Shown: piece after piece, positions 1 through 58,317 of the stretch
Numbering within the stretch: the first letter of the stretch is position 1
How the letters are laid out: each line of letters opens with the position of its first letter
Virus record (IMG/VR): IMGVR_UViG_3300050139_000117
Location: 1 to 58,317 of that record
Source: a virus
Lineage: Duplodnaviria; Caudoviricetes
Length of the DNA stretch: 58,317 nucleotides
Direction: 5' to 3' (one strand)
The notes under the pieces: generated by a model
Told to the model about the DNA's origin: nothing
Database searches by the model: none
Seen by the model: the letters and a program-made list of their open reading frames with translations, nothing else
Position numbers and translations under genes: made by a program

Positions 1-306
1 TTCTGGATTAGTAATTTGTTTTAAGTGACCGTATTGGTTAGCATCAAATTCTGCTTGTGTTTCCATTCCACAATTCTTTATCGATAATACCTTAAAACTT
101 CTAACACCACACATAAGAGTTTTAGTGAAGCTTTGTGTTGTAAGGTCACCATTCTTAAGGCTAAACAAATTATCACCTGTTCCAACAAATGCTGTTTCAA
201 GTGTATCACCATTGGTTGTGATTATTTCAAAGTCGTATTGCTTTTTTTGTCGTGGACTACAAGCAACTAATAAAATTAGTGTTGAAAATAATAGAAAGTT
301 TTTCAT
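1..306 (-). CDS. Probable lipoprotein, truncated at window edge
   Basis: Manual translation MKTFLLFSTLILLVACSPRQ... with a lipobox-like LVAC; TACCTTTG promoter at 311-318. Confidence 0.55.
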   Translation of the reverse strand, partial: MKNFLLFSTLILLVACSPRQKKQYDFEIITTNGDTLETAFVGTGDNLFSLKNGDLTTQSFTKTLMCGVRSFKVLSIKNCGMETQAEFDANQYGHLKQITNPE

Positions 307-350
307 AATACAAAGGTAATGAAAGTTTTTGATATAACAAATTTTATTTA

Positions 351-386
351 TAAAAAAATCCCTAGTATGACCTACTAGGGATTTTT
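351..386. terminator. Intrinsic terminator (bidirectional-looking)
   Basis: AAAAATCCCTAGTA-loop-TACTAGGGATTTTT inverted repeat with A/T tracts, downstream of the OmpA-domain gene. Confidence 0.75.
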
Positions 387-403
387 GTATTGTGAAGTGT
401 GTA

Positions 404-2224
404 TTATTTCAACAATGTAATGTCTACACGTCTGTTCTTAGCACGACCAGTTTCTGTTTTGTTGTCGGCAACTGGTTCGTTTGAACCTTTACCATCAACC
501 AATTGGAATCTGTCAGCTGATATTCCTTTGCTTGTCAAGTACTGAACAACTGAGTTAGCACGACCCTTGGACAATGTTAAGTTGCTTTGTGGGTTACCAG
601 TGTTGTCAGTGTGACCAACTACTTTCAACTTTGTTTGTTCTGCTTGAATCAATAAGTTGTAGATAGTTTCCAAATCTTTTTCAGAACCTTGAATCGCTGT
701 GCTACCAGTAGCGAAGTTAATGTTCCATTGACCATCAGCCATTACTTCTGTTTTTGTTGCAGTGTAAGTGATTTTCTCAGTCTTACCAGCATCAACATCA
801 GAAACTGATTTCAAGAAGTACAAGTTAACAGCATCTTCGTAAGGAACAACACCATCTTTACATGTACCGTTGAAGTCGCATGGATTTAAGTCGGTTAAGT
901 ATGAAGATACTTGATTGTAAACCGCTTTGTAACGGTTGTTACCATCTGTGATACCGAAGTATTGCAGAGCATCAGCATAGTTCAACACTTTAGAACCACC
1001 AATGTTATAATCTAAACCATCTTTGGTACCTTTTTGACCTTTGAACATGTCATACCAGTATTTTGCTGATTCAAAGTTATACGTTTTGTATACAGCTTCA
1101 GATGCTTTAACAGCCCACTCATCATACAACTTGATTTGGTTGTTCGCAGTATAAGTAGCTTTCAACATTGCAACTACTTGCTTTTCGTTTTGTAAAGCCC
1201 ACTCTTTTACTACAATAATTGATGTAGCCATTTGGTTCATAAAATCTTTTGTAGAAATTACATCAGTGAAACCACTTAGAGCATCAAAGGCAACCTTATC
1301 GCCTGGTGTCCAAGTTACAGCACCGTCAATTTTATGGTTAACTGTTTCTCCAGTTAATTTACCATTCTTAACAACTTTTAAAGGCATTGTGTAGCCAGTT
1401 TTTTGCGATTTAATCAAATCTTTTACTGCTTCGATATAGTCATCGTTTGGAGCAGCAACAAAGTTGATTGCATCAGCATCATAAGTTGATGGGTCTGGAT
1501 TAATATTAATTTTATTAGCCGATGCATAGTTTACCGCTACAACCCAGTCACCGTCACCGATTACTGCTGAGATAACAGCACCTTTAAGCGATTGTGGATT
1601 GTCTTTCCAAATCTTTGGGCCGATTAATTTGTCTTCACCGAAAGACATACCGATTGCTGCGATGTTCTGTACATGGTATTTTCCTTTACCAAATTTTTCA
1701 TCCAATGACTTTTGAGTAGTCGTGATAAAAAAGTCAGCACCATCACCCATGATACTTACAGCAAAAGATGATTTGTCAGAGTTAGGGTTTGCATTACCGC
1801 CAGCAAGTTCTTCAACGAACTTAACAATCATGTTACGCAAATCATTCACACCGTCAATACGCACGATTTCCAAGTTAACTCCAGCGTTCTCCATAAGAGA
1901 GCCTTCAGTTGTACGTGGGCCACCGTTTGCGGCAATCATACCAGCGTTACCATTCCAAGCGTATTCTGCAATACGATAAAGAGGCAAACTAGATACCTTT
2001 GTTGATACAGCCACTGCTGGCAAAGGTAACAAAGCACCTTTTGTTTGGTTATCTAAATTATCAGAGCTTAACTCTAATGATTTCATCTGTTTAGATGCAG
2101 ACACTCGTAGACCAGGTGCAAACCAATACACCAACCCTAACACTAATAGAATACCAACTGTATAGATTGCGCCTTTTGTCAATCCTGTAAGTTTACTCCA
2201 CATTGTTTGTTTTCCGTTTTCCAT
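404..2224 (-). CDS. Membrane-anchored protein with periplasmic-binding-like domain and C-terminal OmpA peptidoglycan-binding domain
   Basis: N-terminal TM helix; OmpA_C motifs VVGHTDNTG, LSKGRANSV, NRRVDI; the PBP-like middle is inferred. Confidence 0.8.
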   Translation of the reverse strand: MENGKQTMWSKLTGLTKGAIYTVGILLVLGLVYWFAPGLRVSASKQMKSLELSSDNLDNQTKGALLPLPAVAVSTKVSSLPLYRIAEYAWNGNAGMIAANGGPRTTEGSLMENAGVNLEIVRIDGVNDLRNMIVKFVEELAGGNANPNSDKSSFAVSIMGDGADFFITTTQKSLDEKFGKGKYHVQNIAAIGMSFGEDKLIGPKIWKDNPQSLKGAVISAVIGDGDWVVAVNYASANKININPDPSTYDADAINFVAAPNDDYIEAVKDLIKSQKTGYTMPLKVVKNGKLTGETVNHKIDGAVTWTPGDKVAFDALSGFTDVISTKDFMNQMATSIIVVKEWALQNEKQVVAMLKATYTANNQIKLYDEWAVKASEAVYKTYNFESAKYWYDMFKGQKGTKDGLDYNIGGSKVLNYADALQYFGITDGNNRYKAVYNQVSSYLTDLNPCDFNGTCKDGVVPYEDAVNLYFLKSVSDVDAGKTEKITYTATKTEVMADGQWNINFATGSTAIQGSEKDLETIYNLLIQAEQTKLKVVGHTDNTGNPQSNLTLSKGRANSVVQYLTSKGISADRFQLVDGKGSNEPVADNKTETGRAKNRRVDITLLK

Positions 2225-2320
2225 GATTTTGTTTTTTACTTGTTTTTGTTTTGTTTATAGATTCGAGGATACAAAGGTAGTAATTATTTTTGATACTACC
2301 AAATGTATACTAAAATATTT

Positions 2321-3451
2321 TTAGAACATTTCACCAAAACCACCAGATTTTTGTTTATCAGATGATGTTAAGTTATATTCTGGGTTAGCATATGTTTTTG
2401 CTGATGGAACGATATCAGCACCAACTTTAATCTTATCAGCGATTTGACTTAAGTTAGCGAACAATTCATCAGAATCCAATGTGTAGTTACTTGTAAGTGT
2501 TTCGATATCTTTTAAGTTACCAGCAGTGATAGCGATATCAGCAGAGATAGTTGAAGTTACAACATCCAATGCATAATCAAATTCCCAACCTTTTGTAAAC
2601 CCTAAAGCTGATTTAGCAGCTGACGTTGCAGCGTTAGCTTTTTGACCGAATTCATAATCTTTTTTAAGCATATCGATAGTTGCATCAAAATCAGCAATTT
2701 TAATTTCCATTGCAGTTTCAACCATGGTAAGCTTTTGTCCCATCTTTTTCATAATTGCGGCACGTGTACCATATTTTTGAACAAAGTCTTTTGCTTGAGA
2801 CATTTTATTTGCAACACGTTGCATTTCACTTAATACTTTTTGAAATTCAGCAGCTTTATCAACGTAACTATCTTCAGACTTAGCATCAACACCTTTGGCT
2901 TTAACCATAGCTTCCATTTCAGCTTTCAATTTTTCAGCCTTACCTTGTAATGTTAATATACGAGTTTGTCCAGCTGTTGCTTCTTTTTCAGAATTTGTTG
3001 CTTGAATTTCCATATCTTGTTTCAACATAGCTATGTTACTTTTAGCAATACGGAAAGTAGCTTGGTTTTGAACCATTTTTTGACGTTCATCTTCAAGTTG
3101 TCCAAATGGGTCATATTTAATAACTGCTTTGTGAATAGCACGTGTGAGTCTACGAAGACCTTTGAAAACAACAGGTGCTATCAAGATACCAAACACAATC
3201 ATAACGCCTGTAGCAGCTACTGCTAACATTTGTCCGATAGCTTGGAATACTGGAGGTAATACATATACCCATGTTAAATAACCAGCACCAATAATGGCAC
3301 CTAATTTAAGAAACCAGAATATACCTTTTTCACCTTTGCGGAAATTGTCTACTTTCATAGCAATTTCATCTTTGCTAAAGTGTTTCATCATTGGTAGCTG
3401 GCTTAAGTTAGCTTCCAAGATACTTGATTTTGTTTGCGTTTGTGTTTGCAT
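2321..3451 (-). CDS. Two-TM long coiled-coil protein (PspA/IM30-like by architecture)
   Basis: Two hydrophobic helices then DPFGQLEDE and about 200 aa of heptad-rich helix. Confidence 0.5.
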   Translation of the reverse strand: MQTQTQTKSSILEANLSQLPMMKHFSKDEIAMKVDNFRKGEKGIFWFLKLGAIIGAGYLTWVYVLPPVFQAIGQMLAVAATGVMIVFGILIAPVVFKGLRRLTRAIHKAVIKYDPFGQLEDERQKMVQNQATFRIAKSNIAMLKQDMEIQATNSEKEATAGQTRILTLQGKAEKLKAEMEAMVKAKGVDAKSEDSYVDKAAEFQKVLSEMQRVANKMSQAKDFVQKYGTRAAIMKKMGQKLTMVETAMEIKIADFDATIDMLKKDYEFGQKANAATSAAKSALGFTKGWEFDYALDVVTSTISADIAITAGNLKDIETLTSNYTLDSDELFANLSQIADKIKVGADIVPSAKTYANPEYNLTSSDKQKSGGFGEMF

Positions 3452-3456
3452 TTTGT

Positions 3457-4161
3457 TTATTTTAAATTATTAATTATCCCTTGTTTAACTTGCTCAATTG
3501 AACTAATTACTGTATTTTTAGCAATATCGTTAGCAGCAAGCTTGCTATCGATTTCACTAAGCTTAGGGGCAAATTTACCGTCAATAGCTTTAAGCTTTGT
3601 CTCACGGTCTTGAATTTGAACCTTAAGTTGTTCCATTTGTTGTTTCATCAAATCCAACTCATTAGCCAATGATTCATTCTCATGGTTTTTTTGATTTAAT
3701 AATTCTTCTTTCTTAGCATTACCGCCAGAAATAAAACTATTATATGATTTAATAATTTCAGATGTATAAAATTCGGATTGTTGTAATAACGTTTCTTTGG
3801 ATATAGATTTATCCATCGTCTTAGCCATCTTAAAAGCCATTGTATAAGCCATGGCATTATCAGCACCAGCTTCAGTGATTGCTTGATAGAATTCATAGAA
3901 ATCGTAACCAGCTTGATTTAAAGAATCAAAACCATTACGATATACCTCAAGGGCTTTATCTAAATGTTCCTGTGAATATTCACCTTTACCAACTGGAGTA
4001 AAGGTAGGTGTATTGGATTTACCAAAGCCAAAACCGAAACCAGTCGATTGATTGGTTTCTTGAGATTCAACTTTCGGGAATTTTGTTTGAGAAACCTCTT
4101 TCTTGGTTTCTTTAGGTTTATCCGTTTCATCACTTTTAATGAATAGGTCTTTAAATGCCAT
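3457..4161 (-). CDS. Coiled-coil hypothetical protein, first gene of the putative membrane module
   Basis: 234-aa ORF with promoter motif at 4189-4196. Confidence 0.6.
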   Translation of the reverse strand: MAFKDLFIKSDETDKPKETKKEVSQTKFPKVESQETNQSTGFGFGFGKSNTPTFTPVGKGEYSQEHLDKALEVYRNGFDSLNQAGYDFYEFYQAITEAGADNAMAYTMAFKMAKTMDKSISKETLLQQSEFYTSEIIKSYNSFISGGNAKKEELLNQKNHENESLANELDLMKQQMEQLKVQIQDRETKLKAIDGKFAPKLSEIDSKLAANDIAKNTVISSIEQVKQGIINNLK

Positions 4162-4241
4162 TTTATTGTTTTAAATTGATTTCGGATACAAAGGTAGGTA
4201 ATATATTTGAATCCACCAAATATATTTTAAAATATTTTTAA

Positions 4242-4442
4242 TTAACAACAAGAATCACCAAACTGCGTTTTGTTTATAGCGAATATGATTCTGAATGTTC
4301 CTATAACTATAGAATAATTACTTGCATCATCAGATTCCCAATTTCTAATGCCAGTATGGTATACCTTAGAAACTTCTTTTGCTGTCTTAGGAAACGTATT
4401 AAATGCTAAATAAAACTTTTTACTTTTAAAACTTTTATACAT
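4242..4442 (-). CDS. Hypothetical protein
   Basis: ORF overlapping the upstream gene end. Confidence 0.45.
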   Translation of the reverse strand: MYKSFKSKKFYLAFNTFPKTAKEVSKVYHTGIRNWESDDASNYSIVIGTFRIIFAINKTQFGDSCC

Positions 4443-4674
4443 CGATTTTTAAATATTTTAATCGAACTCCAGATTTTAATTTCTTTACTAAATATCTTGG
4501 AACACAATATCTTTCTTCTTTACCATTTATTTCAACTGTCGCTATAACATCTAACCCATAATCAGAGCCTTCATGTTTAAAACCACCTTGCCATCTAATA
4601 ACATTATCAACTTTAACTTCATTATCAGCTAAATATTTTTTAATGTTTTCTAATCCTTGTTTATAAGTTTCCAT
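4435..4674 (-). CDS. Hypothetical protein
   Basis: ORF coupled to its neighbours. Confidence 0.55.
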   Translation of the reverse strand: METYKQGLENIKKYLADNEVKVDNVIRWQGGFKHEGSDYGLDVIATVEINGKEERYCVPRYLVKKLKSGVRLKYLKIDV

Positions 4675-5314
4675 GTGTTCTTCCTTTAGACCATCCCTTC
4701 AATTGATGACTATCTAATTCTTCTTTTTTAATCTTCTTATTCAATCCATCCTTTGTAATCCAACATGTACCAAATTGTGAATTTTCTTTACCAACACCCA
4801 TACCTTTAGATGATTTAGACATTAAATCTTTTGATTCGTCAGAGTGCGTTTTATTTTTGAAATTATCATACTTTTTCTTTCCATCTATATGTGCTTGTCT
4901 AGCACATTCAGCTAATAAACCAGAAATTTTTGTTTTGTATTTTTCATCTTTCCATTTATTAAGTTGATGCTTCGAAGCACCTTCACGAATTTTCTGTAGA
5001 ACATTATCAGATAACCCAGACAGCCCTCCACTACCACCTTCTTTCAAATTCATACAAAAAGCATCTTTAATTAAATCCAAAGTAACAAGTTCCTTTTCTC
5101 TAATTAATAATGATTCTCTTGTCTCAAAATATTCAAGTATCACTTTAACATGATTTTCAATACCATGTTTCCTAATTGAATATCTTAATCTTTTACCACT
5201 TCCCATATAACCATCATCAAGGTTACATGTACTGTGCATTCCTATATAATATCTACCAGTTACTACACAAGTAGTTTTGTAGATATAGTGTATTTTCTTT
5301 AGTTGTCTTCCCAT
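4661..5314 (-). CDS. GIY-YIG homing endonuclease (Seg-like)
   Basis: YIYKTT...YYIGMHST...YMGSG; paralog of 49847..50500. Confidence 0.85.
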   Translation of the reverse strand: MGRQLKKIHYIYKTTCVVTGRYYIGMHSTCNLDDGYMGSGKRLRYSIRKHGIENHVKVILEYFETRESLLIREKELVTLDLIKDAFCMNLKEGGSGGLSGLSDNVLQKIREGASKHQLNKWKDEKYKTKISGLLAECARQAHIDGKKKYDNFKNKTHSDESKDLMSKSSKGMGVGKENSQFGTCWITKDGLNKKIKKEELDSHQLKGWSKGRTHGNL

Positions 5315-5351
5315 ACATATAAATATACGGAAAGGTACAAAAAAGTCAAGG

Positions 5352-5423
5352 TACTCCCAGAGAGAATCGAACTCTCCTTTAAGGCTTGAAAAGCCTTCGT
5401 CCTAACCGATAGACGATGGGAGC
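5352..5423 (-). tRNA. tRNA-Glu(TTC)
   Basis: Cloverleaf; anticodon arm AAGGC TT-TTC-AA GCCTT; TTCGATT T-loop. Confidence 0.9.
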
Positions 5424-5426
5424 ATG

Positions 5427-5548
5427 TGAGTCACATCCAACAAGTCTCATGTACCTCTACAACTTGTAACGGGCTAGTGCTTCCTTGGAAATTTTACATG
5501 TTGTTAGTACAATACACAACCAAGACACATTACCGTATTTTATGACTC
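5427..5548 (-). ncRNA. Putative structured ncRNA closed by a 7-bp acceptor-like stem
   Basis: GAGTCAT/GTGACTC terminal pairing, GC-richer than flanks, directly upstream of tRNA-Glu. Confidence 0.35.
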
Positions 5549-5626
5549 GAAAAAAGCTATGCAATTTCTCACATAGCTTTTTTGTTTACAGATTTGAAAG
5601 GAGGTAACCTGTTAATACCTTATAGA

Positions 5627-6259
5627 TTACTTACGATTATCAGAACCTACATTGATAGAACCTACTGAACCAGCTTTTGCTCTTTCAGTACCAGCAGCAC
5701 GTTCAGCATCTAATTGTTGATACAATTTAGCTACTTGTTGCTCCAAGAAAGTTTTTTGTTCTGTTAATGTACCAATCTTAGAAGTGTTTTCAACAGATTT
5801 AGTGTTGTTTTCCGATTGGATTAATTTGATTTCGTTCTCGTATTGAGACTTCAATGAGTTAGCTACAATAGCAACTTCTTTTTTAGTGATAGCATCAGCG
5901 TTAGCTTTTGTGTCAGACAATTCTTTTTGTAAAGAAGCCAAATCACTTTTTGAAATAGCAACTTTATTTTGTTCGCTTAAGAAAGATGTAACTACGTTTT
6001 CTTTGCTTGCTTTGAAGTCTAATTCTAATTCAACTTCTTTTTGTCTTTTCTTTTCAGCAAATTCAACATCTAATGCTGCGATTGCTTCTTCTTTGTTAGC
6101 TACCAAAAGAGTTAATTCTTCTCCTAGTGCTCCTAATTTGTTAACTGACTCAGTTGCTGTTTTTAATTCAGATACTGCTTTAGTGATGTTTTGTGCTGCT
6201 TGACCTAATACTAATTCGGTTGTTGCACTTCTTTTAGCTGGGGTTGTTCCTTTTGCCAT
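5627..6259 (-). CDS. Coiled-coil hypothetical protein
   Basis: 210-aa helical ORF; terminator-like hairpin near 5551-5584. Confidence 0.65.
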   Translation of the reverse strand: MAKGTTPAKRSATTELVLGQAAQNITKAVSELKTATESVNKLGALGEELTLLVANKEEAIAALDVEFAEKKRQKEVELELDFKASKENVVTSFLSEQNKVAISKSDLASLQKELSDTKANADAITKKEVAIVANSLKSQYENEIKLIQSENNTKSVENTSKIGTLTEQKTFLEQQVAKLYQQLDAERAAGTERAKAGSVGSINVGSDNRK

Positions 6260-6515
6260 TTTGTTTTTGTTGTTTTTCTTTTTGTTATGTTATTTTTATT
6301 GTGTTCTAATTCTGTATATGCAAAGATACTAATTTAATCCTTACAAGTCAAGTAAAATATCGTTTATTTTACACTTTATTTTACTGAGTATCAATAAATT
6401 ATGAACACTAAAACAATGAAAAATCAACCTAAAAATGGACTAACTTTTATTATTTCTTTTGCAATGGTACGAGGAATTTTTTAATCAGTCAAGTAAAAGA
6501 CTAAATATATTTTTG

Positions 6516-6636
6516 TGGGGAGAATTTGATTTGAACAAACATTCACATCTACTTAATTGGGGTAGTTATAGTCATCTAAAAGATAATTATAAGCATCCCA
6601 AAACGAGCTTGTTGACTTAACTTAGTCGACCTCCCC
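6516..6636 (-). ncRNA. tRNA-like RNA with a long hairpin in place of the anticodon arm
   Basis: Acceptor GGGGAGG/TCTCCCC, D stem GACT/AGTC, T arm GTTTG-TTCAAAT-CAAAT. Confidence 0.6.
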
Positions 6637-6723
6637 ATTCATCCACTTGAGTCTAGTGGACTAGAATTGACTTCGTTTTTTACTATTCCAAAAACGATTT
6701 AATGGTCTTACCCAATATAAAAA

Positions 6724-6926
6724 AGTCAGTTGATACGTTGGAGTGTTTCAACAAAAACACTTTATTCCAATCGAGTTCTCGCTCTGGCCGTAGAACTATC
6801 TGCCTTAACTCTTTACGGAAGTTACAAACCTCTTGGTACTCTGGCCAATTTTTTGTGAATTAAGGGAACGAGCATCACTACATTTTTATCTTGGCTATTT
6901 TAGCCTAACCAAGCCCATTCACAAAT
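6724..6926 (-). ncRNA. Putative multi-hairpin ncRNA(s)
   Basis: Stems TTTGTGAAT/ATTCACAAA, AGTTCT/AGAACT, TTGGA..GTGTTT/AAACAC..TCCAA in a non-coding gap. Confidence 0.35.
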
Positions 6927-6929
6927 ATG

Positions 6930-7355
6930 TTATTTCTTTTTTCTAATAGCCTTTGTTTTCGGTACTGGAGTTGCTAATTCAGCAGCTGATAAATAAACGG
7001 CATTTGACATTCTAGCATGTCTAGCAAATTCAGTTTCATCTTGTACATATTCGTTGAATTCACTTTGTTCAAGTGTTACTTCTTCATTAACATCCCAATC
7101 AAACATCGCTACAATTTTATCGTAGTTATCTCTGTTATCAATAGGTGTTGTTAATTGTAATTGAAGAAGCATATCACCAGATTTAGCTTTCTTGGTTAGT
7201 TCAGCTAATTTAGCCAGAGCTTCTCGTTTGTAAGCGATGACTGCTTTAGCATATGCTTTGATGTGTGCTTCTTTATTCTCTTTGATTTTTGCAATCAGTT
7301 TGGCTTTGTTGACGGTGATTTGTCGGCTACCATTCATTCTCATGTAGTTTCCCAT
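6930..7355 (-). CDS. Hypothetical protein
   Basis: 141-aa ORF inside the RNA cluster. Confidence 0.65.
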   Translation of the reverse strand: MGNYMRMNGSRQITVNKAKLIAKIKENKEAHIKAYAKAVIAYKREALAKLAELTKKAKSGDMLLQLQLTTPIDNRDNYDKIVAMFDWDVNEEVTLEQSEFNEYVQDETEFARHARMSNAVYLSAAELATPVPKTKAIRKKK

Positions 7356-7387
7356 AATGGGTTGATATTAATACTCACGTTATTTTG

Positions 7388-7478
7388 TGGGGAAGGCTGG
7401 ATTCGAACCAACGACCCATCGATTTGGGTGAACTAAATCACTTAAAGCCAACTGCTCTACCCTCTGAGCTACCTCCTC
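7388..7478 (-). tRNA. tRNA-like gene with 18 extra nt in the anticodon loop (TTA anticodon if removed at 37/38)
   Basis: GAGGAGG/CTTCCCC acceptor, GCTC/GAGC D stem, GTTGG-TTCGAAT-CCAGC T arm, 25-nt anticodon loop. Confidence 0.6.
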
Positions 7479-7557
7479 TTTTTATCTCGTAGTTTTTAAG
7501 GCTCAGTCGATTACATTTCTGCTCGACCCAAGTAACCGTGATTAGTACAAACCTTTG

Positions 7558-7754
7558 TGGGGTCTGATGGTTTCGACCCACCAATATTTATCAGTTATAT
7601 CTTCTAGTTTATTTCCATCGTTACGTTTACGATTTATTTCTACTTTAACTTTTAACCTATCGTATTATCCAATATTATTTTGTATACAAATATTAATCGA
7701 ATAATCAGAAACAGATTACAAGTCTGTTGCGTTTACCAATTTCGCCAAGACCCC
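7558..7754 (-). tRNA. tRNA(TGT, Thr anticodon)-like gene with a roughly 130-nt variable region
   Basis: Perfect GGGGTCT/AGACCCC acceptor, ACAGA CT-TGT-AA TCTGT anticodon arm, GGTGG-GTCGAAA-CCATC T arm. Confidence 0.65.
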
Positions 7755-7757
7755 ATG

Positions 7758-7830
7758 TGGTACGGGCTGGAATCGAACCAGCGACACATAGATTTTCAGT
7801 CTATTGCTCTACCAACTGAGCTACCGCACC
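7758..7830 (-). tRNA. tRNA-Phe(GAA)
   Basis: Canonical cloverleaf, ATAGA CT-GAA-AA TCTAT. Confidence 0.95.
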
Positions 7831-7929
7831 ATTCGTAATGATTAGTCATATCTTAAGCATTTGAAGATATTGTTTTTCTTTCCTATCAACTTGCGTTGTG
7901 CTTCTAAATACTAACCATTACTTGTTGGC

Positions 7930-8277
7930 TTATCGGTGTATTTCTCCGAATGTTTCAAAGGTGTGAAAACTTACATCACCTTGCCAAATTATTCTAGTAA
8001 ACAAGTTCATCTCATATTGATGCAGACATACATCCAAGAGAAGTTACGGCCTCCGTACAACATGTTTTTTAGGGCCGAGAGTCTATCCTCGTTTTACCAA
8101 CCCATATACATGCCACTGGGAACGTATGATGTTCGTGCTATTGCTAGCTTTGCCTACCTCACCACCAGTACACGATTAAACGTCTACCTTCATGATTACC
8201 ATACTATCGCTATTCGAATTACCGATAAATCGCTACCTTAGGACCATTATTTGTTTTTAGATTGCTGTAACGAACCT
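7930..8277 (-). ncRNA. Putative ~300-nt structured ncRNA plus a 5' hairpin with CAGCAATC loop
   Basis: TTATCGGT (7930-7937)/ACCGATAA (8221-8228) long-range complement; GC-richer; promoter at 8331-8338. Confidence 0.45.
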
Positions 8278-8531
8278 TTATTACTAAAATATTTTTAAAT
8301 TCCTATATGTCAAAAAACGTTTTACTTCTGCAAAGGTACTAACAAATACTTGAAGTGTCAAGTAAAATTAGAAATTATTTTTAATCTAAATAAACACCCA
8401 TGTACTTTATACAAAAATTATCAAACCACATACCAACTTCATAATATAAATCAGCTATTTCAGCATGCTTGGTATTCTCCAATCCACTGATGATTGAATT
8501 CGCAATTGATTGAAGAATCCTTACTTTCATA

Positions 8532-8933
8532 TTAAGATATTGGGTTTAATTTGATTTCATAAACTACATAATCAGCAATATTCTTATCGCTGAAAAACTT
8601 ATTGACAACATCCGTTATATCATGACAATAAAAATAAGATGTTTGAATTGGCAAATCAGATGGACAAAGATTTTTATTCCACTTTACAGTAAATGAACTC
8701 ATTCCTTTAAGGCTTTTAACATAAGTTAATATGTCATCCAACGCATCTTTAGGTAAATATGTTTCAACTGATTTAAGTAAAAACATTTCTTTATTGGAAT
8801 TGTTTACAGTATAAGCAGAAACTCTGTGCTTATGATTGTGTGTTTCTTCGTACTTGAAGTGAACAGTTGCACCATTGTCTTTGGTTATAAAGGCAGCAAT
8901 TTCATGTTCTAAATTAATGAGTGTTTCTTCCAT
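8532..8933 (-). CDS. Hypothetical protein
   Basis: 133-aa ORF with TACCTTTG promoter just upstream. Confidence 0.65.
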   Translation of the reverse strand: MEETLINLEHEIAAFITKDNGATVHFKYEETHNHKHRVSAYTVNNSNKEMFLLKSVETYLPKDALDDILTYVKSLKGMSSFTVKWNKNLCPSDLPIQTSYFYCHDITDVVNKFFSDKNIADYVVYEIKLNPIS

Positions 8934-9002
8934 TTTACAAAGGTACTAAAAGTTTTTGAATAATCCAAATAAAAAAACCTAGTTTCCTAGGTTTTTTATG
9001 TT

Positions 9003-11048
9003 TTAATAATTTATTAATCGTTTAAACGTATTAATTTGTTCAAATAACTTATAGTTTGTGAAATATTTAGGTAAGTCAGATATCAAAACATATCCTTCAT
9101 GTGATTTATTATGTTCTTTGTCAGTAATCTTAACATAAACCTTTCCATCTAATTGAAAACGACTTCTATCAATATCAATTCTGACCATATTGTTTTCCAT
9201 GGTTTTACCATATGGGTCTTGACCTAATTTTTTAAGAATATTATTAAGTGATTGTATGACCTGTGATTTTAACTTAGCAACATTTTCTTTACCATCATCT
9301 GTTGGTTCATATTCGTCTTCACCTTTGAATTTACCTAATGAATTTTCAATACCATTTTCAATTGAACTAGTTATTCCACTTCTATCAATATGACCAAAGT
9401 TATAACTAGCTTCATTTACTTGTTCCCAAATAGAATCAACATTATCTGGCACATCATAAGCATCTAATATATTCTCAACTAAATGGACAATATTATGAAG
9501 GAATATTTCTCTATCTGAACTGAAAACAGCGTTCTTGGCTAAGAACATAACAAATGCACCTAAATTAACATTTACATCAGTTTCATCTTCTATGAATATA
9601 ATGTTTGTTATTTCATGATTTATTCTTTTCCATTCAGCATCTTCGGCATCAGATTGAGCATCTCCATATGCATATCCAATATCACCTTTAATGTCTTCAC
9701 TTTGTTGATATGTTTCCAATAAATCTTTAACTGTTTCTAAATCCCAAGTTAGCCCATATGATTTAAAGTCTTCACCAACATCTGGGTTGCTTGTCATGAA
9801 TGATTCCAATTCTGAATCATATGTATTAGATAATCCTTCATCATTACCGTCAAAATAATCACGGCCATAGGAATAACCACCATAACCTCCGTCATCCAAT
9901 TTGTCAAATAATTCTTTTTTTGATGAATCTAACTCATTCATTAATAACCTACCATATGATGATGTATCTAAAACAATATAATTGTTATAGAATCTAAGTT
10001 CAATATCATCTGGTACCAATTCTTGCAATCTAGAAAGAGCTGCCTCATCACCTTTATTAGCTAACGAAATCATCTGTCTCATTGATTTATGCTCTGGAGA
10101 AAATTTATCTGGTAAATGTTTTTCAAGCATTTCAAACTTATCTTCACCATAAGTATGTATAAAGTTATTTATCTGTTTTTCGCTTAGACTTTCTAAATAT
10201 TGCTTGATATCAGCATCTTGTAACACAATCAATTCAGTATAGGCCATTCTAAGTTGATTACGTCTATTGTTACTATCGTCTTTTAAATACTCTTCAAGTT
10301 TCCTTTTGCTAATTTGTGAATAACGTTTAAGAACATCTTTCTTATTCTTGATAAAATTAAATTGTTGGTCATCTAGGCCAATACCAAAAGATACGTATAG
10401 ATTTAATAAGTCATCTGGAAGTTGGAAGAACTGACCTGGAGTTATGGGACGAGCAATAGTTGGATAGATATCTAAATAACTACGTTTATTCTCATATGAT
10501 AAATGTTTGAAATCTTCATCACTGATACCGTTCTTAAATCTTTCATTCTTTTCTCTTTCTTCTGGAGTAAATGGTTTTGGAACCAAAACTTCTCTAATAG
10601 CATTAAGCTTAGGACTAATCTTAAGAATAGTTTGCCAACTCATTTGTTTATCACCATCATTGTTTGCTGATGATACAATATATTGGTCAGTTGTTGTGTC
10701 ATCCATCTTAGCATTTTTAGGTACTTGGATAACAAAGAAGTGATATGGGTATTTGAACTTGCCTTGGAAAACATTTTTAGTCATATTCCAAACACCAAAT
10801 TCTTTTTCAGTAAGTTTTAAGTTTTTAACAAAATAAAATGCTGGCTCATAAGGTTTGAATCTGTATGTGTAAAACATGTTTGATGAGTCAGACCTAGCAA
10901 CACACCATGAATATGGGAATTTACCTTTGTATTTTATACAAGCTCTTGGTGTATCAGCATAATAAACCTCAAAATTTTCATCTTTATAAACTGGTTTCCC
11001 ATCAACTTCAATTTCTTCACCGTCAACTAGTTGACATAGAACTTCCAC
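9003..11048 (-). CDS. Large acidic hypothetical protein; probable C-terminal part of a gene starting at 11316
   Basis: 681-aa ORF with weak GTG start overlapping the upstream ORF in the +1 frame; YSWCVA motif. Confidence 0.7.
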   Translation of the reverse strand: MEVLCQLVDGEEIEVDGKPVYKDENFEVYYADTPRACIKYKGKFPYSWCVARSDSSNMFYTYRFKPYEPAFYFVKNLKLTEKEFGVWNMTKNVFQGKFKYPYHFFVIQVPKNAKMDDTTTDQYIVSSANNDGDKQMSWQTILKISPKLNAIREVLVPKPFTPEEREKNERFKNGISDEDFKHLSYENKRSYLDIYPTIARPITPGQFFQLPDDLLNLYVSFGIGLDDQQFNFIKNKKDVLKRYSQISKRKLEEYLKDDSNNRRNQLRMAYTELIVLQDADIKQYLESLSEKQINNFIHTYGEDKFEMLEKHLPDKFSPEHKSMRQMISLANKGDEAALSRLQELVPDDIELRFYNNYIVLDTSSYGRLLMNELDSSKKELFDKLDDGGYGGYSYGRDYFDGNDEGLSNTYDSELESFMTSNPDVGEDFKSYGLTWDLETVKDLLETYQQSEDIKGDIGYAYGDAQSDAEDAEWKRINHEITNIIFIEDETDVNVNLGAFVMFLAKNAVFSSDREIFLHNIVHLVENILDAYDVPDNVDSIWEQVNEASYNFGHIDRSGITSSIENGIENSLGKFKGEDEYEPTDDGKENVAKLKSQVIQSLNNILKKLGQDPYGKTMENNMVRIDIDRSRFQLDGKVYVKITDKEHNKSHEGYVLISDLPKYFTNYKLFEQINTFKRLINY

Positions 11049-11316
11049 CTAATGGTCTTCTACCTCCAACAAAATCCACCAATTGCTCTAATTCGTGAAA
11101 ATCAGTGTAAGCATCAATATTATTACGTTTTTCTGGTGGAACTGAAATATCCAAATCTTTATCGAACATTTCTCTATATTTCTTATCTCTAATATCTTTG
11201 AATTTACTTACGTATTGATTCACAATATCTGGGTCCACCCCTTGAGAAATATATCGTCTAGTTTGAGATTTGAAATCCTCAGCTAATACATCTTGGAATA
11301 TTTGGTGTAATTTCAT
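11023..11316 (-). CDS. Probable N-terminal part of the frameshifted large gene
   Basis: MKLHQIFQDVLAE start, ATATTTAT motif upstream, ends AGT TGA C. Confidence 0.65.
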   Translation of the reverse strand: MKLHQIFQDVLAEDFKSQTRRYISQGVDPDIVNQYVSKFKDIRDKKYREMFDKDLDISVPPEKRNNIDAYTDFHELEQLVDFVGGRRPLGGSSMSTS

Positions 11317-11369
11317 GTTGGTACCGAATTTAACTATAAATATCGGTCAAAAACATAAAAAACCCTAAA

Positions 11370-11555
11370 TTAATCCTCAGATTTTGGCTTTTCTTTAAGT
11401 TGTTTGTTGCTTTTGATATGTTGAGGCCAAAAAGGGCAATGTCTACAACCAGAACCACAGCAAGTACCTCTATTTTTAAGATACTCTTCAGTAAGGATTA
11501 TCTGACCCTTTTCTAGGTAATAATCTTTACCTTGTTCAAATTTAAAGTTGCTCAT
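11370..11555 (-). CDS. Small Cys-rich protein (DUF5522-like)
   Basis: RGTCCGSGCRHCPF motif. Confidence 0.7.
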   Translation of the reverse strand: MSNFKFEQGKDYYLEKGQIILTEEYLKNRGTCCGSGCRHCPFWPQHIKSNKQLKEKPKSED

Positions 11556-11973
11556 AGCGTTTTTTCATTTTAAAATAGATTCTGTTTTCAAAATCTTTTA
11601 ATAGTGACTCTGGAATTGTTATTCCTAGGTCCTCAAAATCCTTAAGGATTTCTCTTTTGGTAAAGCTCCCTTCAACGATACCATCACTCCATTCATTCAA
11701 CCAAAGACCCCAAGATTTCTTACCAATTATAACACCCTTCACAATGTTTGGATGTCTCGATATTATTGGTGTCCCGTTCTTGTATTGACCATTGTCAAAT
11801 TTACGAAATGTATTTTTACCTTCTATTTCGTTCACATCGAATTCAACATCGACATTGCTACCACAGAAGGTAAGGATACCCTTACGATAAGATGTAAGGA
11901 AAAATATAAATATTTGATTAAAGTTTTCGGAATACCTTTGTAACTTTCTATCGTGTTTGGTTCCGATTTGCAA
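11542..11973 (-). CDS. Hypothetical protein (start uncertain)
   Basis: 143-aa ORF coupled to the downstream gene. Confidence 0.5.
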   Translation of the reverse strand: MQIGTKHDRKLQRYSENFNQIFIFFLTSYRKGILTFCGSNVDVEFDVNEIEGKNTFRKFDNGQYKNGTPIISRHPNIVKGVIIGKKSWGLWLNEWSDGIVEGSFTKREILKDFEDLGITIPESLLKDFENRIYFKMKKRYEQL

Positions 11974-12002
11974 TTTACGTAGTTCAATACGTTCTTGCTT
12001 CG

Positions 12003-12200
12003 TTAGGCTCCTAAGCCGTTGCCCCCTTGACCTGTCATTTTAGATAATTCTAATTGTAATTCACGAATCTTTGTTTGGTAAGTACCAACACTGATTTCTC
12101 GTGTATCGGAAGTTTTCTTTGTTAATGAACTTACCATCTCATCTTGAAGTTGCTTGATTCTTTCTTGAAGCTTCAACTTCTTTTTGTCTAACTTGCTCAT
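12003..12200 (-). CDS. Small coiled-coil protein (start taken at MSKLDK)
   Basis: The track's start at 12224 lies inside a tRNA-like gene. Confidence 0.5.
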   Translation of the reverse strand: MSKLDKKKLKLQERIKQLQDEMVSSLTKKTSDTREISVGTYQTKIRELQLELSKMTGQGGNGLGA

Positions 12201-12215
12201 GTTATTATTTATTAG

Positions 12216-12327
12216 TAGCGGCACCAGGAATCGAACCTAGGTTTATGGCTTGAAATGCTATTGATTGCTGAACGTAATCTTGACAGATTAACTTTTTTTC
12301 ATCGTGCTACCACTACACTATACCGCT
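12216..12327 (-). tRNA. tRNA(TTC, Glu anticodon) with a 41-nt insertion between positions 29 and 30
   Basis: Removing 12259..12299 gives ATGGC AT-TTC-AA GCCAT and a 71-nt cloverleaf. Confidence 0.65.
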
Positions 12328-12334
12328 AATTTTG

Positions 12335-12443
12335 CGGTCTTGGATGGATTCGAACCATCAACCACCTCCGTGCGTGGAGGCATTCATACCTACTCAAGTG
12401 TTTTACACTTGGCAACCTTTCGGCTGTTCTGAACTACAAGACC
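12335..12443 (-). tRNA. tRNA-Asp-like gene with two hairpins in the D-loop and a 6-nt anticodon loop
   Basis: GGTCTTG/CAAGACC acceptor, G73, CCTCC-ACGCAC-GGAGG, GATGG-TTCGAAT-CCATC. Confidence 0.55.
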
Positions 12444-12446
12444 AAG

Positions 12447-12521
12447 TGGAGAATATCGGATTCGAACCTGTGACCCTCTGCTTGTAAGGCAGATGCTCTA
12501 AACCAACTGAGCTATATTCCC
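12447..12521 (-). tRNA. tRNA-Val(TAC), imperfect T stem
   Basis: TCTGC CT-TAC-AA GCAGA; GCTC/GAGC D stem. Confidence 0.85.
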
Positions 12522-12531
12522 ATCTATGAGA

Positions 12532-12867
12532 TTAAATAATCTTATCCCATCTTAATTTACCATCAGCAATTGCTTTACGAATGTAACGCATTAGCGTGAT
12601 TGTTTTATATGAATTTTCAAATCTAGTTTCACCAACATCTGTTGATAACTTAATTATCTGAATCTCATCTTCACCTTCATTTTCTGGTGACATGTAATCT
12701 GTTTCAACAATTGCTATTGGAAATTCATATTTGTATTTCTCAACCACACCAGCTTCAAAAGTATAAAATAAATTACCTTCTTTATAGTGTGAAAATTTTG
12801 CTTCACCAGACTTAACCATTTCTGGTAAGGTATGTGGTATTTGTATTTTTTCTATATTTGTTTCCAT
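12532..12867 (-). CDS. Hypothetical phage protein
   Basis: 111-aa ORF. Confidence 0.65.
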   Translation of the reverse strand: METNIEKIQIPHTLPEMVKSGEAKFSHYKEGNLFYTFEAGVVEKYKYEFPIAIVETDYMSPENEGEDEIQIIKLSTDVGETRFENSYKTITLMRYIRKAIADGKLRWDKII

Positions 12868-12873
12868 ATTAAT

Positions 12874-13206
12874 TTATTTTGGTCTTACCCCGTTAGCATA
12901 ATGTATTTCATCACGTCTATCAATTTCACTGAATGGACTGGTACCAATACCAATCATATCAATATTTTTGAAACCATTTTCTTCAGTAATGATTGTTTCA
13001 TCTGGTAATACACTTCCAGTAAACTTATCAAAACCTTTTTTGTTTTCAATCTTACCAGTTGAAGGATTAAAAGAACCCCAATCAGCTGGTCTACCATTAC
13101 CTTGTGGTTCGATAAAATAACTAACACCAGTTTTACTAGATGTTACTCTAAATCTTCCCGTTTCATCTCTGTCTTCAAAAAATTTTGCTCTAATCGTTGC
13201 TTCCAT
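12874..13206 (-). CDS. Hypothetical phage protein
   Basis: 110-aa ORF (TGRF.V.S..TG..YFIEP...WG motif). Confidence 0.65.
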   Translation of the reverse strand: MEATIRAKFFEDRDETGRFRVTSSKTGVSYFIEPQGNGRPADWGSFNPSTGKIENKKGFDKFTGSVLPDETIITEENGFKNIDMIGIGTSPFSEIDRRDEIHYANGVRPK

Positions 13207-13237
13207 TTGTTTTATTTTTAAAACACTTTTTATTTTG

Positions 13238-13308
13238 AGTCCCTAGATGGATTCGAACCACCGTAAAAGCTTTTGCAGAGCTTCACCTAGCCACTCGGTC
13301 ATAGGGAC
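13238..13308 (-). tRNA. tRNA-Cys(GCA)
   Basis: AAGCT CT-GCA-AA AGCTT; U73 discriminator. Confidence 0.92.
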
Positions 13309-13313
13309 ATATT

Positions 13314-13589
13314 TTATTCTTCTTTATATTTAATCACCGTCACAATTTCTTGGTCTGGTGGTAAATTGTTAATTAATCTTACTGAAACTGGTAATATGTA
13401 ATTATCATCACAATTCTTCCCTTCTTCACAACATTCCCACTCACCAGTTTCTTCATTCTTAACCATCCTTTTACAACCTTCATATAGTTGTGCGATGTTT
13501 CCTTTTACATGACCTTTCAAACCATCAAGTAAACCTAAAGAATCCCATTTACTAACGATTTCTTCTCGTTTTATTTTATCATTTTCCAT
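13314..13589 (-). CDS. Small protein resembling the N-terminus of gp23-type major capsid proteins
   Basis: KWDSLGLLDGLKGHVKGNIAQLYE. Confidence 0.5.
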   Translation of the reverse strand: MENDKIKREEIVSKWDSLGLLDGLKGHVKGNIAQLYEGCKRMVKNEETGEWECCEEGKNCDDNYILPVSVRLINNLPPDQEIVTVIKYKEE

Positions 13590-14260
13590 TCTTCAATCTT
13601 TTTTTTAAGTTCTTCTAATGTTATCGAAGATTTATCTTTCTTTTTACTATTATCATAATGTCTAACTAATTTACAATTAGCTGGGTGAGCAATTATTTTT
13701 GGGTCTATGTTATTTATATACCCTTCTTTGACTGAATACATATGGTCTCTACTAACACCACCTAAATTATCACCTCTATTTTTAGCCTTATACCATCCAT
13801 ATTTTTCAATAAGTTTAAAATCAAATTTGTTTGGATAATCGTTAAGACTAAACTTAAATTCACACAATTGTCTATATCTCACTAATCCAACAGCATTACT
13901 TTCACCATACTTACCATTTTTCCAAGCTAATGATAATCCTTCACTTTTACTTCTTGGGGTTAACTTATTATTTTTAACACCCCATTGTAATGCTACTGTT
14001 GTTAGTCCAAACTCTTTTCGTAAATCATTATATGATAACCCATCATTATATAATTTCTGAATCTCACCCCAATTATAATTTACATATTTAGTTTCACCTT
14101 TATTACCACCACTTATAAAAGGACTTTTATATCCTAATCTATGTAGTTTTCTAGTTACACTACCTTGTGATATTTTAAATACATCTGCAATTTGCCTAAA
14201 ATTATATCCTTCTTCTATTAACGATATCGCTTTATTAATATTTTCTTCTGTCCATTTCAT
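13571..14260 (-). CDS. HNH-type homing endonuclease with N-terminal HTH (start MKWTEE)
   Basis: SRDHMYSV...IIAHPANC...NSKK; the longer start runs through a tRNA. Confidence 0.75.
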   Translation of the reverse strand: MKWTEENINKAISLIEEGYNFRQIADVFKISQGSVTRKLHRLGYKSPFISGGNKGETKYVNYNWGEIQKLYNDGLSYNDLRKEFGLTTVALQWGVKNNKLTPRSKSEGLSLAWKNGKYGESNAVGLVRYRQLCEFKFSLNDYPNKFDFKLIEKYGWYKAKNRGDNLGGVSRDHMYSVKEGYINNIDPKIIAHPANCKLVRHYDNSKKKDKSSITLEELKKKIEEWKMIK

Positions 14261-14313
14261 ATACAATAAATATCTGAAACTTTTCAAAAAGTCAGAGATG
14301 TTTAAACCACTAG

Positions 14314-14383
14314 AGCTGGTGGTTGGAATCGAACCAACACTATTAGTTTTGCAGACTAATTGCTCTCCACGAACAACACCAGC
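14314..14383 (-). tRNA. tRNA-Cys(GCA), second copy with reduced D-loop
   Basis: GCTGGTG/CACCAGC, TTAGT CT-GCA-AA ACTAA, U73. Confidence 0.8.
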
Positions 14384-14440
14384 ATTTATCAAAGAACGTT
14401 TGGTTTTAAACCACTCACAACACGTGAACATATATAAAAC

Positions 14441-14508
14441 AAAAAAACCCATCTTTTGGATGGGCTACAGTTGTTTAAGTTATAATCTACTTAACAAACA
14501 TAGCCCAT
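14441..14508 (-). terminator. Attenuator terminator with overlapping antiterminator
   Basis: CCCATC-CAAAA-GATGGG-T7 terminator; ATGGGCTA in the leader (14501-14508) complements TAGCCCAT (14460-14467). Confidence 0.8.
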
Positions 14509-14565
14509 GCCGTCTACCACTAGTAAACACAATAAAAGGACTAATATGTTTGATAAATTTTTCAT
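14491..14565 (-). CDS. Leader peptide MKNLSNILVLLLCLLVVDGMGYVC
   Basis: 24-codon uORF between the promoter (14608-14615) and a terminator, upstream of Cys/Cys/Val tRNAs. Confidence 0.7.
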   Translation of the reverse strand: MKNLSNILVLLLCLLVVDGMGYVC

Positions 14566-14595
14566 TTCTTTTGTTTGTGGGTTTCCCCGTTTGTT

Positions 14596-14639
14596 AATAA
14601 ATATATGCAAAGGTACTAAAAGTTTTTGATATTGTCAAG
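14596..14639 (-). promoter_or_regulatory. Bacteroidota-type promoter (TACCTTTG) plus ATATTTAT motif
   Basis: Matches the TAnnTTTG -7 consensus; same motif recurs before many minus-strand genes. Confidence 0.7.
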
Positions 14640-14680
14640 TTTTTTTTAATATATTTTTGATATTTATATCAAACACCTTT

Positions 14681-15247
14681 ATGCTTAAGCAATTAGTTCG
14701 TAAATATCTCCTAGAATACATGATTGATGAAGCGGTTCCTATGGGCCACTTTAAAGACCGTGTAAAAGAGGTTATTGGTGATATACAGTCGATTCAGTTA
14801 CCCCCTAATATCTATTTACCTAATGTACCACAAGAAGTTCAAGATGCTTGGATAATCAGTCAAATCAAAGCCAAGATGCTTGCTAAGATAAACGCTGTTG
14901 AAGCTAAAGACTATCCTACAACTAGAGGTAGTTGTGTTTTGGTACCACTAGGTATAATTAAAGTTCAACCTATAAAAGGTAATCCAACCAACATTTTAAT
15001 CACTGCTAAAAGAAAAGAAGGAACGATGACTGGATTCTCTTACTATATCACTATATATGAGAATCGTATGCCTACTATTGTTCTTGCTGACCCAAAGATT
15101 AGAGCTAACTCTAGCATTGGGGCTCAACTACAAGCACATATTGATAACACCGTTAAAAATAATTGGCCTGTGAATAAGGAAAAGTCGTTTATAGACAAAT
15201 CCTTTATTGATAACATCATTATACCGATGTCAGAGTTTAAAGTTTAA
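14681..15247 (+). CDS. Hypothetical, possibly virion-packaged protein (start MLKQLVRKYLLE)
   Basis: ATATTTAT motif upstream; shared N-terminal pattern ending in LLE. Confidence 0.6.
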   Translation: MLKQLVRKYLLEYMIDEAVPMGHFKDRVKEVIGDIQSIQLPPNIYLPNVPQEVQDAWIISQIKAKMLAKINAVEAKDYPTTRGSCVLVPLGIIKVQPIKGNPTNILITAKRKEGTMTGFSYYITIYENRMPTIVLADPKIRANSSIGAQLQAHIDNTVKNNWPVNKEKSFIDKSFIDNIIIPMSEFKV

Positions 15248-15528
15248 TCCAGTGTATCTAAAAATTCACTATTCGTAAACTCGATATAAATTTCAATAGT
15301 TCCGTCTTTAAGTTTTGCTTCAACTTGTCTTACTTCACCAATGACATTAGCATAAATTATTTCATTTATACTAGCAATATCTTCTTCATTAACAGTTGCA
15401 TCTTTAAACTTGATGAGTGCATCAATCGGCTCCTTATCAATCGGTATAATACTAGATAGTTCAAATCCAGATACACCAAATTGAGCTATCATGGCTAAAA
15501 AAATACCTGTTAAATTTACATTTTTCAT
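15244..15528 (-). CDS. Hypothetical protein
   Basis: 94-aa ORF with TACCTTTG promoter. Confidence 0.55.
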   Translation of the reverse strand: MKNVNLTGIFLAMIAQFGVSGFELSSIIPIDKEPIDALIKFKDATVNEEDIASINEIIYANVIGEVRQVEAKLKDGTIEIYIEFTNSEFLDTLD

Positions 15529-15597
15529 GTTATTATTAATTAGACTACAAAGGTAAACATTTTTTCTGTATCTACCAAATATTTATATGATAATCGT

Positions 15598-16344
15598 ATG
15601 AAAATCTATAAACTATATGAATCTCTGTTATTAGAGACCGAAATCGAATCTTGTATTAAAAAATTCGGTCACGAGCTATTTGGTCATGAACTTGGTGGAA
15701 CTGAGCACAATACAGGTATAGAAAATCAGTACGTTAGAGACATTAATGACTTCACAGACAATAAATTTGGTGAAGAAACAACTCCAGCGTTCATTTCCGC
15801 ATTAAAAACCTTGAAAGGTTGTATGAAACAATACCCAGAAGTTCTAATGCCAGAAAAAACAAACGTTTATAGAGGTACTGTTGTTCCATTAAAATACTTT
15901 GTAGATAAAAAACAACCTATAAGTTCTTCTAATTCAGTACCTTATGTATATAAGGCTAATAGCCAAATTCAAAGTTGGTCTACAACTTTTGATGAAGCTG
16001 CTAGATTTGGTAATAATGAAATGATTAATGAGATTGCTGATGAAATTGATTTTAAAGAATACTCAACACCAGAATCTAGACAAAAACTCATTCAAGAATT
16101 GATAGCTAAAGATTTGAGAATAGCATTCGTATTAGAATACGCTACAAACCCTCAAGAATTCATTTTTAAATCGAAATACTTCAGAATGCTATCAATGGCT
16201 CATCATGAAGATGAACTCATTAGAATCGATAATAAATCTATTCAAGTGAAAGCTCAATATAATGATACCAAGAGTGATTTCCAATTAGCTAAAAAAACCA
16301 TGATTTTGATGAAATATATCAATGCTGGTATCCAAGGTATTTAA
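15598..16344 (+). CDS. Putative R-S-E type ADP-ribosyltransferase
   Basis: VYRG ... QSWSTT ... EDE motif order. Confidence 0.55.
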   Translation: MKIYKLYESLLLETEIESCIKKFGHELFGHELGGTEHNTGIENQYVRDINDFTDNKFGEETTPAFISALKTLKGCMKQYPEVLMPEKTNVYRGTVVPLKYFVDKKQPISSSNSVPYVYKANSQIQSWSTTFDEAARFGNNEMINEIADEIDFKEYSTPESRQKLIQELIAKDLRIAFVLEYATNPQEFIFKSKYFRMLSMAHHEDELIRIDNKSIQVKAQYNDTKSDFQLAKKTMILMKYINAGIQGI

Positions 16345-16379
16345 CTTGACTCTTATTTAAAAAATCACTATAATTGTAA

Positions 16380-16703
16380 ATGGGATACGTGTATTTATTT
16401 TTGGAAGTTGATATTACTGGCAATGAAGCCTTCAAAATTGGCATTACCAAAAATGACCCTAACAAACGTATCAAACAGCTTCAAACTGGTAATTCTAGAA
16501 AACTTACGTTAATGAATAGCTATGAATCAGAATTGTATCTTAAGGTTGAGCAATGGTTGCACAAAAAATACCATACCAAAACAGAAGCTGATAATGAATG
16601 GCGAAGCCTTACAAACGAAGAAGTAATGTCATTCCAAGAAGACTGTAAAAAAGCAGATGAAATTATTCAATATATGATAGCTAACAATCCTTTTTACAAA
16701 TGA
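16380..16703 (+). CDS. T5orf172/GIY-YIG-like nuclease domain protein
   Basis: GYVYL...FKIGIT..PNKRIKQLQTGN...E..LH...EW. Confidence 0.8.
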   Translation: MGYVYLFLEVDITGNEAFKIGITKNDPNKRIKQLQTGNSRKLTLMNSYESELYLKVEQWLHKKYHTKTEADNEWRSLTNEEVMSFQEDCKKADEIIQYMIANNPFYK

Positions 16704-17212
16704 TGTTCAGCAAAAAGCTTTCTATACATTTTTAAAAACTCTTTCTTAGCCTTCTTCTTGCTCCAGCACTTAAACGTTTTTCTATCATGAGCAACCAAAT
16801 TCTCCCATTCAAGTTGTAGAAGTTTTTTATCAATCTTCTTTATTTTTGGTGAATACGGATAAGGTACATTGAATCGTTTGAATATAACAGCCATTAAGTT
16901 ATTCTCAACTTTTTTATATTGAGATAGCTTCGCTTTTATTGGCGTTGGCATGTCCAAGATAAAAGCTTCTGTTGCATCATGTATAAGGGCAGCTCTTTTA
17001 TTTTTTTTGGTCTTGGCCATTCTAGCTGCAAGAACACAATGTTGTGCAACTGAATAGTGTCTATTTAAGTGACCACCCCATCTAGGTAAACCAGATAATG
17101 CATGAGCAATATCTTCAATGGAAATCATTTCTGGTGTTGGTTTGAAAACGTTTATACAGATACCAGAGTTGGTTCTTATACTGTTCTTCGGTAAATCTTC
17201 AATTCTAATCAT
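16694..17212 (-). CDS. HD-domain phosphohydrolase (YfbR/YfdR-like)
   Basis: EDIAHALS..PRWGGH...YSVAQH...ALIHDATEA...DMPTPIK. Confidence 0.85.
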   Translation of the reverse strand: MIRIEDLPKNSIRTNSGICINVFKPTPEMISIEDIAHALSGLPRWGGHLNRHYSVAQHCVLAARMAKTKKNKRAALIHDATEAFILDMPTPIKAKLSQYKKVENNLMAVIFKRFNVPYPYSPKIKKIDKKLLQLEWENLVAHDRKTFKCWSKKKAKKEFLKMYRKLFAEHHL

Positions 17213-18228
17213 GCTGTTTGTTTTCGTTTATTCAAATAGTCTTCAAAATACTTATATATTGTTTCTTGATTTGATTGAAACATAAATTCATCGTAGTCAC
17301 GAAAAATACCTTCATTTACAAACTCTTTGAATCCATTAAGTACTACTCCAAGTTCTTTTCCCTTAAAACCATACTTACGCATTACATCACCACCATTAAA
17401 CTTAGCATTGATGTAAAGGTCTTTGCAATGCTCATATTCAAATCTGCGAATTTCTAATTCAACACCAGCTTCTGGGAAGAACTTGGCAGCTGCTTCAACA
17501 TAAACACTTTTATCTTTATTATATTGATATCTGTGATTATCGTTTTTGGCATTGGCTTCAATCCATTCAAGAAATGACATATATGATTTACGTTTAACGT
17601 CACGTTCTCTATTAACTCGGTTGTTATTTTCCAATTGAAGATATTCCCAGTTAAAATATTTGCTGGTAGCAACAAATTCAAAAATTTGCTCAAGTGTATC
17701 AAAACCTTGTTTCCAACGGTCATATGAAAGACCTAGAAATTCATAGATTTTATCGTAATCCTTAGAAACGATAACTCTACCAATATTTGAACCCTTAAAA
17801 TAATGGTCATACATAAGACCTTCTTGGCCATACTTAAAACCAAATCCATGAGCAATTTTACCAATGTAATTTCCAAGGTCGTTATAGCTCAAATAATTAT
17901 AGTTTGAATCGAAGTGTTCGGGTGCTACAGTGATTAAATCAACTTGTAGTTCACGGAAATCAAATGTCCAACAGTTACCATTATGGAAAATTTCATTTGG
18001 TTTAAATGTTTCAGTAATATATTCACGCATGTTACCGTTATACTCTTCCATTGAAAGGATGTAATCAGCATCACCGAAAGATTCTTTCTTGCGATAAAAT
18101 AATGGCATTTCAACTCTCTTAAACGTTTGTTTAAGTGTTGCTGTTAGTTCATTGGTGATAACCTCGAACTCACCTCTCTCATATCTGCGAGTTGGTGTAT
18201 TTTTAAGTGCTAATCCTCCAAAGTACAT
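17209..18228 (-). CDS. Pol-beta-superfamily nucleotidyltransferase-like protein
   Basis: KESFGDAD and QVDLI acidic motifs; C-terminal GKELG tail. Confidence 0.6.
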   Translation of the reverse strand: MYFGGLALKNTPTRRYERGEFEVITNELTATLKQTFKRVEMPLFYRKKESFGDADYILSMEEYNGNMREYITETFKPNEIFHNGNCWTFDFRELQVDLITVAPEHFDSNYNYLSYNDLGNYIGKIAHGFGFKYGQEGLMYDHYFKGSNIGRVIVSKDYDKIYEFLGLSYDRWKQGFDTLEQIFEFVATSKYFNWEYLQLENNNRVNRERDVKRKSYMSFLEWIEANAKNDNHRYQYNKDKSVYVEAAAKFFPEAGVELEIRRFEYEHCKDLYINAKFNGGDVMRKYGFKGKELGVVLNGFKEFVNEGIFRDYDEFMFQSNQETIYKYFEDYLNKRKQTA

Positions 18229-18233
18229 ATTTT

Positions 18234-18855
18234 CTATCTTTTAATGTTAAACAATTTTATTTTTCCTACTATACAACCAACACTTACTTTGAAGTGCTTT
18301 GCTGTCTTTCTAAGACTATTGGTATTGGATAAAACCTTAACCAAATCATCTTTATCAATCTTAATAAATCTAGGGTGCTTATCTTTCGTATAAGCGGCTC
18401 TAGCTTTACTCATTTTATCTTTTGTTTTCTTAGAATAGATGTTTGTTTTACCACTATTCCAAGATAGTTTACCTACTTTGGTTTCACCGATTTTATCTTT
18501 ACTATCATTAGTATGTTTCTTACCATAAAAGTGATTATTTTCACCACTCAATTTTTCAATTATCTCTGGTAGATTAGGGTTATTAGTGTATGTATCGCCA
18601 CCAGAACCACCTAATGCTATGTTATAACCATCTTTAACTGCATTAAGTTCTTTAATCCAATATATTTCTCTCTCATTTAATTCTTTTTTAGTAACACAGG
18701 TTTCAAGTATTTCTTTCGTAAAATTATTTCGACCATACTTTTTAATCGCTTTATTTAATAATAAACCAGAACCCAAATATTCTGAGTTATTTTTCTCATC
18801 TTTACCCACATAGTACTTACCATTTATTAGGTTTGTTGTTTTATATATAACCATA
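18234..18855 (-). CDS. GIY-YIG homing endonuclease with NUMOD3-like motif
   Basis: IYKTTNLINGKYYVG...YLGSG...GYNIALGG...HFYGKKHT. Confidence 0.85.
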
Positions 18856-18900
18856 CTTTGTTTATATATAAATATCACTAAGTGTACTTTTTAATGCGTT

Positions 18901-19272
18901 TTACCTATTATTTTTTATCTTTTCCCATTCTTTATTAAATGCTTCAACTACTAATGGATGTTCTTTTGCTAGTTTTAATTTTTTAGTTATTGATTTCATA
19001 ACCCTAATTTTAACCCTTTCCTCGCTTGTCAATTTTGATTTAACAACTTTTTGTACATTAGATAATTGTATTCTGTATGTTTTATGTTCTCTGATTTCTT
19101 TTTCAGAAAGACCAGTTTCTGACATTATTTTCCTCAACAATTTCGCTTCATTTTTATTAGGTACATGAACACCTTCTGGTGCTAAAGCTTTTTTCATTTT
19201 TCGTTTAGAAAAAATGTTACCATCTTGTAAGTCCATGTCTTTATAATCCATGTTATTATATTTTATATTCAA
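18901..19272 (-). CDS. Hypothetical basic protein
   Basis: 123-aa ORF. Confidence 0.5.
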   Translation of the reverse strand: MNIKYNNMDYKDMDLQDGNIFSKRKMKKALAPEGVHVPNKNEAKLLRKIMSETGLSEKEIREHKTYRIQLSNVQKVVKSKLTSEERVKIRVMKSITKKLKLAKEHPLVVEAFNKEWEKIKNNR

Positions 19273-19441
19273 AAAATGATTTATCCAACATTGGATATTT
19301 CGCTAATATGTTTGGTGCTTCTACTTCAAATAACTTTGTTCCTTCGGCCCATGCTCTGTCTATCGGTACGCCTCCCCACAATATTTGACATACAAATTTG
19401 TACTCTTGGTTAGACAATTTCTTATCCTTGGAAGTTTCCAT
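19256..19441 (-). CDS. Hypothetical protein
   Basis: 61-aa ORF directly after a TACCTTTG promoter. Confidence 0.5.
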   Translation of the reverse strand: METSKDKKLSNQEYKFVCQILWGGVPIDRAWAEGTKLFEVEAPNILAKYPMLDKSFFEYKI

Positions 19442-19478
19442 TATACAAAGGTACTAATAATAAATGAGTTATGCAAGT

Positions 19479-19721
19479 TTATTTTCTTTTACCCTCTTTG
19501 AAGGCAGATTTGGTGAGGTCTGAGAATTGTTTTAAATCCTCAAGTGTTAAATTGTATTTCTTGGCATATTCTTCTATGGCCCCAACCAAATCGGTTAATT
19601 CACAGATGATTAACCCTTTGCATTTCTGTTCTTCAGCATCGGTCAGCTCTTCAAATTCTTCACGAACCTTAGAGAACTCTCCTATTATTCCTTTCTTTAT
19701 AATTCGCTTATGATATCCCAT
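19479..19721 (-). CDS. MazG-like all-alpha nucleotide pyrophosphatase
   Basis: KVREEFEEL...ELTDL (EExxE...ExxD). Confidence 0.6.
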   Translation of the reverse strand: MGYHKRIIKKGIIGEFSKVREEFEELTDAEEQKCKGLIICELTDLVGAIEEYAKKYNLTLEDLKQFSDLTKSAFKEGKRK

Positions 19722-20256
19722 GTATCTTGATTAGATTAGACATTCTTGGTTCGGCACAACCTGTTCCATAAATCCATTTTAAATACTCGTGTTGACGAAT
19801 TCCGTAGCTTCCTAGCTCATGACCACCAACTTCTATATCAAACCCTTCAGCAGTGTCTATAACGTCTAATTTGGTCTTAAAATAAGGCTGGTAGAATTCA
19901 ACTGCTTCTTCAAGCATTCTAACCAACGACCTAGTAGTAACATCATCAGTTATTATGAGTTCATTCTTCATAAAATATTTGGTATGATATGGGTCGAATG
20001 GTTCAAACCTAAAACAAGGTGTTACCGTTTGATACTTACCAGCTGGAATGAAATCTTTTATTAGCAAGTATAAAAATGATTGTTCACCAGAAGCAACAAG
20101 ACACTTTCCATTATGTTTCAATTGAAACACAATCCTGTCTGCTGGCTTTGTGATGTTATCTACTTTCTCAGAAACAGTCCAAGGTGCTTCAATACGCTTG
20201 AAACCTTTTTCTTCATAAAAGATTATAGATTCATTTAGTATCTTGAAATCAATCAT
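19708..20256 (-). CDS. Stand-alone class II aminoacyl-tRNA-synthetase-like catalytic core
   Basis: Motif 2-like TPCFRFE..H..YFMKNEL; ELGSYG; motif 3-like GTGCAEPR. Confidence 0.65.
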   Translation of the reverse strand: MIDFKILNESIIFYEEKGFKRIEAPWTVSEKVDNITKPADRIVFQLKHNGKCLVASGEQSFLYLLIKDFIPAGKYQTVTPCFRFEPFDPYHTKYFMKNELIITDDVTTRSLVRMLEEAVEFYQPYFKTKLDVIDTAEGFDIEVGGHELGSYGIRQHEYLKWIYGTGCAEPRMSNLIKIHGIS

Positions 20257-20867
20257 CTCTTTCTTGTTTTTTGTTTTCTTAAAATTTCTCTAGCCAATAA
20301 TAACTTAGCATATTCAAGACTTATCAAATTCTTGGCATCCGCAGTTTCAGCTAAAAGTGTTTTATGTATATAACTTGAATGTTCAACAAAGTGTGGGTGG
20401 ATAATACCAACAGTCATATGAAGTCCCCAAAATGGTCTACCCAATCCTAATTCAGCTCGGATAGCATGCATCTCAGCTCGGTCTTCATTATCAATGTTTA
20501 ACCACCAGTGATTATCATCAGTTCTAGGGTCAAGCAAGTGTTTAATTTCAATAGGTTTGCCATCCCATTTTGTTTTCACTCGTTCCCAGTTGGCTAATAT
20601 TTCTTGTTTAGTTAATTTACCATTTTGTGATAAATCTCTAATGGAATCGTTTATAAACGTAACGTGTGAACCTCTTTGAGGTGGATTAAATTTTATATTA
20701 AAACGTCTCTCGATTAACCAAGCATAAAAACTAGCTGAATCATCTTGGATTTCAACCATAGCAACTTTTTTCCACTCACCTTGGACCTTATGTTTATTGG
20801 TCAACTCTGGTGGGTCGAAAATGATTTTGCCATATGTGATTACTTTGTTGTTCATTTTTAACATCAT
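20253..20867 (-). CDS. 2H phosphoesterase
   Basis: Two HxT motifs, SHVTF and LHMTV. Confidence 0.7.
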   Translation of the reverse strand: MMLKMNNKVITYGKIIFDPPELTNKHKVQGEWKKVAMVEIQDDSASFYAWLIERRFNIKFNPPQRGSHVTFINDSIRDLSQNGKLTKQEILANWERVKTKWDGKPIEIKHLLDPRTDDNHWWLNIDNEDRAEMHAIRAELGLGRPFWGLHMTVGIIHPHFVEHSSYIHKTLLAETADAKNLISLEYAKLLLAREILRKQKTRKR

Positions 20868-21372
20868 TATATTTCATCGAAACAAACCCTTTTTTTGGTT
20901 TAAGTGTTCTATTATCATATAATGTAGGTGTTGGTTCATAACCAAAACATTTAACAAGACTAATAAATTCATCCATGGTTTTGGTCTTTGATTTCAATTC
21001 TTTTAGAATCTCAGCATCAATTTCCTTAGCCAATTCATTCGCAAGCATTGTTATTACTTGCAGTTCACCACTAGAGACTCCATGTAACGCTTCTAAGTCA
21101 TGGGCCATCTCAACACTCCACTGGGTTTTTAACTCATGTTTATTGTAAGCTAAATCCCACTCTGTTTTGGTCATACCCCTTTGTTCTGACCAATTCCAAA
21201 AATTGGTCGTGCAAACCTCATGGTCAAAACTAAAAATTTTACATAAAGAGGATGCTATGTATTTTCCCCACTCATGTACGCTATCGCATTTTCTAACAAA
21301 CCTACTATTCTCGATAATATAGTTCTTATCGAGAAATTTAAAAAGTTGTTCTTGTTTTTGATTATAATCCAC
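20794..21372 (-). CDS. Protein containing a gp23 major-capsid-like segment
   Basis: ELKTQWSVEMAHDLEALHG...MLANELAKEIDAEIL. Confidence 0.6.
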   Translation of the reverse strand: MDYNQKQEQLFKFLDKNYIIENSRFVRKCDSVHEWGKYIASSLCKIFSFDHEVCTTNFWNWSEQRGMTKTEWDLAYNKHELKTQWSVEMAHDLEALHGVSSGELQVITMLANELAKEIDAEILKELKSKTKTMDEFISLVKCFGYEPTPTLYDNRTLKPKKGFVSMKYNDVKNEQQSNHIWQNHFRPTRVDQ

Positions 21373-21407
21373 ATCTAAAGATACGGAAAATTTTCAAAAA
21401 ATCAATA

Positions 21408-22124
21408 CTAGGCTAATTGAATAGGTTTTAAATATTCTCTTAAAAACGCATTCTTTGCACCACCAATTTTCTCAACCCAGTGTGTGTAATTAATTTTGTT
21501 CCTTTCTTCCAATTCAGCAACTTGCTTATCAGATGGTTTTCTTTTACCCCAAGGAAGTGTTTCTGGTATAAAGTCTGGGTATGTCTTCCTATCAAATACT
21601 CTTTCATCGGCCATGAATGCAATACTGGTTAATTGGTCACCTAAATCTGGTTCATAAAAATCTTGAACCAATACACCAGCATCTTTCAACGCTATTAAGT
21701 GTTTGTTAAGTGTTCCAAGCCTTTCTGGATTGGTGTTTGTTGTTCCACCATTAAGAACAATAATTGTTTCATCAAAATCGGCCCATTTGTTATAAATGGT
21801 TTCTGCTTGTCCTAAATCTCTTACTGTTCTACCATATCTAACAACAGCATGGCAATGTTGGATACCAACATGTGCTGTTTTACTAAATTGATACGGCACC
21901 ATACCGTACATACGATAGATTAAATAATTATCAGTTTTTCGTGGTTGTGAGTTTGGTTTAACGCTGCATAATTCTAAACGTCTATAGAACTCTTTTGAAT
22001 CGATTTTTTCAGTGAAATAAGATTCTTCACAATCACCCATGTTTGTATCCCAATCCAATAATTTTAAAATTCTTAGATTAGCTTCTAAACACCACTCGTA
22101 TCCTGTCTTTTTTGTTTCTTCCAT
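21408..22124 (-). CDS. Peptidyl-tRNA hydrolase (Pth2)-like protein
   Basis: GIQHCHA...TIIVLNGG...FYEPDLGDQLTSIAF. Confidence 0.6.
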   Translation of the reverse strand: MEETKKTGYEWCLEANLRILKLLDWDTNMGDCEESYFTEKIDSKEFYRRLELCSVKPNSQPRKTDNYLIYRMYGMVPYQFSKTAHVGIQHCHAVVRYGRTVRDLGQAETIYNKWADFDETIIVLNGGTTNTNPERLGTLNKHLIALKDAGVLVQDFYEPDLGDQLTSIAFMADERVFDRKTYPDFIPETLPWGKRKPSDKQVAELEERNKINYTHWVEKIGGAKNAFLREYLKPIQLA

Positions 22125-22128
22125 AATT

Positions 22129-23394
22129 TTAATTTAGTTCCATCAAATGACTGATGGTACATTGTTTTGTATTGTAAAGTACGTATTCGTTGTTTATAAG
22201 GTCAGCACCACCTTTTGCAAATACACTATCAAACCCTTCTCTTTTAAGTTTGGCTTCAGAAAGAGTATAACAGCTTGAGTTGTGATGGAGGATTTCTTTT
22301 TGATTACCCAGATGTGCGTTAAACAATGCTATGTAGCCTTTGTTTGAACTTCCCTTGGTCCAATATGAGCCTCTAAGAGACGAGTAACCACGAGCCTTCT
22401 GTGCTTTATCTGCAAGGTATATTCCGTCACCGAACATGCTACCTGTATGGACAGCACCAGCTGGACGAATAAGAACGCCTGTTTGTAACAAGTTAAACCA
22501 ATTCTCATTTCTGGAACCATGAAAATACAATCTGGTTTTTTTAACCTTTGCTTCAGCTACAAATTTTTCAAAAGTTGCTTTGGTCTTAGGATTGGTAACC
22601 TTAAATATTTTCTTAACTTGGTCTTTGCTTGACCCTAATAATTTATAGATAAGCTTTAACACCTCTGGGTCAGTTTCTACTTCAATAGTAACACCCATTT
22701 GGTCAAGGATTGTTGATTTACCATTAGTAGGCCCATTTGATAAAACAGCTTTTTGTTTTAAAAGTTTAACTTGACCACCCATAGTATCCAAGGTGTCTTG
22801 TTCATTCTCAATAAGTTCTTTGGCAACTTTAAGTGAATTAGAATTAGTTACAGGAGCAAACAAATGGTCACGCACGTCTTTCATCTTTCTAGGGATGGTT
22901 GTGTATAACTTCATCAACAAATCGTTGATAACCTTTGTATCAACACCAATATTCAAAACCTTATTGATTGAATCAATAACATCTTGTGCTGCGTTAACTT
23001 GTTGTTCGGATACTGCTTCTTGTGTAACCTTATAGTTTTGTTGAATAGACTTGTTGGCAAAAGCCATCAGTTCATCAATAAGTTCTTTAACTTGTTTGTC
23101 GGAGATATCAACAGTTTTGGTACCGTTGGAATTCTTTACTGGCTCAACCATTAGTTCGGTTACATCAGTATAATTCTTTACCTTGCTTAATTTCTGTTTA
23201 TAAACAGAATCCCATTTGGATTTATCTTTATACTCGGTTGTTAGTTCTTTACCAACACGTCCGTAATCACAACGAATACGTCCATCGGAAAGTTCTTCCA
23301 TAATGTAAACCTTGTTGCTGTTACCAGTTTTACCATTATCTACAGAGACATGAATAAGCTTGGCATATCTAAGACCAGTATCTTTCGTAATCAT
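22129..23394 (-). CDS. PARP-like ADP-ribosyltransferase with WGR and regulatory domains
   Basis: YGRVG; LYTTIP; FHGS, MFGDGIYLAD..KARGY, NNEYVLY. Confidence 0.9.
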   Translation of the reverse strand: MITKDTGLRYAKLIHVSVDNGKTGNSNKVYIMEELSDGRIRCDYGRVGKELTTEYKDKSKWDSVYKQKLSKVKNYTDVTELMVEPVKNSNGTKTVDISDKQVKELIDELMAFANKSIQQNYKVTQEAVSEQQVNAAQDVIDSINKVLNIGVDTKVINDLLMKLYTTIPRKMKDVRDHLFAPVTNSNSLKVAKELIENEQDTLDTMGGQVKLLKQKAVLSNGPTNGKSTILDQMGVTIEVETDPEVLKLIYKLLGSSKDQVKKIFKVTNPKTKATFEKFVAEAKVKKTRLYFHGSRNENWFNLLQTGVLIRPAGAVHTGSMFGDGIYLADKAQKARGYSSLRGSYWTKGSSNKGYIALFNAHLGNQKEILHHNSSCYTLSEAKLKREGFDSVFAKGGADLINNEYVLYNTKQCTISHLMELN

Positions 23395-23424
23395 AGTTAG
23401 CTATTTAAACGCAAAGGTACAAAA

Positions 23425-23736
23425 TTAAAACAACATATCCAAATCTAGATTTGGCTTTTTTTTGTTTTCTTTAAGCTCTTGCATTTTTTTCAAATAAGGT
23501 AATGAAATATCAGCTGGACCTTCATTATAGAAATTTAGGTTTGGAACCATTGCTTTGGTTTCAATTTCTCTTACAGTAACTTGTTGTTTTGGAGCTGCTT
23601 TTTTGACATCAGAACCCTTAAGCATTTCTGGTCGGTTCTCTTCCATCCATCGTAAGTATGATGGTTGATTTTGTTGTAACCACTCAATTGTTCTACCAGC
23701 ATGCTTGCCAGTACGTATTTGAAATTGAGGGTTCAT
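23425..23736 (-). CDS. Small protein with GKHxG..I..L....SYLxW motif (DUF3820-like)
   Basis: GKHAGRTIEWLQQNQPSYLRWM. Confidence 0.55.
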   Translation of the reverse strand: MNPQFQIRTGKHAGRTIEWLQQNQPSYLRWMEENRPEMLKGSDVKKAAPKQQVTVREIETKAMVPNLNFYNEGPADISLPYLKKMQELKENKKKPNLDLDMLF

Positions 23737-24224
23737 TAAATTTCTTGGTCTGGTGGTACTTCAGCACAAATATGTCGCTTCCACCATTCTTTAACTGATG
23801 CACTTATATGCCACCATTTAAAAGTGATTTCCATTTTAATGTTTGACCACCATGTTGGTACTGTAAATCCAGTTTTATCATACATGTATTCAGCACAAGG
23901 ATATGGTCGGCCACGTTCATCAAGAGTTTGCCATATGCCATCTTCTTTGGTCATCTTACGCCAATAGTTATCACCTTCATGTATTACCCAACGCCAATTT
24001 TTACCTTCAATACCTTTTGGTAAATCTGGTTCTTCAAAAGAAGAATCACCACTAGAAAAAACATTAGTATCCTCAACCTTTGTATAACGGAAGTTACAGG
24101 TACAACCCATATCTTCTGGTGAGGAAATGCAATCATCACAATGGTAGCCATTACCTTTACCCGAATAACCAGGCATATACCACCATACTGCCATCTTACC
24201 ACAATCACATTTCTCTTTAGCCAT
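23736..24224 (-). CDS. Cys-rich hypothetical protein
   Basis: CDCG, CDDC and CTC clusters. Confidence 0.6.
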   Translation of the reverse strand: MAKEKCDCGKMAVWWYMPGYSGKGNGYHCDDCISSPEDMGCTCNFRYTKVEDTNVFSSGDSSFEEPDLPKGIEGKNWRWVIHEGDNYWRKMTKEDGIWQTLDERGRPYPCAEYMYDKTGFTVPTWWSNIKMEITFKWWHISASVKEWWKRHICAEVPPDQEI

Positions 24225-24331
24225 TAGTGTCTATCAAAATAAGTTGTAAAAAAAGAAAGCAGTGCAACACAAATAACCAATCCAATCATGATTACCGATG
24301 CTACTTGTGCTACTGGATGTAATTCTGCCAT

Positions 24332-24535
24332 TTACCAAGTTCTTGTGACATCATCAAATAATGTCGAATTATTAACTATCCACGAATAAAACAATTCTTG
24401 CATTGCTGGTGGAACCATGTTACCATTGATGTAAACTACATCAGTAACGATTTCTATCTCTTGGCCAGCTGGAAGTGGCATATCTTTTGCTACCTCTGTT
24501 GCTGCCTTAAGTTTGTATACTCGATTTTTAATCAT
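24332..24535 (-). CDS. Hypothetical protein
   Basis: 67-aa ORF after a TATCTTTG promoter. Confidence 0.55.
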   Translation of the reverse strand: MIKNRVYKLKAATEVAKDMPLPAGQEIEIVTDVVYINGNMVPPAMQELFYSWIVNNSTLFDDVTRTW

Positions 24536-24630
24536 AATACAAAGATACTAATAAATTTTATCAAAATCAAATTTATTTTTAAATAAATATGTTTTTCACC
24601 TTTAACCATGATATTTATATAAAACAAAAT

Positions 24631-24666
24631 ATGAAATTTTTTATCGTATACCAGACAATTAATTTA
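24631..24666 (+). pseudogene. 5' fragment (MKFFIVYQTINL) of the GIY-YIG gene interrupted by the IS1595 element
   Basis: Joins in frame to 30447 (LNSKIYIGLHST...) once the element and one target copy are removed. Confidence 0.85.
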
Positions 24667-24683
24667 GGTAATTATATACTTAT

Positions 24684-25046
24684 TTACACTAAATTATCTC
24701 TTAAAGACATTGGTGTGTAATTAACATCACTATAAACTTCAGCAATAGCTGAAAATATATCTGAATAATACTCTGGAGAACCTTCTTCATAAAAAAAACT
24801 AACTTTTCGAACATCACAGTGACCAAAATGTAATTTTATATCTTCCTTAAAATCATTTAATTTTTCTCGAATAAAATCTTCTTCAGAACAAAAATGAGGT
24901 CTCTCAACACTTCGGACAAGGTCAAGCTTTCTTTCTTTAGTAGATTCATTTTCATGTTCAACTACTTCAAATATAGTTTGAAGATATTCATTGAAATGGG
25001 GTTGTAATTTTTCTTTCTTGTTTTTCATATTGTTTATTTTAAACAA
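24684..25046 (-). CDS. Transposon cargo hypothetical protein
   Basis: ORF ending at the left TIR. Confidence 0.5.
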   Translation of the reverse strand: MFKINNMKNKKEKLQPHFNEYLQTIFEVVEHENESTKERKLDLVRSVERPHFCSEEDFIREKLNDFKEDIKLHFGHCDVRKVSFFYEEGSPEYYSDIFSAIAEVYSDVNYTPMSLRDNLV

Positions 25047-25098
25047 AAAGAGTCTTCATAACAAAGACTCAATTTGTATCAGCAAAGGGTACCGATTA

Positions 25099-25617
25099 TT
25101 ATTTTATAAATTTAGCTAACTCAGCTTTTTGTTTTGCGAACTCTTCTGGTGTAATTAAACCCATATCCAACTTATCTTTAGCTTTCTTTAAAAGAGCCAT
25201 AGCTTCATCACTTGATATGCTACCACGTTTACCAGATACTTCACCAGACTTTAATGCACTCTCAAAATCAATAAATAAATTAGATACAGCAGTTGCTTTG
25301 GTTTGGAAATTAGCTTTATAACCAGATTTAGATGAGCCAGCTATTGCAATCTTCTTAATAATAACTTCTGAGCTTGCAAACGTTGAATGTGCTGGTGTTA
25401 CTGTTCCCATAATATCTATACTTGTGATAAAGGCAAAAGTTCTTAATCCAGATGGCATTCCAATTTTTAATGTATCACCCACTTTATACTCAATACCATC
25501 ACTACCAATATACGCCTCACATTTAGTTCTTTCTGTAAGTGCCCCAAATTTAGTTGTTTGACCGAATCCAATTAAAGAAAAGCACACCATTAACATTGCT
25601 AAAACTACTTTTTTCAT
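25099..25617 (-). CDS. Secreted protein with C-terminal SHOCT domain (cargo)
   Basis: Signal peptide; LKKAKDKLDMGLITPEEFAKQKAEL. Confidence 0.75.
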   Translation of the reverse strand: MKKVVLAMLMVCFSLIGFGQTTKFGALTERTKCEAYIGSDGIEYKVGDTLKIGMPSGLRTFAFITSIDIMGTVTPAHSTFASSEVIIKKIAIAGSSKSGYKANFQTKATAVSNLFIDFESALKSGEVSGKRGSISSDEAMALLKKAKDKLDMGLITPEEFAKQKAELAKFIK

Positions 25618-25726
25618 ACTTATTTTTGTTTTTTTACTTTGTGCTTACTCTTTAAAGGCTTTTCAGCATAACTCCTATTTTGTGAGTACAAAGGTACTTA
25701 TAATATTTGACCTGTGCAAATTTATT

Positions 25727-28700
25727 TTAGAGTTTCTCTCCATTAAGATAGATAAATTTACCTGTGTTTCTAATAGCATCAAAACATTGGAATCCAGAAA
25801 CCTCTACTTTTGATTTAAGCTCATTTTCTTTGCCTTTCCATCTACTTGACTTCTCAGCAATGAATATCCTCCCAAATGGCTTTAAAATACGTTTAGCTTC
25901 AAGTATTTGGTCTAACCAGTTTGGTCCCCATAAATTTAAACAACATACTACCACATCCACAGATGCATCATTTAATGGTACATGGCTTACATCACATGCA
26001 ATCACACTATCATCAAATGCTACATGGTCAAATGCATGTATCTTATTAATAATTTCGTTCCTAAGTCTATTTTCGCCACATCCAAAATCAGCAACAATCC
26101 AATCTGGTCTTGATTTTAATCTGGCTGCTATTATCATTAAAGGGTCTTCTGGCCAAGTTTTAATTTTCTCTTTACGAAGTGCATGGTAATAGAACCATTT
26201 CTCTGGATTATTTTTAAATATCTTATTTACATTTTCAGAACGTCTTGATGTCCAATCTTTATGCATTTGAGATATTTCACCTAACTCACTTCGCATTTTT
26301 TTAAAGTCATCAAAACTAATATCAAATAAATCGACTGGAAGCTTTTCTCTAAAAATATTATAGATGGCAGTTTCATGGTTATTAAATATGTTATTAAGTT
26401 TCTCAACACATAATCCCATTAATATTTGTTCTTCTGCTGCTGATATTTTAGCTATGTCACCATCAATAGCTGCATCTGATTTATTTTTCTTTAAGTTGAT
26501 GTTGCCCAACTTAAATTTATCTACAGAATATTCTTCATCTAAATATGTAAAGTATATTTGTGGTATAATCAAATCTACTAAATCAAATGAAGAACCTTGC
26601 CTATGAATTCTCCATATTAATTGTAATAATTCACCATGTGTCCAAGGTAAACAAGTTGCGATAATTCTATTAGATATTTTTTGAACACCGTCTACGCCTG
26701 TACCAATAGCGGATGATGCAACTAATATATCGTATTTACCTTCTTTAAACTTATCTAAACCACTTTTATCTTCACCAGTATATAAACCAACACTAAATCC
26801 TTTAGATTCAACAAATGCTTTTATTTTGTTTATAATGCCCTCTGTGTAATAAGAATAAATGATTGTTCCTTTAATAAGCTTATCTTCTATTAAGGTTAAT
26901 TTTTCTTGTAAAACAATTTGTTCATACTCTAAGCCACTTGCAATCTTTTTAATACTACCATTATTATTTAAAGTTAATATTTGCCCAGATAAATGATTGG
27001 AAGTACGTGTGATAATTTTTTGTTTAAATTTCGTTTTTAAGTTCAGCTTACATCTAATACTTGTACGAGCAACATGCTTATGCATTTCAAATGCATTTGG
27101 TATGTTAAAGTTAGTTTTTAATGACAAATATGGATTATTAATATCTTGGCTATCTTTGCTGAAATTTTCAGACATAACCATTTCAAGTAAATACTTAAAT
27201 TCAGTTAGATTGTTTAATATGGGAGTTGCCGTCATACCAACAACTCTTAAATTTTCATTTTTTTGTTTATAAGAACCAATTAGATTAGTAATGGTTTCTT
27301 TTCTATTAGAAGATTTATCTTCATCTCTTTGTTTTGCTTTATGAATTTCATCCAACAAGATAAAATCTACATTTAAGTTTTCGATAAGATACTTAGCTAA
27401 TTTTTTACCTTCATTTCCTTGAAAACTTTCGTAGTTTAAAACTAAATATTTGTAGTTAGAATCATTTTTTATTTGGTTGATTTCATGTTTGAAATATACT
27501 GTGCTATTAGGATAACATCCCAATATTTCTTTCTTCCATTGGTCTATTGTTGAGTTTAAACATATAACAACGGTCATTTTAGAGTCAATTATTCTGGAAG
27601 TTATAATTGCCGCAATTGTTTTACCAACACCACCTAAAGAAAAATTAAAAAATGACTTGGTGGTTAATGCCATGTGAGCCATCATCCTTTGCATTATTCT
27701 TGGTTCGTTTATTCCAGAATAACCTTTTAAATCCAAATTCATTGCCCCATAATAACTGGCTAAAAACCTTTCTTTGACAAATTTAGTTACTTTATTAGCT
27801 ATTTCATTTTCAGTTGGTAGTGATAATGCTTTTTCTATCTCTTGGACTGTAATAGTTTCATTTAACACTCCATTCAATAATTTATTAGTTTCAATTGAGA
27901 TTAATGCCTCAATAGATTCTTCGTTCATTCTATTATGGACTTGCTTATCTAATTGTTTTATTAAATTAGTAAGACTATCAAAAGTTACATCTTGAATTGA
28001 AGACTCTGAATCATCACGATTAGATTGAATTAATATCTGTTCTATAGATGAAGATGTAATTTCTTTTTCTTCTTGCAGAAGTTCCTCAGTTATAATTTCT
28101 TCTTCTGGATTAAGTAATTCAACCTTTTCCTCCTCTCTTTTAATTATTTCATTAATTTTTTTCTCACGCTCAATTGGTGGTAAGCTAATAGCTTCAACCA
28201 ACCCTTCTGTTTTTAATATTTTAAGTTCATTACAACCACTTAAAATTATAAGAATTTGACTTATCGTTAAAGTAGAAAAATTATCTCTTATTTCTTTAAG
28301 ATAATTAACCACATTTTGTTTTTTTATATAAGAATTTAATGAGATTTGATTTACCATATGAGCACCACACTCATCAAGCCAACCATTTTTTTGAGCAGTT
28401 TGATATGTATTATATGATTGTTGTTTCCATTCATTTTTTGTATTATATAATAAAGCATCTTCTTTACATTCATTTAATGTACGTTTTAACATTAAAACAT
28501 CCATATGTGCTGAACATTGATTCATCCAACCATTTGTAAGTGCTTTACTATAACTTGAATTCTTACTTTTTTTCCATTCTGTTTTAGTAGTAAATTGTAA
28601 TGCGTTTTTAATACATTCTTCTTTTGTCCAAAAATTATATGGAACTCTTTCTGAAATCATATGTAAACAACAATCTTCGCTCCATCCTTTTTTACTTGCT

Positions 28701-29125
28701 ATGGTAAATGCTCCAGAAGAGTTTTGTCTCCACTCCTCTTTTGTTTTATATTTTAAAGCATCTTCTTTACATGTTTCTAATGTCCAATATCCACTTGGCA
28801 CACGAGTTTCTATCATATGTGCACAACATTCTTTCATCCAACTATTTTTCTGTGCCGCTGTTACGGCAGCATTAGAATTATCACGCCATTCTTTTTTTGT
28901 TTGATATTTCAAAGCATCTTCCTTGCACCTTTCAATAGTCCAATAATTTTTAGGTTTTTGTACTGATGTCATATGAATACAACATAAATCAAGCCAATCA
29001 TTGGAAGCAGCAGCATTATAACCAGATGAATTTCGACACCATTCAGTTCTGGTTTTATAAATTAGAGCATCCTTTTTACAGAGCTCAAGTGTCCATTTTT
29101 TATCGCCCTTTTTCATTTTTAACAA
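25727..29125 (-). CDS. Repeat-SF2 helicase-Rrp8-like methyltransferase fusion (cargo)
   Basis: Five WT.E.CK.DALKY.TK.EW repeats; GVGKT, LDEIH, MTATP, QLIWRIHRQG; YH..WPEDP, ADFGCG, DVSHVPL..SVDVVVCCL. Confidence 0.8.
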   Translation of the reverse strand: MLKMKKGDKKWTLELCKKDALIYKTRTEWCRNSSGYNAAASNDWLDLCCIHMTSVQKPKNYWTIERCKEDALKYQTKKEWRDNSNAAVTAAQKNSWMKECCAHMIETRVPSGYWTLETCKEDALKYKTKEEWRQNSSGAFTIASKKGWSEDCCLHMISERVPYNFWTKEECIKNALQFTTKTEWKKSKNSSYSKALTNGWMNQCSAHMDVLMLKRTLNECKEDALLYNTKNEWKQQSYNTYQTAQKNGWLDECGAHMVNQISLNSYIKKQNVVNYLKEIRDNFSTLTISQILIILSGCNELKILKTEGLVEAISLPPIEREKKINEIIKREEEKVELLNPEEEIITEELLQEEKEITSSSIEQILIQSNRDDSESSIQDVTFDSLTNLIKQLDKQVHNRMNEESIEALISIETNKLLNGVLNETITVQEIEKALSLPTENEIANKVTKFVKERFLASYYGAMNLDLKGYSGINEPRIMQRMMAHMALTTKSFFNFSLGGVGKTIAAIITSRIIDSKMTVVICLNSTIDQWKKEILGCYPNSTVYFKHEINQIKNDSNYKYLVLNYESFQGNEGKKLAKYLIENLNVDFILLDEIHKAKQRDEDKSSNRKETITNLIGSYKQKNENLRVVGMTATPILNNLTEFKYLLEMVMSENFSKDSQDINNPYLSLKTNFNIPNAFEMHKHVARTSIRCKLNLKTKFKQKIITRTSNHLSGQILTLNNNGSIKKIASGLEYEQIVLQEKLTLIEDKLIKGTIIYSYYTEGIINKIKAFVESKGFSVGLYTGEDKSGLDKFKEGKYDILVASSAIGTGVDGVQKISNRIIATCLPWTHGELLQLIWRIHRQGSSFDLVDLIIPQIYFTYLDEEYSVDKFKLGNINLKKNKSDAAIDGDIAKISAAEEQILMGLCVEKLNNIFNNHETAIYNIFREKLPVDLFDISFDDFKKMRSELGEISQMHKDWTSRRSENVNKIFKNNPEKWFYYHALRKEKIKTWPEDPLMIIAARLKSRPDWIVADFGCGENRLRNEIINKIHAFDHVAFDDSVIACDVSHVPLNDASVDVVVCCLNLWGPNWLDQILEAKRILKPFGRIFIAEKSSRWKGKENELKSKVEVSGFQCFDAIRNTGKFIYLNGEKL

Positions 29126-29342
29126 TCACTTTCATCGCATCATTGAAATCAATATCAATTTCATTAGCTATGTCTGCATTCATTTCTCTTAATACCAGTT
29201 TTAATTGAATTAGTTCCGCATCACTGAATGTGCTGGTGTGTTTAGAATTGAGTTTATTACAGAAGGTTCCGAGTGGCATTTTTATTTGTTTCGCCAGTAT
29301 CCCCTTATTTATTTTCCATTTATTTATAAGCTTTTCCATCAA
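29100..29342 (-). CDS. Small HTH-like regulator (cargo)
   Basis: KGILAKQIKMPLGTFCNKLN. Confidence 0.5.
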   Translation of the reverse strand: MMEKLINKWKINKGILAKQIKMPLGTFCNKLNSKHTSTFSDAELIQLKLVLREMNADIANEIDIDFNDAMKVIVKNEKGR

Positions 29343-29393
29343 AGTAAATTTTGTACAAAGGTACGATTTTTACTTGATATGTGCAAGTTGAAG

Positions 29394-30341
29394 TTAAACC
29401 AGAATCAGTTTTTTATACGGAATTGGTTGGGCTATATTCTTCAAGAACACATTAAATCTGTTAGCTACGCTTTCTGTTCTGGTATTATATCTAAACACAA
29501 ATTCATTCACATATTTCTGCAAGTGTTTCTTGCTAACCTTGTGATAAATACCATTAAGACCACGCTTAAGCAATGACCAGAAGCCCTCCAGTGTATTGGT
29601 GTGCGAGTCTCCTACAACATATTGTCCAGCTTTATGTTTCACAACAGTATGCTTGTATGTCTTATCCAGACCCTTGTAGCCTCTCCACTCATCGGTATGT
29701 AAGTTGCTTCCCAATTCCAGATGTTTGTTGATGAACTCTTTTAGATTCTTTCCTTTGGTGTCTGGCACCACTTCTGCACGTAGTTCTCCATCACGCTGGA
29801 TGATACCTACAATTGGTGTCTTTGTCTTCGTGCTACGACCTTGTGTGCCATAAGTCTTTTTGTTTTTATGTTTGTTCTTTTCAGCACCGCCAATATAAGT
29901 TTCATCCACTTCACAACTACCAGATAATTTATCTTTGCCTGTTGTTAGTCCAAATGTGGTTCTTATTCTGTGTAGCATATACCATGCAGTTTTCTGTGTA
30001 ACACCAATGTCGGTTGCCAGTTGTATAGATGATATACCTTTCTTATGAGATGTAACCAAATAGATTGCTGCATACCATTTCTGTAAAGATATTTTGGTGT
30101 CTTCGAAAATAGTTCCTACCTTTACGCTGTAGATTCGTTCACACTTAACGCATTTATAACGACCTTTGCACCTGTATACTTTATCATGTTGGCAGTAAGC
30201 ACATTTTAGCTCACCATTCCAACGTAGCTTTTCTAAGTAGTTAATGCAAATAGTTTCATTCTTAAAGTAAGACAGGAGGCTAAGTAGGTTGTCGAATTTT
30301 TGTAGTTGTATCATATTGTTCTTTATTATAAATATGAACAA
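29394..30341 (-). CDS. IS1595-family DDE transposase
   Basis: Zn ribbon CAYC..CVKC; SSIQLA..GVTQKTAW; EVDETYIGG; HTDEW..Y; HTNTLEGFWS; YVNEFVFRYN. Confidence 0.95.
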   Translation of the reverse strand: MFIFIIKNNMIQLQKFDNLLSLLSYFKNETICINYLEKLRWNGELKCAYCQHDKVYRCKGRYKCVKCERIYSVKVGTIFEDTKISLQKWYAAIYLVTSHKKGISSIQLATDIGVTQKTAWYMLHRIRTTFGLTTGKDKLSGSCEVDETYIGGAEKNKHKNKKTYGTQGRSTKTKTPIVGIIQRDGELRAEVVPDTKGKNLKEFINKHLELGSNLHTDEWRGYKGLDKTYKHTVVKHKAGQYVVGDSHTNTLEGFWSLLKRGLNGIYHKVSKKHLQKYVNEFVFRYNTRTESVANRFNVFLKNIAQPIPYKKLILV

Positions 30342-30446
30342 TAATTGAAATCAATTACAAAATTAAGTATATGTGGTGTAAAGTGTTGATAATCAAGGAT
30401 AAAAAGATTTAATTTGTATGAATAGATATATAACTACCTTAATTTA

Positions 30447-31112
30447 TTAAATAGCAAAATCTATATAGGTTTACATTCTACTGATGATATAAACGATAAT
30501 TACTTAGGTTCTGGTGTCTTTTTAAAAAAAGCAATAAAAAAATATGGTCGAGAAAACTTTAAAAAAGAAATTTTATTCATTTTTGATAATAAATCAGATA
30601 TGATAAAAAAAGAAAAAGAATTAGTTAACGAAGCATTTATATTAAGAAAAAACACTTACAATATGGCTAAAGGTGGTTATGGTTTATCAACACTATCAGA
30701 CAAAAAAAGGAAAAAAGCAATAATTAAAATGAAAAAGACTAAAAAAACTCAAAATTTAAGTTTAATTGCTAAAAAACGAATTAAAACTATGTTAACTGAT
30801 GACCCAGAGTGTTTTAGTAAAATAGCGGCTAAATCTTCAACTAAGCAAAAAGATAACTACTCAAAAGGTTATATAAACCCAAAACAAAGATTAGACGATG
30901 TTATTATTTATAATCAATATAATGAAGTGATGTATAGATGTAAACGTATCGAACTAACTACTTTATGTTCTAAGCATGATTTACCTATCCGTGTTATTAT
31001 CAAATCAATACAAACCAAAGGATTACCATTATATACAACACAAGCTCCTAGAAAAGAAACTTATGTTAAATATACAGGTTGGTATGCCATTTATGAGAAT
31101 GATTTACATTAA
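30447..31112 (+). pseudogene. 3' part of the interrupted GIY-YIG homing endonuclease
   Basis: KIYIGLHSTDDINDNYLGSG...KKYGRENFKKEIL in frame with ORF 30600..31112. Confidence 0.85.
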
Positions 31113-32170
31113 ACTTTTTCTTGGTCAAAGAAGTAACGTCTAGCAATTTCAGATACATACTTAGACACATCTTTTGGTTCTAAACCAGCTTCAATTAATA
31201 TATCTGAATCTTCCTTTAACACATCATCCATAACCATCTTAAGATAAAACCCTAATTTAGCTCTATCAAGTTCACCGCCATTACCTAAATCACATGATTT
31301 TTCAATCATTTGAGCAAGTCTCCAAGTTGGTGTTACTTTATCAGCAATTTCACGTGCTTTATTAATTTTTACATCATCAACTTTACTAAGTGTCTTAACT
31401 TTAGATTTACCAGCGTGAAGTTCACCCTTCACCTTGAACCTGTGAACAACATTCTTGAACTCACAAGACCATACGATACCTTCACCAATTCCAGAGAATC
31501 CAAAAGCTTTACCAACTGGACATTCTTCTTCAACAGCAATGGTTAATTCGCTTAGTTTGTTTTGAACCATTTCTGGCTCATTGAAGTTGATATCAATTTC
31601 CCATGTTTGGTAATCATTGATATTGAAAATCCTTTGTTCTGGACTTCTTAAGTATGTGTGGTCAACCCAGTATGATGGATTGGCTTTAACAGCGGCCTCA
31701 TCGTTCTTATCAACAATTGGACTAATCTTAACGCCAAAGATAAAGAATGATTTAGGAAGATTATTAAGTGCAACAGTTTTTTGAATGCTACCGCCAGCCC
31801 ACTCACCAAAGATTGAAATAGTATTCATTGCAGTATCTACATGTGTGTTATCAACTACTTTGTCAACTAAACTATGAAATGATTCCTTATTGCTTTCAAC
31901 AAAGAAAGCAAAGCCCATGTTATCTGCTTCTGGTGTGATTATATTCTCTTTTGATTGAGCCCATAGACCACCAACTGTGTTATAACAAACAGCAGCATTG
32001 GTACCATGTAGTTTTACAGTACCTTTAAATGTAAGTGTCGGTTTAATCTTGGTATGGTCGTAAATTGCTTCACCATTTTCATCAAGACCAACAAAATTAA
32101 ATTGTCTATTAACACTAGCAACTACATTTCTGAATTGCTCAATGCTAGGCATACTAATGTGTTTTTTCAT
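31109..32170 (-). CDS. RNA ligase, Rnl2-like
   Basis: TVKLHGTNA (KxHGxN), FGEWAG, GEGIVW, FKVK. Confidence 0.85.
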   Translation of the reverse strand: MKKHISMPSIEQFRNVVASVNRQFNFVGLDENGEAIYDHTKIKPTLTFKGTVKLHGTNAAVCYNTVGGLWAQSKENIITPEADNMGFAFFVESNKESFHSLVDKVVDNTHVDTAMNTISIFGEWAGGSIQKTVALNNLPKSFFIFGVKISPIVDKNDEAAVKANPSYWVDHTYLRSPEQRIFNINDYQTWEIDINFNEPEMVQNKLSELTIAVEEECPVGKAFGFSGIGEGIVWSCEFKNVVHRFKVKGELHAGKSKVKTLSKVDDVKINKAREIADKVTPTWRLAQMIEKSCDLGNGGELDRAKLGFYLKMVMDDVLKEDSDILIEAGLEPKDVSKYVSEIARRYFFDQEKV

Positions 32171-32171
32171 T

Positions 32172-32450
32172 TTATTTGTCTTTAAATTTTTCTACTTCGA
32201 TAACTATAACTTTAGTATCTTCTAATTGTTTTTTTAATTTAGATAATAAGGTTTGATATACATAAATATCAGCTATTTCTTTATTTATATCATTAGATTT
32301 TTTCTTATCCTCATCAGTAATTGGTGGTTCAACTTCATACACCATTTGTATTGCTCTTAAGGTATGAAAACCACTATTTTCATAGTATGTTTGTGTTGAC
32401 TGAATTGCTTCAATCTCTTTATCTAAAACAATTTTAAAATCGTCTAACAT
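32172..32450 (-). CDS. Hypothetical protein
   Basis: Coupled ORF. Confidence 0.5.
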   Translation of the reverse strand: MLDDFKIVLDKEIEAIQSTQTYYENSGFHTLRAIQMVYEVEPPITDEDKKKSNDINKEIADIYVYQTLLSKLKKQLEDTKVIVIEVEKFKDK

Positions 32451-32737
32451 TATTTTCCTTCTTTTTTATACCCTTGTACACGATAATTTAAAGCCGCATT
32501 AAAATCTTTAGCTGCTTGTATTTCTTTAACAATAACTGTTGATTTATCCGCAACATTTTCCAATGCGTTTAATCTATCAGAACCATCAATCCTAGCATCT
32601 GCTTCAGTCTTGTGGTCTGGGCTAACATCCCATTTAACAGCTAACCCTTTTTCTCGTAGGGTATCAACAATTTCTTGTGCTATGCGTGTTTTTCCACTAC
32701 CAAAGGCACCAATTATTTGTATTTGTATTCCGTTCAT
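32450..32737 (-). CDS. Small P-loop-containing protein
   Basis: GAFGSGKT Walker A. Confidence 0.55.
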   Translation of the reverse strand: MNGIQIQIIGAFGSGKTRIAQEIVDTLREKGLAVKWDVSPDHKTEADARIDGSDRLNALENVADKSTVIVKEIQAAKDFNAALNYRVQGYKKEGK

Positions 32738-32739
32738 AA

Positions 32740-33210
32740 TTAAAAATTAAATGTTATACTTGGGGTTACATAATTTACCCCATCCCAATTGCTGTATGTA
32801 ATACCATAACCCATTTTACCTACACTGTATGATAATCCAGCACCATATTCTATTAATCGATGTGTAGAGTTAAAATATCCACCCCAACCAAAAATAACAT
32901 TTGCACTTAATGGACCGCTGATTGGAATATAACCAGCACCTTTAAATTCAAAATAATAATTTGCTAAAATATCTGTCTTTTCAGCAAAACCAACCAAGTT
33001 ACCACGACCAAAAATACCACCAAAGGAAATATTTTTATACATAGCACCAGCTTCTAGAGCGACATATGATGCGGCATTAAAATTGTTCCCATTTGATGTT
33101 GATAATCCAGCTGAAACATAGCCAGTAATTTTGGATTTCGTTGAATCCGTTTGTGCTGTAACAAATGTTGTAATCAAACACGCAAATGCTAATAGAAATA
33201 CTTTTTTCAT
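32740..33210 (-). CDS. Putative small outer-membrane beta-barrel
   Basis: Signal peptide, alternating aromatic/Gly strands, terminal Phe. Confidence 0.6.
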   Translation of the reverse strand: MKKVFLLAFACLITTFVTAQTDSTKSKITGYVSAGLSTSNGNNFNAASYVALEAGAMYKNISFGGIFGRGNLVGFAEKTDILANYYFEFKGAGYIPISGPLSANVIFGWGGYFNSTHRLIEYGAGLSYSVGKMGYGITYSNWDGVNYVTPSITFNF

Positions 33211-33217
33211 TTTATTT

Positions 33218-33637
33218 TTAGTAAATTAATTCGGGAACTATTTCCCTTGTGGTGTTGTCTTTCAATAAGACTCTGTATTTTACATAGTAGTTGTACTTCC
33301 CACCACCAATCAGTACATCTTCTATTACTACCCTTGCTGAATCATTCTTAAGATAAGCCAAATCACCAACCTTATATTTTAGCTGGCCAGTTACTTCATC
33401 TCTACGAACCATTGCTTGGGTAAGTGTCTTGTATTTAGATAATTCAGCGTTTGCACGAAACAATGAATCTCTAATTAATGAACAAGTTGAACTTATCGAT
33501 TGTTCACGAGCTAATTTTTCGTTTTTCTCAGCAAGTTCTTTTTTATCACCTCGAATGCACCAGATGAGTGAACCAAACCCGACTCCATATACGAAAAGAA
33601 GTCCTAAGACTAAACCAATAATCTGTTTTTTACTCAT
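33218..33637 (-). CDS. Membrane-anchored hypothetical protein
   Basis: N-terminal TM helix, coiled coil, small beta domain. Confidence 0.55.
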   Translation of the reverse strand: MSKKQIIGLVLGLLFVYGVGFGSLIWCIRGDKKELAEKNEKLAREQSISSTCSLIRDSLFRANAELSKYKTLTQAMVRRDEVTGQLKYKVGDLAYLKNDSARVVIEDVLIGGGKYNYYVKYRVLLKDNTTREIVPELIY

Positions 33638-33647
33638 TGTTTAAGTT

Positions 33648-35039
33648 TTAACTTTTAACTGTTAATGTCTTAGCCATTTCTTCAATTTCTTTGCAAGATT
33701 CTAAGGTATCACAAGTATTCTTGTCGGGTCTCAATTCAGTTACAGATGGATGTTGTGTTGACCAACCTTTATCTGTTTGTGAAAGTCCACAACATCTGAT
33801 TTCAACAATTGTACCCAAAAGTTCCGCTTGTCTTTTTGTTATATCGGCCATCATTTCTTCAGTCATCCCAGCTGGTGCTGTTTTTAACAAACCACATTCT
33901 GATTCCAACTCTAAAACTGAAATAACATTCTCGTTCTTGGTGCCTTTTGTACCATACTTAAATCCAACGATTCTCAAATCCATAGACATTTCAAGTTTCA
34001 TTTTGATTTGGTATGTTGGCTTACCATCTTTCCATCCAGCTTCAGATGATTTGATTATTGTTCCTTCTAAACCTCTTTTTTGAGTATCCAAGAAGTGTTC
34101 AATCGCTTCAGCATATGTTTTAATGTATCGTGTTTCAACAACACTAACATTTTCAAGATTATGACTAGATAAAGCAAGTTCAAGATTTTTAAACCTAACA
34201 CTATAAGGTGTGTCTGAATTTGCTTCAAAATATTCTTCAACTGTAATTTTATCCCAAACAGTAAATCGCATAGCGTTTAATGCATCGGCATAACTACCAT
34301 GCTTTTCTTCAAAAGCATCTATTTTCTTCTGAGTTTCCTCTGGGCCTCTTTCATTGGCTTTCTCTGTGATATCCATGATTGAGTTTACCATACCATTGGC
34401 TATCGTTCTTTTGAAACCATCAATGGTTAATTCACCATTCAATACACAGTCATCTAATGTTGATAACTCTTTCAAAAATTTTGCACCATCTAAAGATGAT
34501 ACTTCACCTTGTCTTGATATTAATTCTACTTCACCACTTCTTATAATAGCATTTCTGTAAGTTCCGTCAGCTTTAACTTGTGACATAACAACTTTACCTT
34601 TACCAAATAATTTAAGTGCTCCTTTCTCAGAGAATGATTTAGCACCTTGATATGGTGTTTCTTCAATGAGATTAGGTATAACCTTGTTTATCCCAGAGTC
34701 CATACCAATTTTCAAATCTTTATCAATAATGCGCTCAATAACGTAAGCATCATCTTCATTCAATGAAGTTAAGATTGATTTTAAATAACTAGTTGCTTCA
34801 CTGCCAGTTACTTTTCGACTAGATAATCCATCTAACCCAAGCATCGCCATATCCAACGAATGACCACCATTTGGTGTGTATTCTGGTATCTGCTTGATAT
34901 AAAATTTAATTCTTGGAGAATGTGCTAAATAAATTACTCGTTTAAGTAACTCATTATCTTTATGTTTACTTAATTCTTTACCTTTATCGTTTTTTCCACT
35001 GATAGCGGCAATTTTATCCAATATTAATTTAATACTCAT
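33648..35039 (-). CDS. ATP-dependent DNA ligase
   Basis: QVKADG, LNGEL, VWD, EGTIIK, KMK, C-terminal OB fold with HP...RPDK. Confidence 0.92.
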   Translation of the reverse strand: MSIKLILDKIAAISGKNDKGKELSKHKDNELLKRVIYLAHSPRIKFYIKQIPEYTPNGGHSLDMAMLGLDGLSSRKVTGSEATSYLKSILTSLNEDDAYVIERIIDKDLKIGMDSGINKVIPNLIEETPYQGAKSFSEKGALKLFGKGKVVMSQVKADGTYRNAIIRSGEVELISRQGEVSSLDGAKFLKELSTLDDCVLNGELTIDGFKRTIANGMVNSIMDITEKANERGPEETQKKIDAFEEKHGSYADALNAMRFTVWDKITVEEYFEANSDTPYSVRFKNLELALSSHNLENVSVVETRYIKTYAEAIEHFLDTQKRGLEGTIIKSSEAGWKDGKPTYQIKMKLEMSMDLRIVGFKYGTKGTKNENVISVLELESECGLLKTAPAGMTEEMMADITKRQAELLGTIVEIRCCGLSQTDKGWSTQHPSVTELRPDKNTCDTLESCKEIEEMAKTLTVKS

Positions 35040-35075
35040 AGTTGTGTTGGGTTTTGAAGTTACAAAGGTAGTTAA

Positions 35076-35699
35076 TTATTTTGACTCTGCCAAATCTTTT
35101 TCATTCAAAGCATTGTATAGCTGAATTTGATTGGTCATTACGAATTTAATGTTTTCATAAACAGGTTCCTGTTCTGGGAAACTTCGTCTTCCAGTCTTAA
35201 GCATAGGCACTGTTTTTTCAAGTGTCTCGTCAATGTAAGAAGCACGTTTTTGTGGTTTAAAACCATCAAGCATAGTCATTAGATTATGTACACGGTCAAA
35301 CCCCTTTGCTACAGATGCAATAGGACAAGTAGACATAATTTTATAATAAATGTCATCTGATATTCTAATACCTTCCACAACTTTAGACATTTTAAGAGTT
35401 GCATCAGCAACTAGCGAACCAAATAAATCTAATAATTCTTTGTGTGTAACGTTGTAGTCCTCCGTTAAATCATGTAATGCAATTACACACAGTGTTTCCT
35501 CTGGATATAAGAAGTTATCAACCATAGTTCTGGCATAACACAATTGACTGACTTGGTGAGAAAACTCTGGCTGCCCATCCTTTCTTGTCCCTTGATGGTA
35601 AGTTTCAGCGAAGTTCATCGCTCTAATTGCCTTATAGTATTTTCTGCCATCCATCCATGAACGAATAGCAATCTTCATCTTATTATAGTCTTGAGTCAT
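35076..35699 (-). CDS. RelA/SpoT-type HD hydrolase (small alarmone hydrolase-like)
   Basis: AETYHQGTRKDGQPEFSH...ALHDLTED...AKGFDRVHNL. Confidence 0.8.
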   Translation of the reverse strand: MTQDYNKMKIAIRSWMDGRKYYKAIRAMNFAETYHQGTRKDGQPEFSHQVSQLCYARTMVDNFLYPEETLCVIALHDLTEDYNVTHKELLDLFGSLVADATLKMSKVVEGIRISDDIYYKIMSTCPIASVAKGFDRVHNLMTMLDGFKPQKRASYIDETLEKTVPMLKTGRRSFPEQEPVYENIKFVMTNQIQLYNALNEKDLAESK

Positions 35700-35783
35700 A
35701 GTCTTCTTTTATACGCAAATTTAACAAAAAAGTTTCGATTTTTACTTTTTTCATGATATTTATATGTACCAACAAATACCAAC

Positions 35784-35957
35784 ATGGAAAAAACTAAATA
35801 CATGACATTCAGAATAACAAAAGAGTTATCTGAGGCATATAAAAATATGTGCAATAAGCAAGGATATACTTCTAGCAAGAGAATAAGAGCCCTTATGGAA
35901 CTTGACCTAAAATTATTAAAAAAGAACAAAAATATATTAATCAATGAAAGCAAGTAA
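35784..35957 (+). CDS. Small ribbon-helix-helix-like protein (not in ORF track)
   Basis: MEKTKYMTFRITKELSEAYKNMCNKQGYTSSKRIRALM...; overlaps the endonuclease start. Confidence 0.55.
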   Translation: MEKTKYMTFRITKELSEAYKNMCNKQGYTSSKRIRALMELDLKLLKKNKNILINESK

Positions 35958-36699
35958 TAGATTTTATGTATATGTGTATTTAGACCCCAGAAAATCTGGT
36001 AAATATGCTTATGGCGAATATACATTTGACTATGAACCATTTTATATTGGTAAAGGGTGTGAGAGACGAAAAGACAGACATATATTAGACTCAAAAAAAG
36101 ATAAAAAATCATATAAGCTTAATAAGATTAGAAAGATTATTTCCAAAAATTTATTGCCAATCATAATTACATATAAAGAAAATATGCTTGAAAATGATGC
36201 TATTGCTTTAGAAATAAAAATGATAAGTTCTATTGGTAGAGCTGATTTAAAATTAGGACCACTTACAAATCTAACAATTGGTGGCGATGGAGCTGCTGGG
36301 CATATAAAGTCAAAAGAAACTAGAGACAGATTATCAAAAGCCCATACTGGTAAAAAATTCAGCGAAGAACATAAAAGTAACATAGCTCTAAACCACCATG
36401 ATGTATCTGGAGAAAACAACCCTATGTTTGGAAGAAACCATTCAATTACAGTTGTTGAAAATTCAAGAAAAAGAGCTACTGGTAAAAAAGCAACTGAAAC
36501 AACCAAAGAAAAAATGCGTTTAAAAAGAAAAGGTTCTGGAAACGCAAACGCTAAACTATCAGAAAGAGATGTTCTGAAAATAAGAGATTTATATTTTAAT
36601 AAAGGAAAAACCATAACAGAATTAAGTAAAAAATATGATGTTAATCCACCGTGTATTGATAAAATAGTTAAAAGAAGAAGCTGGAAACATTTGTCTTAA
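35944..36699 (+). CDS. GIY-YIG-like homing endonuclease with NUMOD3/HTH motifs
   Basis: YVYVYLDP...PFYIGKG...GPLTNLTIGGDG...NPMFGRNHS. Confidence 0.8.
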   Translation: MKASNRFYVYVYLDPRKSGKYAYGEYTFDYEPFYIGKGCERRKDRHILDSKKDKKSYKLNKIRKIISKNLLPIIITYKENMLENDAIALEIKMISSIGRADLKLGPLTNLTIGGDGAAGHIKSKETRDRLSKAHTGKKFSEEHKSNIALNHHDVSGENNPMFGRNHSITVVENSRKRATGKKATETTKEKMRLKRKGSGNANAKLSERDVLKIRDLYFNKGKTITELSKKYDVNPPCIDKIVKRRSWKHLS

Positions 36700-36989
36700 A
36701 TTTGCCCACGCTCTTTGATATGTTGTTCATATATCTCAAGTGTTTTTTCTATTGCTTTTATTTCTTCAGCATATCTCTGTTGATGCATAATAGAAGCACT
36801 CTGTTTTCCAAATTTATAGTTCTCTTCAATTTTATCCTTCGCCCATTTATAAAAACTATCTTTAGATATTGACCTTAATTTATACTTTTGCTCAACAAGC
36901 TCTTCAATCAGCTCTTGAAACTCGTCAAGTCTTTTTTTTGATAACTTGGGCTTCAAAAACCATAATATATTGTTAATTTTATTTTTCAT
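36696..36989 (-). CDS. Hypothetical protein
   Basis: ORF in a run of small genes. Confidence 0.5.
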   Translation of the reverse strand: MKNKINNILWFLKPKLSKKRLDEFQELIEELVEQKYKLRSISKDSFYKWAKDKIEENYKFGKQSASIMHQQRYAEEIKAIEKTLEIYEQHIKERGQI

Positions 36990-36992
36990 TAG

Positions 36993-37220
36993 CTATTGTA
37001 ATAATGTTATGTCAGAAGCAATTACCTTAATGTCTAAATGATAGTTATCAAACGATTCTAATACAGCATATAAGTCTTTTCTTTGAACAAATTTTTCTTG
37101 TGCTCCTTCTATACTATCAGCCAATATATACACGCCATTTCTCAACGTAATAAACTCAAAAACCATTTCTTTATCAACTATAAAATGATAACTAGTTAAT
37201 TTAATGACATATAAATTCAT
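36993..37220 (-). CDS. Hypothetical protein
   Basis: Coupled ORF. Confidence 0.45.
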   Translation of the reverse strand: MNLYVIKLTSYHFIVDKEMVFEFITLRNGVYILADSIEGAQEKFVQRKDLYAVLESFDNYHLDIKVIASDITLLQ

Positions 37221-37582
37221 TTTTTAATTCGTTTACGTTTTGTTTCCCAATCTCGTTCAGAGATTATCTTAGCTGTTTCATAAACTCTTGTTTGTTTATT
37301 TGCACAAACATACATTCTAACATGTGGTTTATCTGCATAATGTATTTGACAAGCCATTACAGGAAAGTCTTTTTCGCTTCCTTCAGTACCTTCCATAACA
37401 ACAGTGAAATACATATAATTTTTCTTTCTTCCTGGTCCGATAAAATGGAAAACCTTTAATAAATCACCAATTAGAATCTGTTTACCAGTTTGGTCGTAAT
37501 ATGTGTTGTCTTTCAAGACTTCCTTTTGTTCTTCCGTCATATTATACGCACTTATTTTTATAAAATTCATACAACTCTTCAA
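37217..37582 (-). CDS. Hypothetical protein
   Basis: YDQTGKQILIGDLLKV motif; start likely MTEEQK. Confidence 0.55.
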   Translation of the reverse strand: MKSCMNFIKISAYNMTEEQKEVLKDNTYYDQTGKQILIGDLLKVFHFIGPGRKKNYMYFTVVMEGTEGSEKDFPVMACQIHYADKPHVRMYVCANKQTRVYETAKIISERDWETKRKRIKK

Positions 37583-38315
37583 TTGTCATGATATTATCAA
37601 TAAAACAATCATAAGGGCTAAAGCTGATACTTGCACTAAGCTCATTTGTTGTATAGTTATGATGTTCAGTGCCATTATCAGTATTTTTTAACCATTTAGC
37701 AAATTCAATAGTTTCATTTGATTTTGTCACATGATTTTTATTTTCATAACTTATAATGATTTCGTTAACTATAACTGTATTATCAGTGTTTAGCTTAAGC
37801 TTAGATAAGGTTTCATAACCTTTATAGTTTAAATCTTCATTAGAGTCTGCTGGTATATATTCTTCATATTCAACTTGAACTTCTCGGATACCACCTTTAA
37901 ATTCAATATATTTTTCTACAAATAATTTAGGTATTTGAGGCAGAGCATAACTTGGATATTTAGCTGGTAAAAAATCTGTAGTTGCTTCTATTTTAGCACA
38001 ACAAAATGGAACAAAGAAAGCCCCATCTTCATTATACAATAATATATCATTGGTTAATGGCAGCTTTGAAACTTCACTTACTCTGAAAACATATCTTATT
38101 CCCTCATTATTTGTATGAATCGCCCAATCATCTTTTTCAATCTTATCATTAGATACAAAATATAAATGTTGAGGCACACAAGCTTTATTCGTTTGAGTAG
38201 TTGAATTGGCATGGACCAATTGTTTATGCTCATCAAACATTAAAGCATTAACACTATCATGATAAATCTCATTACCTGTTGGCAACATAATTACTTTTAA
38301 TTTTCCCTTAATCAT
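37542..38315 (-). CDS. Hypothetical phage protein
   Basis: 257-aa ORF (PQHLYFVS, KIEATTD, LPQIP). Confidence 0.65.
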   Translation of the reverse strand: MIKGKLKVIMLPTGNEIYHDSVNALMFDEHKQLVHANSTTQTNKACVPQHLYFVSNDKIEKDDWAIHTNNEGIRYVFRVSEVSKLPLTNDILLYNEDGAFFVPFCCAKIEATTDFLPAKYPSYALPQIPKLFVEKYIEFKGGIREVQVEYEEYIPADSNEDLNYKGYETLSKLKLNTDNTVIVNEIIISYENKNHVTKSNETIEFAKWLKNTDNGTEHHNYTTNELSASISFSPYDCFIDNIMTIEELYEFYKNKCV

Positions 38316-38499
38316 TGTTAAGTTTCTTTTTTAATGAATTTATCTTTTTTGTTATCTGTTTTAAACCAACATAATTATCACCAGCAGAACCACCAATCCC
38401 TTCAGTTATATTATAGTAATCAATTTTTAACGATTCTAAAACATTTATTTGAGCCGCTATCACGAAGTCAATTATATTATTTTCTTTTTTATTTTTCAT
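38308..38499 (-). CDS. Hypothetical protein
   Basis: 63-aa coupled ORF. Confidence 0.45.
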   Translation of the reverse strand: MKNKKENNIIDFVIAAQINVLESLKIDYYNITEGIGGSAGDNYVGLKQITKKINSLKKKLNND

Positions 38500-38514
38500 A
38501 AATTATTTAAGTAA

Positions 38515-38542
38515 GGTAATTATATACTTATTCATACAAATT
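38515..38542. mobile_element. Orphan IS1595-type terminal inverted repeat
   Basis: GGTAATTATATACTTATTCATACAAATT: first 18 nt identical to the left TIR at 24667; 25/28 to the right TIR. Confidence 0.75.
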
Positions 38543-38760
38543 TCTTTAGCCTCCACTGTTTCGCCTTTGGGAATTTCTTTTTATACATTGCTTTAACTCT
38601 TATTTTTACCAATTCTTGTATTTGGGCATCGTTCATCCATTTGTATTTTTCATCAAATCTCGTTTTGCATATAATATCTACCTCTTCATTTAAAAGAAAT
38701 GGATGCCCGTGATGAAATTCATATAACCAATTTTTAATTTTTGAATTCATATCTATAATT

Positions 38761-38952
38761 TTAACAATTCCAATGAATACCAATAGCATCTTTACCATCC
38801 CACCCAGTTTTGGATTCAACAGTAAGCTTATCTATCATCATTAATACATTATTTCCACCTTGCCAAAACACTGGGCCAAGCTCCATATCGCCAGCATTTG
38901 GATGTTGACGTTTAATTTCGGCTATTTCTTTTTCAAATTCGTTTAATGTCAT
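38761..38952 (-). CDS. Hypothetical protein
   Basis: 63-aa ORF. Confidence 0.45.
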   Translation of the reverse strand: MTLNEFEKEIAEIKRQHPNAGDMELGPVFWQGGNNVLMMIDKLTVESKTGWDGKDAIGIHWNC

Positions 38953-39006
38953 ATTGATACAGTGTTTTATTTTGTATAGATAATCGGAATTTTTCCGATT
39001 ATCATC

Positions 39007-39231
39007 TCATTTTGTAACGCAAATAGTTGCTTCTGGAAACATGAGCAAATCAACCATTGTAATTGCATACAATGCTTGTGTTACTTGATGGGAGAATTCT
39101 GGTGCACCGTCTTTTCTAATACCAGTATGACGCTTCTCAGCAAAATCCATTGCACGTAAAGCATTATAATACTTTCTACCTTGCAAGAATGCACGTAGAG
39201 CAATTTTCATTTTCTCGTAATCCTGTTTCAT
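39007..39231 (-). pseudogene. Truncated paralog of the HD hydrolase at 35076..35699
   Basis: MKQDYEKMKIALR...RKDGAPEFSHQV...ICVTK* stops just before the HD motif. Confidence 0.75.
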
Positions 39232-39267
39232 CTTGCAAAGGTACAAAAAAGATTTTAAATAAACAAA

Positions 39268-39594
39268 TTAATTTTTTGAAGGAACTTCTTGGGTGGTATT
39301 CCACGTAGCTTCAGAAATCATCACATCAATACCTTTCTTTTCAGTATTAATAGCTGTTGATTCTCTCAATATGTAAAGTGGCTCACCAATTATGGTCGCT
39401 ACCTCTTTTAAAATATTACCATCTTTGGTTAAATCTAAATCACCGAACCAAGCTTGGCCTTCTTTTGGGGTCACGATGCATGCGTTAAATACACAGACAC
39501 TTTTTGGGTTGTCTTCACGATATACGCTTTTAGACCAAGTGATTGCTCTACCAATGTAGAATCCTTTACTTTTTAATGTCTTTTGTAATTCCAT
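39268..39594 (-). CDS. Hypothetical phage protein
   Basis: SKSVY...VFNA...WFGDLDLT...LYILRE. Confidence 0.6.
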   Translation of the reverse strand: MELQKTLKSKGFYIGRAITWSKSVYREDNPKSVCVFNACIVTPKEGQAWFGDLDLTKDGNILKEVATIIGEPLYILRESTAINTEKKGIDVMISEATWNTTQEVPSKN

Positions 39595-39847
39595 GATGTT
39601 TTTGTTCTCTTTTAATTCCCCAATAAGTCCCTAAACTTCCACCTATTAGATAAGCAATTATTGGGATTACTTGTCCGTTTATCATTGAGTTCATACCTAT
39701 TGTCATCGACAATAACCAAGCAATCGCATTGGCATTATTAGACCATATTGAACCAAATAAATTTTGTTGTGTTGTGTAAAAAATATTAATTGTACGGAAA
39801 TATAACATTAATATCTGTGTGAAAATACCAATATTGCAGCGTACCAT
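39566..39847 (-). CDS. Small multi-TM membrane protein
   Basis: Hydrophobic segments, GGSLGTYWG. Confidence 0.5.
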   Translation of the reverse strand: MVRCNIGIFTQILMLYFRTINIFYTTQQNLFGSIWSNNANAIAWLLSMTIGMNSMINGQVIPIIAYLIGGSLGTYWGIKREQKHHGITKDIKK

Positions 39848-39881
39848 GGGTTGGTTAATAGCTCTTGAAACAATTTGAACA

Positions 39882-40142
39882 TTACCAGCTTATAGTATAA
39901 TAATCACGTTCTCGTTGGTCTCTATAATCACCTTCATAAAATTTTACCTTAAAGCCACGTTTTTCTAATTCTTTTCTATTAATATCTTCCAAAGACATTA
40001 CACTAATATTGAATGCGTTTTTACTAGCCGCTATTTTAATCTTATCCAAACACTCATGTAATTGTTTTAGTGCTATTTCACCCAATTGAGTCGAAGCAAT
40101 TTTATTTGCCCATGCTGCATTTATATCGTTATAGTTATCCAT
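39882..40142 (-). CDS. Hypothetical protein
   Basis: ELEKRGFKV...ISW ending. Confidence 0.55.
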   Translation of the reverse strand: MDNYNDINAAWANKIASTQLGEIALKQLHECLDKIKIAASKNAFNISVMSLEDINRKELEKRGFKVKFYEGDYRDQRERDYYTISW

Positions 40143-40474
40143 TATACTTTTCCTTTTAATACAAAATAATCTTGTCCATATCTATCGTGTGAATCAGCTA
40201 TTTCTTCTTTACATTCCCAACCAGCCTTTTCATATCTACTTATTAATTCAGCATACATAAGATTTCTTCTGACATCTGGCCAATCAGTACCTCTATCTTG
40301 AATAGTTCGTTTAAATTGAACAGGGTAAAGTCTGAAACGCATTTCATCTCCTTTAAAACGTTCTTTAATTTCATCATCAATCCATCGCTCAACAGCATCT
40401 ACTGCGGCTAATTCTTTGTCTGATAAAGGTGATAATTGTAACCTATCGTTTAACTCTTTAAATTTAACAGCCAT
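40142..40474 (-). CDS. Hypothetical protein
   Basis: Coupled ORF, YEKAGW motif. Confidence 0.55.
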   Translation of the reverse strand: MAVKFKELNDRLQLSPLSDKELAAVDAVERWIDDEIKERFKGDEMRFRLYPVQFKRTIQDRGTDWPDVRRNLMYAELISRYEKAGWECKEEIADSHDRYGQDYFVLKGKV

Positions 40475-40493
40475 AGTAGTGGTTTTTACAAAT

Positions 40494-40712
40494 TTACGAT
40501 TTTAATTCGGTACTTGCAAGTTTTTCTTTCTCTTTTATGTAATAAACATCAATTACTTTCATCAACGCATCTGCACTCTTATCAATTATATCAAGCATCT
40601 TGGTTTCTTCTTCTTTTGTTAAAGAACCCATTTGTAATAGGTTAACAGCCCCCTTCATGGCGGCTGTTTTACCCATCGTATCATGCATTAATTGTAATAA
40701 ATCGTTATTCAT
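40494..40712 (-). CDS. Stand-alone HisKA-like helical hairpin
   Basis: LMHDTMGKTAAMKGAVNLL...MLDIIDKSADALMKVID. Confidence 0.45.
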   Translation of the reverse strand: MNNDLLQLMHDTMGKTAAMKGAVNLLQMGSLTKEEETKMLDIIDKSADALMKVIDVYYIKEKEKLASTELKS

Positions 40713-41837
40713 TTAAAGGATTTTATATAACGCCTTGTCATCGTAGTTAAACATAAAATCTTCAACTGATTTAACCTTACCGTCAGCAAGACCAAAGTAT
40801 AACCCAGTAAAGTTTTTAACGTTGTGTTTTCCACATACTTCAAATACCGCTTGAGCAAACTTCTTCTTTTCTTCTGGCATAATGTTCTTTGGCTTTCTTA
40901 TTGCTAATTCATCCCACACCACGTTCAATTTAACAATTAACTTATCGTAGTTTTCCTTAAGCTTGTACAATTCTTCTTTACGTTCTGGGAACGTAGCACC
41001 AAATTCTTCAATCTCGTTGGATTTAACAATAGTTAATATGTTATGTTCAGCTGACTTACCCTTAAGGTGATGGACTGCAACATAAGCTGGGTTCTTTATT
41101 TTAACACGGTTAAATTTAGCATCTACTACAACATAACCTTCGTCATGCCATATCATGTTCTCAAATGTACGTAAGATTGCTCCAACGTCTTTAGCATTCA
41201 AGTCATATGACTTAACAACTGGCACACCAAGAGTAGCACCTATTTGTACCAGTTCTTCACGAGACACTTCTTCAAGTGTATCTAAGTTTCTAGCTGTCAA
41301 TAATGATGCTGATGATTCACCATGTGGTTTTACAACGATGTTATATGGTGTTGTTAACTCAAATACAAAACAATATCTTTTAGACATTTGGTCTGTATTC
41401 AAATTGTACTTTTCTTTAACAGTATTCCAAAATAAGTCATTAAATGTAGTACCCAATTTGTTGTTTACTTCACCTTCACCCTCAGCTGTACCAGTAGTAC
41501 CAGCAAACCAAGTGTTCTTATAATGGTCCCAATACACTTGCATACAAGAGCCATCTAACTTCTCAAGTATGTGTGCTGTGTTCCAGTCAATTTTATGAGC
41601 ATTTCCTTCTTCAGAGTTGAAGAACTTCCTAAATGCCAATGACATAACCTTAAAATCCTTACGGTCAAGTATTATACCACGGCAGTCTTGCATTTCTTGC
41701 AAAGCCATAAGAGTTGGAGAGACCAATTGGTCATACTTCAAAAGGATTTTATTCTCATAGACTCTAGTTTTTAACTTAAAGTCATTGATTGCCTTTTCGA
41801 TACCGTGTTCTAAGATGTATTTTTGTATTGCTAACAT
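40713..41837 (-). CDS. RNA ligase, T4 Rnl1-like
   Basis: CRGIIL, FRKFFN, EKLDGS, FEL..PYN.VV, EGYVV, RVKIK. Confidence 0.88.
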   Translation of the reverse strand: MLAIQKYILEHGIEKAINDFKLKTRVYENKILLKYDQLVSPTLMALQEMQDCRGIILDRKDFKVMSLAFRKFFNSEEGNAHKIDWNTAHILEKLDGSCMQVYWDHYKNTWFAGTTGTAEGEGEVNNKLGTTFNDLFWNTVKEKYNLNTDQMSKRYCFVFELTTPYNIVVKPHGESSASLLTARNLDTLEEVSREELVQIGATLGVPVVKSYDLNAKDVGAILRTFENMIWHDEGYVVVDAKFNRVKIKNPAYVAVHHLKGKSAEHNILTIVKSNEIEEFGATFPERKEELYKLKENYDKLIVKLNVVWDELAIRKPKNIMPEEKKKFAQAVFEVCGKHNVKNFTGLYFGLADGKVKSVEDFMFNYDDKALYKIL

Positions 41838-41897
41838 AAGAAGTCTAATTAAGCTACAAAGGTAGTGAATATTATCCGAACTTCCAAATTTATTACA

Positions 41898-42104
41898 CTA
41901 ATTTTTTGAAAATTTTGAACTATCTTTTTGCCCTGTCTTTCGACCCTCAGAAAAACCATGATTATGAATTTTTTCTATGGTAGTCATAAAATCATCATGT
42001 AATACCCATATTTTAAAAAAAAATAATTCATATGAAACACTATGTTTCCCTACATTTTTTTTAAACTTATTTGTTTTCTTGAATTCAAAAACTACAGTTG
42101 TCAT
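41898..42104 (-). CDS. Hypothetical protein
   Basis: 68-aa ORF. Confidence 0.4.
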   Translation of the reverse strand: MTTVVFEFKKTNKFKKNVGKHSVSYELFFFKIWVLHDDFMTTIEKIHNHGFSEGRKTGQKDSSKFSKN

Positions 42105-42105
42105 A

Positions 42106-42600
42106 TTATTTACTCACCCTCTTCATTACACTACCATCATTGAAATAGTAAATCTTTATTCCTTCTGATTCTTCAGATACTTCTTGGCCTAATACATTGG
42201 TGATTTTAATCACCTTGATATTTGAATTATTTCTAGTAACTGCTATGATATTAAACATCTTGGTGTTTCCATTCATATCAGTTTGTTTCAATCTATAGTA
42301 TGATAATCCATCATATGGTTTTATATCAACCAATGAATATGTAGTCTTAATTGTAGTGGTTCCACCACCACTGGTGGTACCGCCAGTACATGGAGCATTA
42401 ACAACCAATACAGTTGCATTAGCACAGTTATCATTAACTGGAGCTGCTAACACACTAGGAAGTTGTTTTTCTAATTGGACAATCAACTGATTTTTTGTTT
42501 CATATGATTGATTTAACAGTATATTAGTAGTTCTCACAGTATCTTGACTGTAACTATTAACCATTACCAAATAAAGTAGTAAAAATAGCACCTTTTTCAT
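42106..42600 (-). CDS. Secreted Bacteroidota-type protein with T9SS-like C-terminus, apparently internally shortened
   Basis: Signal peptide, PVNDNCANA, SYYRLKQTDMNG, ITNVLGQEV. Confidence 0.55.
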   Translation of the reverse strand: MKKVLFLLLYLVMVNSYSQDTVRTTNILLNQSYETKNQLIVQLEKQLPSVLAAPVNDNCANATVLVVNAPCTGGTTSGGGTTTIKTTYSLVDIKPYDGLSYYRLKQTDMNGNTKMFNIIAVTRNNSNIKVIKITNVLGQEVSEESEGIKIYYFNDGSVMKRVSK

Positions 42601-42693
42601 TGTATTCTTGTTTATAATAAATATCCCGTATAAAGTCAATTATACGGGATTATTTATAGATTTGTTTCACTGTGTAAAGACAAACGAGTGTTC

Positions 42694-43314
42694 TTATATC
42701 ACCACTGTACACATCACGCAAATCGGGATTTTAACATTATTTTTTCTGTCGCTGGGTCTTGTTTGTTTACCCCTATCGGCTTCTGCCAATCTCTTTATTT
42801 CATGTATTTCTCGATGACAATTTGAACAAACAAGTATACATTTATCTAATTCTTCTGTTATTTTTTTAGTAAATTTATAACCTTTAACATCAGATATACT
42901 AAAATCTTTTTGTGTTGGGTCTAAATGATGAAACTCTAATGCTCCAATGTATTTATTATACCCACAACCTTCAACTTGACATTTACCGCCTTTATATTCA
43001 ACACATAATCCTTTAAATAATCTTTGTCTTTCAGTTGTTTGTTCACTAGTACATATTTTACAATAAACCGAACCACCTTCTTTTCCTCGTCTTTGATAAA
43101 ACTCACTTATAGGTTTATCATTTTTACATCTAATACAACACCTACTATCACCATATTCAACAACGCCTTTATCTTTAAAAGATAAATTATTTGTTTTCAG
43201 TTTATACTTATCTAACCAATACCTAACTGTTGTTTTTCCTTTACCAACTTGTTTGCTAATATCACCTAGTGATAAACCAGATTTAACATATTCAACTAAT
43301 ATTTCTTTTTCCAT
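42694..43314 (-). CDS. HNH endonuclease with HTH and Zn-finger
   Basis: ALEFHHLDP..KDF...KCILVCSNCHREIH. Confidence 0.85.
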   Translation of the reverse strand: MEKEILVEYVKSGLSLGDISKQVGKGKTTVRYWLDKYKLKTNNLSFKDKGVVEYGDSRCCIRCKNDKPISEFYQRRGKEGGSVYCKICTSEQTTERQRLFKGLCVEYKGGKCQVEGCGYNKYIGALEFHHLDPTQKDFSISDVKGYKFTKKITEELDKCILVCSNCHREIHEIKRLAEADRGKQTRPSDRKNNVKIPICVMCTVVI

Positions 43315-43364
43315 ATTAATAAATATCTAGAACAATGGAAAAGTTCAAAATATTATCCCCTTTG

Positions 43365-43436
43365 TGGCTCCACCAAGAATCGAACTTGGAATAAAAGTTT
43401 AGAAAACTTTTGGTATATCCGTTTACCTATGGAACC
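43365..43436 (-). tRNA. tRNA-Arg(TCT)
   Basis: AAAGT TT-TCT-AA ACTTT; CCAAG-TTCGATT-CTTGG. Confidence 0.88.
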
Positions 43437-43584
43437 ATTTTCCCATATCTACTACCTTGCAAGATTAATAGACTCCAATGTAGGGATGACACCTTTTACA
43501 ACCAGCCTTAACGTCTCTGATAGTGACGGACAGATTTATTTGTGGCAACCACCTCCAGAGCATCTGCAAATCTGGCCCAGTTTC

Positions 43585-43917
43585 TTATTCAATTGGAGAA
43601 TGACCGTTGTCTTCTCTCAATTTATTAATTCGTTTTATGAAATCTTCATAAGTTTCTTTTTCACTTTTTTGTCGTAAATAATCCATATATTCATGGTGAT
43701 TATTTTCCATATTATCCAAAATAATCTTAGAAGCAAATAATCCACACATTTGTCCAAACAAAAGCAGATTAGGTTCATCCAATAACAAACTTCCAATGGT
43801 AATTAAATTGGTTCCAGATTGAGCGATAGCGAAATCACGATTTTCTTTACCCTCTTTAATAAGGGCTCTTCCCATCTCCATCAATTTTGAACTTAATTCT
43901 AAATGTCTATCTTTCAT
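43585..43917 (-). CDS. Hypothetical protein
   Basis: 110-aa ORF after a TATCTTTG promoter. Confidence 0.55.
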   Translation of the reverse strand: MKDRHLELSSKLMEMGRALIKEGKENRDFAIAQSGTNLITIGSLLLDEPNLLLFGQMCGLFASKIILDNMENNHHEYMDYLRQKSEKETYEDFIKRINKLREDNGHSPIE

Positions 43918-43929
43918 TATACAAAGATA

Positions 43930-44424
43930 CTAAATAAAATTATATATTCCAACTGTTACCATCTCTTTTCTTAAATCCATCCAAATGTTACCTAATACAT
44001 TTCTGCCAACCCATTCACCATCAACCAACATAGCACCCCAAAATAAGTTGCTACCCTTATCACCTCTATTGGTTACATCCTCAATAATTATAGCATTTCC
44101 AGTAGACAATAATTCGACACCAAGCGTTGGATGTTGTTCTACTTTAAGTTTTACACACATACGCATATTGGCAACATCCTTTTCAGAAAGCTGTTCTATT
44201 GTCATTTGCGCTATTCTAGACTTTGCAGCTAGCTTTGCACCCATCGGAGACTTTTCTTCTCTTATAATAGCTTTAATATCGTTATCAGAGAATCTAAGTG
44301 CTTGAAATAGTGCTTCAGTTGTTTTATATGTATCTTCACCAAATTTTATAGGGTATGGACTCATGTTACCCATCCAACCAAAAGGTAGTTTAGTCTTTGT
44401 AAACGCTATTGTTTGAATTGACAT
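43930..44424 (-). CDS. NADAR (YbiA-like) family protein
   Basis: MGNMSPYPI...TTEALFQA.RF...K.EQH...LLSTG...FWG...GRNVLG.IWM.LR. Confidence 0.88.
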   Translation of the reverse strand: MSIQTIAFTKTKLPFGWMGNMSPYPIKFGEDTYKTTEALFQALRFSDNDIKAIIREEKSPMGAKLAAKSRIAQMTIEQLSEKDVANMRMCVKLKVEQHPTLGVELLSTGNAIIIEDVTNRGDKGSNLFWGAMLVDGEWVGRNVLGNIWMDLRKEMVTVGIYNFI

Positions 44425-44504
44425 ACTCCGTAAATTTTTTGTTCTTTATAAATCCACATTTTTTTAAAATGGTTTCTATTTCTTCAAGGCCAGTAATTTC
44501 TTCA

Positions 44505-45101
44505 TTATTTTTTTTTTGAGATTAAGAACAATTCTTCTTTAGCCCCAATAACATCATGAAATACAACCCTGTTATTTTCACTTATATAATACAAATCGTC
44601 TAAAGCTTCACCCTTTAAAACTAATTGTTTTCGTTTATTTTGTTTCCAATATGCTTCAGATGTAAAATGAATAAAATTATTATTATCTATTGCATAAAGA
44701 TATTTATTTTTTGGTAATTCAGCTAACAAATAGTAAACTCCCATACTCTCTAATGATTCTGAAACCAATTGATTGTATTTACCGAAGCTACCACTAATCA
44801 AAACATCAAATGGAACCCATTTAACAACATGTGGTTCATTATGATTTATCTCACCTTCGTAATCAGCCATATAAGTATAACCCATATTTCCCGATTTGTG
44901 AATAGCAAACACCAACTTTAAATTACTGATTCTTAAACCAGTTTCTTCAAGTGTTTCACGAATAGCTGTTGTGATTGGATTTTCATTATCCTCTGGGTCC
45001 ATCTTCCCACCAGGCAAACCAAAATCATTATGGTCAGTTTTCCTAGATACACCTAATACGTACCCTTCTTTATTTATTAGAACTACTTGTGCCGTTATCA
45101 T
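44505..45101 (-). CDS. NUDIX hydrolase
   Basis: GLPGGKMD...TAIRETLEETG Nudix box. Confidence 0.9.
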   Translation of the reverse strand: MITAQVVLINKEGYVLGVSRKTDHNDFGLPGGKMDPEDNENPITTAIRETLEETGLRISNLKLVFAIHKSGNMGYTYMADYEGEINHNEPHVVKWVPFDVLISGSFGKYNQLVSESLESMGVYYLLAELPKNKYLYAIDNNNFIHFTSEAYWKQNKRKQLVLKGEALDDLYYISENNRVVFHDVIGAKEELFLISKKK

Positions 45102-45520
45102 ACCGATTCTAATATTTTTTTGTCTTTCAACGATAATGAGTCAATACCTTTTTCATTAATCTTATCCAACACAATATTGAGTGTTAAATTATCGTTTACA
45201 AAATGACTAATAAATTTTCGTAAATCATCGTGTTTGTTAACATCAGATATTGTTGGGTGAGTCCCAAACAAAACAGACTTGGTGATATCTTCAATTGTAA
45301 AAGTAACACCTATTTTGGTATACTCAGATTTTAACGTTTCAAGTGTCTTTTCATCAACATTAGCAAACATTCCTACATGGTTGTTTACCAATAAATATTC
45401 TAAATGTTCAAAACTGCGATAAAGACTCTTAAGTGATTCAATTCTAGCATTATCCAATACCTTTATCATAGACTCTAAAGCCTTTGATGTGTGTTGAGTT
45501 TTAATATTAATTAATATCAT
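45098..45520 (-). CDS. Hypothetical protein
   Basis: C-terminal LDKINEKGIDSLS..DK.IL motif. Confidence 0.55.
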   Translation of the reverse strand: MILINIKTQHTSKALESMIKVLDNARIESLKSLYRSFEHLEYLLVNNHVGMFANVDEKTLETLKSEYTKIGVTFTIEDITKSVLFGTHPTISDVNKHDDLRKFISHFVNDNLTLNIVLDKINEKGIDSLSLKDKKILESV

Positions 45521-45576
45521 ATGCTAGTGACCCTTATGAAACACAAAGGTACGCATAATTTTCGAAATAACCAAAT

Positions 45577-46014
45577 TTATTCGCTAAACCCACCAGCTTT
45601 ACCAGTAGCAAATTTGTTACCTTGTTCAAACTGAACATATAACTTACCACCTTTGATAACAAAGCTAAAAGCACCATCTTTGGCACCCATTTCTTTGCTT
45701 CTTTCAACTGCACTGTTGATGGCATTTTGTCTTGCCTTGGCAACTTCACCTTGATACAATTGTACATTAAGGTTAGGATTCTTAGCTTTTTGACCTTCAA
45801 TCCAAGCATTAGCAGCTGTATCGAATTTTGTCGTAATATCTTGAATTCTAGCTTGTTTTTCTTTTTCAGACCACCCAAAAATTTCAGAAACTTCTTCAGC
45901 TTCATCAAGTCTTTTAATCTTGTTATAGGTAGAAGCAAAGCTTTCCATGATAGCTTTTTCTTTTTGAGAAATGATGTTTTGTCTCTCTTTTTCGGTAATT
46001 ATCACTTTTTTCAT
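45577..46014 (-). CDS. Hypothetical, possibly virion-packaged protein
   Basis: MKKVIITE start; ATATTTAT motif upstream. Confidence 0.6.
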   Translation of the reverse strand: MKKVIITEKERQNIISQKEKAIMESFASTYNKIKRLDEAEEVSEIFGWSEKEKQARIQDITTKFDTAANAWIEGQKAKNPNLNVQLYQGEVAKARQNAINSAVERSKEMGAKDGAFSFVIKGGKLYVQFEQGNKFATGKAGGFSE

Positions 46015-46056
46015 AATCTAGGGTTTTTATAATAAATATCCCTATTTTACCAAAAA

Positions 46057-46857
46057 TTATGCTTTATTTACGAAATTACTAACCGATTCAATCATTTTTT
46101 TGACATCTGAATGATATAAACCAACTGAGTTTAAACAACCACACTCTATTATGTAATAATCACCACCACATAATGCAATGTCCATAGCGAACATTTTATG
46201 GGGCATATATTCTATACATCTACTTTCCACAAATGTAATCATATCTTTTGGGATATCATTACCATCTTTCTTTAACCTAAAATTTTCACGATATAAACTA
46301 CTAGTAACAACTTTTCCATCCACTATATAGTTTCGCCATTCTTTATCTATTTTATATGGAGTGCTTACGATGATTTTTGTATCTTCAGTAAGAATAACAT
46401 TATCTGCTTTCATAGCACCATTGATAAAATTTTTCATCTCAGCAAATGTTCTAACATCCCCAACAAAACTTTTATCATCAGCATCTGGTCTAGTGAAAAA
46501 AAGTGTATCATCTGGATGATTCTCTTTTACAAAATCTCTAAATGTAGTTATTTTAGCTTCAGAATTAAGCATGTGATTTCCCCAAGCTTTAATATAGTTT
46601 TCAATTGAAAACTTTTCTTCATCAAAAAATAAACCCATGGGTTTATTTAATTGGTGATAAATATTATACATAAGTGTTGTTGCACCATAGTAAATGTTTA
46701 TCTTATCATCTTTGGTAAATTCTGGAATATCTGGAGAAAAAGGAATTACTTTAATACCTTCATATTCAATACCTAATTCTTCACAAGCTTTAGCCATTTT
46801 ATGAAAATCACCACCTTCAGCTGAAAGATTATTTTGTATTATCCAACGCACCATCAT
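46057..46857 (-). CDS. ATP-grasp protein (R2K/DUF4343-like)
   Basis: FTRP..DDKSF.G, EWRNYIVDGKVV..S.Y, MDIA, IIECGCLNSVGLY. Confidence 0.75.
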   Translation of the reverse strand: MMVRWIIQNNLSAEGGDFHKMAKACEELGIEYEGIKVIPFSPDIPEFTKDDKINIYYGATTLMYNIYHQLNKPMGLFFDEEKFSIENYIKAWGNHMLNSEAKITTFRDFVKENHPDDTLFFTRPDADDKSFVGDVRTFAEMKNFINGAMKADNVILTEDTKIIVSTPYKIDKEWRNYIVDGKVVTSSLYRENFRLKKDGNDIPKDMITFVESRCIEYMPHKMFAMDIALCGGDYYIIECGCLNSVGLYHSDVKKMIESVSNFVNKA

Positions 46858-47018
46858 AAGGTATTATTTTAAGGGTTTTATCAATGTAAATTTCATTGAA
46901 ATTCAATATTTCGGTAAAATGAAATATTTCTGTTTTTCTTTCAATCATATGAAAAAAAGAAATCTTAAAGAGCTTCCCCTCGTTCCACAGAATTTCTGCA
47001 TCAACAAGTCCCCACCCT

Positions 47019-47981
47019 TTAAGATTTAACTGTGGCTGATTGTTCATCTTTCTTTTTATATCTACTTACTTCCGTAACAATACCTTTCACAATAAAGTGT
47101 TTAACGTCTTGCCACTTCGTTATTTCATTGCTCATCTTTGGCATACCACCATCTGGATTAACAGCTAGTGTAATATGTGGGATAGCATTTTTTGATTTGT
47201 ATCCTTCTACTTTAAAAGCCATAGCCATATCAGATAGACCAACATGTGTTACCGTAAGAGTAACCTCTTTACCAATATCTGACTTATCCTTAAGTGGACC
47301 AAGACAAATAGTCATATGGTCACAAAACTCTTTACCTTCTCGACCCATAATCCAATTCTTTGGTGGGTCCATATTGTAATTAATTGGGGTAAGCAACTTG
47401 TTCAAAGATGCTCGGTCCAACATAACAGCTGAGTATAAGATTGGAGAGATTTTAAACATGTCTTTAGCTTCAAGTATTTTTTTAAGTGTTAATTCACCAA
47501 CTGACTTATGAGATTGTATCATTGCTTCAATCTTATCCAATGGTACACCGTGTGTGTTTCTAGCAGACAATGCTTCCGCATCCAATCCACCAGTGCCAAC
47601 ATCAACAATTTGGATGTTAGCATCATCATATCCCATATTCAAAGCTTCAACAACAAACTTTTTAGGTTCGTTTGCCTTGATATTTGTGTTGTCGATAATG
47701 ATTGGTGATATACCAGCCTTCATTGACTTCTTTGCGTTTTTAAAGTTTGTGTCATGAGCCTTATGCAATGCAGAGTAATCCTTAGATTCAATCATTGCAG
47801 TAAAAAATGCTCGGTAGTCACCTATTGATTCAATAACAGCATCAGTAGAGTGGATGATACCATCACCAACAAGAGACTTGGCTTTTGTTGACTTGCCAGA
47901 GCCTGGTATTCCACGCATTATGATTAATTCTTGGTTTGGTTTTGTAACCACTTTACCTAATATGTTCAACTTTTCATTCAT
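47019..47981 (-). CDS. Polynucleotide kinase (P-loop) fused to 2H cyclic phosphodiesterase
   Basis: MRGIPGSGKST, IIDNTN, RNTHGVP; HMTI and HITL motifs. Confidence 0.85.
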   Translation of the reverse strand: MNEKLNILGKVVTKPNQELIIMRGIPGSGKSTKAKSLVGDGIIHSTDAVIESIGDYRAFFTAMIESKDYSALHKAHDTNFKNAKKSMKAGISPIIIDNTNIKANEPKKFVVEALNMGYDDANIQIVDVGTGGLDAEALSARNTHGVPLDKIEAMIQSHKSVGELTLKKILEAKDMFKISPILYSAVMLDRASLNKLLTPINYNMDPPKNWIMGREGKEFCDHMTICLGPLKDKSDIGKEVTLTVTHVGLSDMAMAFKVEGYKSKNAIPHITLAVNPDGGMPKMSNEITKWQDVKHFIVKGIVTEVSRYKKKDEQSATVKS

Positions 47982-48017
47982 AAAGCAAAGGTACGAATTA
48001 AATCTGAGATTACCAAA

Positions 48018-48572
48018 TTATTGTTGAACTTTTATGATTGTTGGATTGTAAATTATATAGTGAGTTACATCATTATATTCTTTAGGGATACAAAGACCAT
48101 CAATTCCCATTTTAACCATGTTTCTAACATAATCAACTGGTTCATTTTTGTAAAAATCATACCAAATTTGTTGAGCAACGTCTTTTTCAGTGTCATTATA
48201 ATCTAATGCACTGTCTACGAACACATTAACACCTTTTTTAGGATTTTCATCGTAATTTTGGGCATGCATTTCCCATTCTGGGGCCATCATGGTCATTTTG
48301 GTAACCAGAGGACGTAATTTTTTTGGATTGGTTGGTGTTTTGTCTAAAAGAAGTCTTGGAGTGATGGTTGCAGTATATACAAACTCACCATAACCATTTG
48401 CTTCTTCTTTTGATGATGTAAAGTAAATTCCAGGCCCCTCTTGGTCCACAGCCTCTTTCCCACCAACGAAATCATCAGTAAATTTAGCGATTTGTGTTGG
48501 TGAACCGTGATAAACTGTAATTGAACCACCTTTAAGTGCTTCATTAAGTCTTTGTTTTATAAGCTGTTTCAT
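48018..48572 (-). CDS. ART-fold-like protein, possibly virion-packaged
   Basis: VYHGS...GPGIYFTSS..EA..Y...GIDG; MKQLIKQRLNE start. Confidence 0.55.
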   Translation of the reverse strand: MKQLIKQRLNEALKGGSITVYHGSPTQIAKFTDDFVGGKEAVDQEGPGIYFTSSKEEANGYGEFVYTATITPRLLLDKTPTNPKKLRPLVTKMTMMAPEWEMHAQNYDENPKKGVNVFVDSALDYNDTEKDVAQQIWYDFYKNEPVDYVRNMVKMGIDGLCIPKEYNDVTHYIIYNPTIIKVQQ

Positions 48573-48615
48573 ACTTATAAATATTGATTATCTGACTAAA
48601 AGTTTAGTCTATTTG

Positions 48616-48699
48616 CGGAGAGCAGAGAAATCGAATCCCATACCTTTCGGTACCCTTTGTTTAGCAAACAAGGACGGCAACCATACCGCATTACTCTCC
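48616..48699 (-). tRNA. tRNA-Ser(GCT)
   Basis: TT-GCT-AA loop, long variable arm TACC-GAAA-GGTA, G73. Confidence 0.8.
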
Positions 48700-48703
48700 A
48701 TTG

Positions 48704-48774
48704 TAGTCCCAATAGGATTCGAACCTATATTAATTGCTTAGAAGGCAATTGTCCTTCCCTTGAACGATGGAACC
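48704..48774 (-). tRNA. tRNA-Arg(TCT), canonical
   Basis: ATTGC CT-TCT-AA GCAAT. Confidence 0.9.
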
Positions 48775-48780
48775 ATTTAG

Positions 48781-48860
48781 AACCGACAATGGGATTCGAA
48801 CCCACATTTGCACATCCAGTTACGATTATCTGCTTAGAAGGCAAACTCGTGTATATCGGC
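48781..48860 (-). tRNA. Rewired tRNA-Arg(TCT): no D-arm at normal position, D-loop-like AACTGGAT 3' of anticodon arm
   Basis: GCCGATA TAC ACGA G TTTGC CTTCTAA GCAGA TAA TCGT AACTGGAT GTG CAAAT then T arm. Confidence 0.7.
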
Positions 48861-48898
48861 ATTTGTACGGTTACGTCTGAAACGTTCCCGACTTTCAG

Positions 48899-48971
48899 TA
48901 GTCCCACCCAGATTCGAACTGAGCCCTTAGATTTAGGAAATCCAAATTCTATCCTAATAAACTATAGAACC
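48899..48971 (-). tRNA. tRNA-Arg(CCT)
   Basis: TGGAT TT-CCT-AA ATCTA. Confidence 0.82.
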
Positions 48972-48976
48972 ATTTG

Positions 48977-49050
48977 TACACTCAGTAAGATTCGAACTTA
49001 CAGCCTTTCGCTTCGTAGGCGAATGCTCTATCCAGTTGAGCTATGAGTGC
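48977..49050 (-). tRNA. tRNA-Arg(ACG)
   Basis: TTCGC CT-ACG-AA GCGAA; D-loop AACTGGATA. Confidence 0.92.
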
Positions 49051-49056
49051 ATGTTG

Positions 49057-49135
49057 AACACCTAGAGGGATTCGAACCCCCGATTTCAGTTCCGCTACCC
49101 TTATTGATTTCGAAGACCAATGGGACTATAGGTGC
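49057..49135 (-). tRNA. Rewired tRNA-Arg(TCG)
   Basis: GCACCTA TAGT CCC A TTGGT CTTCGAA ATCAA TAA GGG TAGCGGA ACTG AAATC then T arm. Confidence 0.7.
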
Positions 49136-49144
49136 ATTTGTTTG

Positions 49145-49221
49145 TCCCGACAGTCAGAATCGAACTGACATGTGACCAATTACACTTTCAACGCCTTATG
49201 AGAGCGAGGTGATATGTCGGG
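49145..49221 (-). tRNA. Rewired tRNA(CAT), Met or lysidine-Ile
   Basis: CCCGACA TAT CAC C TCGCT CTCATAA GGCGT TGAAA GTG TAATTGGT CACAT then T arm. Confidence 0.65.
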
Positions 49222-49225
49222 ATTG

Positions 49226-49313
49226 CGGATGGTACAGGATTCGAACCTGTGATGGAACTTACGTTCACCAGATTAACAGTCTGGACTTTTCGACCAACTA
49301 AAGCAAACCATCC
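49226..49313 (-). tRNA. tRNA-Asn(GTT) with long variable arm
   Basis: CCAGA CT-GTT-AA TCTGG; V-arm GAAC-GTAA-GTTC. Confidence 0.8.
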
Positions 49314-49397
49314 GTATTTTTTTTTAATTCTTCATGTATTTCAATATGACAATTTGCACATACTGATGTCTAACAAACAACCGTTTTACCATTATTA

Positions 49398-49580
49398 CTA
49401 CTTATCCTTATATTCTTTAAATTCGTTTTCTTTTAATTCTGTTAGTTCTTCAATACTATGTGAATACGTTATGTATGTTGGACCATTATTTATTGTTCGT
49501 TTATATTCATAAGTATAAACAGGTCCATTTGAAGATTCAATTATAGTTTTATTTATCCCTAATCTATGTACTACTATCAT
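49398..49580 (-). CDS. Small hypothetical protein in the tRNA array
   Basis: 60-aa ORF with a short internal repeat (NGP.Y). Confidence 0.4.
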   Translation of the reverse strand: MIVVHRLGINKTIIESSNGPVYTYEYKRTINNGPTYITYSHSIEELTELKENEFKEYKDK

Positions 49581-49596
49581 ATTTTTATTTTTATTG

Positions 49597-49669
49597 CGGA
49601 TAGTGTAGGAATCGAACCTACCACCCTCGGCTTAACAAACCGCAGCTACACCTTGTCAGCTTACTATCC
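49597..49669 (-). tRNA. tRNA-Asn(GTT)
   Basis: TT-GTT-AA loop, GGATAGT/ACTATCC, G73. Confidence 0.82.
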
Positions 49670-49676
49670 AATTTTG

Positions 49677-49756
49677 TAGGGACGATGGGACTTGAACCCA
49701 CATTTTCAACGACCATTACGGTTATACAAGGTATAAGCTTGCATCGGTACGTCCCC
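49677..49756 (-). tRNA. Rewired tRNA-Ile(TAT)
   Basis: GGGGACG TAC CGA TGCAAG CTTATAC CTTGTA TAA CCG TAATGGTC GTTG AAAAT then T arm. Confidence 0.65.
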
Positions 49757-49846
49757 ATTTAAGTATTCTACTTTCAGAGTTGTCTCATAGGTGGGTAGTT
49801 AACCGTTAGGTCATCATGTTGCCAAGAGTTTCTTATTCATAAAATA

Positions 49847-50500
49847 CTATATTTTTATTCTTCCTTGAATCCATCCTTTATTTATCCATGAATCAAGGTC
49901 TTCTTTCTTAATCTTTTTATTTACTCCTTCTTTAGTTATCCAACAAGTACCGAATTGTGAATTTTTATCTCCATCATGTTTACCTTTATGTGATTCACTC
50001 ATTAATTGTTTTGAATCACTAGTATGTTTCTTATCTGTCCAACTTTTATTACCTTTAGAGTTACTACTCATTTTATTAGAGTATTCAGTTGACCAGTTAT
50101 CATCATTATTAAATAACCATTTTTTCCTATTTTTAATCTTCACTTTATTTTCAACAAACATTGTTACTGCTTTTTCTAAAAATTTTCTACGATGTTCTTC
50201 ACCACTAAATCCTCCTTCTCCTCCAAGTTGTAAATTCATACAAAGCTCTTCATTAATCAATTCTTTAGTAACTAATTCTTTTTCTCTATTCTTCAACGCT
50301 TCTCTTGTTGGTAACCATTCAAGTATTTCTTTAATATGATTCGCTTTACCATGATAATTGATACTAAACCAAAGCCTTTTACCACTTCCAAAATAACCAT
50401 CATTCAAATTATCAGTTGAATGCATTCCGATGTAATATCTATTTGTTACTTTACAAGTAATCTTATAGATGTAATTAAATTTCTTTTCTTGTCTTGCCAT
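49847..50500 (-). CDS. GIY-YIG homing endonuclease (paralog of 4661..5314)
   Basis: YIYKIT...YYIGMHST...YFGSG...NSQFGTCWITK. Confidence 0.85.
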   Translation of the reverse strand: MARQEKKFNYIYKITCKVTNRYYIGMHSTDNLNDGYFGSGKRLWFSINYHGKANHIKEILEWLPTREALKNREKELVTKELINEELCMNLQLGGEGGFSGEEHRRKFLEKAVTMFVENKVKIKNRKKWLFNNDDNWSTEYSNKMSSNSKGNKSWTDKKHTSDSKQLMSESHKGKHDGDKNSQFGTCWITKEGVNKKIKKEDLDSWINKGWIQGRIKI

Positions 50501-50537
50501 ATATTATAAATATGTAGCAAGTACAGAAAGTTCAAGG

Positions 50538-50620
50538 TTGTGACGGTGAGAATCGAACTCACTTTGTAGTTGCCTACCCACGGTATCAGCGTGGTACCTA
50601 AACCATCCAGCCCCGTCACA
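50538..50620 (-). tRNA. tRNA-Ile(GAT) with long variable arm
   Basis: CCACG CT-GAT-AC CGTGG; V-arm GTAG-GCAA-CTAC. Confidence 0.78.
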
Positions 50621-50625
50621 ATATG

Positions 50626-50697
50626 TTGGCTCACTCAGACTCGAACTGAGAATACATCGGTATCAGCGATGCGTGATAACCATTTCACCATGTGCCA
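50626..50697 (-). tRNA. tRNA-Ile(GAT)
   Basis: CATCG CT-GAT-AC CGATG. Confidence 0.85.
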
Positions 50698-50709
50698 ATT
50701 TGTGGAATT

Positions 50710-50931
50710 TTATTTCCACTGATTTTTTCTGTTATATTTCCAAGTACGATATTTTCTTACTTCGTACATTTGTAAATATTTATTTGGATTTTTATATCCT
50801 CTTCTATATGTTGGATGGAAGCTAGTTCCTTCATCCCAATATCTAGGGTATAATTCAGACAGCCAAATTCTGTTGTGTTGATTATTACTAATCGCTTTGT
50901 TGAGCTTCGCTCTGTTTCTGTTGATACTCAT
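50710..50931 (-). CDS. Small basic protein in the tRNA array
   Basis: Arg/Lys/Trp-rich, ends RTWKYNRKNQWK. Confidence 0.55.
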   Translation of the reverse strand: MSINRNRAKLNKAISNNQHNRIWLSELYPRYWDEGTSFHPTYRRGYKNPNKYLQMYEVRKYRTWKYNRKNQWK

Positions 50932-51001
50932 TTTCTTTGAGTCTATTGTTTAGTAGACCTCAAAGCATGTCAAATAACTTTTTCATTTGTTTTTGTTTTA
51001 G

Positions 51002-51097
51002 CTCTCAAAGATGGGTTCGAACCACTTTATACCAAACGAATGTTTCACGCTTCTAATTAGTAAGTCTTGCAAGACCTCAAACTAATTTGCTTTGAGA
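51002..51097 (-). ncRNA. tRNA-like RNA with 8-bp acceptor-like stem and no recognisable anticodon loop
   Basis: TCTCAAAG/CTTTGAGA, GTGG-TTCGAAC-CCAT, long hairpin in D position. Confidence 0.5.
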
Positions 51098-51103
51098 ATT
51101 TTG

Positions 51104-51191
51104 GGTGTCAGACGAGACTCGAACTCGCAAGGAACTTTCGTTCTTCTGGCTCACAACCAGACTCGATAACCATTTACGGACTACAGACACC
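51104..51191 (-). tRNA. tRNA-His(GTG) with long variable arm
   Basis: G-1/C73; TCTGG TT-GTG-AG CCAGA; V-arm GAAC-GAAA-GTTC. Confidence 0.75.
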
Positions 51192-51201
51192 ATATAATTT
51201 G

Positions 51202-51276
51202 GGCGACCTACGGGGCTCGAACCCGTGACCCTCAGAACCACAATCTGATGCTCTAACCAACTGAGCTAAGGTCGCC
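51202..51276 (-). tRNA. tRNA-His(GTG)
   Basis: G-1/C73; TCAGA TT-GTG-GT TCTGA. Confidence 0.92.
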
Positions 51277-51340
51277 ATATTATTCTCCGCAAATTTGCGG
51301 AGAATGTTTTATTTTATCTCCGCATATTTTGCGGAGATTG

Positions 51341-51425
51341 AGGAAGAGGTGGGATTCGAACCCACGGACCTGTTACGGCCTCCAGTTTTCAAGACTGGTG
51401 CAATAGACCACTCTGCCACCCTTCC
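51341..51425 (-). tRNA. tRNA-Ser(TGA)
   Basis: CCAGT CT-TGA-AA ACTGG; long V-arm. Confidence 0.9.
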
Positions 51426-51460
51426 AATTGGGGTACGTAACGTGTACCATTCGAAATTTG

Positions 51461-51557
51461 CGGAGAGAGAGGGATTCGAACCCACACACCCTATTTCTAG
51501 GAGCCCTCGATTTTCAAGACCGCTGCCGCTACCCAGATTCTTTCGGCTTATCTCTCC
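51461..51557 (-). tRNA. tRNA-Ser(TGA) with enlarged D-loop
   Basis: GGAGAGA/TCTCTCC, CT-TGA-AA, long V-arm, G73. Confidence 0.8.
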
Positions 51558-51561
51558 AAAT

Positions 51562-51651
51562 ATCGCAGTACAGGATTCGAACCTGTGGTCCCCAGAACGG
51601 GGACATCCTCTTTCATTGGAGGATTGCTTTAAGCCACTCAGCCAACTGCTT
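51562..51651 (-). tRNA. Ser-like tRNA with enlarged anticodon loop and frayed acceptor (pseudo or atypical)
   Basis: ATCCTC-CAATGAAA-GAGGAT; V-arm GTCCCC/GGGGAC; intact T arm. Confidence 0.55.
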
Positions 51652-51654
51652 CTG

Positions 51655-51754
51655 CACGTACAGTAGGATTCGAACCCACATAGAGACTTAATTCCAAAGA
51701 ATACTTGCTCTCGGTTTTGGAGACCGTTGCCTATAACCATTCGGCCATGTACGT
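51655..51754 (-). tRNA. tRNA-Trp(CCA) with very long variable arm
   Basis: ACGTACA/TGTACGT, CT-CCA-AA, about 30-nt V region, G73. Confidence 0.75.
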
Positions 51755-51760
51755 ATATTG

Positions 51761-51831
51761 CACGAGTGGAGAGATTCGAACTCCCGTCAATGGTTTTGGA
51801 GACCACGATTCTACCGCTGAACTACACTCGT
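51761..51831 (-). tRNA. tRNA-Trp(CCA)
   Basis: GTGGT CT-CCA-AA ACCAT. Confidence 0.92.
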
Positions 51832-51846
51832 ATGATAATCAATATG

Positions 51847-52017
51847 TCAAAGTACTACGTAGATAAACACTCTACCATGTTCTCGGATGAATTTTATTTC
51901 ACCCTCACAGCCAGCATCAAGTGCTCGTTTCTTGTATTTTTCATACAAGTTATCGAAGTCTGCATTCAAAACCTTGGTTTTTTCAACTCCTAGTTTTTTT
52001 AATCTTTCTTCTGGCAT
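51847..52017 (-). CDS. 56-aa hypothetical protein, first gene after the attenuator (not in ORF track)
   Basis: MPEERLKKLGVEKTKVLNADFDNLYEKYKKRALDAGCEGEIKFIREHGRVFIYVVL. Confidence 0.55.
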   Translation of the reverse strand: MPEERLKKLGVEKTKVLNADFDNLYEKYKKRALDAGCEGEIKFIREHGRVFIYVVL

Positions 52018-52028
52018 AGTCAATAAAT

Positions 52029-52123
52029 AAAAAACCCGACTTAGATTTCTCCGAGTCGGGTCTGAATGTTATTTGTTATTATGATTAAAAATCATCGTAA
52101 AAATTAACAGCCATAGCCGACTC
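52029..52123 (-). terminator. Attenuator terminator with competing antiterminator
   Basis: ACCCGACTC/AAGTCGGGT stem then T-tract; GAGTCGG in the leader (52117-52123) complements CCGACTC. Confidence 0.85.
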
Positions 52124-52186
52124 AAACTGGTGACTATTACGTCTCCAATTGCTAATCGATATTATATGCATGTTAATTGTTCTCAT
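52085..52186 (-). CDS. Leader peptide MRTINMHIISISNWRRNSHQFESAMAVNFYDDF
   Basis: 33-codon uORF between promoter (52223-52230) and terminator; codons match the downstream tRNA set. Confidence 0.8.
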   Translation of the reverse strand: MRTINMHIISISNWRRNSHQFESAMAVNFYDDF

Positions 52187-52192
52187 TTTATT

Positions 52193-52326
52193 ATAAATAT
52201 ACTGTTATTGTTAAAAGTTATACAAAGGTACTAACTATTTTTGTAAAAAGCAAGTTTTTTTGTAATTATTTTCAAATTATTTTATTTCTTAAGTGCAAAG
52301 GTACGAATAATACTTGAATTCACCAA
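52193..52326 (-). promoter_or_regulatory. Two Bacteroidota-type promoters plus ATATTTAT motif driving leader and tRNA array
   Basis: TACCTTTG at 52223-52230 and 52296-52303; ATATTTAT at 52193-52200. Confidence 0.7.
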
Positions 52327-52328
52327 AT

Positions 52329-52793
52329 TTATTTTACAAATTTTTCAGCTGTTACCCAAACACTTGGTGTTAAACAAACCAAATCTCTACGTCTTAACCA
52401 ACTTTCTAAATTTTTAAGACTTTTTAATTGTTGTCCCCAGATATAGTCAAAACCCATTGATTTAGGATAATCTTTTAATTTGTTACCCCATCCTTGTCCT
52501 TGAATTGATTTATCCACTGCAAGTAATACACCTTCAATACCTTTTAATCCTTTATATTCGCTCATAGTTGCAAACTCATATGTTGGTTTTATTGAATCGA
52601 TTTGTTTATCACCGAATAAATATAATCCATTTAATTCTTCACCATCTACAAGCATAATAGATAAATTCCAATTGGTTTCTTGAGCAATGATTGCGAAAAA
52701 ATAATCTTTATCTGTTACATGTTTAAAATATTCAAAAGCCCATGTAGTTACAGCAAGTCTTCTATGTTCTGGTATACCTTGTTTAATCTTCAT
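52329..52793 (-). CDS. GNAT-like acetyltransferase
   Basis: LAVDKSIQGQGWGNKL acetyl-CoA-binding motif. Confidence 0.6.
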   Translation of the reverse strand: MKIKQGIPEHRRLAVTTWAFEYFKHVTDKDYFFAIIAQETNWNLSIMLVDGEELNGLYLFGDKQIDSIKPTYEFATMSEYKGLKGIEGVLLAVDKSIQGQGWGNKLKDYPKSMGFDYIWGQQLKSLKNLESWLRRRDLVCLTPSVWVTAEKFVK

Positions 52794-53358
52794 CTCTAGT
52801 TATACCAGTATAAAAATCTTGTGTAATATTATTTGGAATATATCTCAAATCTATTTCACCTGTTTGTGAATTAACAAGTGGTCTTTTATTTGGGATTATT
52901 TCAAAAAATTGATACTGCCTAATTTTCCAAATGGAATCCAATTCTTTTTCAGTGTATGAAATATGACCTTGCCATGGGTCCAACACTTTAAATGTATCTG
53001 GATAAATAAAATTAACATTTTCTACTATTATCCAATGTGGGACACCTTTGGTTATTGTTCTAAGTATTGGTATATTTCCATCCGCAATAATTTGTCTAAG
53101 CAATTCATAAGGTCTTGGACTACACATATGTTCAACATAATTAAGATTCAAGGTTTTCATTCCTTTAATCATTCTTTCTGGTGGTGTACCAACTTCCCAA
53201 TCGGTTCCACACATTTCAGCAATGTCTTTTATTGTATATTTAACAGGAACTGTGAAGGGTAAATCATTTGGCCAATTAACTACAGCTTCAAATGCCATGT
53301 ATAAACATGTTGGGCCGCAACTATTTCCTGTTGGTTGATGACGTAAGTTAATTTTCAT
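52783..53358 (-). CDS. C39-like cysteine peptidase
   Basis: Q...SCGPTCL...HWIIV...DPW. Confidence 0.8.
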   Translation of the reverse strand: MKINLRHQPTGNSCGPTCLYMAFEAVVNWPNDLPFTVPVKYTIKDIAEMCGTDWEVGTPPERMIKGMKTLNLNYVEHMCSPRPYELLRQIIADGNIPILRTITKGVPHWIIVENVNFIYPDTFKVLDPWQGHISYTEKELDSIWKIRQYQFFEIIPNKRPLVNSQTGEIDLRYIPNNITQDFYTGITRDED

Positions 53359-53360
53359 TT

Positions 53361-53762
53361 CTAATCATCATCGAAGTCATCATCGTATTTACGACCCTTT
53401 CTTCTATCGTTGTAATCTCTATCTTCGTAGTCTTCTTCATCTTCCAATTCATCATCAATATCATCTTCATCAAGTATTGAATCTAGATATTCTTCAGTTA
53501 CAAACGTTCCAAATTCATTTTCAAAAACTTTCTTTAAACACTTGTATTCTTCGTTTGAAATTTCTTTAAAATCTACTCTGGTTAAAAGGTCTTCACCACT
53601 TTCAAATCTAATTTTTTCTTCACCTACATGATAGGTAAAATCCCAATTGATACTAGCTGCTAACTCTTCGTATCGCTCCATTTCTTTGTCGGTCATGGTA
53701 ACGAACCCCTTTATTTCAATATCGTTTAAGATATCACTAAACGTTGCTAGATATTTTGCCAT
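53361..53762 (-). CDS. Acidic hypothetical protein
   Basis: D/E-rich tail. Confidence 0.6.
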   Translation of the reverse strand: MAKYLATFSDILNDIEIKGFVTMTDKEMERYEELAASINWDFTYHVGEEKIRFESGEDLLTRVDFKEISNEEYKCLKKVFENEFGTFVTEEYLDSILDEDDIDDELEDEEDYEDRDYNDRRKGRKYDDDFDDD

Positions 53763-53811
53763 ATAAAATTAATATATGATAAATATAGCTAACTAATAAA
53801 AGAAATCAAGT

Positions 53812-54135
53812 TTATCCGTAATATAAATTATCGTATTCTGCTGATTCACCACAACACTTGCCACATATAAAACCTAATATTTCCCAAGGGTATTTTGGTG
53901 ATTGTGATTTACCTAAAAAATCTGGTTGTGGGCGTTCAATTAGCTTACCTCTTTGTGTATGTGTATGTAATATATCATCTGGAGTGATTTTACAATCACA
54001 TATTGAACATTGATAGACTATATTATCTTGTTTTCTTTTCCAAGATTGTAGTTCAAAATCAGTATGAGCTATCCCAGTATGAATTACTGGGACTTGCCCA
54101 TGCTTAATATAATTTAATTTTCTATCGTCACTCAT
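53812..54135 (-). CDS. Zn-finger-like hypothetical protein
   Basis: CSIC...CGKC. Confidence 0.5.
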   Translation of the reverse strand: MSDDRKLNYIKHGQVPVIHTGIAHTDFELQSWKRKQDNIVYQCSICDCKITPDDILHTHTQRGKLIERPQPDFLGKSQSPKYPWEILGFICGKCCGESAEYDNLYYG

Positions 54136-55025
54136 TACAACAATCTCTTAAAGTTGTCAGTTTCCATTTTTTGAATCGCTTTACCCAATTCTGGGCCAGG
54201 CTTCAAATTAAATTTTTCCATTGCTTCTGGACCACTAACACTAAGTCTGAATTTAATAAATGCATCTAATAACTTATTATCAATACCTTCGATTTTACCG
54301 AATTTCTTAATCTGTTCAACACTAACACCAGCATGTTCTTGTGCTCGTTTAAGTGCAACTGCTGTATCAACAGATAACTTCAATAATGCATCTAAAAACT
54401 TGATTGATTTTATTTCTTCATCAGTGTATTTAAGAATATTAAGTTTTTTACCAAGACTATCTAAGTTGTTACCTTTAAGCATTGCTGCAATAACTATGAT
54501 TGGGTCTTCATCATTGATAAAATTCTTATCAACAGATAAGCCAGCGAATATGGCATTAAATAAATGGTATTTGTCAATCATCTGTAAAAACTTTTTTACA
54601 GATTTGGCTGACTTGATACCTTTCATGAATTCATCACGAATACGTTCACCAGAAATACCTTGAAGACTTGCATTTTTTTGTAGTGCAGCATCAGTGGCTG
54701 GGTCTAAATCACTTCCAAATCTTCCAGCAAAACGAATTGCTCTAAGAATACGTAAACGGTCTTCACCAAATCTATCTTCTGGAGCACCAACAGTTCTTAC
54801 AACACCATTCTTAAGGTCTTGCACACCACCAACTAGGTCAACAATTTCAAATGTATCAATATCATAAAATAATGCATTGATTGTTAAGTCACGTCTTTTA
54901 ACATCACCTTCAATATTTGTAAAACTTACAGCATCTGGTCTACGACCACTCCCTTTTAAAGTGTTTTTAAAATCAGCAAATTCATCTGAAAATGAAATAT
55001 TCGCCATTTCTTCCCATTTTTCCAT
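54135..55025 (-). CDS. CCA-adding enzyme/poly(A) polymerase, C-terminal part
   Basis: GRRPDAV, RRDLTINALFYD, RFGEDRLRILRAIRF, ISGERI, GPELG. Confidence 0.9.
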   Translation of the reverse strand: MEKWEEMANISFSDEFADFKNTLKGSGRRPDAVSFTNIEGDVKRRDLTINALFYDIDTFEIVDLVGGVQDLKNGVVRTVGAPEDRFGEDRLRILRAIRFAGRFGSDLDPATDAALQKNASLQGISGERIRDEFMKGIKSAKSVKKFLQMIDKYHLFNAIFAGLSVDKNFINDEDPIIVIAAMLKGNNLDSLGKKLNILKYTDEEIKSIKFLDALLKLSVDTAVALKRAQEHAGVSVEQIKKFGKIEGIDNKLLDAFIKFRLSVSGPEAMEKFNLKPGPELGKAIQKMETDNFKRLL

Positions 55026-55301
55026 TTAATATATTTTTTTAATTGAAAATAGAATTTTAATTATTTCTGTTAACTCATCTTCAGTTCTATCTTCAAGACT
55101 ATTATTATGCACATGTTTAAAACTACTACAACACCAATTCATTGGAATAATTCTATAACCTTCCAAATCGTAATCATATTGCATTGATATTCTCCATTTT
55201 TCTAATTGGATATTAAATGTTTCATTATCTCTTTCACCAAATTTTTGTAACCATGCCTTAATTGACATTACTTGTTCTTCTTTATTCATTTTAATTTCCA
55301 T
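55026..55301 (-). CDS. Hypothetical protein between the two halves of the CCA enzyme
   Basis: 91-aa ORF coupled to the endonuclease. Confidence 0.5.
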   Translation of the reverse strand: MEIKMNKEEQVMSIKAWLQKFGERDNETFNIQLEKWRISMQYDYDLEGYRIIPMNWCCSSFKHVHNNSLEDRTEDELTEIIKILFSIKKIY

Positions 55302-55981
55302 TTATAACCACCACATTTATTTCTATCACCATTTATTACACTACAAATATTACCTTGACTTAATTTTAATTCTTTAGCTGCTGCATGAGCACTAACCCAT
55401 TCTCTAATCACTTCTCCATCATTTGTCAATTGTAATACTGGTGTTGCATTCCACGATAATGTTCCTTGTTTAGTTTCAGATATTTGTTTCTTTGTTTCTT
55501 CTGAATGACTATTACCAGTATTTCTACCAACTTGACCAATTAATGAATCACTAATTTTTTTTCTTGTAGCTAAACTAGCCTTCTTTCTTTTAATACCACT
55601 TGGACCTTCACCACCATCTGTTTGATTGGTTAATGGACCTGTTTTTGTTTTATATCTCCCAATTACTTTTATAATTTCTTTTTCAAATATAAAAGATGTT
55701 GGTTCATCTAGATTTTCTTTAACCTTAACGATTATTGGATATAAACCTTCATTAAGTATTTTTTTAATTTTGTTATTCTTATATGTGTTTTTCTTTAATG
55801 ATGATGGTCTAAAATGTGTATTTATTCTATCACCAGAGCCTGTTTCATATTTTTGACCTTTACCAACATAAAACGGTTCATAATCAAACTTGTAATCACC
55901 ATATGTATATTCACCTTTTTTATTTGGGTCTAAAAATAAATAAACGTAGTATCTTTCGTGTTCCATGATAATAAATATCAC
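55286..55981 (-). CDS. GIY-YIG-like homing endonuclease with NUMOD3/NUMOD1 motifs
   Basis: YYVYLFLDP...PFYVGKG...GPLTNQTDGGEG...CGGYKW; related to 35944..36699. Confidence 0.82.
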   Translation of the reverse strand: MIFIIMEHERYYVYLFLDPNKKGEYTYGDYKFDYEPFYVGKGQKYETGSGDRINTHFRPSSLKKNTYKNNKIKKILNEGLYPIIVKVKENLDEPTSFIFEKEIIKVIGRYKTKTGPLTNQTDGGEGPSGIKRKKASLATRKKISDSLIGQVGRNTGNSHSEETKKQISETKQGTLSWNATPVLQLTNDGEVIREWVSAHAAAKELKLSQGNICSVINGDRNKCGGYKWKLK

Positions 55982-55999
55982 GAATTAAACGAAAAGTTG

Positions 56000-56434
56000 C
56001 TATTTCACTAATTTATTTAAAAATTCTTCATATTTTCCATTATTTAGTGATTTTAAGTAGTTTTTAAACGATTCTAAATCAGCTTCACCATCATTATACT
56101 TATCGGTTCTAAATGTTGCAATTTCATATTCACCTTCACTAGTGAATACATTTATAACACCAAATGCTTTTCCAGTTGGAAGAGTGCGTAAGCCAGCAGC
56201 TTTCATCATCTTTTCAACTTCATCTGGTACTGCATCAGTGGCTAAATCGAAATCCTTAGGTGTTTTACCCAATAGAGCATCACGTACTGCACCACCAACA
56301 ACATAAAGCTTGTAACCGTTCTTTTTAAAAACGTCTTTTATTTTTAGGATGTCTTCTGGGATGTTCATGTTGAACTTTATTCGTTCTTCCATGATAAGTC
56401 CTTCTCGAAGGATTTGTTTGATATTCTCTTTCAT
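56000..56434 (-). CDS. CCA-adding enzyme/poly(A) polymerase, N-terminal part
   Basis: YVVGGAVRDALLG..PKDFDLATDA.P, GKAFGV, EIATFRTD. Confidence 0.9.
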   Translation of the reverse strand: MKENIKQILREGLIMEERIKFNMNIPEDILKIKDVFKKNGYKLYVVGGAVRDALLGKTPKDFDLATDAVPDEVEKMMKAAGLRTLPTGKAFGVINVFTSEGEYEIATFRTDKYNDGEADLESFKNYLKSLNNGKYEEFLNKLVK

Positions 56435-56452
56435 AATGCAAAGGTAGGTATT

Positions 56453-57466
56453 TTAAATTAAATATCCTAACTTTTCTATTTCTTTCTTTGAAGACAGAAG
56501 TCTCTCATCATAGTTTCCTTTGATTATAACGTACTTCTTATTCAAACGGTCCAACTCAGCCTTAATCATATTAAAGTGTTTCTGACGGTCATTTGGGAAG
56601 TCTCTGGTACCATCATCAACCCATGGAACATCTATATCCATGAGTAGGTATAAATCGAACCATTGATGTTCTATTATATCATCAATTCTAGTATCCTTAT
56701 AGTCTTTTATGTATAATTGCCCAAATAATTTTGTTGTAATTGCTTCAGTATCAACAATTAACCATGGTCTACACACTACTAGGTGTTTCTCTAATAGTAA
56801 TTCATTATGCGTTTCTGCTATATGAAAAAAGTCATCTACTTGTAAATCAGTACCTTTCTTAACCTTTTCTACATATTCCCTACCATATTCTGATATATAA
56901 GAAGTACCCATATCATGTGCCAGCTGCTCTACTAGTGTAGATTTACCTGTAGATTCGGGGCCTACTACTGCTATACGTTTGGTATAGTATGGTTTTACGT
57001 CATCTGGTATGAAATACCAGAACAAATCTGGGTTATTTCGTATCTTGGTACCAGATACTTGGTACGTTTCTCTATTAATATCTACCAAAACGTGTTGTAC
57101 ACCTAAATATTTGGCAAATTCATCACCATATTCTTCAGAAGTGAAGATAGCATCTACTCTAGTCACTCTATTAAACACTGTCGGTACCCAAAAATCATTA
57201 TAAAACTCATCAACTGAGGTACATTCTTCTGGATTTTGAGGATTTTCATCAGTAACATGAATGATTTCAACATTTGTTTGCTTGTCATAAATCATTCTTA
57301 ACCAATTTGCTCTTAATAAACCATTGATTGGTTCCCTTTTAAGTGAACAAATCATAACAAATACCTTTTCACATTGCTCAATAGCAGTATTTATCAAAAA
57401 TAAATGTCCATTATGTGGTGGCATGAACTTTCCGAGTACTAAACCACGCTCAAATTTCTTTTCCAT
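56453..57466 (-). CDS. nadR: NadR-like NMN adenylyltransferase / ribosylnicotinamide kinase
   Basis: GKFMPPHNGH, SGTKIR, GPESTGKSTL, EYGREY, PWVDDGTR. Confidence 0.9.
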   Translation of the reverse strand: MEKKFERGLVLGKFMPPHNGHLFLINTAIEQCEKVFVMICSLKREPINGLLRANWLRMIYDKQTNVEIIHVTDENPQNPEECTSVDEFYNDFWVPTVFNRVTRVDAIFTSEEYGDEFAKYLGVQHVLVDINRETYQVSGTKIRNNPDLFWYFIPDDVKPYYTKRIAVVGPESTGKSTLVEQLAHDMGTSYISEYGREYVEKVKKGTDLQVDDFFHIAETHNELLLEKHLVVCRPWLIVDTEAITTKLFGQLYIKDYKDTRIDDIIEHQWFDLYLLMDIDVPWVDDGTRDFPNDRQKHFNMIKAELDRLNKKYVIIKGNYDERLLSSKKEIEKLGYLI

Positions 57467-57996
57467 GTGCGAAAACCGTTAAGTGATATGAAGAATAAAC
57501 AAATATTTAACCCAGCAATGATATAAACTCCTTGTGATACTAATAAAAAAGCTATTATAACATTATATATCATGAAAAAAGGCCATGCTTGTATGATTTT
57601 CTTGGTTAGATACCAGTTACCTAGTAACGCTATAAGGGTAGTAATACCATCTAAATAGGCATTAAACCACGTTATTTGAGGATTTACTAGTGTATTAACC
57701 TTAGCATATACTACCCCCAGTACCAAACATATAATAAACTGGAAAAAAGCCCTATTAAAAGGTAATTTAGATATTAATAACCCCTCTTTTTGACCCCATT
57801 TATACCATCCTATAGAACACTGTATTATAAATACACTTTGTAGTACTATATTAGCATACATATTGTTTGGTACATATATGATTATCAATGATATAGCACT
57901 AATAATACCTATAGGCCATGCTAGTATATGTTCTCTGGTAGATAAAACTACACATAGTATAGTGCTAATAAGGGCTAATATTTCTATGTAACTCAT
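57439..57996 (-). CDS. pnuC: Nicotinamide riboside transporter
   Basis: Multi-TM, WPIGI, GWYKW, D..TT, W motifs; adjacent to nadR. Confidence 0.85.
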   Translation of the reverse strand: MSYIEILALISTILCVVLSTREHILAWPIGIISAISLIIIYVPNNMYANIVLQSVFIIQCSIGWYKWGQKEGLLISKLPFNRAFFQFIICLVLGVVYAKVNTLVNPQITWFNAYLDGITTLIALLGNWYLTKKIIQAWPFFMIYNVIIAFLLVSQGVYIIAGLNICLFFISLNGFRTWKRNLSVV

Positions 57997-58317
57997 TAAA
58001 ATACAGCCTTTAAGGTAACATAACAACTGTATGGAGCATTAACATATACATACCTAGTATTACCCATCATATATCCACTGGTGTAATACCTAGTATTAGT
58101 GAGGTTTATCCCCTGTATAGAGAAGCTATAGTGTTTATATGTATACCCTATAGTAGTATTTAGTGTTGTAAAGGCTGGTATAGTAGCCGTATTATCACTA
58201 TTAATGAATGATACCGACTGATATCTACCAATTAAGCCAATATTAAAACCTTTTATTGTATATTCCACCCCTTGATTAACTATTACATTAGGGGTATAGA
58301 GAGGAGTGTACTCTTTT
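57996..58317 (-). CDS. TonB-dependent receptor, C-terminal part (runs off window)
   Basis: IPAFTTLN...INLTNTRYY...P...terminal F. Confidence 0.7.
   Translation of the reverse strand, partial: KEYTPLYTPNVIVNQGVEYTIKGFNIGLIGRYQSVSFINSDNTATIPAFTTLNTTIGYTYKHYSFSIQGINLTNTRYYTSGYMMGNTRYVYVNAPYSCYVTLKAVF

Follow-up and report, generated by a model that had tools for sequence, protein, structure and literature searches.

Results

Organization of the locus

The window, by which we mean the whole stretch of 58,317 nucleotides that was analysed (IMG/VR record IMGVR_UViG_3300050139_000117), comes from a large phage of Bacteroidota-type bacteria. On its minus strand a promoter of what appears to be the Bacteroidota type is followed by a short uORF, an intrinsic terminator and a block of tRNA genes (Table 1), and all elements named in the first-pass annotation are found at their places. 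The extended -7 box TAGTACCTTTG, allowing up to 1 mismatch, occurs 15 times in the window, all on the minus strand, against 1.16 expected, and 0 of 100 shuffles reach 15. The same box is found in front of a second leader unit in the window, at 52223-52233, and in front of ordinary genes. The uORF lies 35 nt after the likely transcription start and translates as described earlier.

Table 1. Features of the leader, the tRNA array and the sister unit (positions in the window)
Feature	Position	Strand	Remarks
Upstream promoter element TTGACA	14633-14638	-	Contains the TTG of the presumed -33 element; 20 nt upstream of the -7 box
-7 promoter box TACCTTTG	14608-14615	-	TAnnTTTG type
Leader uORF	14491-14565	-	24 codons plus TAA
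Sensor run	14515-14544	-	Codons 8-17 (L V L L L C L L V V), followed by the conserved GAC
Segment 1	14538-14541	-	GUCC, codons 9-10; with AUU at 14533-14531
Inner hairpin of the uORF	14511-14529	-	Possible RNA polymerase pause hairpin
Segment 2	14499-14509	-	Antiterminator 5' strand, codons 19-23; ATGGGCTA(TG) at 14508-14499
Segment 3	14459-14469	-	Terminator 5' arm plus 5 nt upstream; (TG)TAGCCCAT at 14469-14460
Intrinsic terminator	14441-14464	-	CCCATC-caaaa-GATGGG followed by T7
tRNA-Cys(gca)	14313-14383	-	First gene after the terminator
227-aa ORF	13571-14254	-	Inserted in the array
Second tRNA-Cys(gca)	13237-13308	-
tRNA-Val(tac)	12446-12522	-
Aberrant tRNA-like gene X	12335-12443	-	At the place where relatives have tRNA-Leu
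Aberrant tRNA-like gene Y	12216-12330	-	Called an Asp-like RNA earlier
Sister unit	52035-52186	-	33-codon uORF and terminator before the Trp/Ser/His/Ile/Asn/Arg array

The pairing between the end of the uORF and the 5' arm of the terminator is part of the minimum-free-energy fold, with a duplex energy of -14.3 kcal/mol, and in two separate tests 0 of 300 and 3 of 300 shuffles do as well. The first-pass annotation needs to be corrected on three points. The RNA it took to be Asp-like is one of two aberrant tRNA-like genes. The two attenuators of the window, described as having no shared sequence, do share the promoter and 5'-UTR module, with 76% identity over 67 nt. Lastly, a further conserved hairpin inside the uORF points to a design of four segments and not three.

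The aberrant gene X scores 40.4 bits against the Rfam tRNA model, which places a 43-nt insert in the D-loop and finds an anticodon loop of 6 nt, while Y scores 24.2 bits, below the cut-off of 29. ARAGORN in intron mode calls Leu(gag) for X and Val(tac) for Y, but with short introns at non-canonical sites, and BLAST against the tRNAs and contigs of relatives gave only T-arm matches and no homolog. We give no assignment to either of them.

Conservation of the leader

We found 12 distinct homologous leaders in viral and metagenome contigs (the loci are denoted by G and L numbers below). All 12 keep the ATG, the reading frame and the position of the stop codon at a length of 24-26 codons, and the only indels are in frame, while the N-terminal codons, the spacer and the letters of the terminator differ. 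All 11 with enough DNA keep a terminator 24-32 nt after the stop codon. ARAGORN calls Cys(gca) as the first tRNA after the terminator in 9 homologous loci, and in 2 more (G001 and L056, the latter the closest relative of the window) it is Cys-like by eye only. Ten of the 12 leaders were however found with an exact 18-mer from the inner hairpin, and the conservation of that hairpin, in which 100% of cells are paired in 7 of 7 sequences, is thus partly built in, as six of these seven were found by an exact match to this stretch. The independently found L044 keeps the hairpin with changed letters. Six of the 12 metagenome hits to the 18-mer were unrelated contexts. Seven of the 8 new loci sharing a tRNA-Cys 20-mer have no leader; in 4 the Cys gene lies inside a mixed array, in 1 it follows a protein gene and in 2 there is too little upstream DNA. 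Searches with the neighbouring 188-aa protein and with an exact 21-mer of the first tRNA-Cys of the window gave no related locus.

All three alternative helices keep their pairing potential. For the 1:2 helix 93.9% of cells are paired, against 31-57% in slid registers, for 2:3 the value is 83.1% against 30-47%, and for 3:4 it is 92.1%, the slid registers of all three together falling at 16-60%. RNAalifold predicts 1:2 and 3:4 on its own. Segment 2 is the best duplex partner of the 5' arm of the terminator in 10 of 11 leaders, and in L044 the partner is shifted to nt 49-60. Covariation is formally supported only for the terminator, where 3 of 500 shuffles reach the observed score, whereas for 1:2 and 2:3 it is not above column shuffles in the test on 7 sequences. 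Three lineages do carry changes on both strands of the 2:3 helix: G003 has A-U for G-C, with the matching change in segment 4 as well, L064 has A-U where its close relative G002 has G-U and the others G-C, and L062 has GGGUU with AACCC where the others have GGGCU with AGCCC. These were read by eye from the individual duplexes, since the 11-sequence alignment misplaces the arm of L062 and a pair count was not run on it.

Leader codons and downstream tRNAs

The leader of the window has 7 Leu, 4 Val and 2 Cys among 23 codons, and the first-pass annotation had remarked on the lack of a tRNA-Leu downstream. The relatives provide an answer to this, as the order is Cys, Val, Leu in 5 of the 7 arrays in which at least 3 tRNAs are visible. 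The window and L056, which shows no tRNA-Leu within 3.6 kb, are the 2 exceptions. In the 5 of 5 relatives whose arrays could be scored (L056 was not scored), the longest runs of leader residues whose tRNAs follow are 7-10 residues, with a simulated P of 2e-5 or less. In the window itself, counting canonical tRNAs only, the run is 2 of 23 and the match is not significant (P=0.09). In G005 each of the 7 distinct anticodons of the array has a cognate codon in the leader, and G002 lacks Val(gac) and Leu(aag), while its leader lacks GTC and CTT.

At least three other leader classes, in the same phage group, in LR756511.1 and in Lak-C1, spell the amino acids of their own arrays, and the longest-run probabilities are about 1e-5 to 1e-8. 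The sister unit (Trp/Ser/His/Ile/Asn/Arg) has a run of 13 residues within the set of its array, with P of 9e-7 or less. Leaders of the Phe/Glu/Asp/Ala class have runs of 14, 11 and 6, and the Ser/Leu/Tyr leader in LR756511.1 has a run of 12 that uses all six Ser codons. In one Lak-C1 leader 16 of 41 residues fall in the ARAGORN-called set His/Pro/Arg/Cys/Met (P=7e-5), whereas a second Lak-C1 leader is uninformative because its array covers 82% of the amino-acid background. For the Phe/Glu/Asp/Ala class we could however not find any convincing antiterminator, as its own duplexes of -7.3 to -9.2 kcal/mol are no better than shuffles or swapped arms. No leader of that class exists in the window, and the promoter at 8341-8331 in front of tRNA-Phe is followed by a long stretch without a leader. 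The main 76-kb tRNA region of LR756511.1 showed no leader-terminator unit, and its arrays are too mixed for the run test. A scan for a promoter, then a uORF and then a terminator returned these leader units and one other hit, an Arg-rich uORF with a terminator at 19391-19277, which overlaps a 61-aa ORF and was rejected as a leader.

No promoter box lies between the terminator and the tRNAs, and in 4 relatives the gap between the T-run and tRNA-Cys is only 10-14 nt, so the array can only be reached by read-through. One array (G005) does have a promoter-like box inside it, at position 15355, and G002 has three such boxes between a leader and its tRNAs.

Discussion

The most likely explanation, to which we give a probability of about 0.7, is that the unit is a ribosome-mediated transcription attenuator of the classical four-segment type, which controls read-through from a phage promoter into a tRNA array and the small genes scattered within it. 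The anatomy, its conservation and the match in related phages between leader codons and downstream tRNAs support this, while the translation of the leader, the direction of the switch and the physiological signal are inferred without any RNA or experimental data. If the tRNAs are plentiful, the ribosome would run to the stop codon and cover segment 2, segments 3 and 4 would form the terminator, and transcription would stop before the tRNA genes. If the charged tRNAs are scarce, the ribosome would stall on the sensor codons and cover segment 1, leaving segment 2 free to pair with segment 3, and the tRNA genes would be transcribed. If the leader is not translated at all, 1:2 and 3:4 should form and terminate transcription. 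The net effect would be a demand-driven and self-limiting supply of phage tRNAs. The comparative evidence supports the core of the first-pass annotation, that this is a peptide-dependent attenuator in front of the tRNA cluster and one instance of a general design that divides the code among several attenuated tRNA operons.

The same parts could possibly work in the opposite direction, although we find this unlikely. A ribosome that follows the RNA polymerase closely to the stop codon, 26 nt before the terminator stem, might hinder the hairpin, so that fluent translation gives read-through and stalling gives termination, and the array would be expressed only when the leader can be read well. 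The narrowly kept distance of 24-32 nt in all classes speaks for this, as does the failure to find an antiterminator for the Phe/Glu/Asp/Ala class, and the efficiency of a terminator has been reported to depend on its distance from the end of a translated gene (PMC4824070). However, given the probable footprint of a ribosome, one at the stop codon should not reach a stem that begins 24 nt or more downstream, the 1:2 and 2:3 pairings, whose potential is kept, have no role in this model, and positive feedback on tRNA supply seems less useful to the phage.

Less likely still, though it could act alongside the main mechanism, is that a phage suppressor tRNA reads the stop codon of the leader, and that the ribosome then runs into the terminator and melts it. 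The window encodes a tRNA with anticodon tta (7478-7387), and past the TAA of the leader the frame stays open through the terminator. In LR756511.1 the leader is followed by in-frame TAG TAG GCT TAG, and that genome has a tRNA with anticodon cta. On the other hand, the stop codons of the 12 leaders vary (TAA, TAG, and TGA in L054) without relation to the suppressor seen, and long ORFs of the window are intact under the standard code.

It is also doubtful that the uORF encodes a functional small hydrophobic peptide with a leaky terminator of its own, the tRNAs simply being co-transcribed at a fixed low level. The core of the peptide (ILVLxLCLLVVD) is indeed hydrophobic and conserved in 12 homologs, but leaders of other classes are not hydrophobic and have the same architecture, each matching its own array. 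In the core, synonymous positions are conserved as strongly as the amino acids, and G002 replaces Val by Ala through a change that keeps the 1:2 pair. A chance ORF next to an ordinary terminator or processing hairpin is very unlikely in view of the conservation, the frame-keeping indels and the run statistics in four independent classes, even if short ORFs are common in AT-rich DNA and many terminators in the window have small ORFs upstream.

The leader-peptide attenuators of amino-acid biosynthesis operons (trpL, hisL, leuL, thrL, ilvL/ivbL, pheL; PMC3082878, PMC6614838) are the closest known systems, with a short translated leader containing a run of regulatory codons, four RNA segments, an intrinsic terminator directly before the regulated genes, a readout that depends on charged tRNA and, as in thrL and ilvL, sensing of several amino acids at once, though for the present unit the switching between the segments and the readout are inferred. 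Here, the downstream genes are tRNA genes and small ORFs without Pfam hits, except for one HTH domain, so that the sensed molecule and the product would be the same kind of molecule. In relatives the codon list follows the isoacceptor set of the array, and the unit sits in a phage and comes in several classes that divide the code. T-box riboswitches would also link read-through at a terminator/antiterminator switch to the state of a specific tRNA, but a T-box would bind uncharged tRNA directly, without a ribosome or uORF, and control synthetase and amino-acid genes. Neither a T-box nor any Rfam leader family was found, with only tRNA matches in 12150-14700 at E up to 1 and in the whole window at gathering scores. 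In attenuation by ribosome-polymerase coupling, as in pyrBI, the leader probably runs through the terminator, whereas here it stops 24-32 nt before it and the pairing potential of alternative helices is kept. Large sets of tRNAs have been reported in the same kind of huge phage genomes (Al-Shayeb et al. 2020, PMC7162821), but none of the words attenuat-, leader or terminator occurs in that text, its supplements aside, and we found no published description of the unit.

Phage tRNAs are usually treated as constitutive helpers for codon usage or as replacements for tRNAs destroyed by host defence, and how their expression is controlled is largely unknown. We hypothesize, and consider it about as likely as not, that huge phages of Bacteroidota, including the Lak megaphages, divide their tRNA genes into modules, each headed by its own leader peptide that serves as a codon checklist for that module. 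Such a system would sense, codon by codon, when the host pool cannot serve the AT-rich phage genes or has been cut by anticodon nucleases, and then switch on just the tRNA block that is needed. It would be the first case of tRNA genes autoregulated by translation of their own cognate codons, a simple homeostat for tRNA supply and a new use of a textbook mechanism. It could explain why the tRNA genes in these genomes are grouped by amino acid, and it gives a sequence rule for predicting which tRNAs belong to one transcription unit, which could also help to name aberrant tRNA genes such as X and Y. The units could also serve as compact sensors for individual tRNAs.

The 227-aa ORF inserted in the array is the one with the HTH domain (HTH_7, Pfam PF02796, E=1.3e-6), which lies at its N-terminus, and its 3' part resembles Lak phage DNA.

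The viral fragment and its leader unit

The 58-kb window is a fragment of an uncultivated virus, estimated by CheckV to be 16% complete, and it carries 20 tRNA genes, all of them on the minus strand. At the DNA level it resembles the Prevotella Lak megaphages only in a tRNA and in one ORF, and one protein is 51% identical to the 595-kb phage LR756511.1. An 11-base promoter box, TAGTACCTTTG with up to 1 mismatch, occurs 15 times and always on the minus strand, against 1.16 expected. Its TAnnTTTG core, with a TTG about 20 nt upstream, is probably of the Bacteroidota promoter type.

Every element named in the first-pass annotation, which proposed an attenuator in front of a Cys/Cys/Val tRNA cluster, is present. 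The alternative pairing joins a stretch inside the uORF to one that overlaps the 5' arm of the terminator, it is part of the minimum-free-energy fold, and the whole leader folds with z=-3.9. Downstream lie tRNA-Cys, an ORF with an HTH domain, a second tRNA-Cys, small ORFs and tRNA-Val(tac), followed by two aberrant tRNA-like genes, X and Y, to which we could not assign an identity.

Coordinates of the features in the window and in related contigs
Feature	Sequence	Position
-7 promoter box	window	14615-14608
Hairpin GGGG(A/T)AACCC in the 5' UTR	window	14579-14588
Leader uORF	window	14565-14491
Alternative pairing, stretch inside the uORF	window	14508-14499
Alternative pairing, stretch overlapping the terminator's 5' arm	window	14469-14460
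Terminator	window	14464-14441
First leader unit (Trp/Ser/His/Ile/Asn/Arg class)	window	52186-52035
Promoter box, Arg-rich ORF and terminator mimicking a leader unit	window	19277-19391
Normal and long tRNA copies	window	51103-51190, 50536-50620, 49225-49313, 7387-7478, 51655-51754, 49677-49756
tRNA with an unusual anticodon loop	window	51561-51652
tRNA with anticodon tta	window	7387-7478
Interrupted tRNA-like gene with a GTA anticodon arm	window	about 7560-7756
G+C-richer stretches without ORFs	window	7840-8330 and about 6500-6900
Stretch after the leader, with two terminators	G001 (L006)	430-600, minus strand
End of the Ser/Leu/Tyr leader	LR756511.1 (L013)	11618-11600, minus strand
Joined promoter, 5' UTR and leader	L056 (OCZT010002789.1)	460-660

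Homologous leaders and the missing tRNA-Leu

An exact 18-mer from the uORF found 6 IMG/VR contigs, all 6 of which are homologous leaders, and the same 18-mer found 12 metagenome stretches, of which 6 are leaders (2 identical to known ones) and 6 are unrelated. An anchor that is independent of the leader, a 20-mer of tRNA-Cys, found one more leader, L044, which lacks the exact 18-mer. This gives 12 distinct leaders of 24-26 codons, in which start, frame and stop position are conserved and the only indels are in frame. A terminator lies 24-32 nt after the stop in all 11 leaders with enough DNA. In one relative, G001, the leader is followed by a terminator, the start of a tRNA-Cys, an NN gap, a repeat of 22 nt with a second terminator, an inserted ORF and then tRNA-Cys, which looks like an assembly of two population variants, with and without the inserted gene.

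ARAGORN calls Cys(gca) as the first tRNA after the terminator in 9 loci, and in 2 more it is Cys-like by eye. Seven arrays show at least 3 tRNAs, and all 7 contain Val, while 5 contain Leu, in the order Cys, Val, Leu. The exceptions are the window and the relative L056, whose leader peptide is identical to that of the window. The first-pass annotation had noted that the leader is rich in Leu codons but found no tRNA-Leu downstream, and proposed to look for tRNA-Leu in orthologous clusters; this test thus gives the predicted result in relatives, but the window's own lineage remains a mismatch. X and Y sit at the position where relatives have Leu. L056 also joins the promoter and 5'-UTR letters of the window's first attenuator to the leader of the second one, which suggests that leader modules recombine, and its array runs Cys-like, Val, Phe, Val, Phe, Asp, Ala, Asp, without a separate leader for the Phe/Asp/Ala genes.

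Other leader classes

The first unit of the window has a run of 13 residues, all from Trp/Ser/His/Ile/Asn/Arg, which are the amino acids of the array that follows, and homologs exist in the relatives G002 and G004. In G002 and two further relatives, G003 and G005, a third class has runs of Phe/Asp/Ala/Glu before arrays of Phe, Glu, Asp and Ala, and in G005 this unit directly follows the Cys/Val/Leu array. In LR756511.1 a GTG-started leader with 8 Ser (all six codons), 5 Leu and 2 Tyr, together with a strong terminator, precedes an array of 4 Ser, 5 Leu and 2 Tyr tRNAs. This leader ends in in-frame TAG TAG GCT TAG; if TAG is read through, the frame runs into the terminator, and the genome carries a tRNA with anticodon cta. 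In Lak-C1 a leader rich in Met, His, Pro, Cys, Gly and Arg, plus a terminator, lies 14 nt before His, Pro, Arg, Arg, Cys and Met tRNAs, and that uORF contains an 8-base copy of the 3' arm of the terminator.

For the statistics, amino-acid sets were taken automatically from the ARAGORN calls and background frequencies from long ORFs. The longest-run test gives an upper bound of 9e-7 for the first class, and simulated P of 2e-5 or less in the 5 relatives with scorable arrays of the Cys/Val/Leu class. For the three members of the third class it gives upper bounds of 2e-8 and 2e-6, and simulated P of 4e-3, and for LR756511.1 an upper bound of 3e-8. Lak-C1 has 16 of 41 residues in the set, P=7e-5. 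The window's own unit, however, has a run of only 2 of 23 and P=0.09 when Cys and Val alone are counted. In a cross table each class matches its own array set best.

Predicted RNA structure and transcription unit

RNAalifold on 7 sequences predicts the terminator, and also a long hairpin inside the uORF in which GUCC (codons 9-10) pairs with the GGGC of the antiterminator strand; this would be the 1:2 helix of a classical attenuator. The 1:2 helix has 93.9% of cells paired, against 31-57% when slid, and the inner hairpin has 100%. The 2:3 helix has 83.1%, against 30-47% when slid, and 3:4 has 92.1%, against 16-60% when slid. Covariation beats column shuffles only for 3:4. In 10 of 11 leaders the best partner of the terminator's 5' arm lies at codons 19-26, and between 0 and 29 of 300 shuffles do as well. 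Three lineages (G003, and the leaders L064 and L062) show changes on both strands of 2:3, although these were read by eye, because the 11-sequence alignment misplaces one arm. Swapping arms between classes favours the class's own arm for two classes, but not for the Phe/Glu/Asp/Ala class. A small hairpin in the 5' UTR is shared by the window's leader and by two different leader classes of G005, but is absent from other homologs.

No promoter box lies between the terminator and the tRNAs, and in the window none lies between 14608 and 8948 with the strict box. In 4 relatives tRNA-Cys starts 10-14 nt after the T-run. A loose box scan shows arrays bracketed by a promoter plus leader and the next promoter, the exceptions being one box inside an array in G005 and three boxes after a leader in G002. 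Elsewhere in the window a promoter box, an Arg-rich 21-codon ORF and a terminator at +24 mimic a leader unit, but the ORF overlaps a 61-aa ORF in another frame and no tRNA follows within 4.9 kb.

Proposed mechanism

The best reading is a classical four-segment attenuator whose sensor codons are those served by the array in related phages. We infer that scarcity of those charged tRNAs would stall the ribosome on segment 1 and the sensor, which would free segment 2 to block the terminator and let the tRNA genes be transcribed, while fluent translation would cover segment 2 and allow termination. The direction of the switch, translation of the leader and the natural trigger are all inferred, and function has not been shown, but the interpretation is supported by comparison across at least four independent leader classes and three phage groups. 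Reverse polarity through ribosome-polymerase coupling is an unlikely alternative, control by stop-codon suppression and a functional hydrophobic peptide are more doubtful still, and chance is the least probable.

The anatomy appears to be that of the trp, his, leu, thr and ilv leaders, and the difference is the target, which is tRNA genes in a phage, and the modular division of the code. No Rfam family other than tRNA matches. We found no paper describing leader-peptide control of tRNA genes or arrays, but as most subscription journals were outside the search, a prior description cannot be excluded. The text of the huge-phage paper (PMC7162821), supplements aside, contains none of the words attenuat-, leader or terminator.

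Unusual tRNA genes and possible structured RNAs

Many tRNA genes of the window come in pairs of one normal copy (72-75 nt) and one long copy (83-100 nt) of the same anticodon, for His, Ile and Asn, and several are found only by Rfam with inserts. The phage seems to carry a second, structurally unusual set of tRNAs. ARAGORN reports tRNAs with 8-nt or 6-nt anticodon loops (four-letter or two-letter "anticodons") in every larger contig of this phage group, namely in the window, G002 (ttta), G003 (taaa, ga), G004 (tt) and LR756511.1 (gaaa). A 92-nt tRNA with anticodon tta would read TAA, and the relatives G004 and LR756511.1 carry a tRNA with anticodon cta. Long ORFs of the window are intact under the standard code. 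By eye, a tRNA-like gene with a GTA (Tyr) anticodon arm is interrupted by an insert of about 150 nt between the anticodon arm and the T arm, and it is called by neither ARAGORN nor Rfam. G+C-richer stretches without ORFs lie downstream of promoter boxes, in front of tRNA-Phe and between genes; they have no Rfam match at gathering scores, but may be structured RNAs.

Follow-up and report, generated by a model that had tools for sequence, protein, structure and literature searches.

A large phage carries, in front of one of its tRNA gene clusters, a 33-codon uORF and a switchable intrinsic terminator, and the arrangement is probably a ribosome-mediated (leader-peptide) transcription attenuator controlling the tRNA array. 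The uORF is spelled largely with codons that are read by the tRNAs encoded downstream. This suggests that the phage makes these tRNAs only when ribosomes run short of them, although the translation of the leader, stall-dependent read-through, the direction of regulation and the physiological trigger are inferred from sequence. The window analysed was a whole stretch of 58,317 nucleotides (IMG/VR record IMGVR_UViG_3300050139_000117; Caudoviricetes). The interpretation is strongly supported by comparison, because about 60 related viral contigs carry the same module, the antiterminator strand covaries with very different terminators, and other tRNA arrays in this phage and in four relatives have their own leaders, rich in codons read by their own arrays. 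The earlier note, which had described a promoter, the uORF, a terminator and a tRNA array with the geometry of trp/his-type attenuation, was confirmed in its observation and supported in its interpretation. No description of this arrangement was found in the literature searched.

Anatomy of the leader and the tRNA array

All coordinates are on the minus strand. The promoter (52223..52253) is composed of TTG at 52253..52251 and TACCTTTG at 52230..52223, which fits the likely Bacteroidota-type -7 box, TAnnTTTG. The 9-mer GTACCTTTG occurs 12 times in the window, all on the minus strand, against 0.57 expected, and 0 of 100 shuffles reached 12. A second copy lies at 52304..52296. The same motif sits upstream of the leader in relatives. 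The uORF at 52186..52085 encodes 33 codons plus TAA, MRTINMHIISISNWRRNSHQFESAMAVNFYDDF, with an ATG and an A-rich upstream region. Its codons 2-19 (52183..52130), which the earlier note had listed correctly, are the proposed sensor segment. The terminator hairpin spans 52060..52035 (–13.9 kcal/mol) and is followed by a T-run at 52034..52029. The complementarity GAGTCGG:CCGACTC between the uORF and the 5' arm of the terminator is present. It extends to 10 bp, UUUGAGUCGG:CCGACUCGGA, between codons 21-24 (52117..52126) and 52059..52050, with two G-U pairs and a duplex energy of –14.9 kcal/mol. Within the uORF, an apical hairpin GGAGAC..GUCACC (52129..52146) tops a long hairpin in which codons 3-12 pair with codons 20-29. 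The apical hairpin was present in the MFE of all 17 distinct leader sequences and the apical helix was kept by RNAalifold. It is a possible pause hairpin, but this role is inferred. The window leader folds with z = –4.5.

Downstream of the terminator there is a conserved small ORF of 56 aa (51847..52017), whose function is unknown. Its homologs were found in 78 loci. It gave no Pfam or PHROG hit, and its predicted model had a pLDDT of 84 with no clear PDB fold match. The ORF also occurs without tRNAs or a leader. The tRNA array follows at 48615..51831. The called tRNAs are Trp, Ser(tga), His x2, Ile(gat) x2, Asn x2, Arg(acg), Arg(cct), Arg(tct) and Ser(gct), plus about 5-6 non-canonical tRNA-likes. 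A GIY-YIG homing endonuclease gene and two small ORFs are interspersed. The count of 20 tRNA or tRNA-like genes given in the earlier note was not reproduced exactly. ARAGORN with default settings called 13, and Rfam gave 17 tRNA-clan matches on the minus strand at E <= 0.0051. One more appeared at 49057-49135 with 37.1 bits, and one further candidate with a CAU loop at 49144-49221 was seen by eye only. No minus-strand terminator-like site was found inside the array apart from one within a tRNA.

The codon match was then evaluated. With the anticodons called by ARAGORN, 14 of the 18 sensor codons are matched, and ACA, ATG, ATA and ATA are unmatched. Addition of the D-arm-less tRNA-like with anticodon UAU at 49677-49756 (32.9 bits) gives 16 of 18. 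The 17 of 18 claimed in the earlier note needs the CAU element seen only by eye. For the window itself, only 14 of 18 codons are covered by confidently called tRNAs. Relatives with canonical CAT tRNAs reach 17 of 18. Array-readable codons make up 26.7% of 14,173 codons in 65 window ORFs, and the binomial P for at least 17 of 18 is 2.4e-9. Among 43,571 stop-free 18-codon windows in six frames, 14 reach 14 or more matches, and these are presumed to be the leader's own overlapping windows. In the last 14 codons of the uORF, 2 match, or 3, as the earlier note had it, if ATG is counted. The other tRNAs in the window (Glu, Phe, Val, Cys, suppressor) lie outside this array, and none of their codons occurs in leader codons 2-19.

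The whole window was scanned on both strands for a uORF, a hairpin with T-run, and complementarity between the uORF and the terminator arm. Three hits were returned. Two of them stand directly upstream of tRNA clusters and one lies inside a gene. The second of these units, at 14440..14616, is an attenuator of the same design. It comprises the promoter GTACCTTTG (14616..14608), the uORF 14565..14491 (MKNLSNILVLLLCLLVVDGMGYVC), an antiterminator strand ATGGGCTA in codons 18-22 (duplex –16.0 kcal/mol), and a terminator at 14464..14448 plus T-run. Downstream follow tRNA-Cys x2, Val(tac) and two intron/long-arm tRNA-likes (14383..12215). However, this second leader matches its detected canonical tRNAs poorly, 4 of 23. 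Its homolog in the complete genome of a relative, G005, precedes Cys, Val x2 and Leu x5.

Conservation and covariation in related loci

A degenerate pattern for ISISNWRRNSH found 21 viral-contig stretches, of which twenty carry the whole uORF and one (L010) does not. Each of 17 distinct sequences has the uORF-internal hairpin and a terminator 23-35 nt after the stop codon. Compensatory changes occur in 6 of 8 terminator pairs in the alignment of these 17 sequences. The conservation pattern of the uORF is that of a translated ORF, and its changes are of the kind expected under selection for which tRNAs read it. A Ser codon-family switch AGC/AGT <-> TCG was seen at codon 12, and CGT/CGC/CGA, but never CGG, at codon 16. 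The other changes are ATT/ATA, CAC/CAT, ATG <-> ATA (M<->I) and R->N. All stay inside the array-readable set. An independent sample was obtained through the small ORF. Of 68 of its 78 loci with enough flank (10 were skipped), 40 have both leader and tRNAs, 1 has a leader only, 3 have tRNAs only and 24 have neither. Distant leaders keep the residue set but permute its order, as in MIANINNMINSINWRHNS.., MTNWNHISNHISRNS.. and MKTNNNIHNINISRNSW... Many loci are related, so counts of loci are not independent events.

The antiterminator covaries with the terminator. Examples are GAGTCGG:CCGACTC in the window and, among the related loci, GGTCAAGG:CCTTGACC in L004, GGGTCGG:CCGACCC in L025 and GAGACG:CGTCTC in L016. 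Cognate duplexes average –13.8 kcal/mol, and cross-class non-cognate duplexes are –4 to –9. Over 16 leaders with unrelated terminators, cognate duplexes average –12.9 and non-cognate ones –8.6, and 0 of 200,000 shuffles reach the cognate sum. In three relatives (L011, L022, L023), however, the antiterminator complement is weak, at 6 bp or with a mismatch or bulge.

The leader codons also covary with the array anticodons. Nineteen distinct leaders match their own arrays at a mean of 14.8 of 18 codons. The leader of locus L053 (R,Q,V,E,T,G,W,A,C,D) matches its own array at 13 of 18 and other arrays at a mean of 5.5. In G005, four arrays have four different leaders, and the genomes G004, G002, G001 and G003 add more, for example ERREERE ahead of Glu, Arg and RWSWRSSSSSS ahead of Ser, Trp, Arg. 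Twelve further leader/array pairs, with very different amino-acid sets, each match their own array. Over 14 pairs, the cognate match is 0.58 and the non-cognate match is 0.20, and 0 of 200,000 shuffles reach the observed sum. The own array ranks first in 8 of 14. In the 6 exceptions, the better-scoring arrays for win_1, win_2 and G002_b include a homologous array of another genome (G005_1 or G005_2). For G005_3 and G002_d they are the broad arrays of G001 or G005_1, and for G003 they are the G004_a and G001 arrays. The own array of the second leader of the window ranks 7th of 14. Not every tRNA cluster has a leader, and in G005 the Met/Pro/Met, the CUA-suppressor/Cys and the L106 clusters have none. 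The matches are 13/42 in codons 2-4, 152/233 from codon 5 to just before the antiterminator, where a stalled ribosome would leave the antiterminator free, and 36/128 from the antiterminator to the end. The unmatched ACA at codon 3 is thereby explained, since most leaders of all classes begin M-[R/K]-T or similar, whatever their array, and codons 2-4 match arrays only at background level.

Proposed mechanism and alternative explanations

In the model, which we hold with good confidence, transcription starts at the TAnnTTTG-type promoter and a ribosome translates the leader while RNA polymerase proceeds towards the terminator. Codons about 5-19 are those decoded by the downstream tRNAs, Arg tct/acg, Ile, Met/Ile2, Asn, His, Ser tga/gct and Trp. 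If charged tRNA for any of these codons is short, the ribosome would linger in this segment, melt the leader hairpin (regions 1:2) and leave the strand in codons 21-24 (region 2) free to pair with the 5' arm of the terminator (region 3). The terminator could not form, and the small ORF and the tRNA array would be transcribed. When decoding is fast, the ribosome would run over region 2, or reach the stop codon so that 1:2 re-forms, and the 3:4 terminator would end transcription. Because the product of read-through is the very set of tRNAs being polled, the circuit would be a negative-feedback, demand-driven supply of decoding capacity. The design is modular. The trigger may be host tRNA depletion, anticodon nucleases or simple feedback. 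The proposals of the earlier note that host anticodon nucleases are the trigger and that stalling at any single codon is enough are not supported by any test here, and both remain inference.

Constraint folding is compatible with the model but not decisive. The 5' arm of the terminator is predicted to be held by upstream RNA while the ribosome A site is at codons 1-17, and to be released at codons 19-28, which is the end of the matched segment. At equilibrium, however, the full-length window leader keeps the terminator at 0.5-0.9 probability even with a ribosome placed in the sensor segment, and in 4 of 17 relatives the terminator is unaffected. The model therefore relies on co-transcriptional kinetics. 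In the truncated transcript the antiterminator is also predicted without any ribosome. The untranslated state may therefore be read-through rather than termination.

It is possible, but unlikely, that the element is a translation-coupled attenuator reporting general translation or amino-acid status (charging, stringent conditions, overall ribosome speed early in infection) rather than the abundance of the particular tRNAs encoded downstream. The codon match would then only ensure that the phage's own tRNAs speed up the leader. The same anatomy supports this reading, sequence alone cannot separate charged-tRNA level from tRNA abundance, and the leader polls 8-10 tRNA species at once, which makes it a broad probe. 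In contrast, the leaders are spelled for their own arrays instead of being a common generic leader, which a generic probe would not need. A different polarity or mechanism appears still less likely, whether stalling promotes termination (feed-forward) or the switch acts through Rho, RNase processing or a protein/tRNA-binding RNA of the T-box kind. The equilibrium folds do not settle the default state. However, the stop codon lies 23-35 nt upstream of the terminator in 16 of 16 leaders, and a terminating ribosome therefore cannot cover the terminator but can cover region 2 on its way. The matches also end where occlusion of region 2 begins. In a cmscan of 47500-53500 at E <= 1, no T-box or other Rfam cis-regulatory family matched with an E-value of 0.005 or better. 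The few cis-regulatory rows listed, with E-values from 0.0078 to 0.87, are far below their gathering scores, and the best non-tRNA hit was sX4 (E 1.1e-05, 39.2 bits against a gathering score of 70).

It is very doubtful that the uORFs encode small functional or nascent arrest peptides, with the hairpin and T-run simply ending a short transcript and the arrays transcribed from other promoters. The first 19 residues are almost invariant in the closest 20 loci, and a sigma-70-like site lies inside the array at 50973..50945. However, distant members keep composition but not order, and leaders of other arrays are unrelated in sequence yet match their own arrays. Moreover, the C-terminal tails vary in the way needed to keep RNA pairing with codons 3-9 and with the terminator arm, and the leader co-occurs with tRNAs, not with the neighbouring ORF. 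Finally, although codons 2-19 were chosen in the earlier note after looking and three of the 17 matched codons (ATG and two ATA) rest on non-canonical tRNA-likes, a by-product of composition or post-hoc choice was tested and rejected by the background comparison in the window and by the replicated match in independent leader/array classes.

Comparison with known systems

The leader-peptide attenuators of amino-acid biosynthetic operons (trp, his, leu, thr, ilvGMEDA and pheA of Enterobacteria; PMC3082878, PMC11857589) typically have a short translated leader with regulatory codons, three alternative helices (1:2, 2:3 antiterminator and 3:4 terminator) and an intrinsic terminator before the regulated genes, with ribosome position deciding which helix forms. 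The multi-amino-acid leaders of thr and ilv appear to be the nearest precedent for polling several codons. In the phage element, the regulated genes are a 56-aa ORF of unknown function and tRNA genes instead of biosynthetic enzymes, so the sensed species would be the products themselves. Its leader polls 8-10 different tRNA species, including separate isoacceptors (AGA and CGY for Arg; TCG and AGY for Ser), rather than runs of one codon. There are several such leaders per phage genome, each ahead of its own array, and no Rfam leader family matches. T-box riboswitches also give transcription antitermination in response to the state of a specific tRNA by alternative terminator and antiterminator helices. 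A T-box, however, would normally bind uncharged tRNA directly through a specifier codon and the T-box sequence, without translation, and regulate aaRS or amino-acid genes.

Phage tRNAs are thought to compensate for codon-usage differences, or to replace host tRNAs lost to defence nucleases (PMC11555353, PMC11025619), which gives a reason to couple their synthesis to decoding demand. Those works concern what phage tRNAs do, not how their transcription is controlled, and PMC11025619 and PMC13015707 contain none of the words attenuat-, leader or terminator. The same scan of the phage T5 tRNA region (NC_005859) found no uORF-terminator-antiterminator unit ahead of the T5 tRNAs, and its only two hits are ends of ordinary genes. 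The T5 region, which also has promoters and stable RNAs, is likewise a large tRNA cluster interrupted by small ORFs and homing endonuclease genes.

Organisation of the leader region and the tRNA array

The window is estimated by CheckV to be 16% complete, so the phage is large. Its GC content is about 32% and nearly all of its genes lie on the minus strand. When the minus strand is read from 52304 to 48615, two copies of GTACCTTTG are found first, at 52304..52296 and 52231..52223. They are followed by a 33-codon ORF at 52186..52085, MRTINMHIISISNWRRNSHQFESAMAVNFYDDF, and, after 24 nt, by a hairpin at 52060..52035 with a T-run. A 56-codon ORF at 52017..51850 and a tRNA array come next. The word GTACCTTTG occurs 12 times in the window, always on the minus strand, against 0.57 expected. 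It contains TAnnTTTG, which appears to be the -7 box of Bacteroidota promoters. Therefore, it is very likely the early promoter motif of this phage, and the host is inferred to be probably a Bacteroidota bacterium. The motif ATATATTTAT downstream of the -7 box is not enriched in the window, with 1 match against 1.09 expected.

The leader folds well, with z = -4.5. A long hairpin lies inside the ORF and the terminator follows. The stretch UUUGAGUCGG in codons 21-24 can pair over 10 bp with CCGACUCGGA, which is the 5' arm and the first loop bases of the terminator. All of the coordinates and the codon list in the earlier note are right. Only its count of 20 tRNA or tRNA-like genes and its figure of 17 readable codons out of 18 depend on non-canonical tRNA-likes. 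The gene counts obtained are 13 by ARAGORN, 17-18 by Rfam, and one more by eye.

The non-canonical elements in the array (48615-51831, minus strand) are of two kinds. Long-variable-arm copies (85-100 nt) of Trp, His, Ile and Asn sit next to canonical copies with the same anticodon. There are also D-arm-less tRNA-likes at 49677-49756 with anticodon UAU, at 49057-49135 with anticodon UCG, and at 49144-49221 with a CAU loop seen by eye. Relatives (the loci L007, L016 and L018-L020) also carry long-arm His, Ile and Asn copies. These elements may be functional tRNAs, decoys for tRNA-targeting nucleases or decaying copies. A GIY-YIG homing endonuclease gene lies inside the array at 49847-50500 on the minus strand (PHROG 314, E = 2e-30).

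Array-readable codons make up 26.7% of 14,173 codons in 65 ORFs of the window, which gives P = 2.4e-9 for at least 17 of 18. Among 43,571 stop-free 18-codon windows in six frames, 14 reach 14 or more matches, and these are presumably the overlapping windows of the leader itself. All 10 tRNA species are represented in the leader. Both strands were then scanned for a uORF of 15-45 codons, a hairpin with T-run 5-60 nt later, and complementarity between the 3' part of the uORF and the 5' arm of the terminator. Three hits were obtained in 58 kb. The first is this leader, the second is another leader at 14565..14491 directly upstream of tRNA-Cys, and the third lies inside a gene. Phage T5, the classical phage with a large tRNA region, shows no such unit by the same scan.

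Conservation of the leader in related contigs

The flanking 154-aa protein led to one related contig (L004, 68% identity). It has the same promoter, a uORF MRTINIHMISISNWRRNSHHTGQGMFNDIIEW, a different terminator (GCCTTGA..TCAAGGC), the small ORF and a similar array. Interestingly, its uORF carries GGTCAAGG where the window has GAGTCGG, and this is complementary to the new terminator arm CCTTGACC. A degenerate pattern for ISISNWRRNSH found 21 stretches in viral contigs. Twenty of them carry the full module, and one (L010) is an unrelated ORF. Among 17 distinct sequences, the conserved N-terminal part shows Ser AGC/AGT<->TCG at codon 12, CGT/CGC/CGA at codon 16, ATT/ATA and CAC/CAT, as well as the replacements M<->I and R->N. 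These are changes of the kind expected of a translated ORF, and every variant stays within the set of codons that the array reads.

The C-terminal tails fall into classes (..SAMAVNFFDDF, ..GQGMFNDIIEW, ..SGMSNCEGGTEV), and their residual conservation is explained by RNA pairing. In every sequence the tail pairs back to codons 3-9 and forms the long hairpin between regions 1 and 2 (1:2). The segment at codons about 20-24 (region 2) matches the terminator arm of its own locus (region 3). Cognate region-2:region-3 duplexes average -13.8 kcal/mol, while leaders of one terminator class against arms of another give -4 to -9. RNAalifold on the 17-sequence alignment found compensatory changes in 6 terminator pairs. 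However, it recovered only the terminator and the apical hairpin and not the long 1:2 helix, because the tails are too diverged to align. Per-sequence folds and duplex matrices were used instead.

Since the first search fixed part of the peptide, a second search was carried out with the alignment of the small ORF, and 78 loci were found. Upstream of that ORF, loci with a tRNA array have a uORF built from the same residues, but the order differs in distant members, as in MIANINNMINSINWRHNSRS.., MTNWNHISNHISRNSITKE.., MKTNNNIHNINISRNSWITK.. and MKTGNIHMSSINIWRRNS.. Composition is conserved and sequence is not, which is what a codon sensor predicts and what a functional or arrest peptide does not. 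Of 68 loci with enough flanking sequence (10 were skipped), 40 have both an attenuator-like leader and at least 3 tRNAs downstream, 1 has the leader only, 3 have tRNAs only and 24 have neither. Therefore, the leader travels with the tRNAs and not with the small ORF, although the loci are related and these are not independent events. Small-ORF homologs that have no tRNAs nearby (L039-L044) are preceded, about 155-165 nt upstream, by a different conserved uORF (MNHEFHISFQPSHLLKFLE and variants).

The small ORF itself has no Pfam or PHROG family. Its AlphaFold model (pLDDT 84.1), with a predicted beta-alpha-alpha-beta-beta arrangement, has no PDB match at E <= 0.001. In the locus L022 the small ORF after the terminator looks interrupted by an insertion. 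Among deposited phages, blastn of 51700-52900 found only tRNA-level matches in 5 records. A tblastn search with the small ORF found one uncultured 635-kb phage, whose copy has neither tRNAs nor a leader nearby. No cultured relative was found by these searches.

Covariation of leader codons with array anticodons

In 19 distinct leaders with at least 8 anticodon species within 5 kb, the own-array match is 11-17 of 18, with a mean of 14.8. One locus (L053) comes from a complete 345-kb genome and has a different array, namely Trp, Arg, Ala, Val, Gly, Thr, Arg, Glu, Asp, Tyr, Gln, Cys. Its leader, MRQVVIETGIRFNWAQCEDIELGCVMYDTEYF, matches its own array at 13 of 18 codons and the other arrays at 2-7, and the other leaders match its array at 3-6. 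The generic scan over all loci, and over further stretches of four records, showed that this is general. The complete 368-kb genome G005 has four leader/array pairs. The leader MNTINIHMISISNWRRNSH.. precedes Ser, Trp, Asn, His, Ile, Met, Arg, Ser, and MKTLASLLVILLCSLVVNRVGYAC precedes Cys, Val x2, Leu x5. The leader MRTLTNIFDFAFTAAEEDYSWEGQLVS precedes Phe x2, Glu x3, Asp x2, Gln, Ala x2, and MTTSTTYQTQKQQPKGGKPYGLAGC.. precedes Gln, Lys, Pro, Gly, Tyr, Thr. Other records add ..YRWSWRSSSSSSKR.. before Ser x3, Trp x2, Arg x2; ..TYPVYTVAAPAMGDAGMGYAPDY.. before Ala, Pro, Asp, Tyr, Gly, Met; ..NIERREERE.. before Glu, Arg; ..KPTYKPSDAKAGTDCGY.. before Tyr, Pro, Asp, Gly, Ala, Cys, Lys; and ..SLFTLTQVFMVQLQTVF.. 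before Gln, Thr, Phe, Val, Leu. However, some tRNA clusters of G005 have no detectable leader. These are the Met/Pro/Met cluster, the CUA-suppressor/Cys/Cys cluster and the Leu/Phe cluster (stretches L104, L106 and L108), so control by attenuation is not universal.

Over 14 leader/array pairs, the fraction of codons 2-21 readable by the cognate array is 0.58, against 0.20 for non-cognate arrays, and 0 of 200,000 shuffles reach the observed sum. The own array ranks first in 8 of 14. Where it does not, the better-scoring arrays include a homologous array of another genome for the two leaders of the window and for G002_b, a pair of the record G002. For the pairs G005_3, G002_d and G003 they are the broad arrays of G001, G005_1 or G004_a. 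The tRNA calls by ARAGORN miss non-canonical genes, which lowers some matches. For example, the second leader of the window scores 4/23 with canonical tRNAs only. For 16 leaders with unrelated terminators, the cognate antiterminator duplex averages -12.9 kcal/mol against -8.6 for non-cognate duplexes, again with 0 of 200,000 shuffles. The stop codon lies 23-35 nt before the terminator in all 16.

The matches are concentrated where the model needs them. They amount to 13/42 in codons 2-4, 152/233 from codon 5 to the codon before the antiterminator strand, and 36/128 from there to the stop codon. Most leaders begin M-[R/K]-T or similar whatever their array. This explains, as a start-region feature, the single exception named in the earlier note, ACA at codon 3. 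The nascent transcript, ending before the 3' arm of the terminator, was folded with a 28-nt footprint forced single-stranded. The 5' arm of the terminator is predicted to be held by upstream RNA while the A site is at codons 1-17, and to be released at codons 19-28. This boundary coincides with the end of the matched segment. Equilibrium folding of the complete leader is less clear, because the terminator stays favoured in the window (0.5-0.9) and in four relatives. The switch would therefore have to be kinetic, as seems to be the case in the classical systems.

Proposed mechanism and genomic context

The sequence evidence suggests the following mechanism. Slow decoding of any of the array-cognate codons would keep the ribosome in the sensor segment. 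The 1:2 hairpin would be opened, region 2 would pair with region 3, the terminator could not form, and the array would be transcribed. Once the tRNAs are plentiful, the ribosome would run through region 2 and the terminator would form. This is classical attenuation logic applied to tRNA genes, and it would give negative feedback on decoding capacity. The relevant shortage in nature could be codon-usage mismatch with the host, decay of host tRNAs in infection, or cleavage by defence nucleases.

The proposed element would work like the trp, his, thr and ilv leaders and shares their defining anatomy, although translation of its leader ORF is inferred. However, it lacks the regulated amino-acid genes common to the classical members, and it matches no Rfam leader family and no T-box. 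How phages control their tRNA genes is essentially unknown. No description of leader-peptide control of tRNA genes, in phages or in bacteria, was found in the literature searched, which left out most subscription journals and supplementary files, so that absence in print is not proven. PMC11025619 and PMC13015707 do not mention attenuation, leaders or terminators, and PMC2965389 does not mention tRNA genes or operons, Bacteroidetes or phages. If the mechanism holds, it extends attenuation from sensing an amino acid to make enzymes, to sensing decoding capacity to make the decoders. It would also give a natural readout of which tRNAs limit translation in an infected cell, which bears on why phages carry tRNAs, whether for codon compensation, because of host tRNA decay or for escape from anticodon nucleases. 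The many natural leader variants, with their different codon sets, would form a ready comparative series and a template for synthetic tRNA- or codon-specific sensors.

A broader reading is possible but remains doubtful. On this reading, these large phages carry a modular, programmable system of codon-demand sensors, in which every major tRNA array is autoregulated by its own leader peptide polling exactly the tRNA species that the array encodes. The system would exist to detect and repair holes made in the host tRNA pool during infection, whether by host anticodon nucleases or by phage-induced tRNA decay. The non-canonical tRNA-likes, which duplicate the anticodons of canonical neighbours, and the adjacent kinase/phosphoesterase gene would belong to the same tRNA-defence programme. 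The leaders could also be re-spelled at will to build sensors for any chosen tRNA. 

The genomic context is suggestive only. Three genes lie just downstream of the array on the minus strand (46057-48572). One is an ADP-ribosyltransferase of the ART-PolyVal family (48018-48572). The second (47019-47981) combines a P-loop kinase domain (AAA_33) with a 2H-like region that weakly matches the tRNA-ligase phosphodiesterase domain (E = 0.0014, below the Pfam cut-off), and is reminiscent of tRNA healing enzymes. The third is an ATP-grasp R2K protein (46057-46857). On the other side, the protein two genes upstream of the leader (52783-53358, minus strand) has a weak Peptidase_C39 match (E = 2e-4, just below the cut-off).

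Other RNA features were also seen on the minus strand of the window. The window carries a suppressor tRNA with anticodon UUA at 7387-7478. Relatives (L004 at 1402-1473, and L012, L013, L025, L068, L074 and L080) carry CUA suppressors, which ARAGORN calls 'Pyl(cta)'. The ORFs in the window are open under table 11, so any stop-codon recoding would be partial or stage-specific. At about 7556-8300, a tRNA-like gene read by eye has a TGT (Thr) anticodon loop and an insertion of about 120 nt. Upstream of it and of tRNA-Phe lies a 450-nt non-coding stretch, also read by eye, that looks structured. Finally, two adjacent hairpins of the form TCTCCGCAAA..TGCGGAGA were seen by eye at 51281-51330, one of which was also listed as terminator-like on the plus strand. 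The word CTCCGCAAA, also seen by eye, recurs just 3' of several tRNAs, and this may be a processing signal.

Follow-up and report, generated by a model that had tools for sequence, protein, structure and literature searches.

A phage tRNA class that apparently carries its D-loop 3' of the anticodon arm

A D-loop positioned 3' of the anticodon arm sets apart the family of phage tRNA genes described here, a widespread class that is apparently undescribed. Four members are encoded in a 58,317-nt stretch of DNA from a virus of the Caudoviricetes (Duplodnaviria; IMG/VR record IMGVR_UViG_3300050139_000117, positions 1 to 58,317), hereafter referred to as the window. Comparative analysis established that these genes form a family with a common secondary structure and revealed signatures of tertiary and identity elements in their sequences, from which we infer three-dimensional shape, expression, charging and decoding. 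We consider it probable that the four genes encode working phage elongator tRNAs, namely Arg(UCU), Arg(UCG), Ile(UAU) and a CAU species, with a strand-swapped core and no D hairpin. More speculatively, these molecules may be topological tRNA isomers that are active in translation, charged by host ArgRS or IleRS, and selected to escape enzymes recognizing or cutting the canonical junction of D-arm and anticodon arm.

Materials and Methods

Family members were gathered by pattern scans of IMG/VR combined with a structural parser. The first census, based on two scans, yielded 63 unique genes after one parse (locus L153) was removed by eye, and the enlarged set comprised 109 unique genes in 110 loci after the removal of two odd parses. 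The scan patterns demanded a GTARYGG element together with a TTCRANTCC T loop, so that the presence of either feature is no independent observation; the parser demanded T8, U33, R37 and the T-loop motif. Given that a third scan fixed G15 and C48 jointly, the extra G-C cases at these positions in the 109-gene set carry no evidence. A first covariance model (R1), built from three Arg genes, missed the CAT gene of the window and found the TAT gene in part, and a second model (R2) took over.

Results

Four rewired tRNA genes in the window

An earlier note, made from the letters of the window, had placed four unusual tRNA genes there, and we found all four at those positions, on the minus strand (Table 1). 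Each starts with a 7-bp acceptor stem, T8-A9 and a linker of 5-6 nt, which leads into an anticodon arm with a 5-bp stem and a 7-nt loop, followed by an A-rich bulge of 3-5 nt. The D-arm site measures 7-8 nt, and the insert 5' of the T arm 21-24 nt. Normal acceptor, anticodon and T arms next to a shortened D-arm site, as the note had described them, were confirmed in 4/4 genes, and so was a strand able to pair with the linker (ACGA/TCGT, CCC/GGG, CAC/GTG and a weaker CG/CG) that precedes a GG segment. The note had also equated the segment AACTGGAT with the D-loop of the canonical tRNA-Arg(ACG), which is correct; that gene lies at 48976-49050.

Table 1. Rewired tRNA genes of the window, their parts, and neighboring genes.
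Feature	Position	Strand	Remarks
T4 Rnl1-family RNA ligase	40713..41837	minus	Pfam RNA_lig_T4_1, E 9.6e-14; phrog_562, E 6e-41
P-loop kinase, polynucleotide kinase-like	47019..47981	minus	Pfam AAA_33; phrog_505 'polynucleotide kinase', E 1.3e-10
Canonical tRNA-Arg(UCU)	48703..48774	minus	Immediate upstream neighbor of rewired Arg(UCU)
Rewired tRNA-Arg(UCU)	48781..48860	minus	80 nt; R2 70.4 bits (gene in R2 training set)
Arg(UCU) T8-A9	48852-48853	minus	Directly before the linker strand
Arg(UCU) linker strand ACGA	48847..48850	minus	Equivalent to D-stem positions 22-25; partner 48822-48825
Arg(UCU) anticodon arm	48829..48845	minus	Anticodon TCT at 48836-48838
Arg(UCU) strand TCGT	48822..48825	minus	3' of anticodon arm and TAA bulge; equivalent to positions 10-13
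Arg(UCU) segment	48806..48821	minus	AACTGGA (A14, R15, G18 G19, A20), connector TGTGCAAA; T 48806 is the Y48 equivalent
Rewired tRNA-Arg(UCG)	49057..49135	minus	79 nt; R2 68.7 bits
Arg(UCG) helix	49122-49124 / 49098-49100	minus	Linker CCC / GGG
Arg(UCG) D-loop-like AGCGGA	49091-49096	minus	Y48 equivalent is C 49082
Rewired tRNA, anticodon CAU	49145..49221	minus	77 nt; R2 59.7 bits
CAU-gene helix	49209-49211 / 49183-49185	minus	Linker CAC / GTG
CAU-gene D-loop-like AATTGGT	49175-49181	minus	Y48 equivalent is T 49170
Rewired tRNA-Ile(UAU)	49677..49756	minus	80 nt; R2 82.3 bits
Ile(UAU) helix	49745-49746 / 49719-49720	minus	Linker CG / CG; 2 helix pairs only
Ile(UAU) D-loop-like AATGGT	49712-49717	minus	Y48 equivalent is T 49702
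tRNA nucleotidyltransferase (CCA-adding type)	54135..55025	minus	Pfam PolyA_pol and PolyA_pol_RNAbd; phrog_2244, E 1.9e-39

Standard tools largely overlooked these genes. ARAGORN called none of the four in the window, and the Rfam tRNA model (RF00005, gathering threshold 29 bits) brought one of them to threshold in a whole-window search. In a local search, Arg(UCU) and Ile(UAU) scored above threshold (33.7 and 32.9 bits, respectively), both aligned with the D arm deleted and 20-21 nt inserted in the variable region, while the Arg(UCG) gene had no Rfam tRNA match and matched tRNA-Sec only, at 19.3 bits. Members from two cultured phages, DC31 and Panino, scored 44.1 and 25.1 bits against the same threshold, and one member gene in a cultured-phage record is annotated over as 'hypothetical protein'. 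Given that ARAGORN calls overlapped only 13 of 146 family instances, frequently with the wrong anticodon or wrong ends, phage tRNA counts are probably too low. When the four window genes were folded as single sequences, the proposed helix was the minimum-energy fold in none of them, the centroid displayed it in Arg(UCU) only, and Z-scores were modest (-0.9 to -2.1). Because single-sequence folding misses the helix, comparative evidence was used for the fold.

Comparative evidence for the linker helix

On an unguided MAFFT alignment, RNAalifold paired columns 12-14 with 38-40, a 3-bp helix that joins the linker to the strand beyond the anticodon arm. Pairs 23-12 and 24-11 of this helix were present in 63/63 genes, the latter as G-C in 32, A-T in 18 and C-G in 13 genes, which represents three Watson-Crick types; pair 25-10 was present in 47/63 genes and absent in 16, and pair 22-13 was absent in 51/63. 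Together with the Levitt pair described below, 93.3% of the cells in this helix were paired compared to 65.1% (sd 1.8) after shuffling, and 0 of 500 shuffles reached the observed value. Sliding the partner columns by 1-3 left 4-44% paired, and swapping partner strands between genes resulted in 1.86 inner pairs (maximum 2.08 in 2000 trials) versus 2.75 observed. Among 244 gene pairs with at least 70% identity elsewhere, 24-11 differed in 127, and the difference was compensated in all 127 and uncompensated in none. Additionally, the top 17 column pairs in an unbiased mutual-information scan were all pairs of the model. The suggestion in the earlier note of a selected fold rather than decay is thus strongly supported by compensatory changes among homologues, RNAalifold, the covariation controls and mutual information.

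The remaining arms followed ordinary tRNA rules. Columns 1-7 paired with 77-83 in the acceptor stem, with two-sided changes in all 7 pairs, and covariation was found in all 5 pairs of the anticodon stem and in 4/5 pairs of the T stem; the T loop read TTCGAAT in 36/63 genes, this loop motif being a criterion of both scan and parser. A D stem-loop between positions 9 and 26 was absent, with 5-6 nt between A9 and the anticodon stem. Mimicry of the D stem was partial, as G10 of ordinary tRNAs was not kept and the Ile determinant U12-A23 was mostly replaced by G12-C23.

Two local pairings were considered and rejected. For a hairpin GTG...CAC in the CAT gene, relatives change GTG together with the linker while the downstream CAC stays: L160 combines CCG with a CGG linker, L089 combines GGT with an ACC linker, and the downstream TCACAT is unchanged in both. 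A CGA/TCG pairing 3' of the GG in the TAT gene was discarded on account of a homologue, L002, without the CGA.

Displaced D-loop segment and Levitt-type pair

The segment that follows the linker-pairing strand reads T13-A14-R15-Y-G18-G19-N20. Within it, T13-A14 is invariant, and A9 was found in 63/63 genes though the parser made no such demand. Position 15 and position 48, the base before the T stem, were A-T in 31, G-C in 31 and A-C in 1 of the 63 genes, position 48 having been free in scans 1 and 2, and both R15/Y48 states occurred inside the TCT, GAT, TCG and TAT groups. This pair differed in 50 of the 244 close gene pairs and was compensated in all 50. Judged by eye, 12 of 13 full-length genes found by R2 alone obeyed the 15-48 rule. 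Exceptions were the A-C among the 63 genes and one G-G (L123:266), and the pattern-independent subset of 28 genes contained a single G-C case at 15-48. The covariation between R15 and the base before the T stem is like that of the Levitt 15-48 pair, a resemblance in base identities, as trans geometry is not readable from sequence. U8-A14, R15-Y48 and G18 G19 with the T loop, by which a tRNA tertiary core is recognized in sequence, were all present, in a segment 3' of the anticodon arm.

Identity elements and codon use

Nucleotide 20 was A in 27/27 Arg genes and T in 12/13 GAT, 14/20 TAT and 2/2 CAT genes, and nucleotide 73 was A in 35/35 Ile and CAT genes. Bacterial identity elements listed in Table 1 of PMC9976931 include A20 for Arg as well as A73 and U20 for Ile. 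A37 was found in 62/63 genes (R37 was a parser criterion), and CCA was encoded in 15/109 family genes. The closest relatives of CAT members were Ile genes, and the CAU gene of the window has T20 and A73 as Ile members do; this species is probably Ile2-like. In 33 ORFs of the window, AGA accounted for 56% of the Arg codons and ATA for 32% of the Ile codons. Anticodons TCG, TAT and CAT were not among the 20 ARAGORN calls in the window and were represented there by the rewired form only.

Distribution and genomic neighborhood

A covariance-model search, which the earlier note had named as a check, was run with R2 and set members apart from other sequences: 80 matches with at least 43.2 bits were members, and all others among the 136 matches listed had at most 38.3 bits. 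The loci include three uncultured phages of 634-642 kb and two cultured phages with genomes of 76-77 kb, Limnohabitans phage DC31 and Maribacter phage Panino. In DC31, which infects Limnohabitans sp. DCL3, the gene occupies PQ492658.1 44884-44959, and in Panino, which infects Maribacter halichondriae, it occupies PP540027.1 28066-28145. One family signature was found in 69 viral contigs versus 1 contig of a prokaryote collection. Genes of the 63-gene set were 74-82 nt long. The encoded amino acids of the family were nearly all Arg or Ile, its anticodons (TAT, GAT, CAT, TCT, TCG, ACG, CCT and CCA) were interlinked by single-base steps, and the Arg and Ile sub-families had a common architecture at 55% mean identity. 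A BLAST search of L195:4010-4183 against cultured and deposited phages returned no match, and searches with L201 and L227 returned LR756502 as the sole match. A literature search of abstracts and article passages found no description of this tRNA class.

Contigs from other samples showed 0 differences in the CAT gene, 0-2 in the TAT gene, and 2 in a stretch that includes the TCG gene, in all cases with flanks unlike the window. A contig of 244 nt from a marine metatranscriptome, with 6 differences and 1 gap, spanned 48983-49144 including the TCG gene and may represent DNA carry-over, and two wastewater runs labeled 'RNA?' in the sequencing-run search were flagged as probably DNA.

Rewired genes were located in tRNA arrays, the median number of ARAGORN tRNAs within 2 kb being 6, and a canonical tRNA with the same anticodon was present in the same short locus in 27/146 instances. 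The window also contains many other structurally deviant duplicates beside canonical tRNAs, which are long-variable-arm Asn, His, Ile and Trp species.

Discussion

In the fold that we propose, the chain after U8-A9 would enter the strand equivalent to D-stem positions 22-25 and run directly into the anticodon stem. On the 3' side of the anticodon arm, a short A-rich bulge would be followed by the partner strand (positions 10-13), then by the D-loop nucleotides in their usual order (A14, R15, Y16/17, G18, G19, N20), and finally by a short TG-AAA connector with its last base, Y48, directly before the T arm. With its partner strand located 3' of the anticodon arm, the D-stem equivalent would stack on the anticodon stem and form a single long arm, while the elbow and core contacts U8-A14, R15-Y48 and G18/G19 with the T loop would still be possible. 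The net result would be the same L-shaped core reached by another strand path. These tRNAs would be excised from tRNA arrays, receive their CCA mostly from a CCA-adding enzyme, and be charged by host ArgRS or IleRS via A20 or U20/A73 together with the anticodon. They would read AGA, CGA and AUA, and two of these codons, AGA and AUA, are heavily used in window ORFs.

The rewiring may have been selected since host factors that cleave or deplete tRNA would act poorly on molecules of this kind, an explanation that we put forward tentatively. Support for defense evasion is circumstantial and consists of the nearby tRNA repair and maturation genes, the adjoining canonical copies with the same anticodon, and published nuclease-resistant phage tRNAs. 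It is likewise possible, though we would not favor it, that these are working tRNAs with this fold and no defense role, in which a tolerated ancient rearrangement spread by duplication, anticodon change and array exchange, and supplies AGA, CGA and AUA decoding. The single-base steps linking the family anticodons and the high demand for AGA and ATA codons are consistent with such a history, and an architecture common to Arg and Ile sub-families at their level of identity fits one old origin. Moreover, the rewired Arg(UCU) gene of DC31 is one of only 7 Rfam tRNA matches and so resembles an ordinary supplement. However, supplementation does not explain the redundancy with same-anticodon canonical tRNAs, which adjoin in the window, while the other deviant duplicates in the window suggest selection for structural difference itself, and the presence of tRNA repair genes in the same region also argues against this explanation. 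That redundancy could instead point to tRNA mimics outside translation, acting as decoys or sponges for a host nuclease, synthetase or modification enzyme, or as regulatory RNAs, given that an unusual core might bind yet not function. We consider this unlikely, as decoding features are kept (the 7-nt loop, A37, covarying acceptor stems, and amino-acid-specific N20 and N73), agreement between anticodon and identity elements would be needless in a decoy, and three anticodons of the window exist only in rewired form among the called tRNAs.

Our preferred reading of working tRNAs with a strand-swapped core must also be weighed against D-arm-less tRNAs of the mitochondrial type. Their variable region would be an enlarged, floppy loop or would form a hairpin of its own, the GG segment would have no D-loop role, and pairing of the linker would be incidental. 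Folded as single sequences, the CAT and TAT genes favor small local hairpins (GUG...CAC and ACC...GGU), and the linker helix has 2-4 pairs only. Nevertheless, we regard this as highly improbable: relatives L160 and L089 exclude the local hairpin and L002 excludes the TCG pairing, RNAalifold and mutual information recovered the linker helix with no competing pairs, and neither R15-Y48 covariation nor invariant T13-A14 nor the N20 signal is expected in a floppy loop. Equally hard to sustain, and marginally more so in our judgment, is the idea that the genes encode orthogonal partners of phage-encoded synthetases that co-evolved to recognize the odd core. Class-Ia synthetase-like genes of the Ile/Val/Leu type were found in two genomes, W01 and W03, but ArgRS (PF00750) was detected in 0/3 complete huge-phage genomes, all three of which have members, and W02 had no PF00133 match despite its rewired Ile(GAU) and Ile(UAU) genes. 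In addition, the cultured phages of 76-77 kb have a member too, and identity elements of bacterial type are kept. Finally, the failure of standard finders and a few degenerate-looking relatives, such as L103:12773 with GT for GG and an odd T loop, might suggest decaying tRNA pseudogenes or assembly artifacts. This has almost no credibility in light of the single architecture found in over 100 distinct sequences, which come from many samples and assemblies, identical copies in independent runs, and compensatory changes that left no uncompensated difference at 24-11 among close relatives.

Like canonical tRNAs (RF00005), members of the phage class have a 7-bp acceptor stem, a 5-bp anticodon stem with a 7-nt loop, a T arm and a location in tRNA arrays, and they carry the U8, A14, R15, G18 G19 and Y48 signatures with A20 in Arg and U20 and A73 in Ile species. 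Unlike canonical tRNAs, they follow the order 8-9, 22-25, 26, anticodon arm, bulge, 10-13, 14-21, connector, 48, T arm, without a D hairpin between 9 and 26 and with G10 unconserved. A reduced size and the loss of conserved elbow elements in D-loop and T-loop characterize mitochondrial D-arm-lacking tRNAs. Those of mammals, mt-tRNA-Ser(AGY), and of nematodes, mt-tRNA-Ser, are described as short and flexible (PMC7609411). While both groups have a short connector replacing the D stem-loop between acceptor and anticodon stems, the phage class differs in its length of 74-82 nt, its GG element and TTCRA-type T loop (both selection criteria), and its 15-48 covariation, which is independent of the GG and T-loop selection criteria. 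It also rebuilds the D-stem equivalent with a 3'-side strand, and it is encoded by DNA phages with no organelle involved.

Other RNAs reach similar ends by different means. TLS elements of plant RNA viruses and the tRNA-like domain of tmRNA imitate the L shape by another strand path, but these are parts of larger RNAs, have no decoding anticodon arm, and often have pseudoknotted acceptor stems. The phage genes resemble them in the non-tRNA connectivity of elbow and core, and differ in being stand-alone genes of tRNA size whose acceptor and anticodon arms are ordinary. In some algae and archaea, circularly permuted or split tRNA genes have their acceptor halves inside the gene, with the 3' half upstream of the 5' half when permuted, and processing restores an ordinary cloverleaf. 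Segment order is non-canonical in those genes as in the phage genes; in the latter, however, the acceptor strands lie at both gene ends and pair with each other, and no simple cut-and-join gives the canonical order. Phage tRNAs with variant anticodon loops have been proposed to resist tRNA-targeting defenses (PMC10264068), a phage tRNA-Thr was reported to resist P2-OLD through a shorter anticodon stem (PMC12445682), and T5 tRNAs acting against PARIS and retrons are further published cases. The phage class is similar in that duplicates with altered structure are thought to be relevant and tRNA repair genes co-occur, but in those cases a few nucleotides are changed in a normal cloverleaf, whereas in the phage class the entire core is connected differently.

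In bacterial translation, the cloverleaf is regarded as universal. [quoted passage not shown] If our reading is true, this would be the first non-cloverleaf tRNA class in use outside organelles, and the L-shaped core would be buildable in more than one way, with tertiary contacts kept and strand path changed. The class would serve as a structural test of the tRNA features that synthetases, EF-Tu, RNase P, the CCA-adding enzyme and the ribosome read, and its scaffold may serve orthogonal translation. Since two cultured phage-host pairs carry a member, the class is directly testable. If the rewiring protects against tRNA-targeting immunity, it would represent a new counter-defense mechanism and would add a new layer to the phage-host tRNA conflict, beside the other deviant duplicate tRNAs of the same arrays.

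Results

On the minus strand of the window, which carries all its tRNA genes and nearly all its long ORFs, four tRNA-sized genes have the anticodons TCT, TCG, CAT and TAT. Each runs from a 7-bp acceptor stem through T8-A9 and a 5–6 nt linker, replacing the D arm, into a regular anticodon arm, and continues with an A-rich bulge of 3–5 nt and a strand able to pair with the linker; a GG-containing segment follows, joined by a short connector to a regular T arm. This minus-strand reading confirmed the layout described in the earlier note, as well as the identity of AACTGGAT with the D-loop of the adjacent canonical tRNA-Arg(ACG). None of the four was among the 20 tRNAs that ARAGORN called in the window (a viral record of 58,317 bases; G+C 29–38% across it; estimated completeness 16%), and the Rfam tRNA model reached threshold for one in a whole-window search and for two in a local search, the latter only with the D arm deleted and 20–21 nt inserted in the variable region.

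BLAST against deposited phages matched the TCT and TAT genes in two uncultured phages of 634–642 kb, where the homologues kept the layout with pairing partners changed jointly (e.g., CCC...GGG versus ACGA...TCGT in the window). A seed covariance model recovered further copies in three huge-phage genomes and added Ile(GAT) and Trp(CCA). A GTARYGG motif 11–17 nt upstream of a T arm is impossible in a cloverleaf. Two IMG/VR scans for this D-loop-like motif at that spacing returned at least 120 and at least 119 stretches, from which a structural parser gave at least 92 parses, at least 63 unique, with one parse removed by eye. Adding a third scan, in which G15 and C48 were fixed jointly, gave at least 148 parses and at least 111 unique sequences; removal of two non-members left at least 109 genes in 110 loci. 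The GG element, T8, U33, R37 and the T-loop motif are not findings, because the patterns or parser required them. Anticodons in the 63-gene set were TAT (20), GAT (13), TCG (12), TCT (10), ACG (4), CAT (2), CCA (1) and CCT (1). Among the 136 matches listed for R2, the covariance model of the rewired family, 80 scored at least 43.2 bits and the rest at most 38.3 bits. Of the checks suggested in the earlier note, the search for relatives revealed a homologous family, gathered mainly by the pattern scans, and the test for covariation found it within that family.

When the 63 genes were aligned by MAFFT alone (84 columns), unguided RNAalifold recovered the three ordinary stems (acceptor, anticodon, T) and, in addition, a helix of 3 bp joining columns 12–14 with 38–40. 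In canonical numbering, 23-12 and 24-11 are paired in 63/63 genes (24-11 as G-C in 32, A-T in 18 and C-G in 13), 25-10 in 47/63 and 22-13 in only 12/63. Cells of the helix and of the 15-48 pair were paired in 93.3% of cases versus 65.1% (sd 1.8) after shuffling, with 0/500 shuffles as high; sliding the 3' partners by 1–3 columns left 4–44% paired, and swapping partner strands between genes lowered the number of inner pairs, 2.75 as observed, to 1.86 (maximum 2.08, 2000 trials). As a control for relatedness, we compared 244 gene pairs with 70% or more identity outside the columns under test: 24-11 differed in 127, all compensated on both sides. In an unbiased mutual-information scan the top 17 column pairs were model pairs only, 24-11 ranking third overall. 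The proposal that the complementary strands represent a selected fold was strongly supported by the RNAalifold helix, the covariation relative to shuffles and the compensated changes in close relatives. The helix was kept in 13 full-length genes found by R2 only, where T-A appeared as an additional type at 24-11, and 23-12 and 24-11 were paired in 28/28 genes of a pattern-independent subset. It is short, weakest in the window TAT gene (two pairs), and was not the best single-sequence fold in any of the four window genes. Neither G10 nor U12-A23, the Ile determinant, is retained in the family. The first acceptor pair (columns 1/83 of family alignment A3) is a G-T wobble, unusual at position 1-72, in 24/63 genes, including the two Arg genes of the window.

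In the relocated segment, N-N-N-T is followed by A and R, between one and three further bases, the G-G and N20. Throughout the 63-gene alignment T13-A14 does not vary, and A9 occurs in 63/63 genes though the parser did not demand it. R15 and the base just 5' of the T stem form an A/T combination in 31 genes, a G/C combination in 31 and an A/C combination in one; position 48 fell within a gap that scans 1 and 2 left unconstrained, so it was not selected. Both states occur within each of the TCT, GAT, TCG and TAT groups, all 50 differences among the 244 close gene pairs are compensated, and the rule is kept in 12 of the 13 R2-only genes (read by eye; the exception is G-G). On this comparative evidence, the purine after A14 and the base before the T stem behave as the Levitt 15-48 pair. 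In the 109-gene set the surplus of G-C does not count as evidence, because the third scan fixed G15 and C48. The 28-gene pattern-independent subset is nearly without G-C cases (A-T 26, G-C 1, A-C 1). The mapping to canonical numbers follows strand polarity, as the linker enters the anticodon stem like 22-25 and its partner strand enters A14 like 10-13. The chain thus runs 8-9, 22-25, 26, anticodon arm, bulge, 10-13, 14-21, connector, 48 and T arm, an order in which, by geometric reasoning, every core contact should be able to form.

Several variants accompanied the main form. A rewired Ile(GAT) sub-class in two different phages (loci L001 and L230) has AAAGG as D-loop element and CTCAGAA replacing TTCRANT in the T loop, and the T stems of the two copies differ in sequence and keep their pairing. 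Certain members have an additional hairpin separating the D-loop element from Y48, or a 9–12 nt bulge 3' of the anticodon arm; judged from these genes, the scaffold evidently accepts insertions at both joints. The L195 match, where linker ACGA faces TCGT before ATTGG, may, with some uncertainty, represent the layout in a Tyr(GTA) tRNA that has gained a long insert (read by eye). A tRNA-Ala-like gene in L002, read by eye, has anticodon TGC, a G3-T70 acceptor pair and an irregular D region, and gave no ARAGORN call and no Rfam match at E 0.1.

Long variable arms in bacteria normally belong to Leu, Ser and Tyr tRNAs only. The window has Asn, Ile, His and Trp forms of 85–100 nt, each with a long variable-arm hairpin (e.g., GAAC-GTAA-GTTC) and each adjoining a canonical copy of 72–75 nt with the same anticodon. 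Comparable long/canonical pairs for Asn, Glu, Thr and Tyr are present in huge-phage loci L001–L003, and the long-arm Asn tRNA matches 'tRNA-OTHER' of Cellulophaga phage phi4:1. The type-II-like tRNA of the window may decode aberrantly, as a frameshift-type tRNA or otherwise. In the gene beside tRNA-Ser(TGA), read by eye, the acceptor stem is GGAGAGA/TCTCTCC, the T loop is TTCGAAT and the anticodon loop is TGA-type; this gene appears neither among the ARAGORN calls nor in the Rfam gathering list.

Coordinates and context of rewired tRNA genes, variants and neighbouring features
Sequence	Feature	Coordinates	Strand	Remarks
Window	Rewired Arg(TCT)	48781-48860	-	
Window	Rewired Arg(TCG)	49057-49135	-	
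Window	Rewired CAT	49145-49221	-	
Window	Rewired Ile(TAT)	49677-49756	-	
Window	Long-variable-arm Asn(GTT)	49225-49313	-	
Window	Long-variable-arm Ile(GAT)	50536-50620	-	
Window	Long-variable-arm His(GTG)	51103-51190	-	
Window	Long-variable-arm Trp(CCA)	51655-51754	-	
Window	Type-II-like tRNA	51561-51652	-	ARAGORN 4-base anticodon (atga), i.e., 8-nt anticodon loop
Window	tRNA-like gene	about 51461-51557	-	Beside canonical tRNA-Ser(TGA)
Window	92-nt tRNA, anticodon TTA	7387-7478	-	Would read UAA stop codon
Window	109-nt Rfam tRNA match	12335-12443	-	40.4 bits; adjoins tRNA-Val; large insertions, anticodon loop hard to define
Window	HNH, homing-endonuclease, GIY-YIG genes	42694-43314, 49847-50500, 55286-55981	-	Among tRNA arrays
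Window	PARP-like protein, ART-PolyVal ADP-ribosyltransferase, NUDIX hydrolase, NadR-like NAD-salvage protein	22129-23394, 48018-48572, 44505-45101, 56453-57466	-	Around tRNA arrays
L001	Rewired Ile(GAT)	3169-3247	-	
L230	Rewired Ile(GAT)	9823-9901	-	
L160	Insertion-bearing member	11715-11803		
L243	Insertion-bearing member	8578-8667		
L162	Insertion-bearing member	1173-1262		
L114	Insertion-bearing member	7728-7811		
L060	Insertion-bearing member	7119-7203		
L195	R2 match	2656-2750	+	95 nt; 35.4 bits
L002	tRNA-Ala-like gene	2923-2997	-	
DC31	Rewired Arg(UCU)			76-kb phage; 73.1 bits; stretch without annotation
Panino (L317)	Rewired Arg(UCU)			77-kb phage; 66.8 bits; within tRNA array, partly beneath 'hypothetical protein' call
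Panino (PP540027.1)	'Hypothetical protein' CDS	27999-28106		Covers 5' part of rewired tRNA-Arg gene
Panino (PP540027.1)	'tRNA methyltransferase' CDS	28228-33717		Very large; abuts tRNA array

Discussion

The Ile-type signature occurred in 69 IMG/VR contigs of about 4 to 476 kb and in one contig from a collection of 185,579 prokaryote species. The latter is a 19-kb MAG piece in which 12 tRNA genes are packed into about 4.4 kb and whose member scores 84.3 bits; we infer that it is a phage fragment. Two cultured phages, Limnohabitans phage DC31 and Maribacter phage Panino, carry a tRNA-Arg(UCU) member. ARAGORN calls overlapped 13/146 family instances, with the 5' end displaced by 9–18 nt or the gene called Asp or Thr. 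Contigs from other samples had the CAT gene with no differences and the TAT gene with 0–2, in arrays whose flanks differ from the window, and the endonuclease genes interspersed in the window fit such mosaic, exchangeable arrays. In the full-text literature searched, which covers a minority of subscription journals, we found no description of a phage or bacterial tRNA without a D arm or with a relocated D-loop, although a prior mention is possible. In a 2020 review of non-canonical tRNAs, D-arm-less examples are mitochondrial and the words 'phage' and 'virus' never occur (PMC7609411).

N20 is A in 27/27 Arg genes and T in 12/13 GAT, 14/20 TAT and 2/2 CAT genes, and the discriminator is A in 35/35 Ile and CAT genes. 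According to Table 1 of an identity review, A20 is the core determinant of bacterial Arg, and bacterial Ile determinants include A73 and U20 (PMC9976931). The CAT members are read as Ile2-like because their nearest relatives are Ile genes. ArgRS was found in 0/3 complete genomes carrying members and an Ile-type synthetase was not found in one genome with rewired Ile genes; therefore, host enzymes would have to charge the rewired tRNAs, in keeping with the identity elements that these retain.

Rewired genes lie in dense arrays (median of 6 ARAGORN tRNAs within 2 kb), and CCA is encoded in 15/109. Among the Arg codons of 33 window ORFs, AGA accounts for 56%, and among their Ile codons ATA accounts for 32%; the anticodons TCG, TAT and CAT are absent from the 20 ARAGORN calls of the window. 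Going by their sequences, the rewired genes most likely function as tRNAs. Genes for functions related to NAD and ADP-ribose look clustered around the window arrays.

Resistance of phage tRNAs to nucleases through small structural changes has published precedents (PMC10264068, PMC12445682). A canonical tRNA with the same anticodon lies near 27/146 rewired instances, and adjacent in the window, which also encodes a tRNA nucleotidyltransferase, a T4 Rnl1-type RNA ligase and a polynucleotide-kinase-like protein. Given these nearby same-anticodon copies, the further deviant duplicates and the close repair genes, the most attractive reading is that escape from tRNA-targeting host factors, as the earlier note had proposed, would be a candidate reason for the rewiring.
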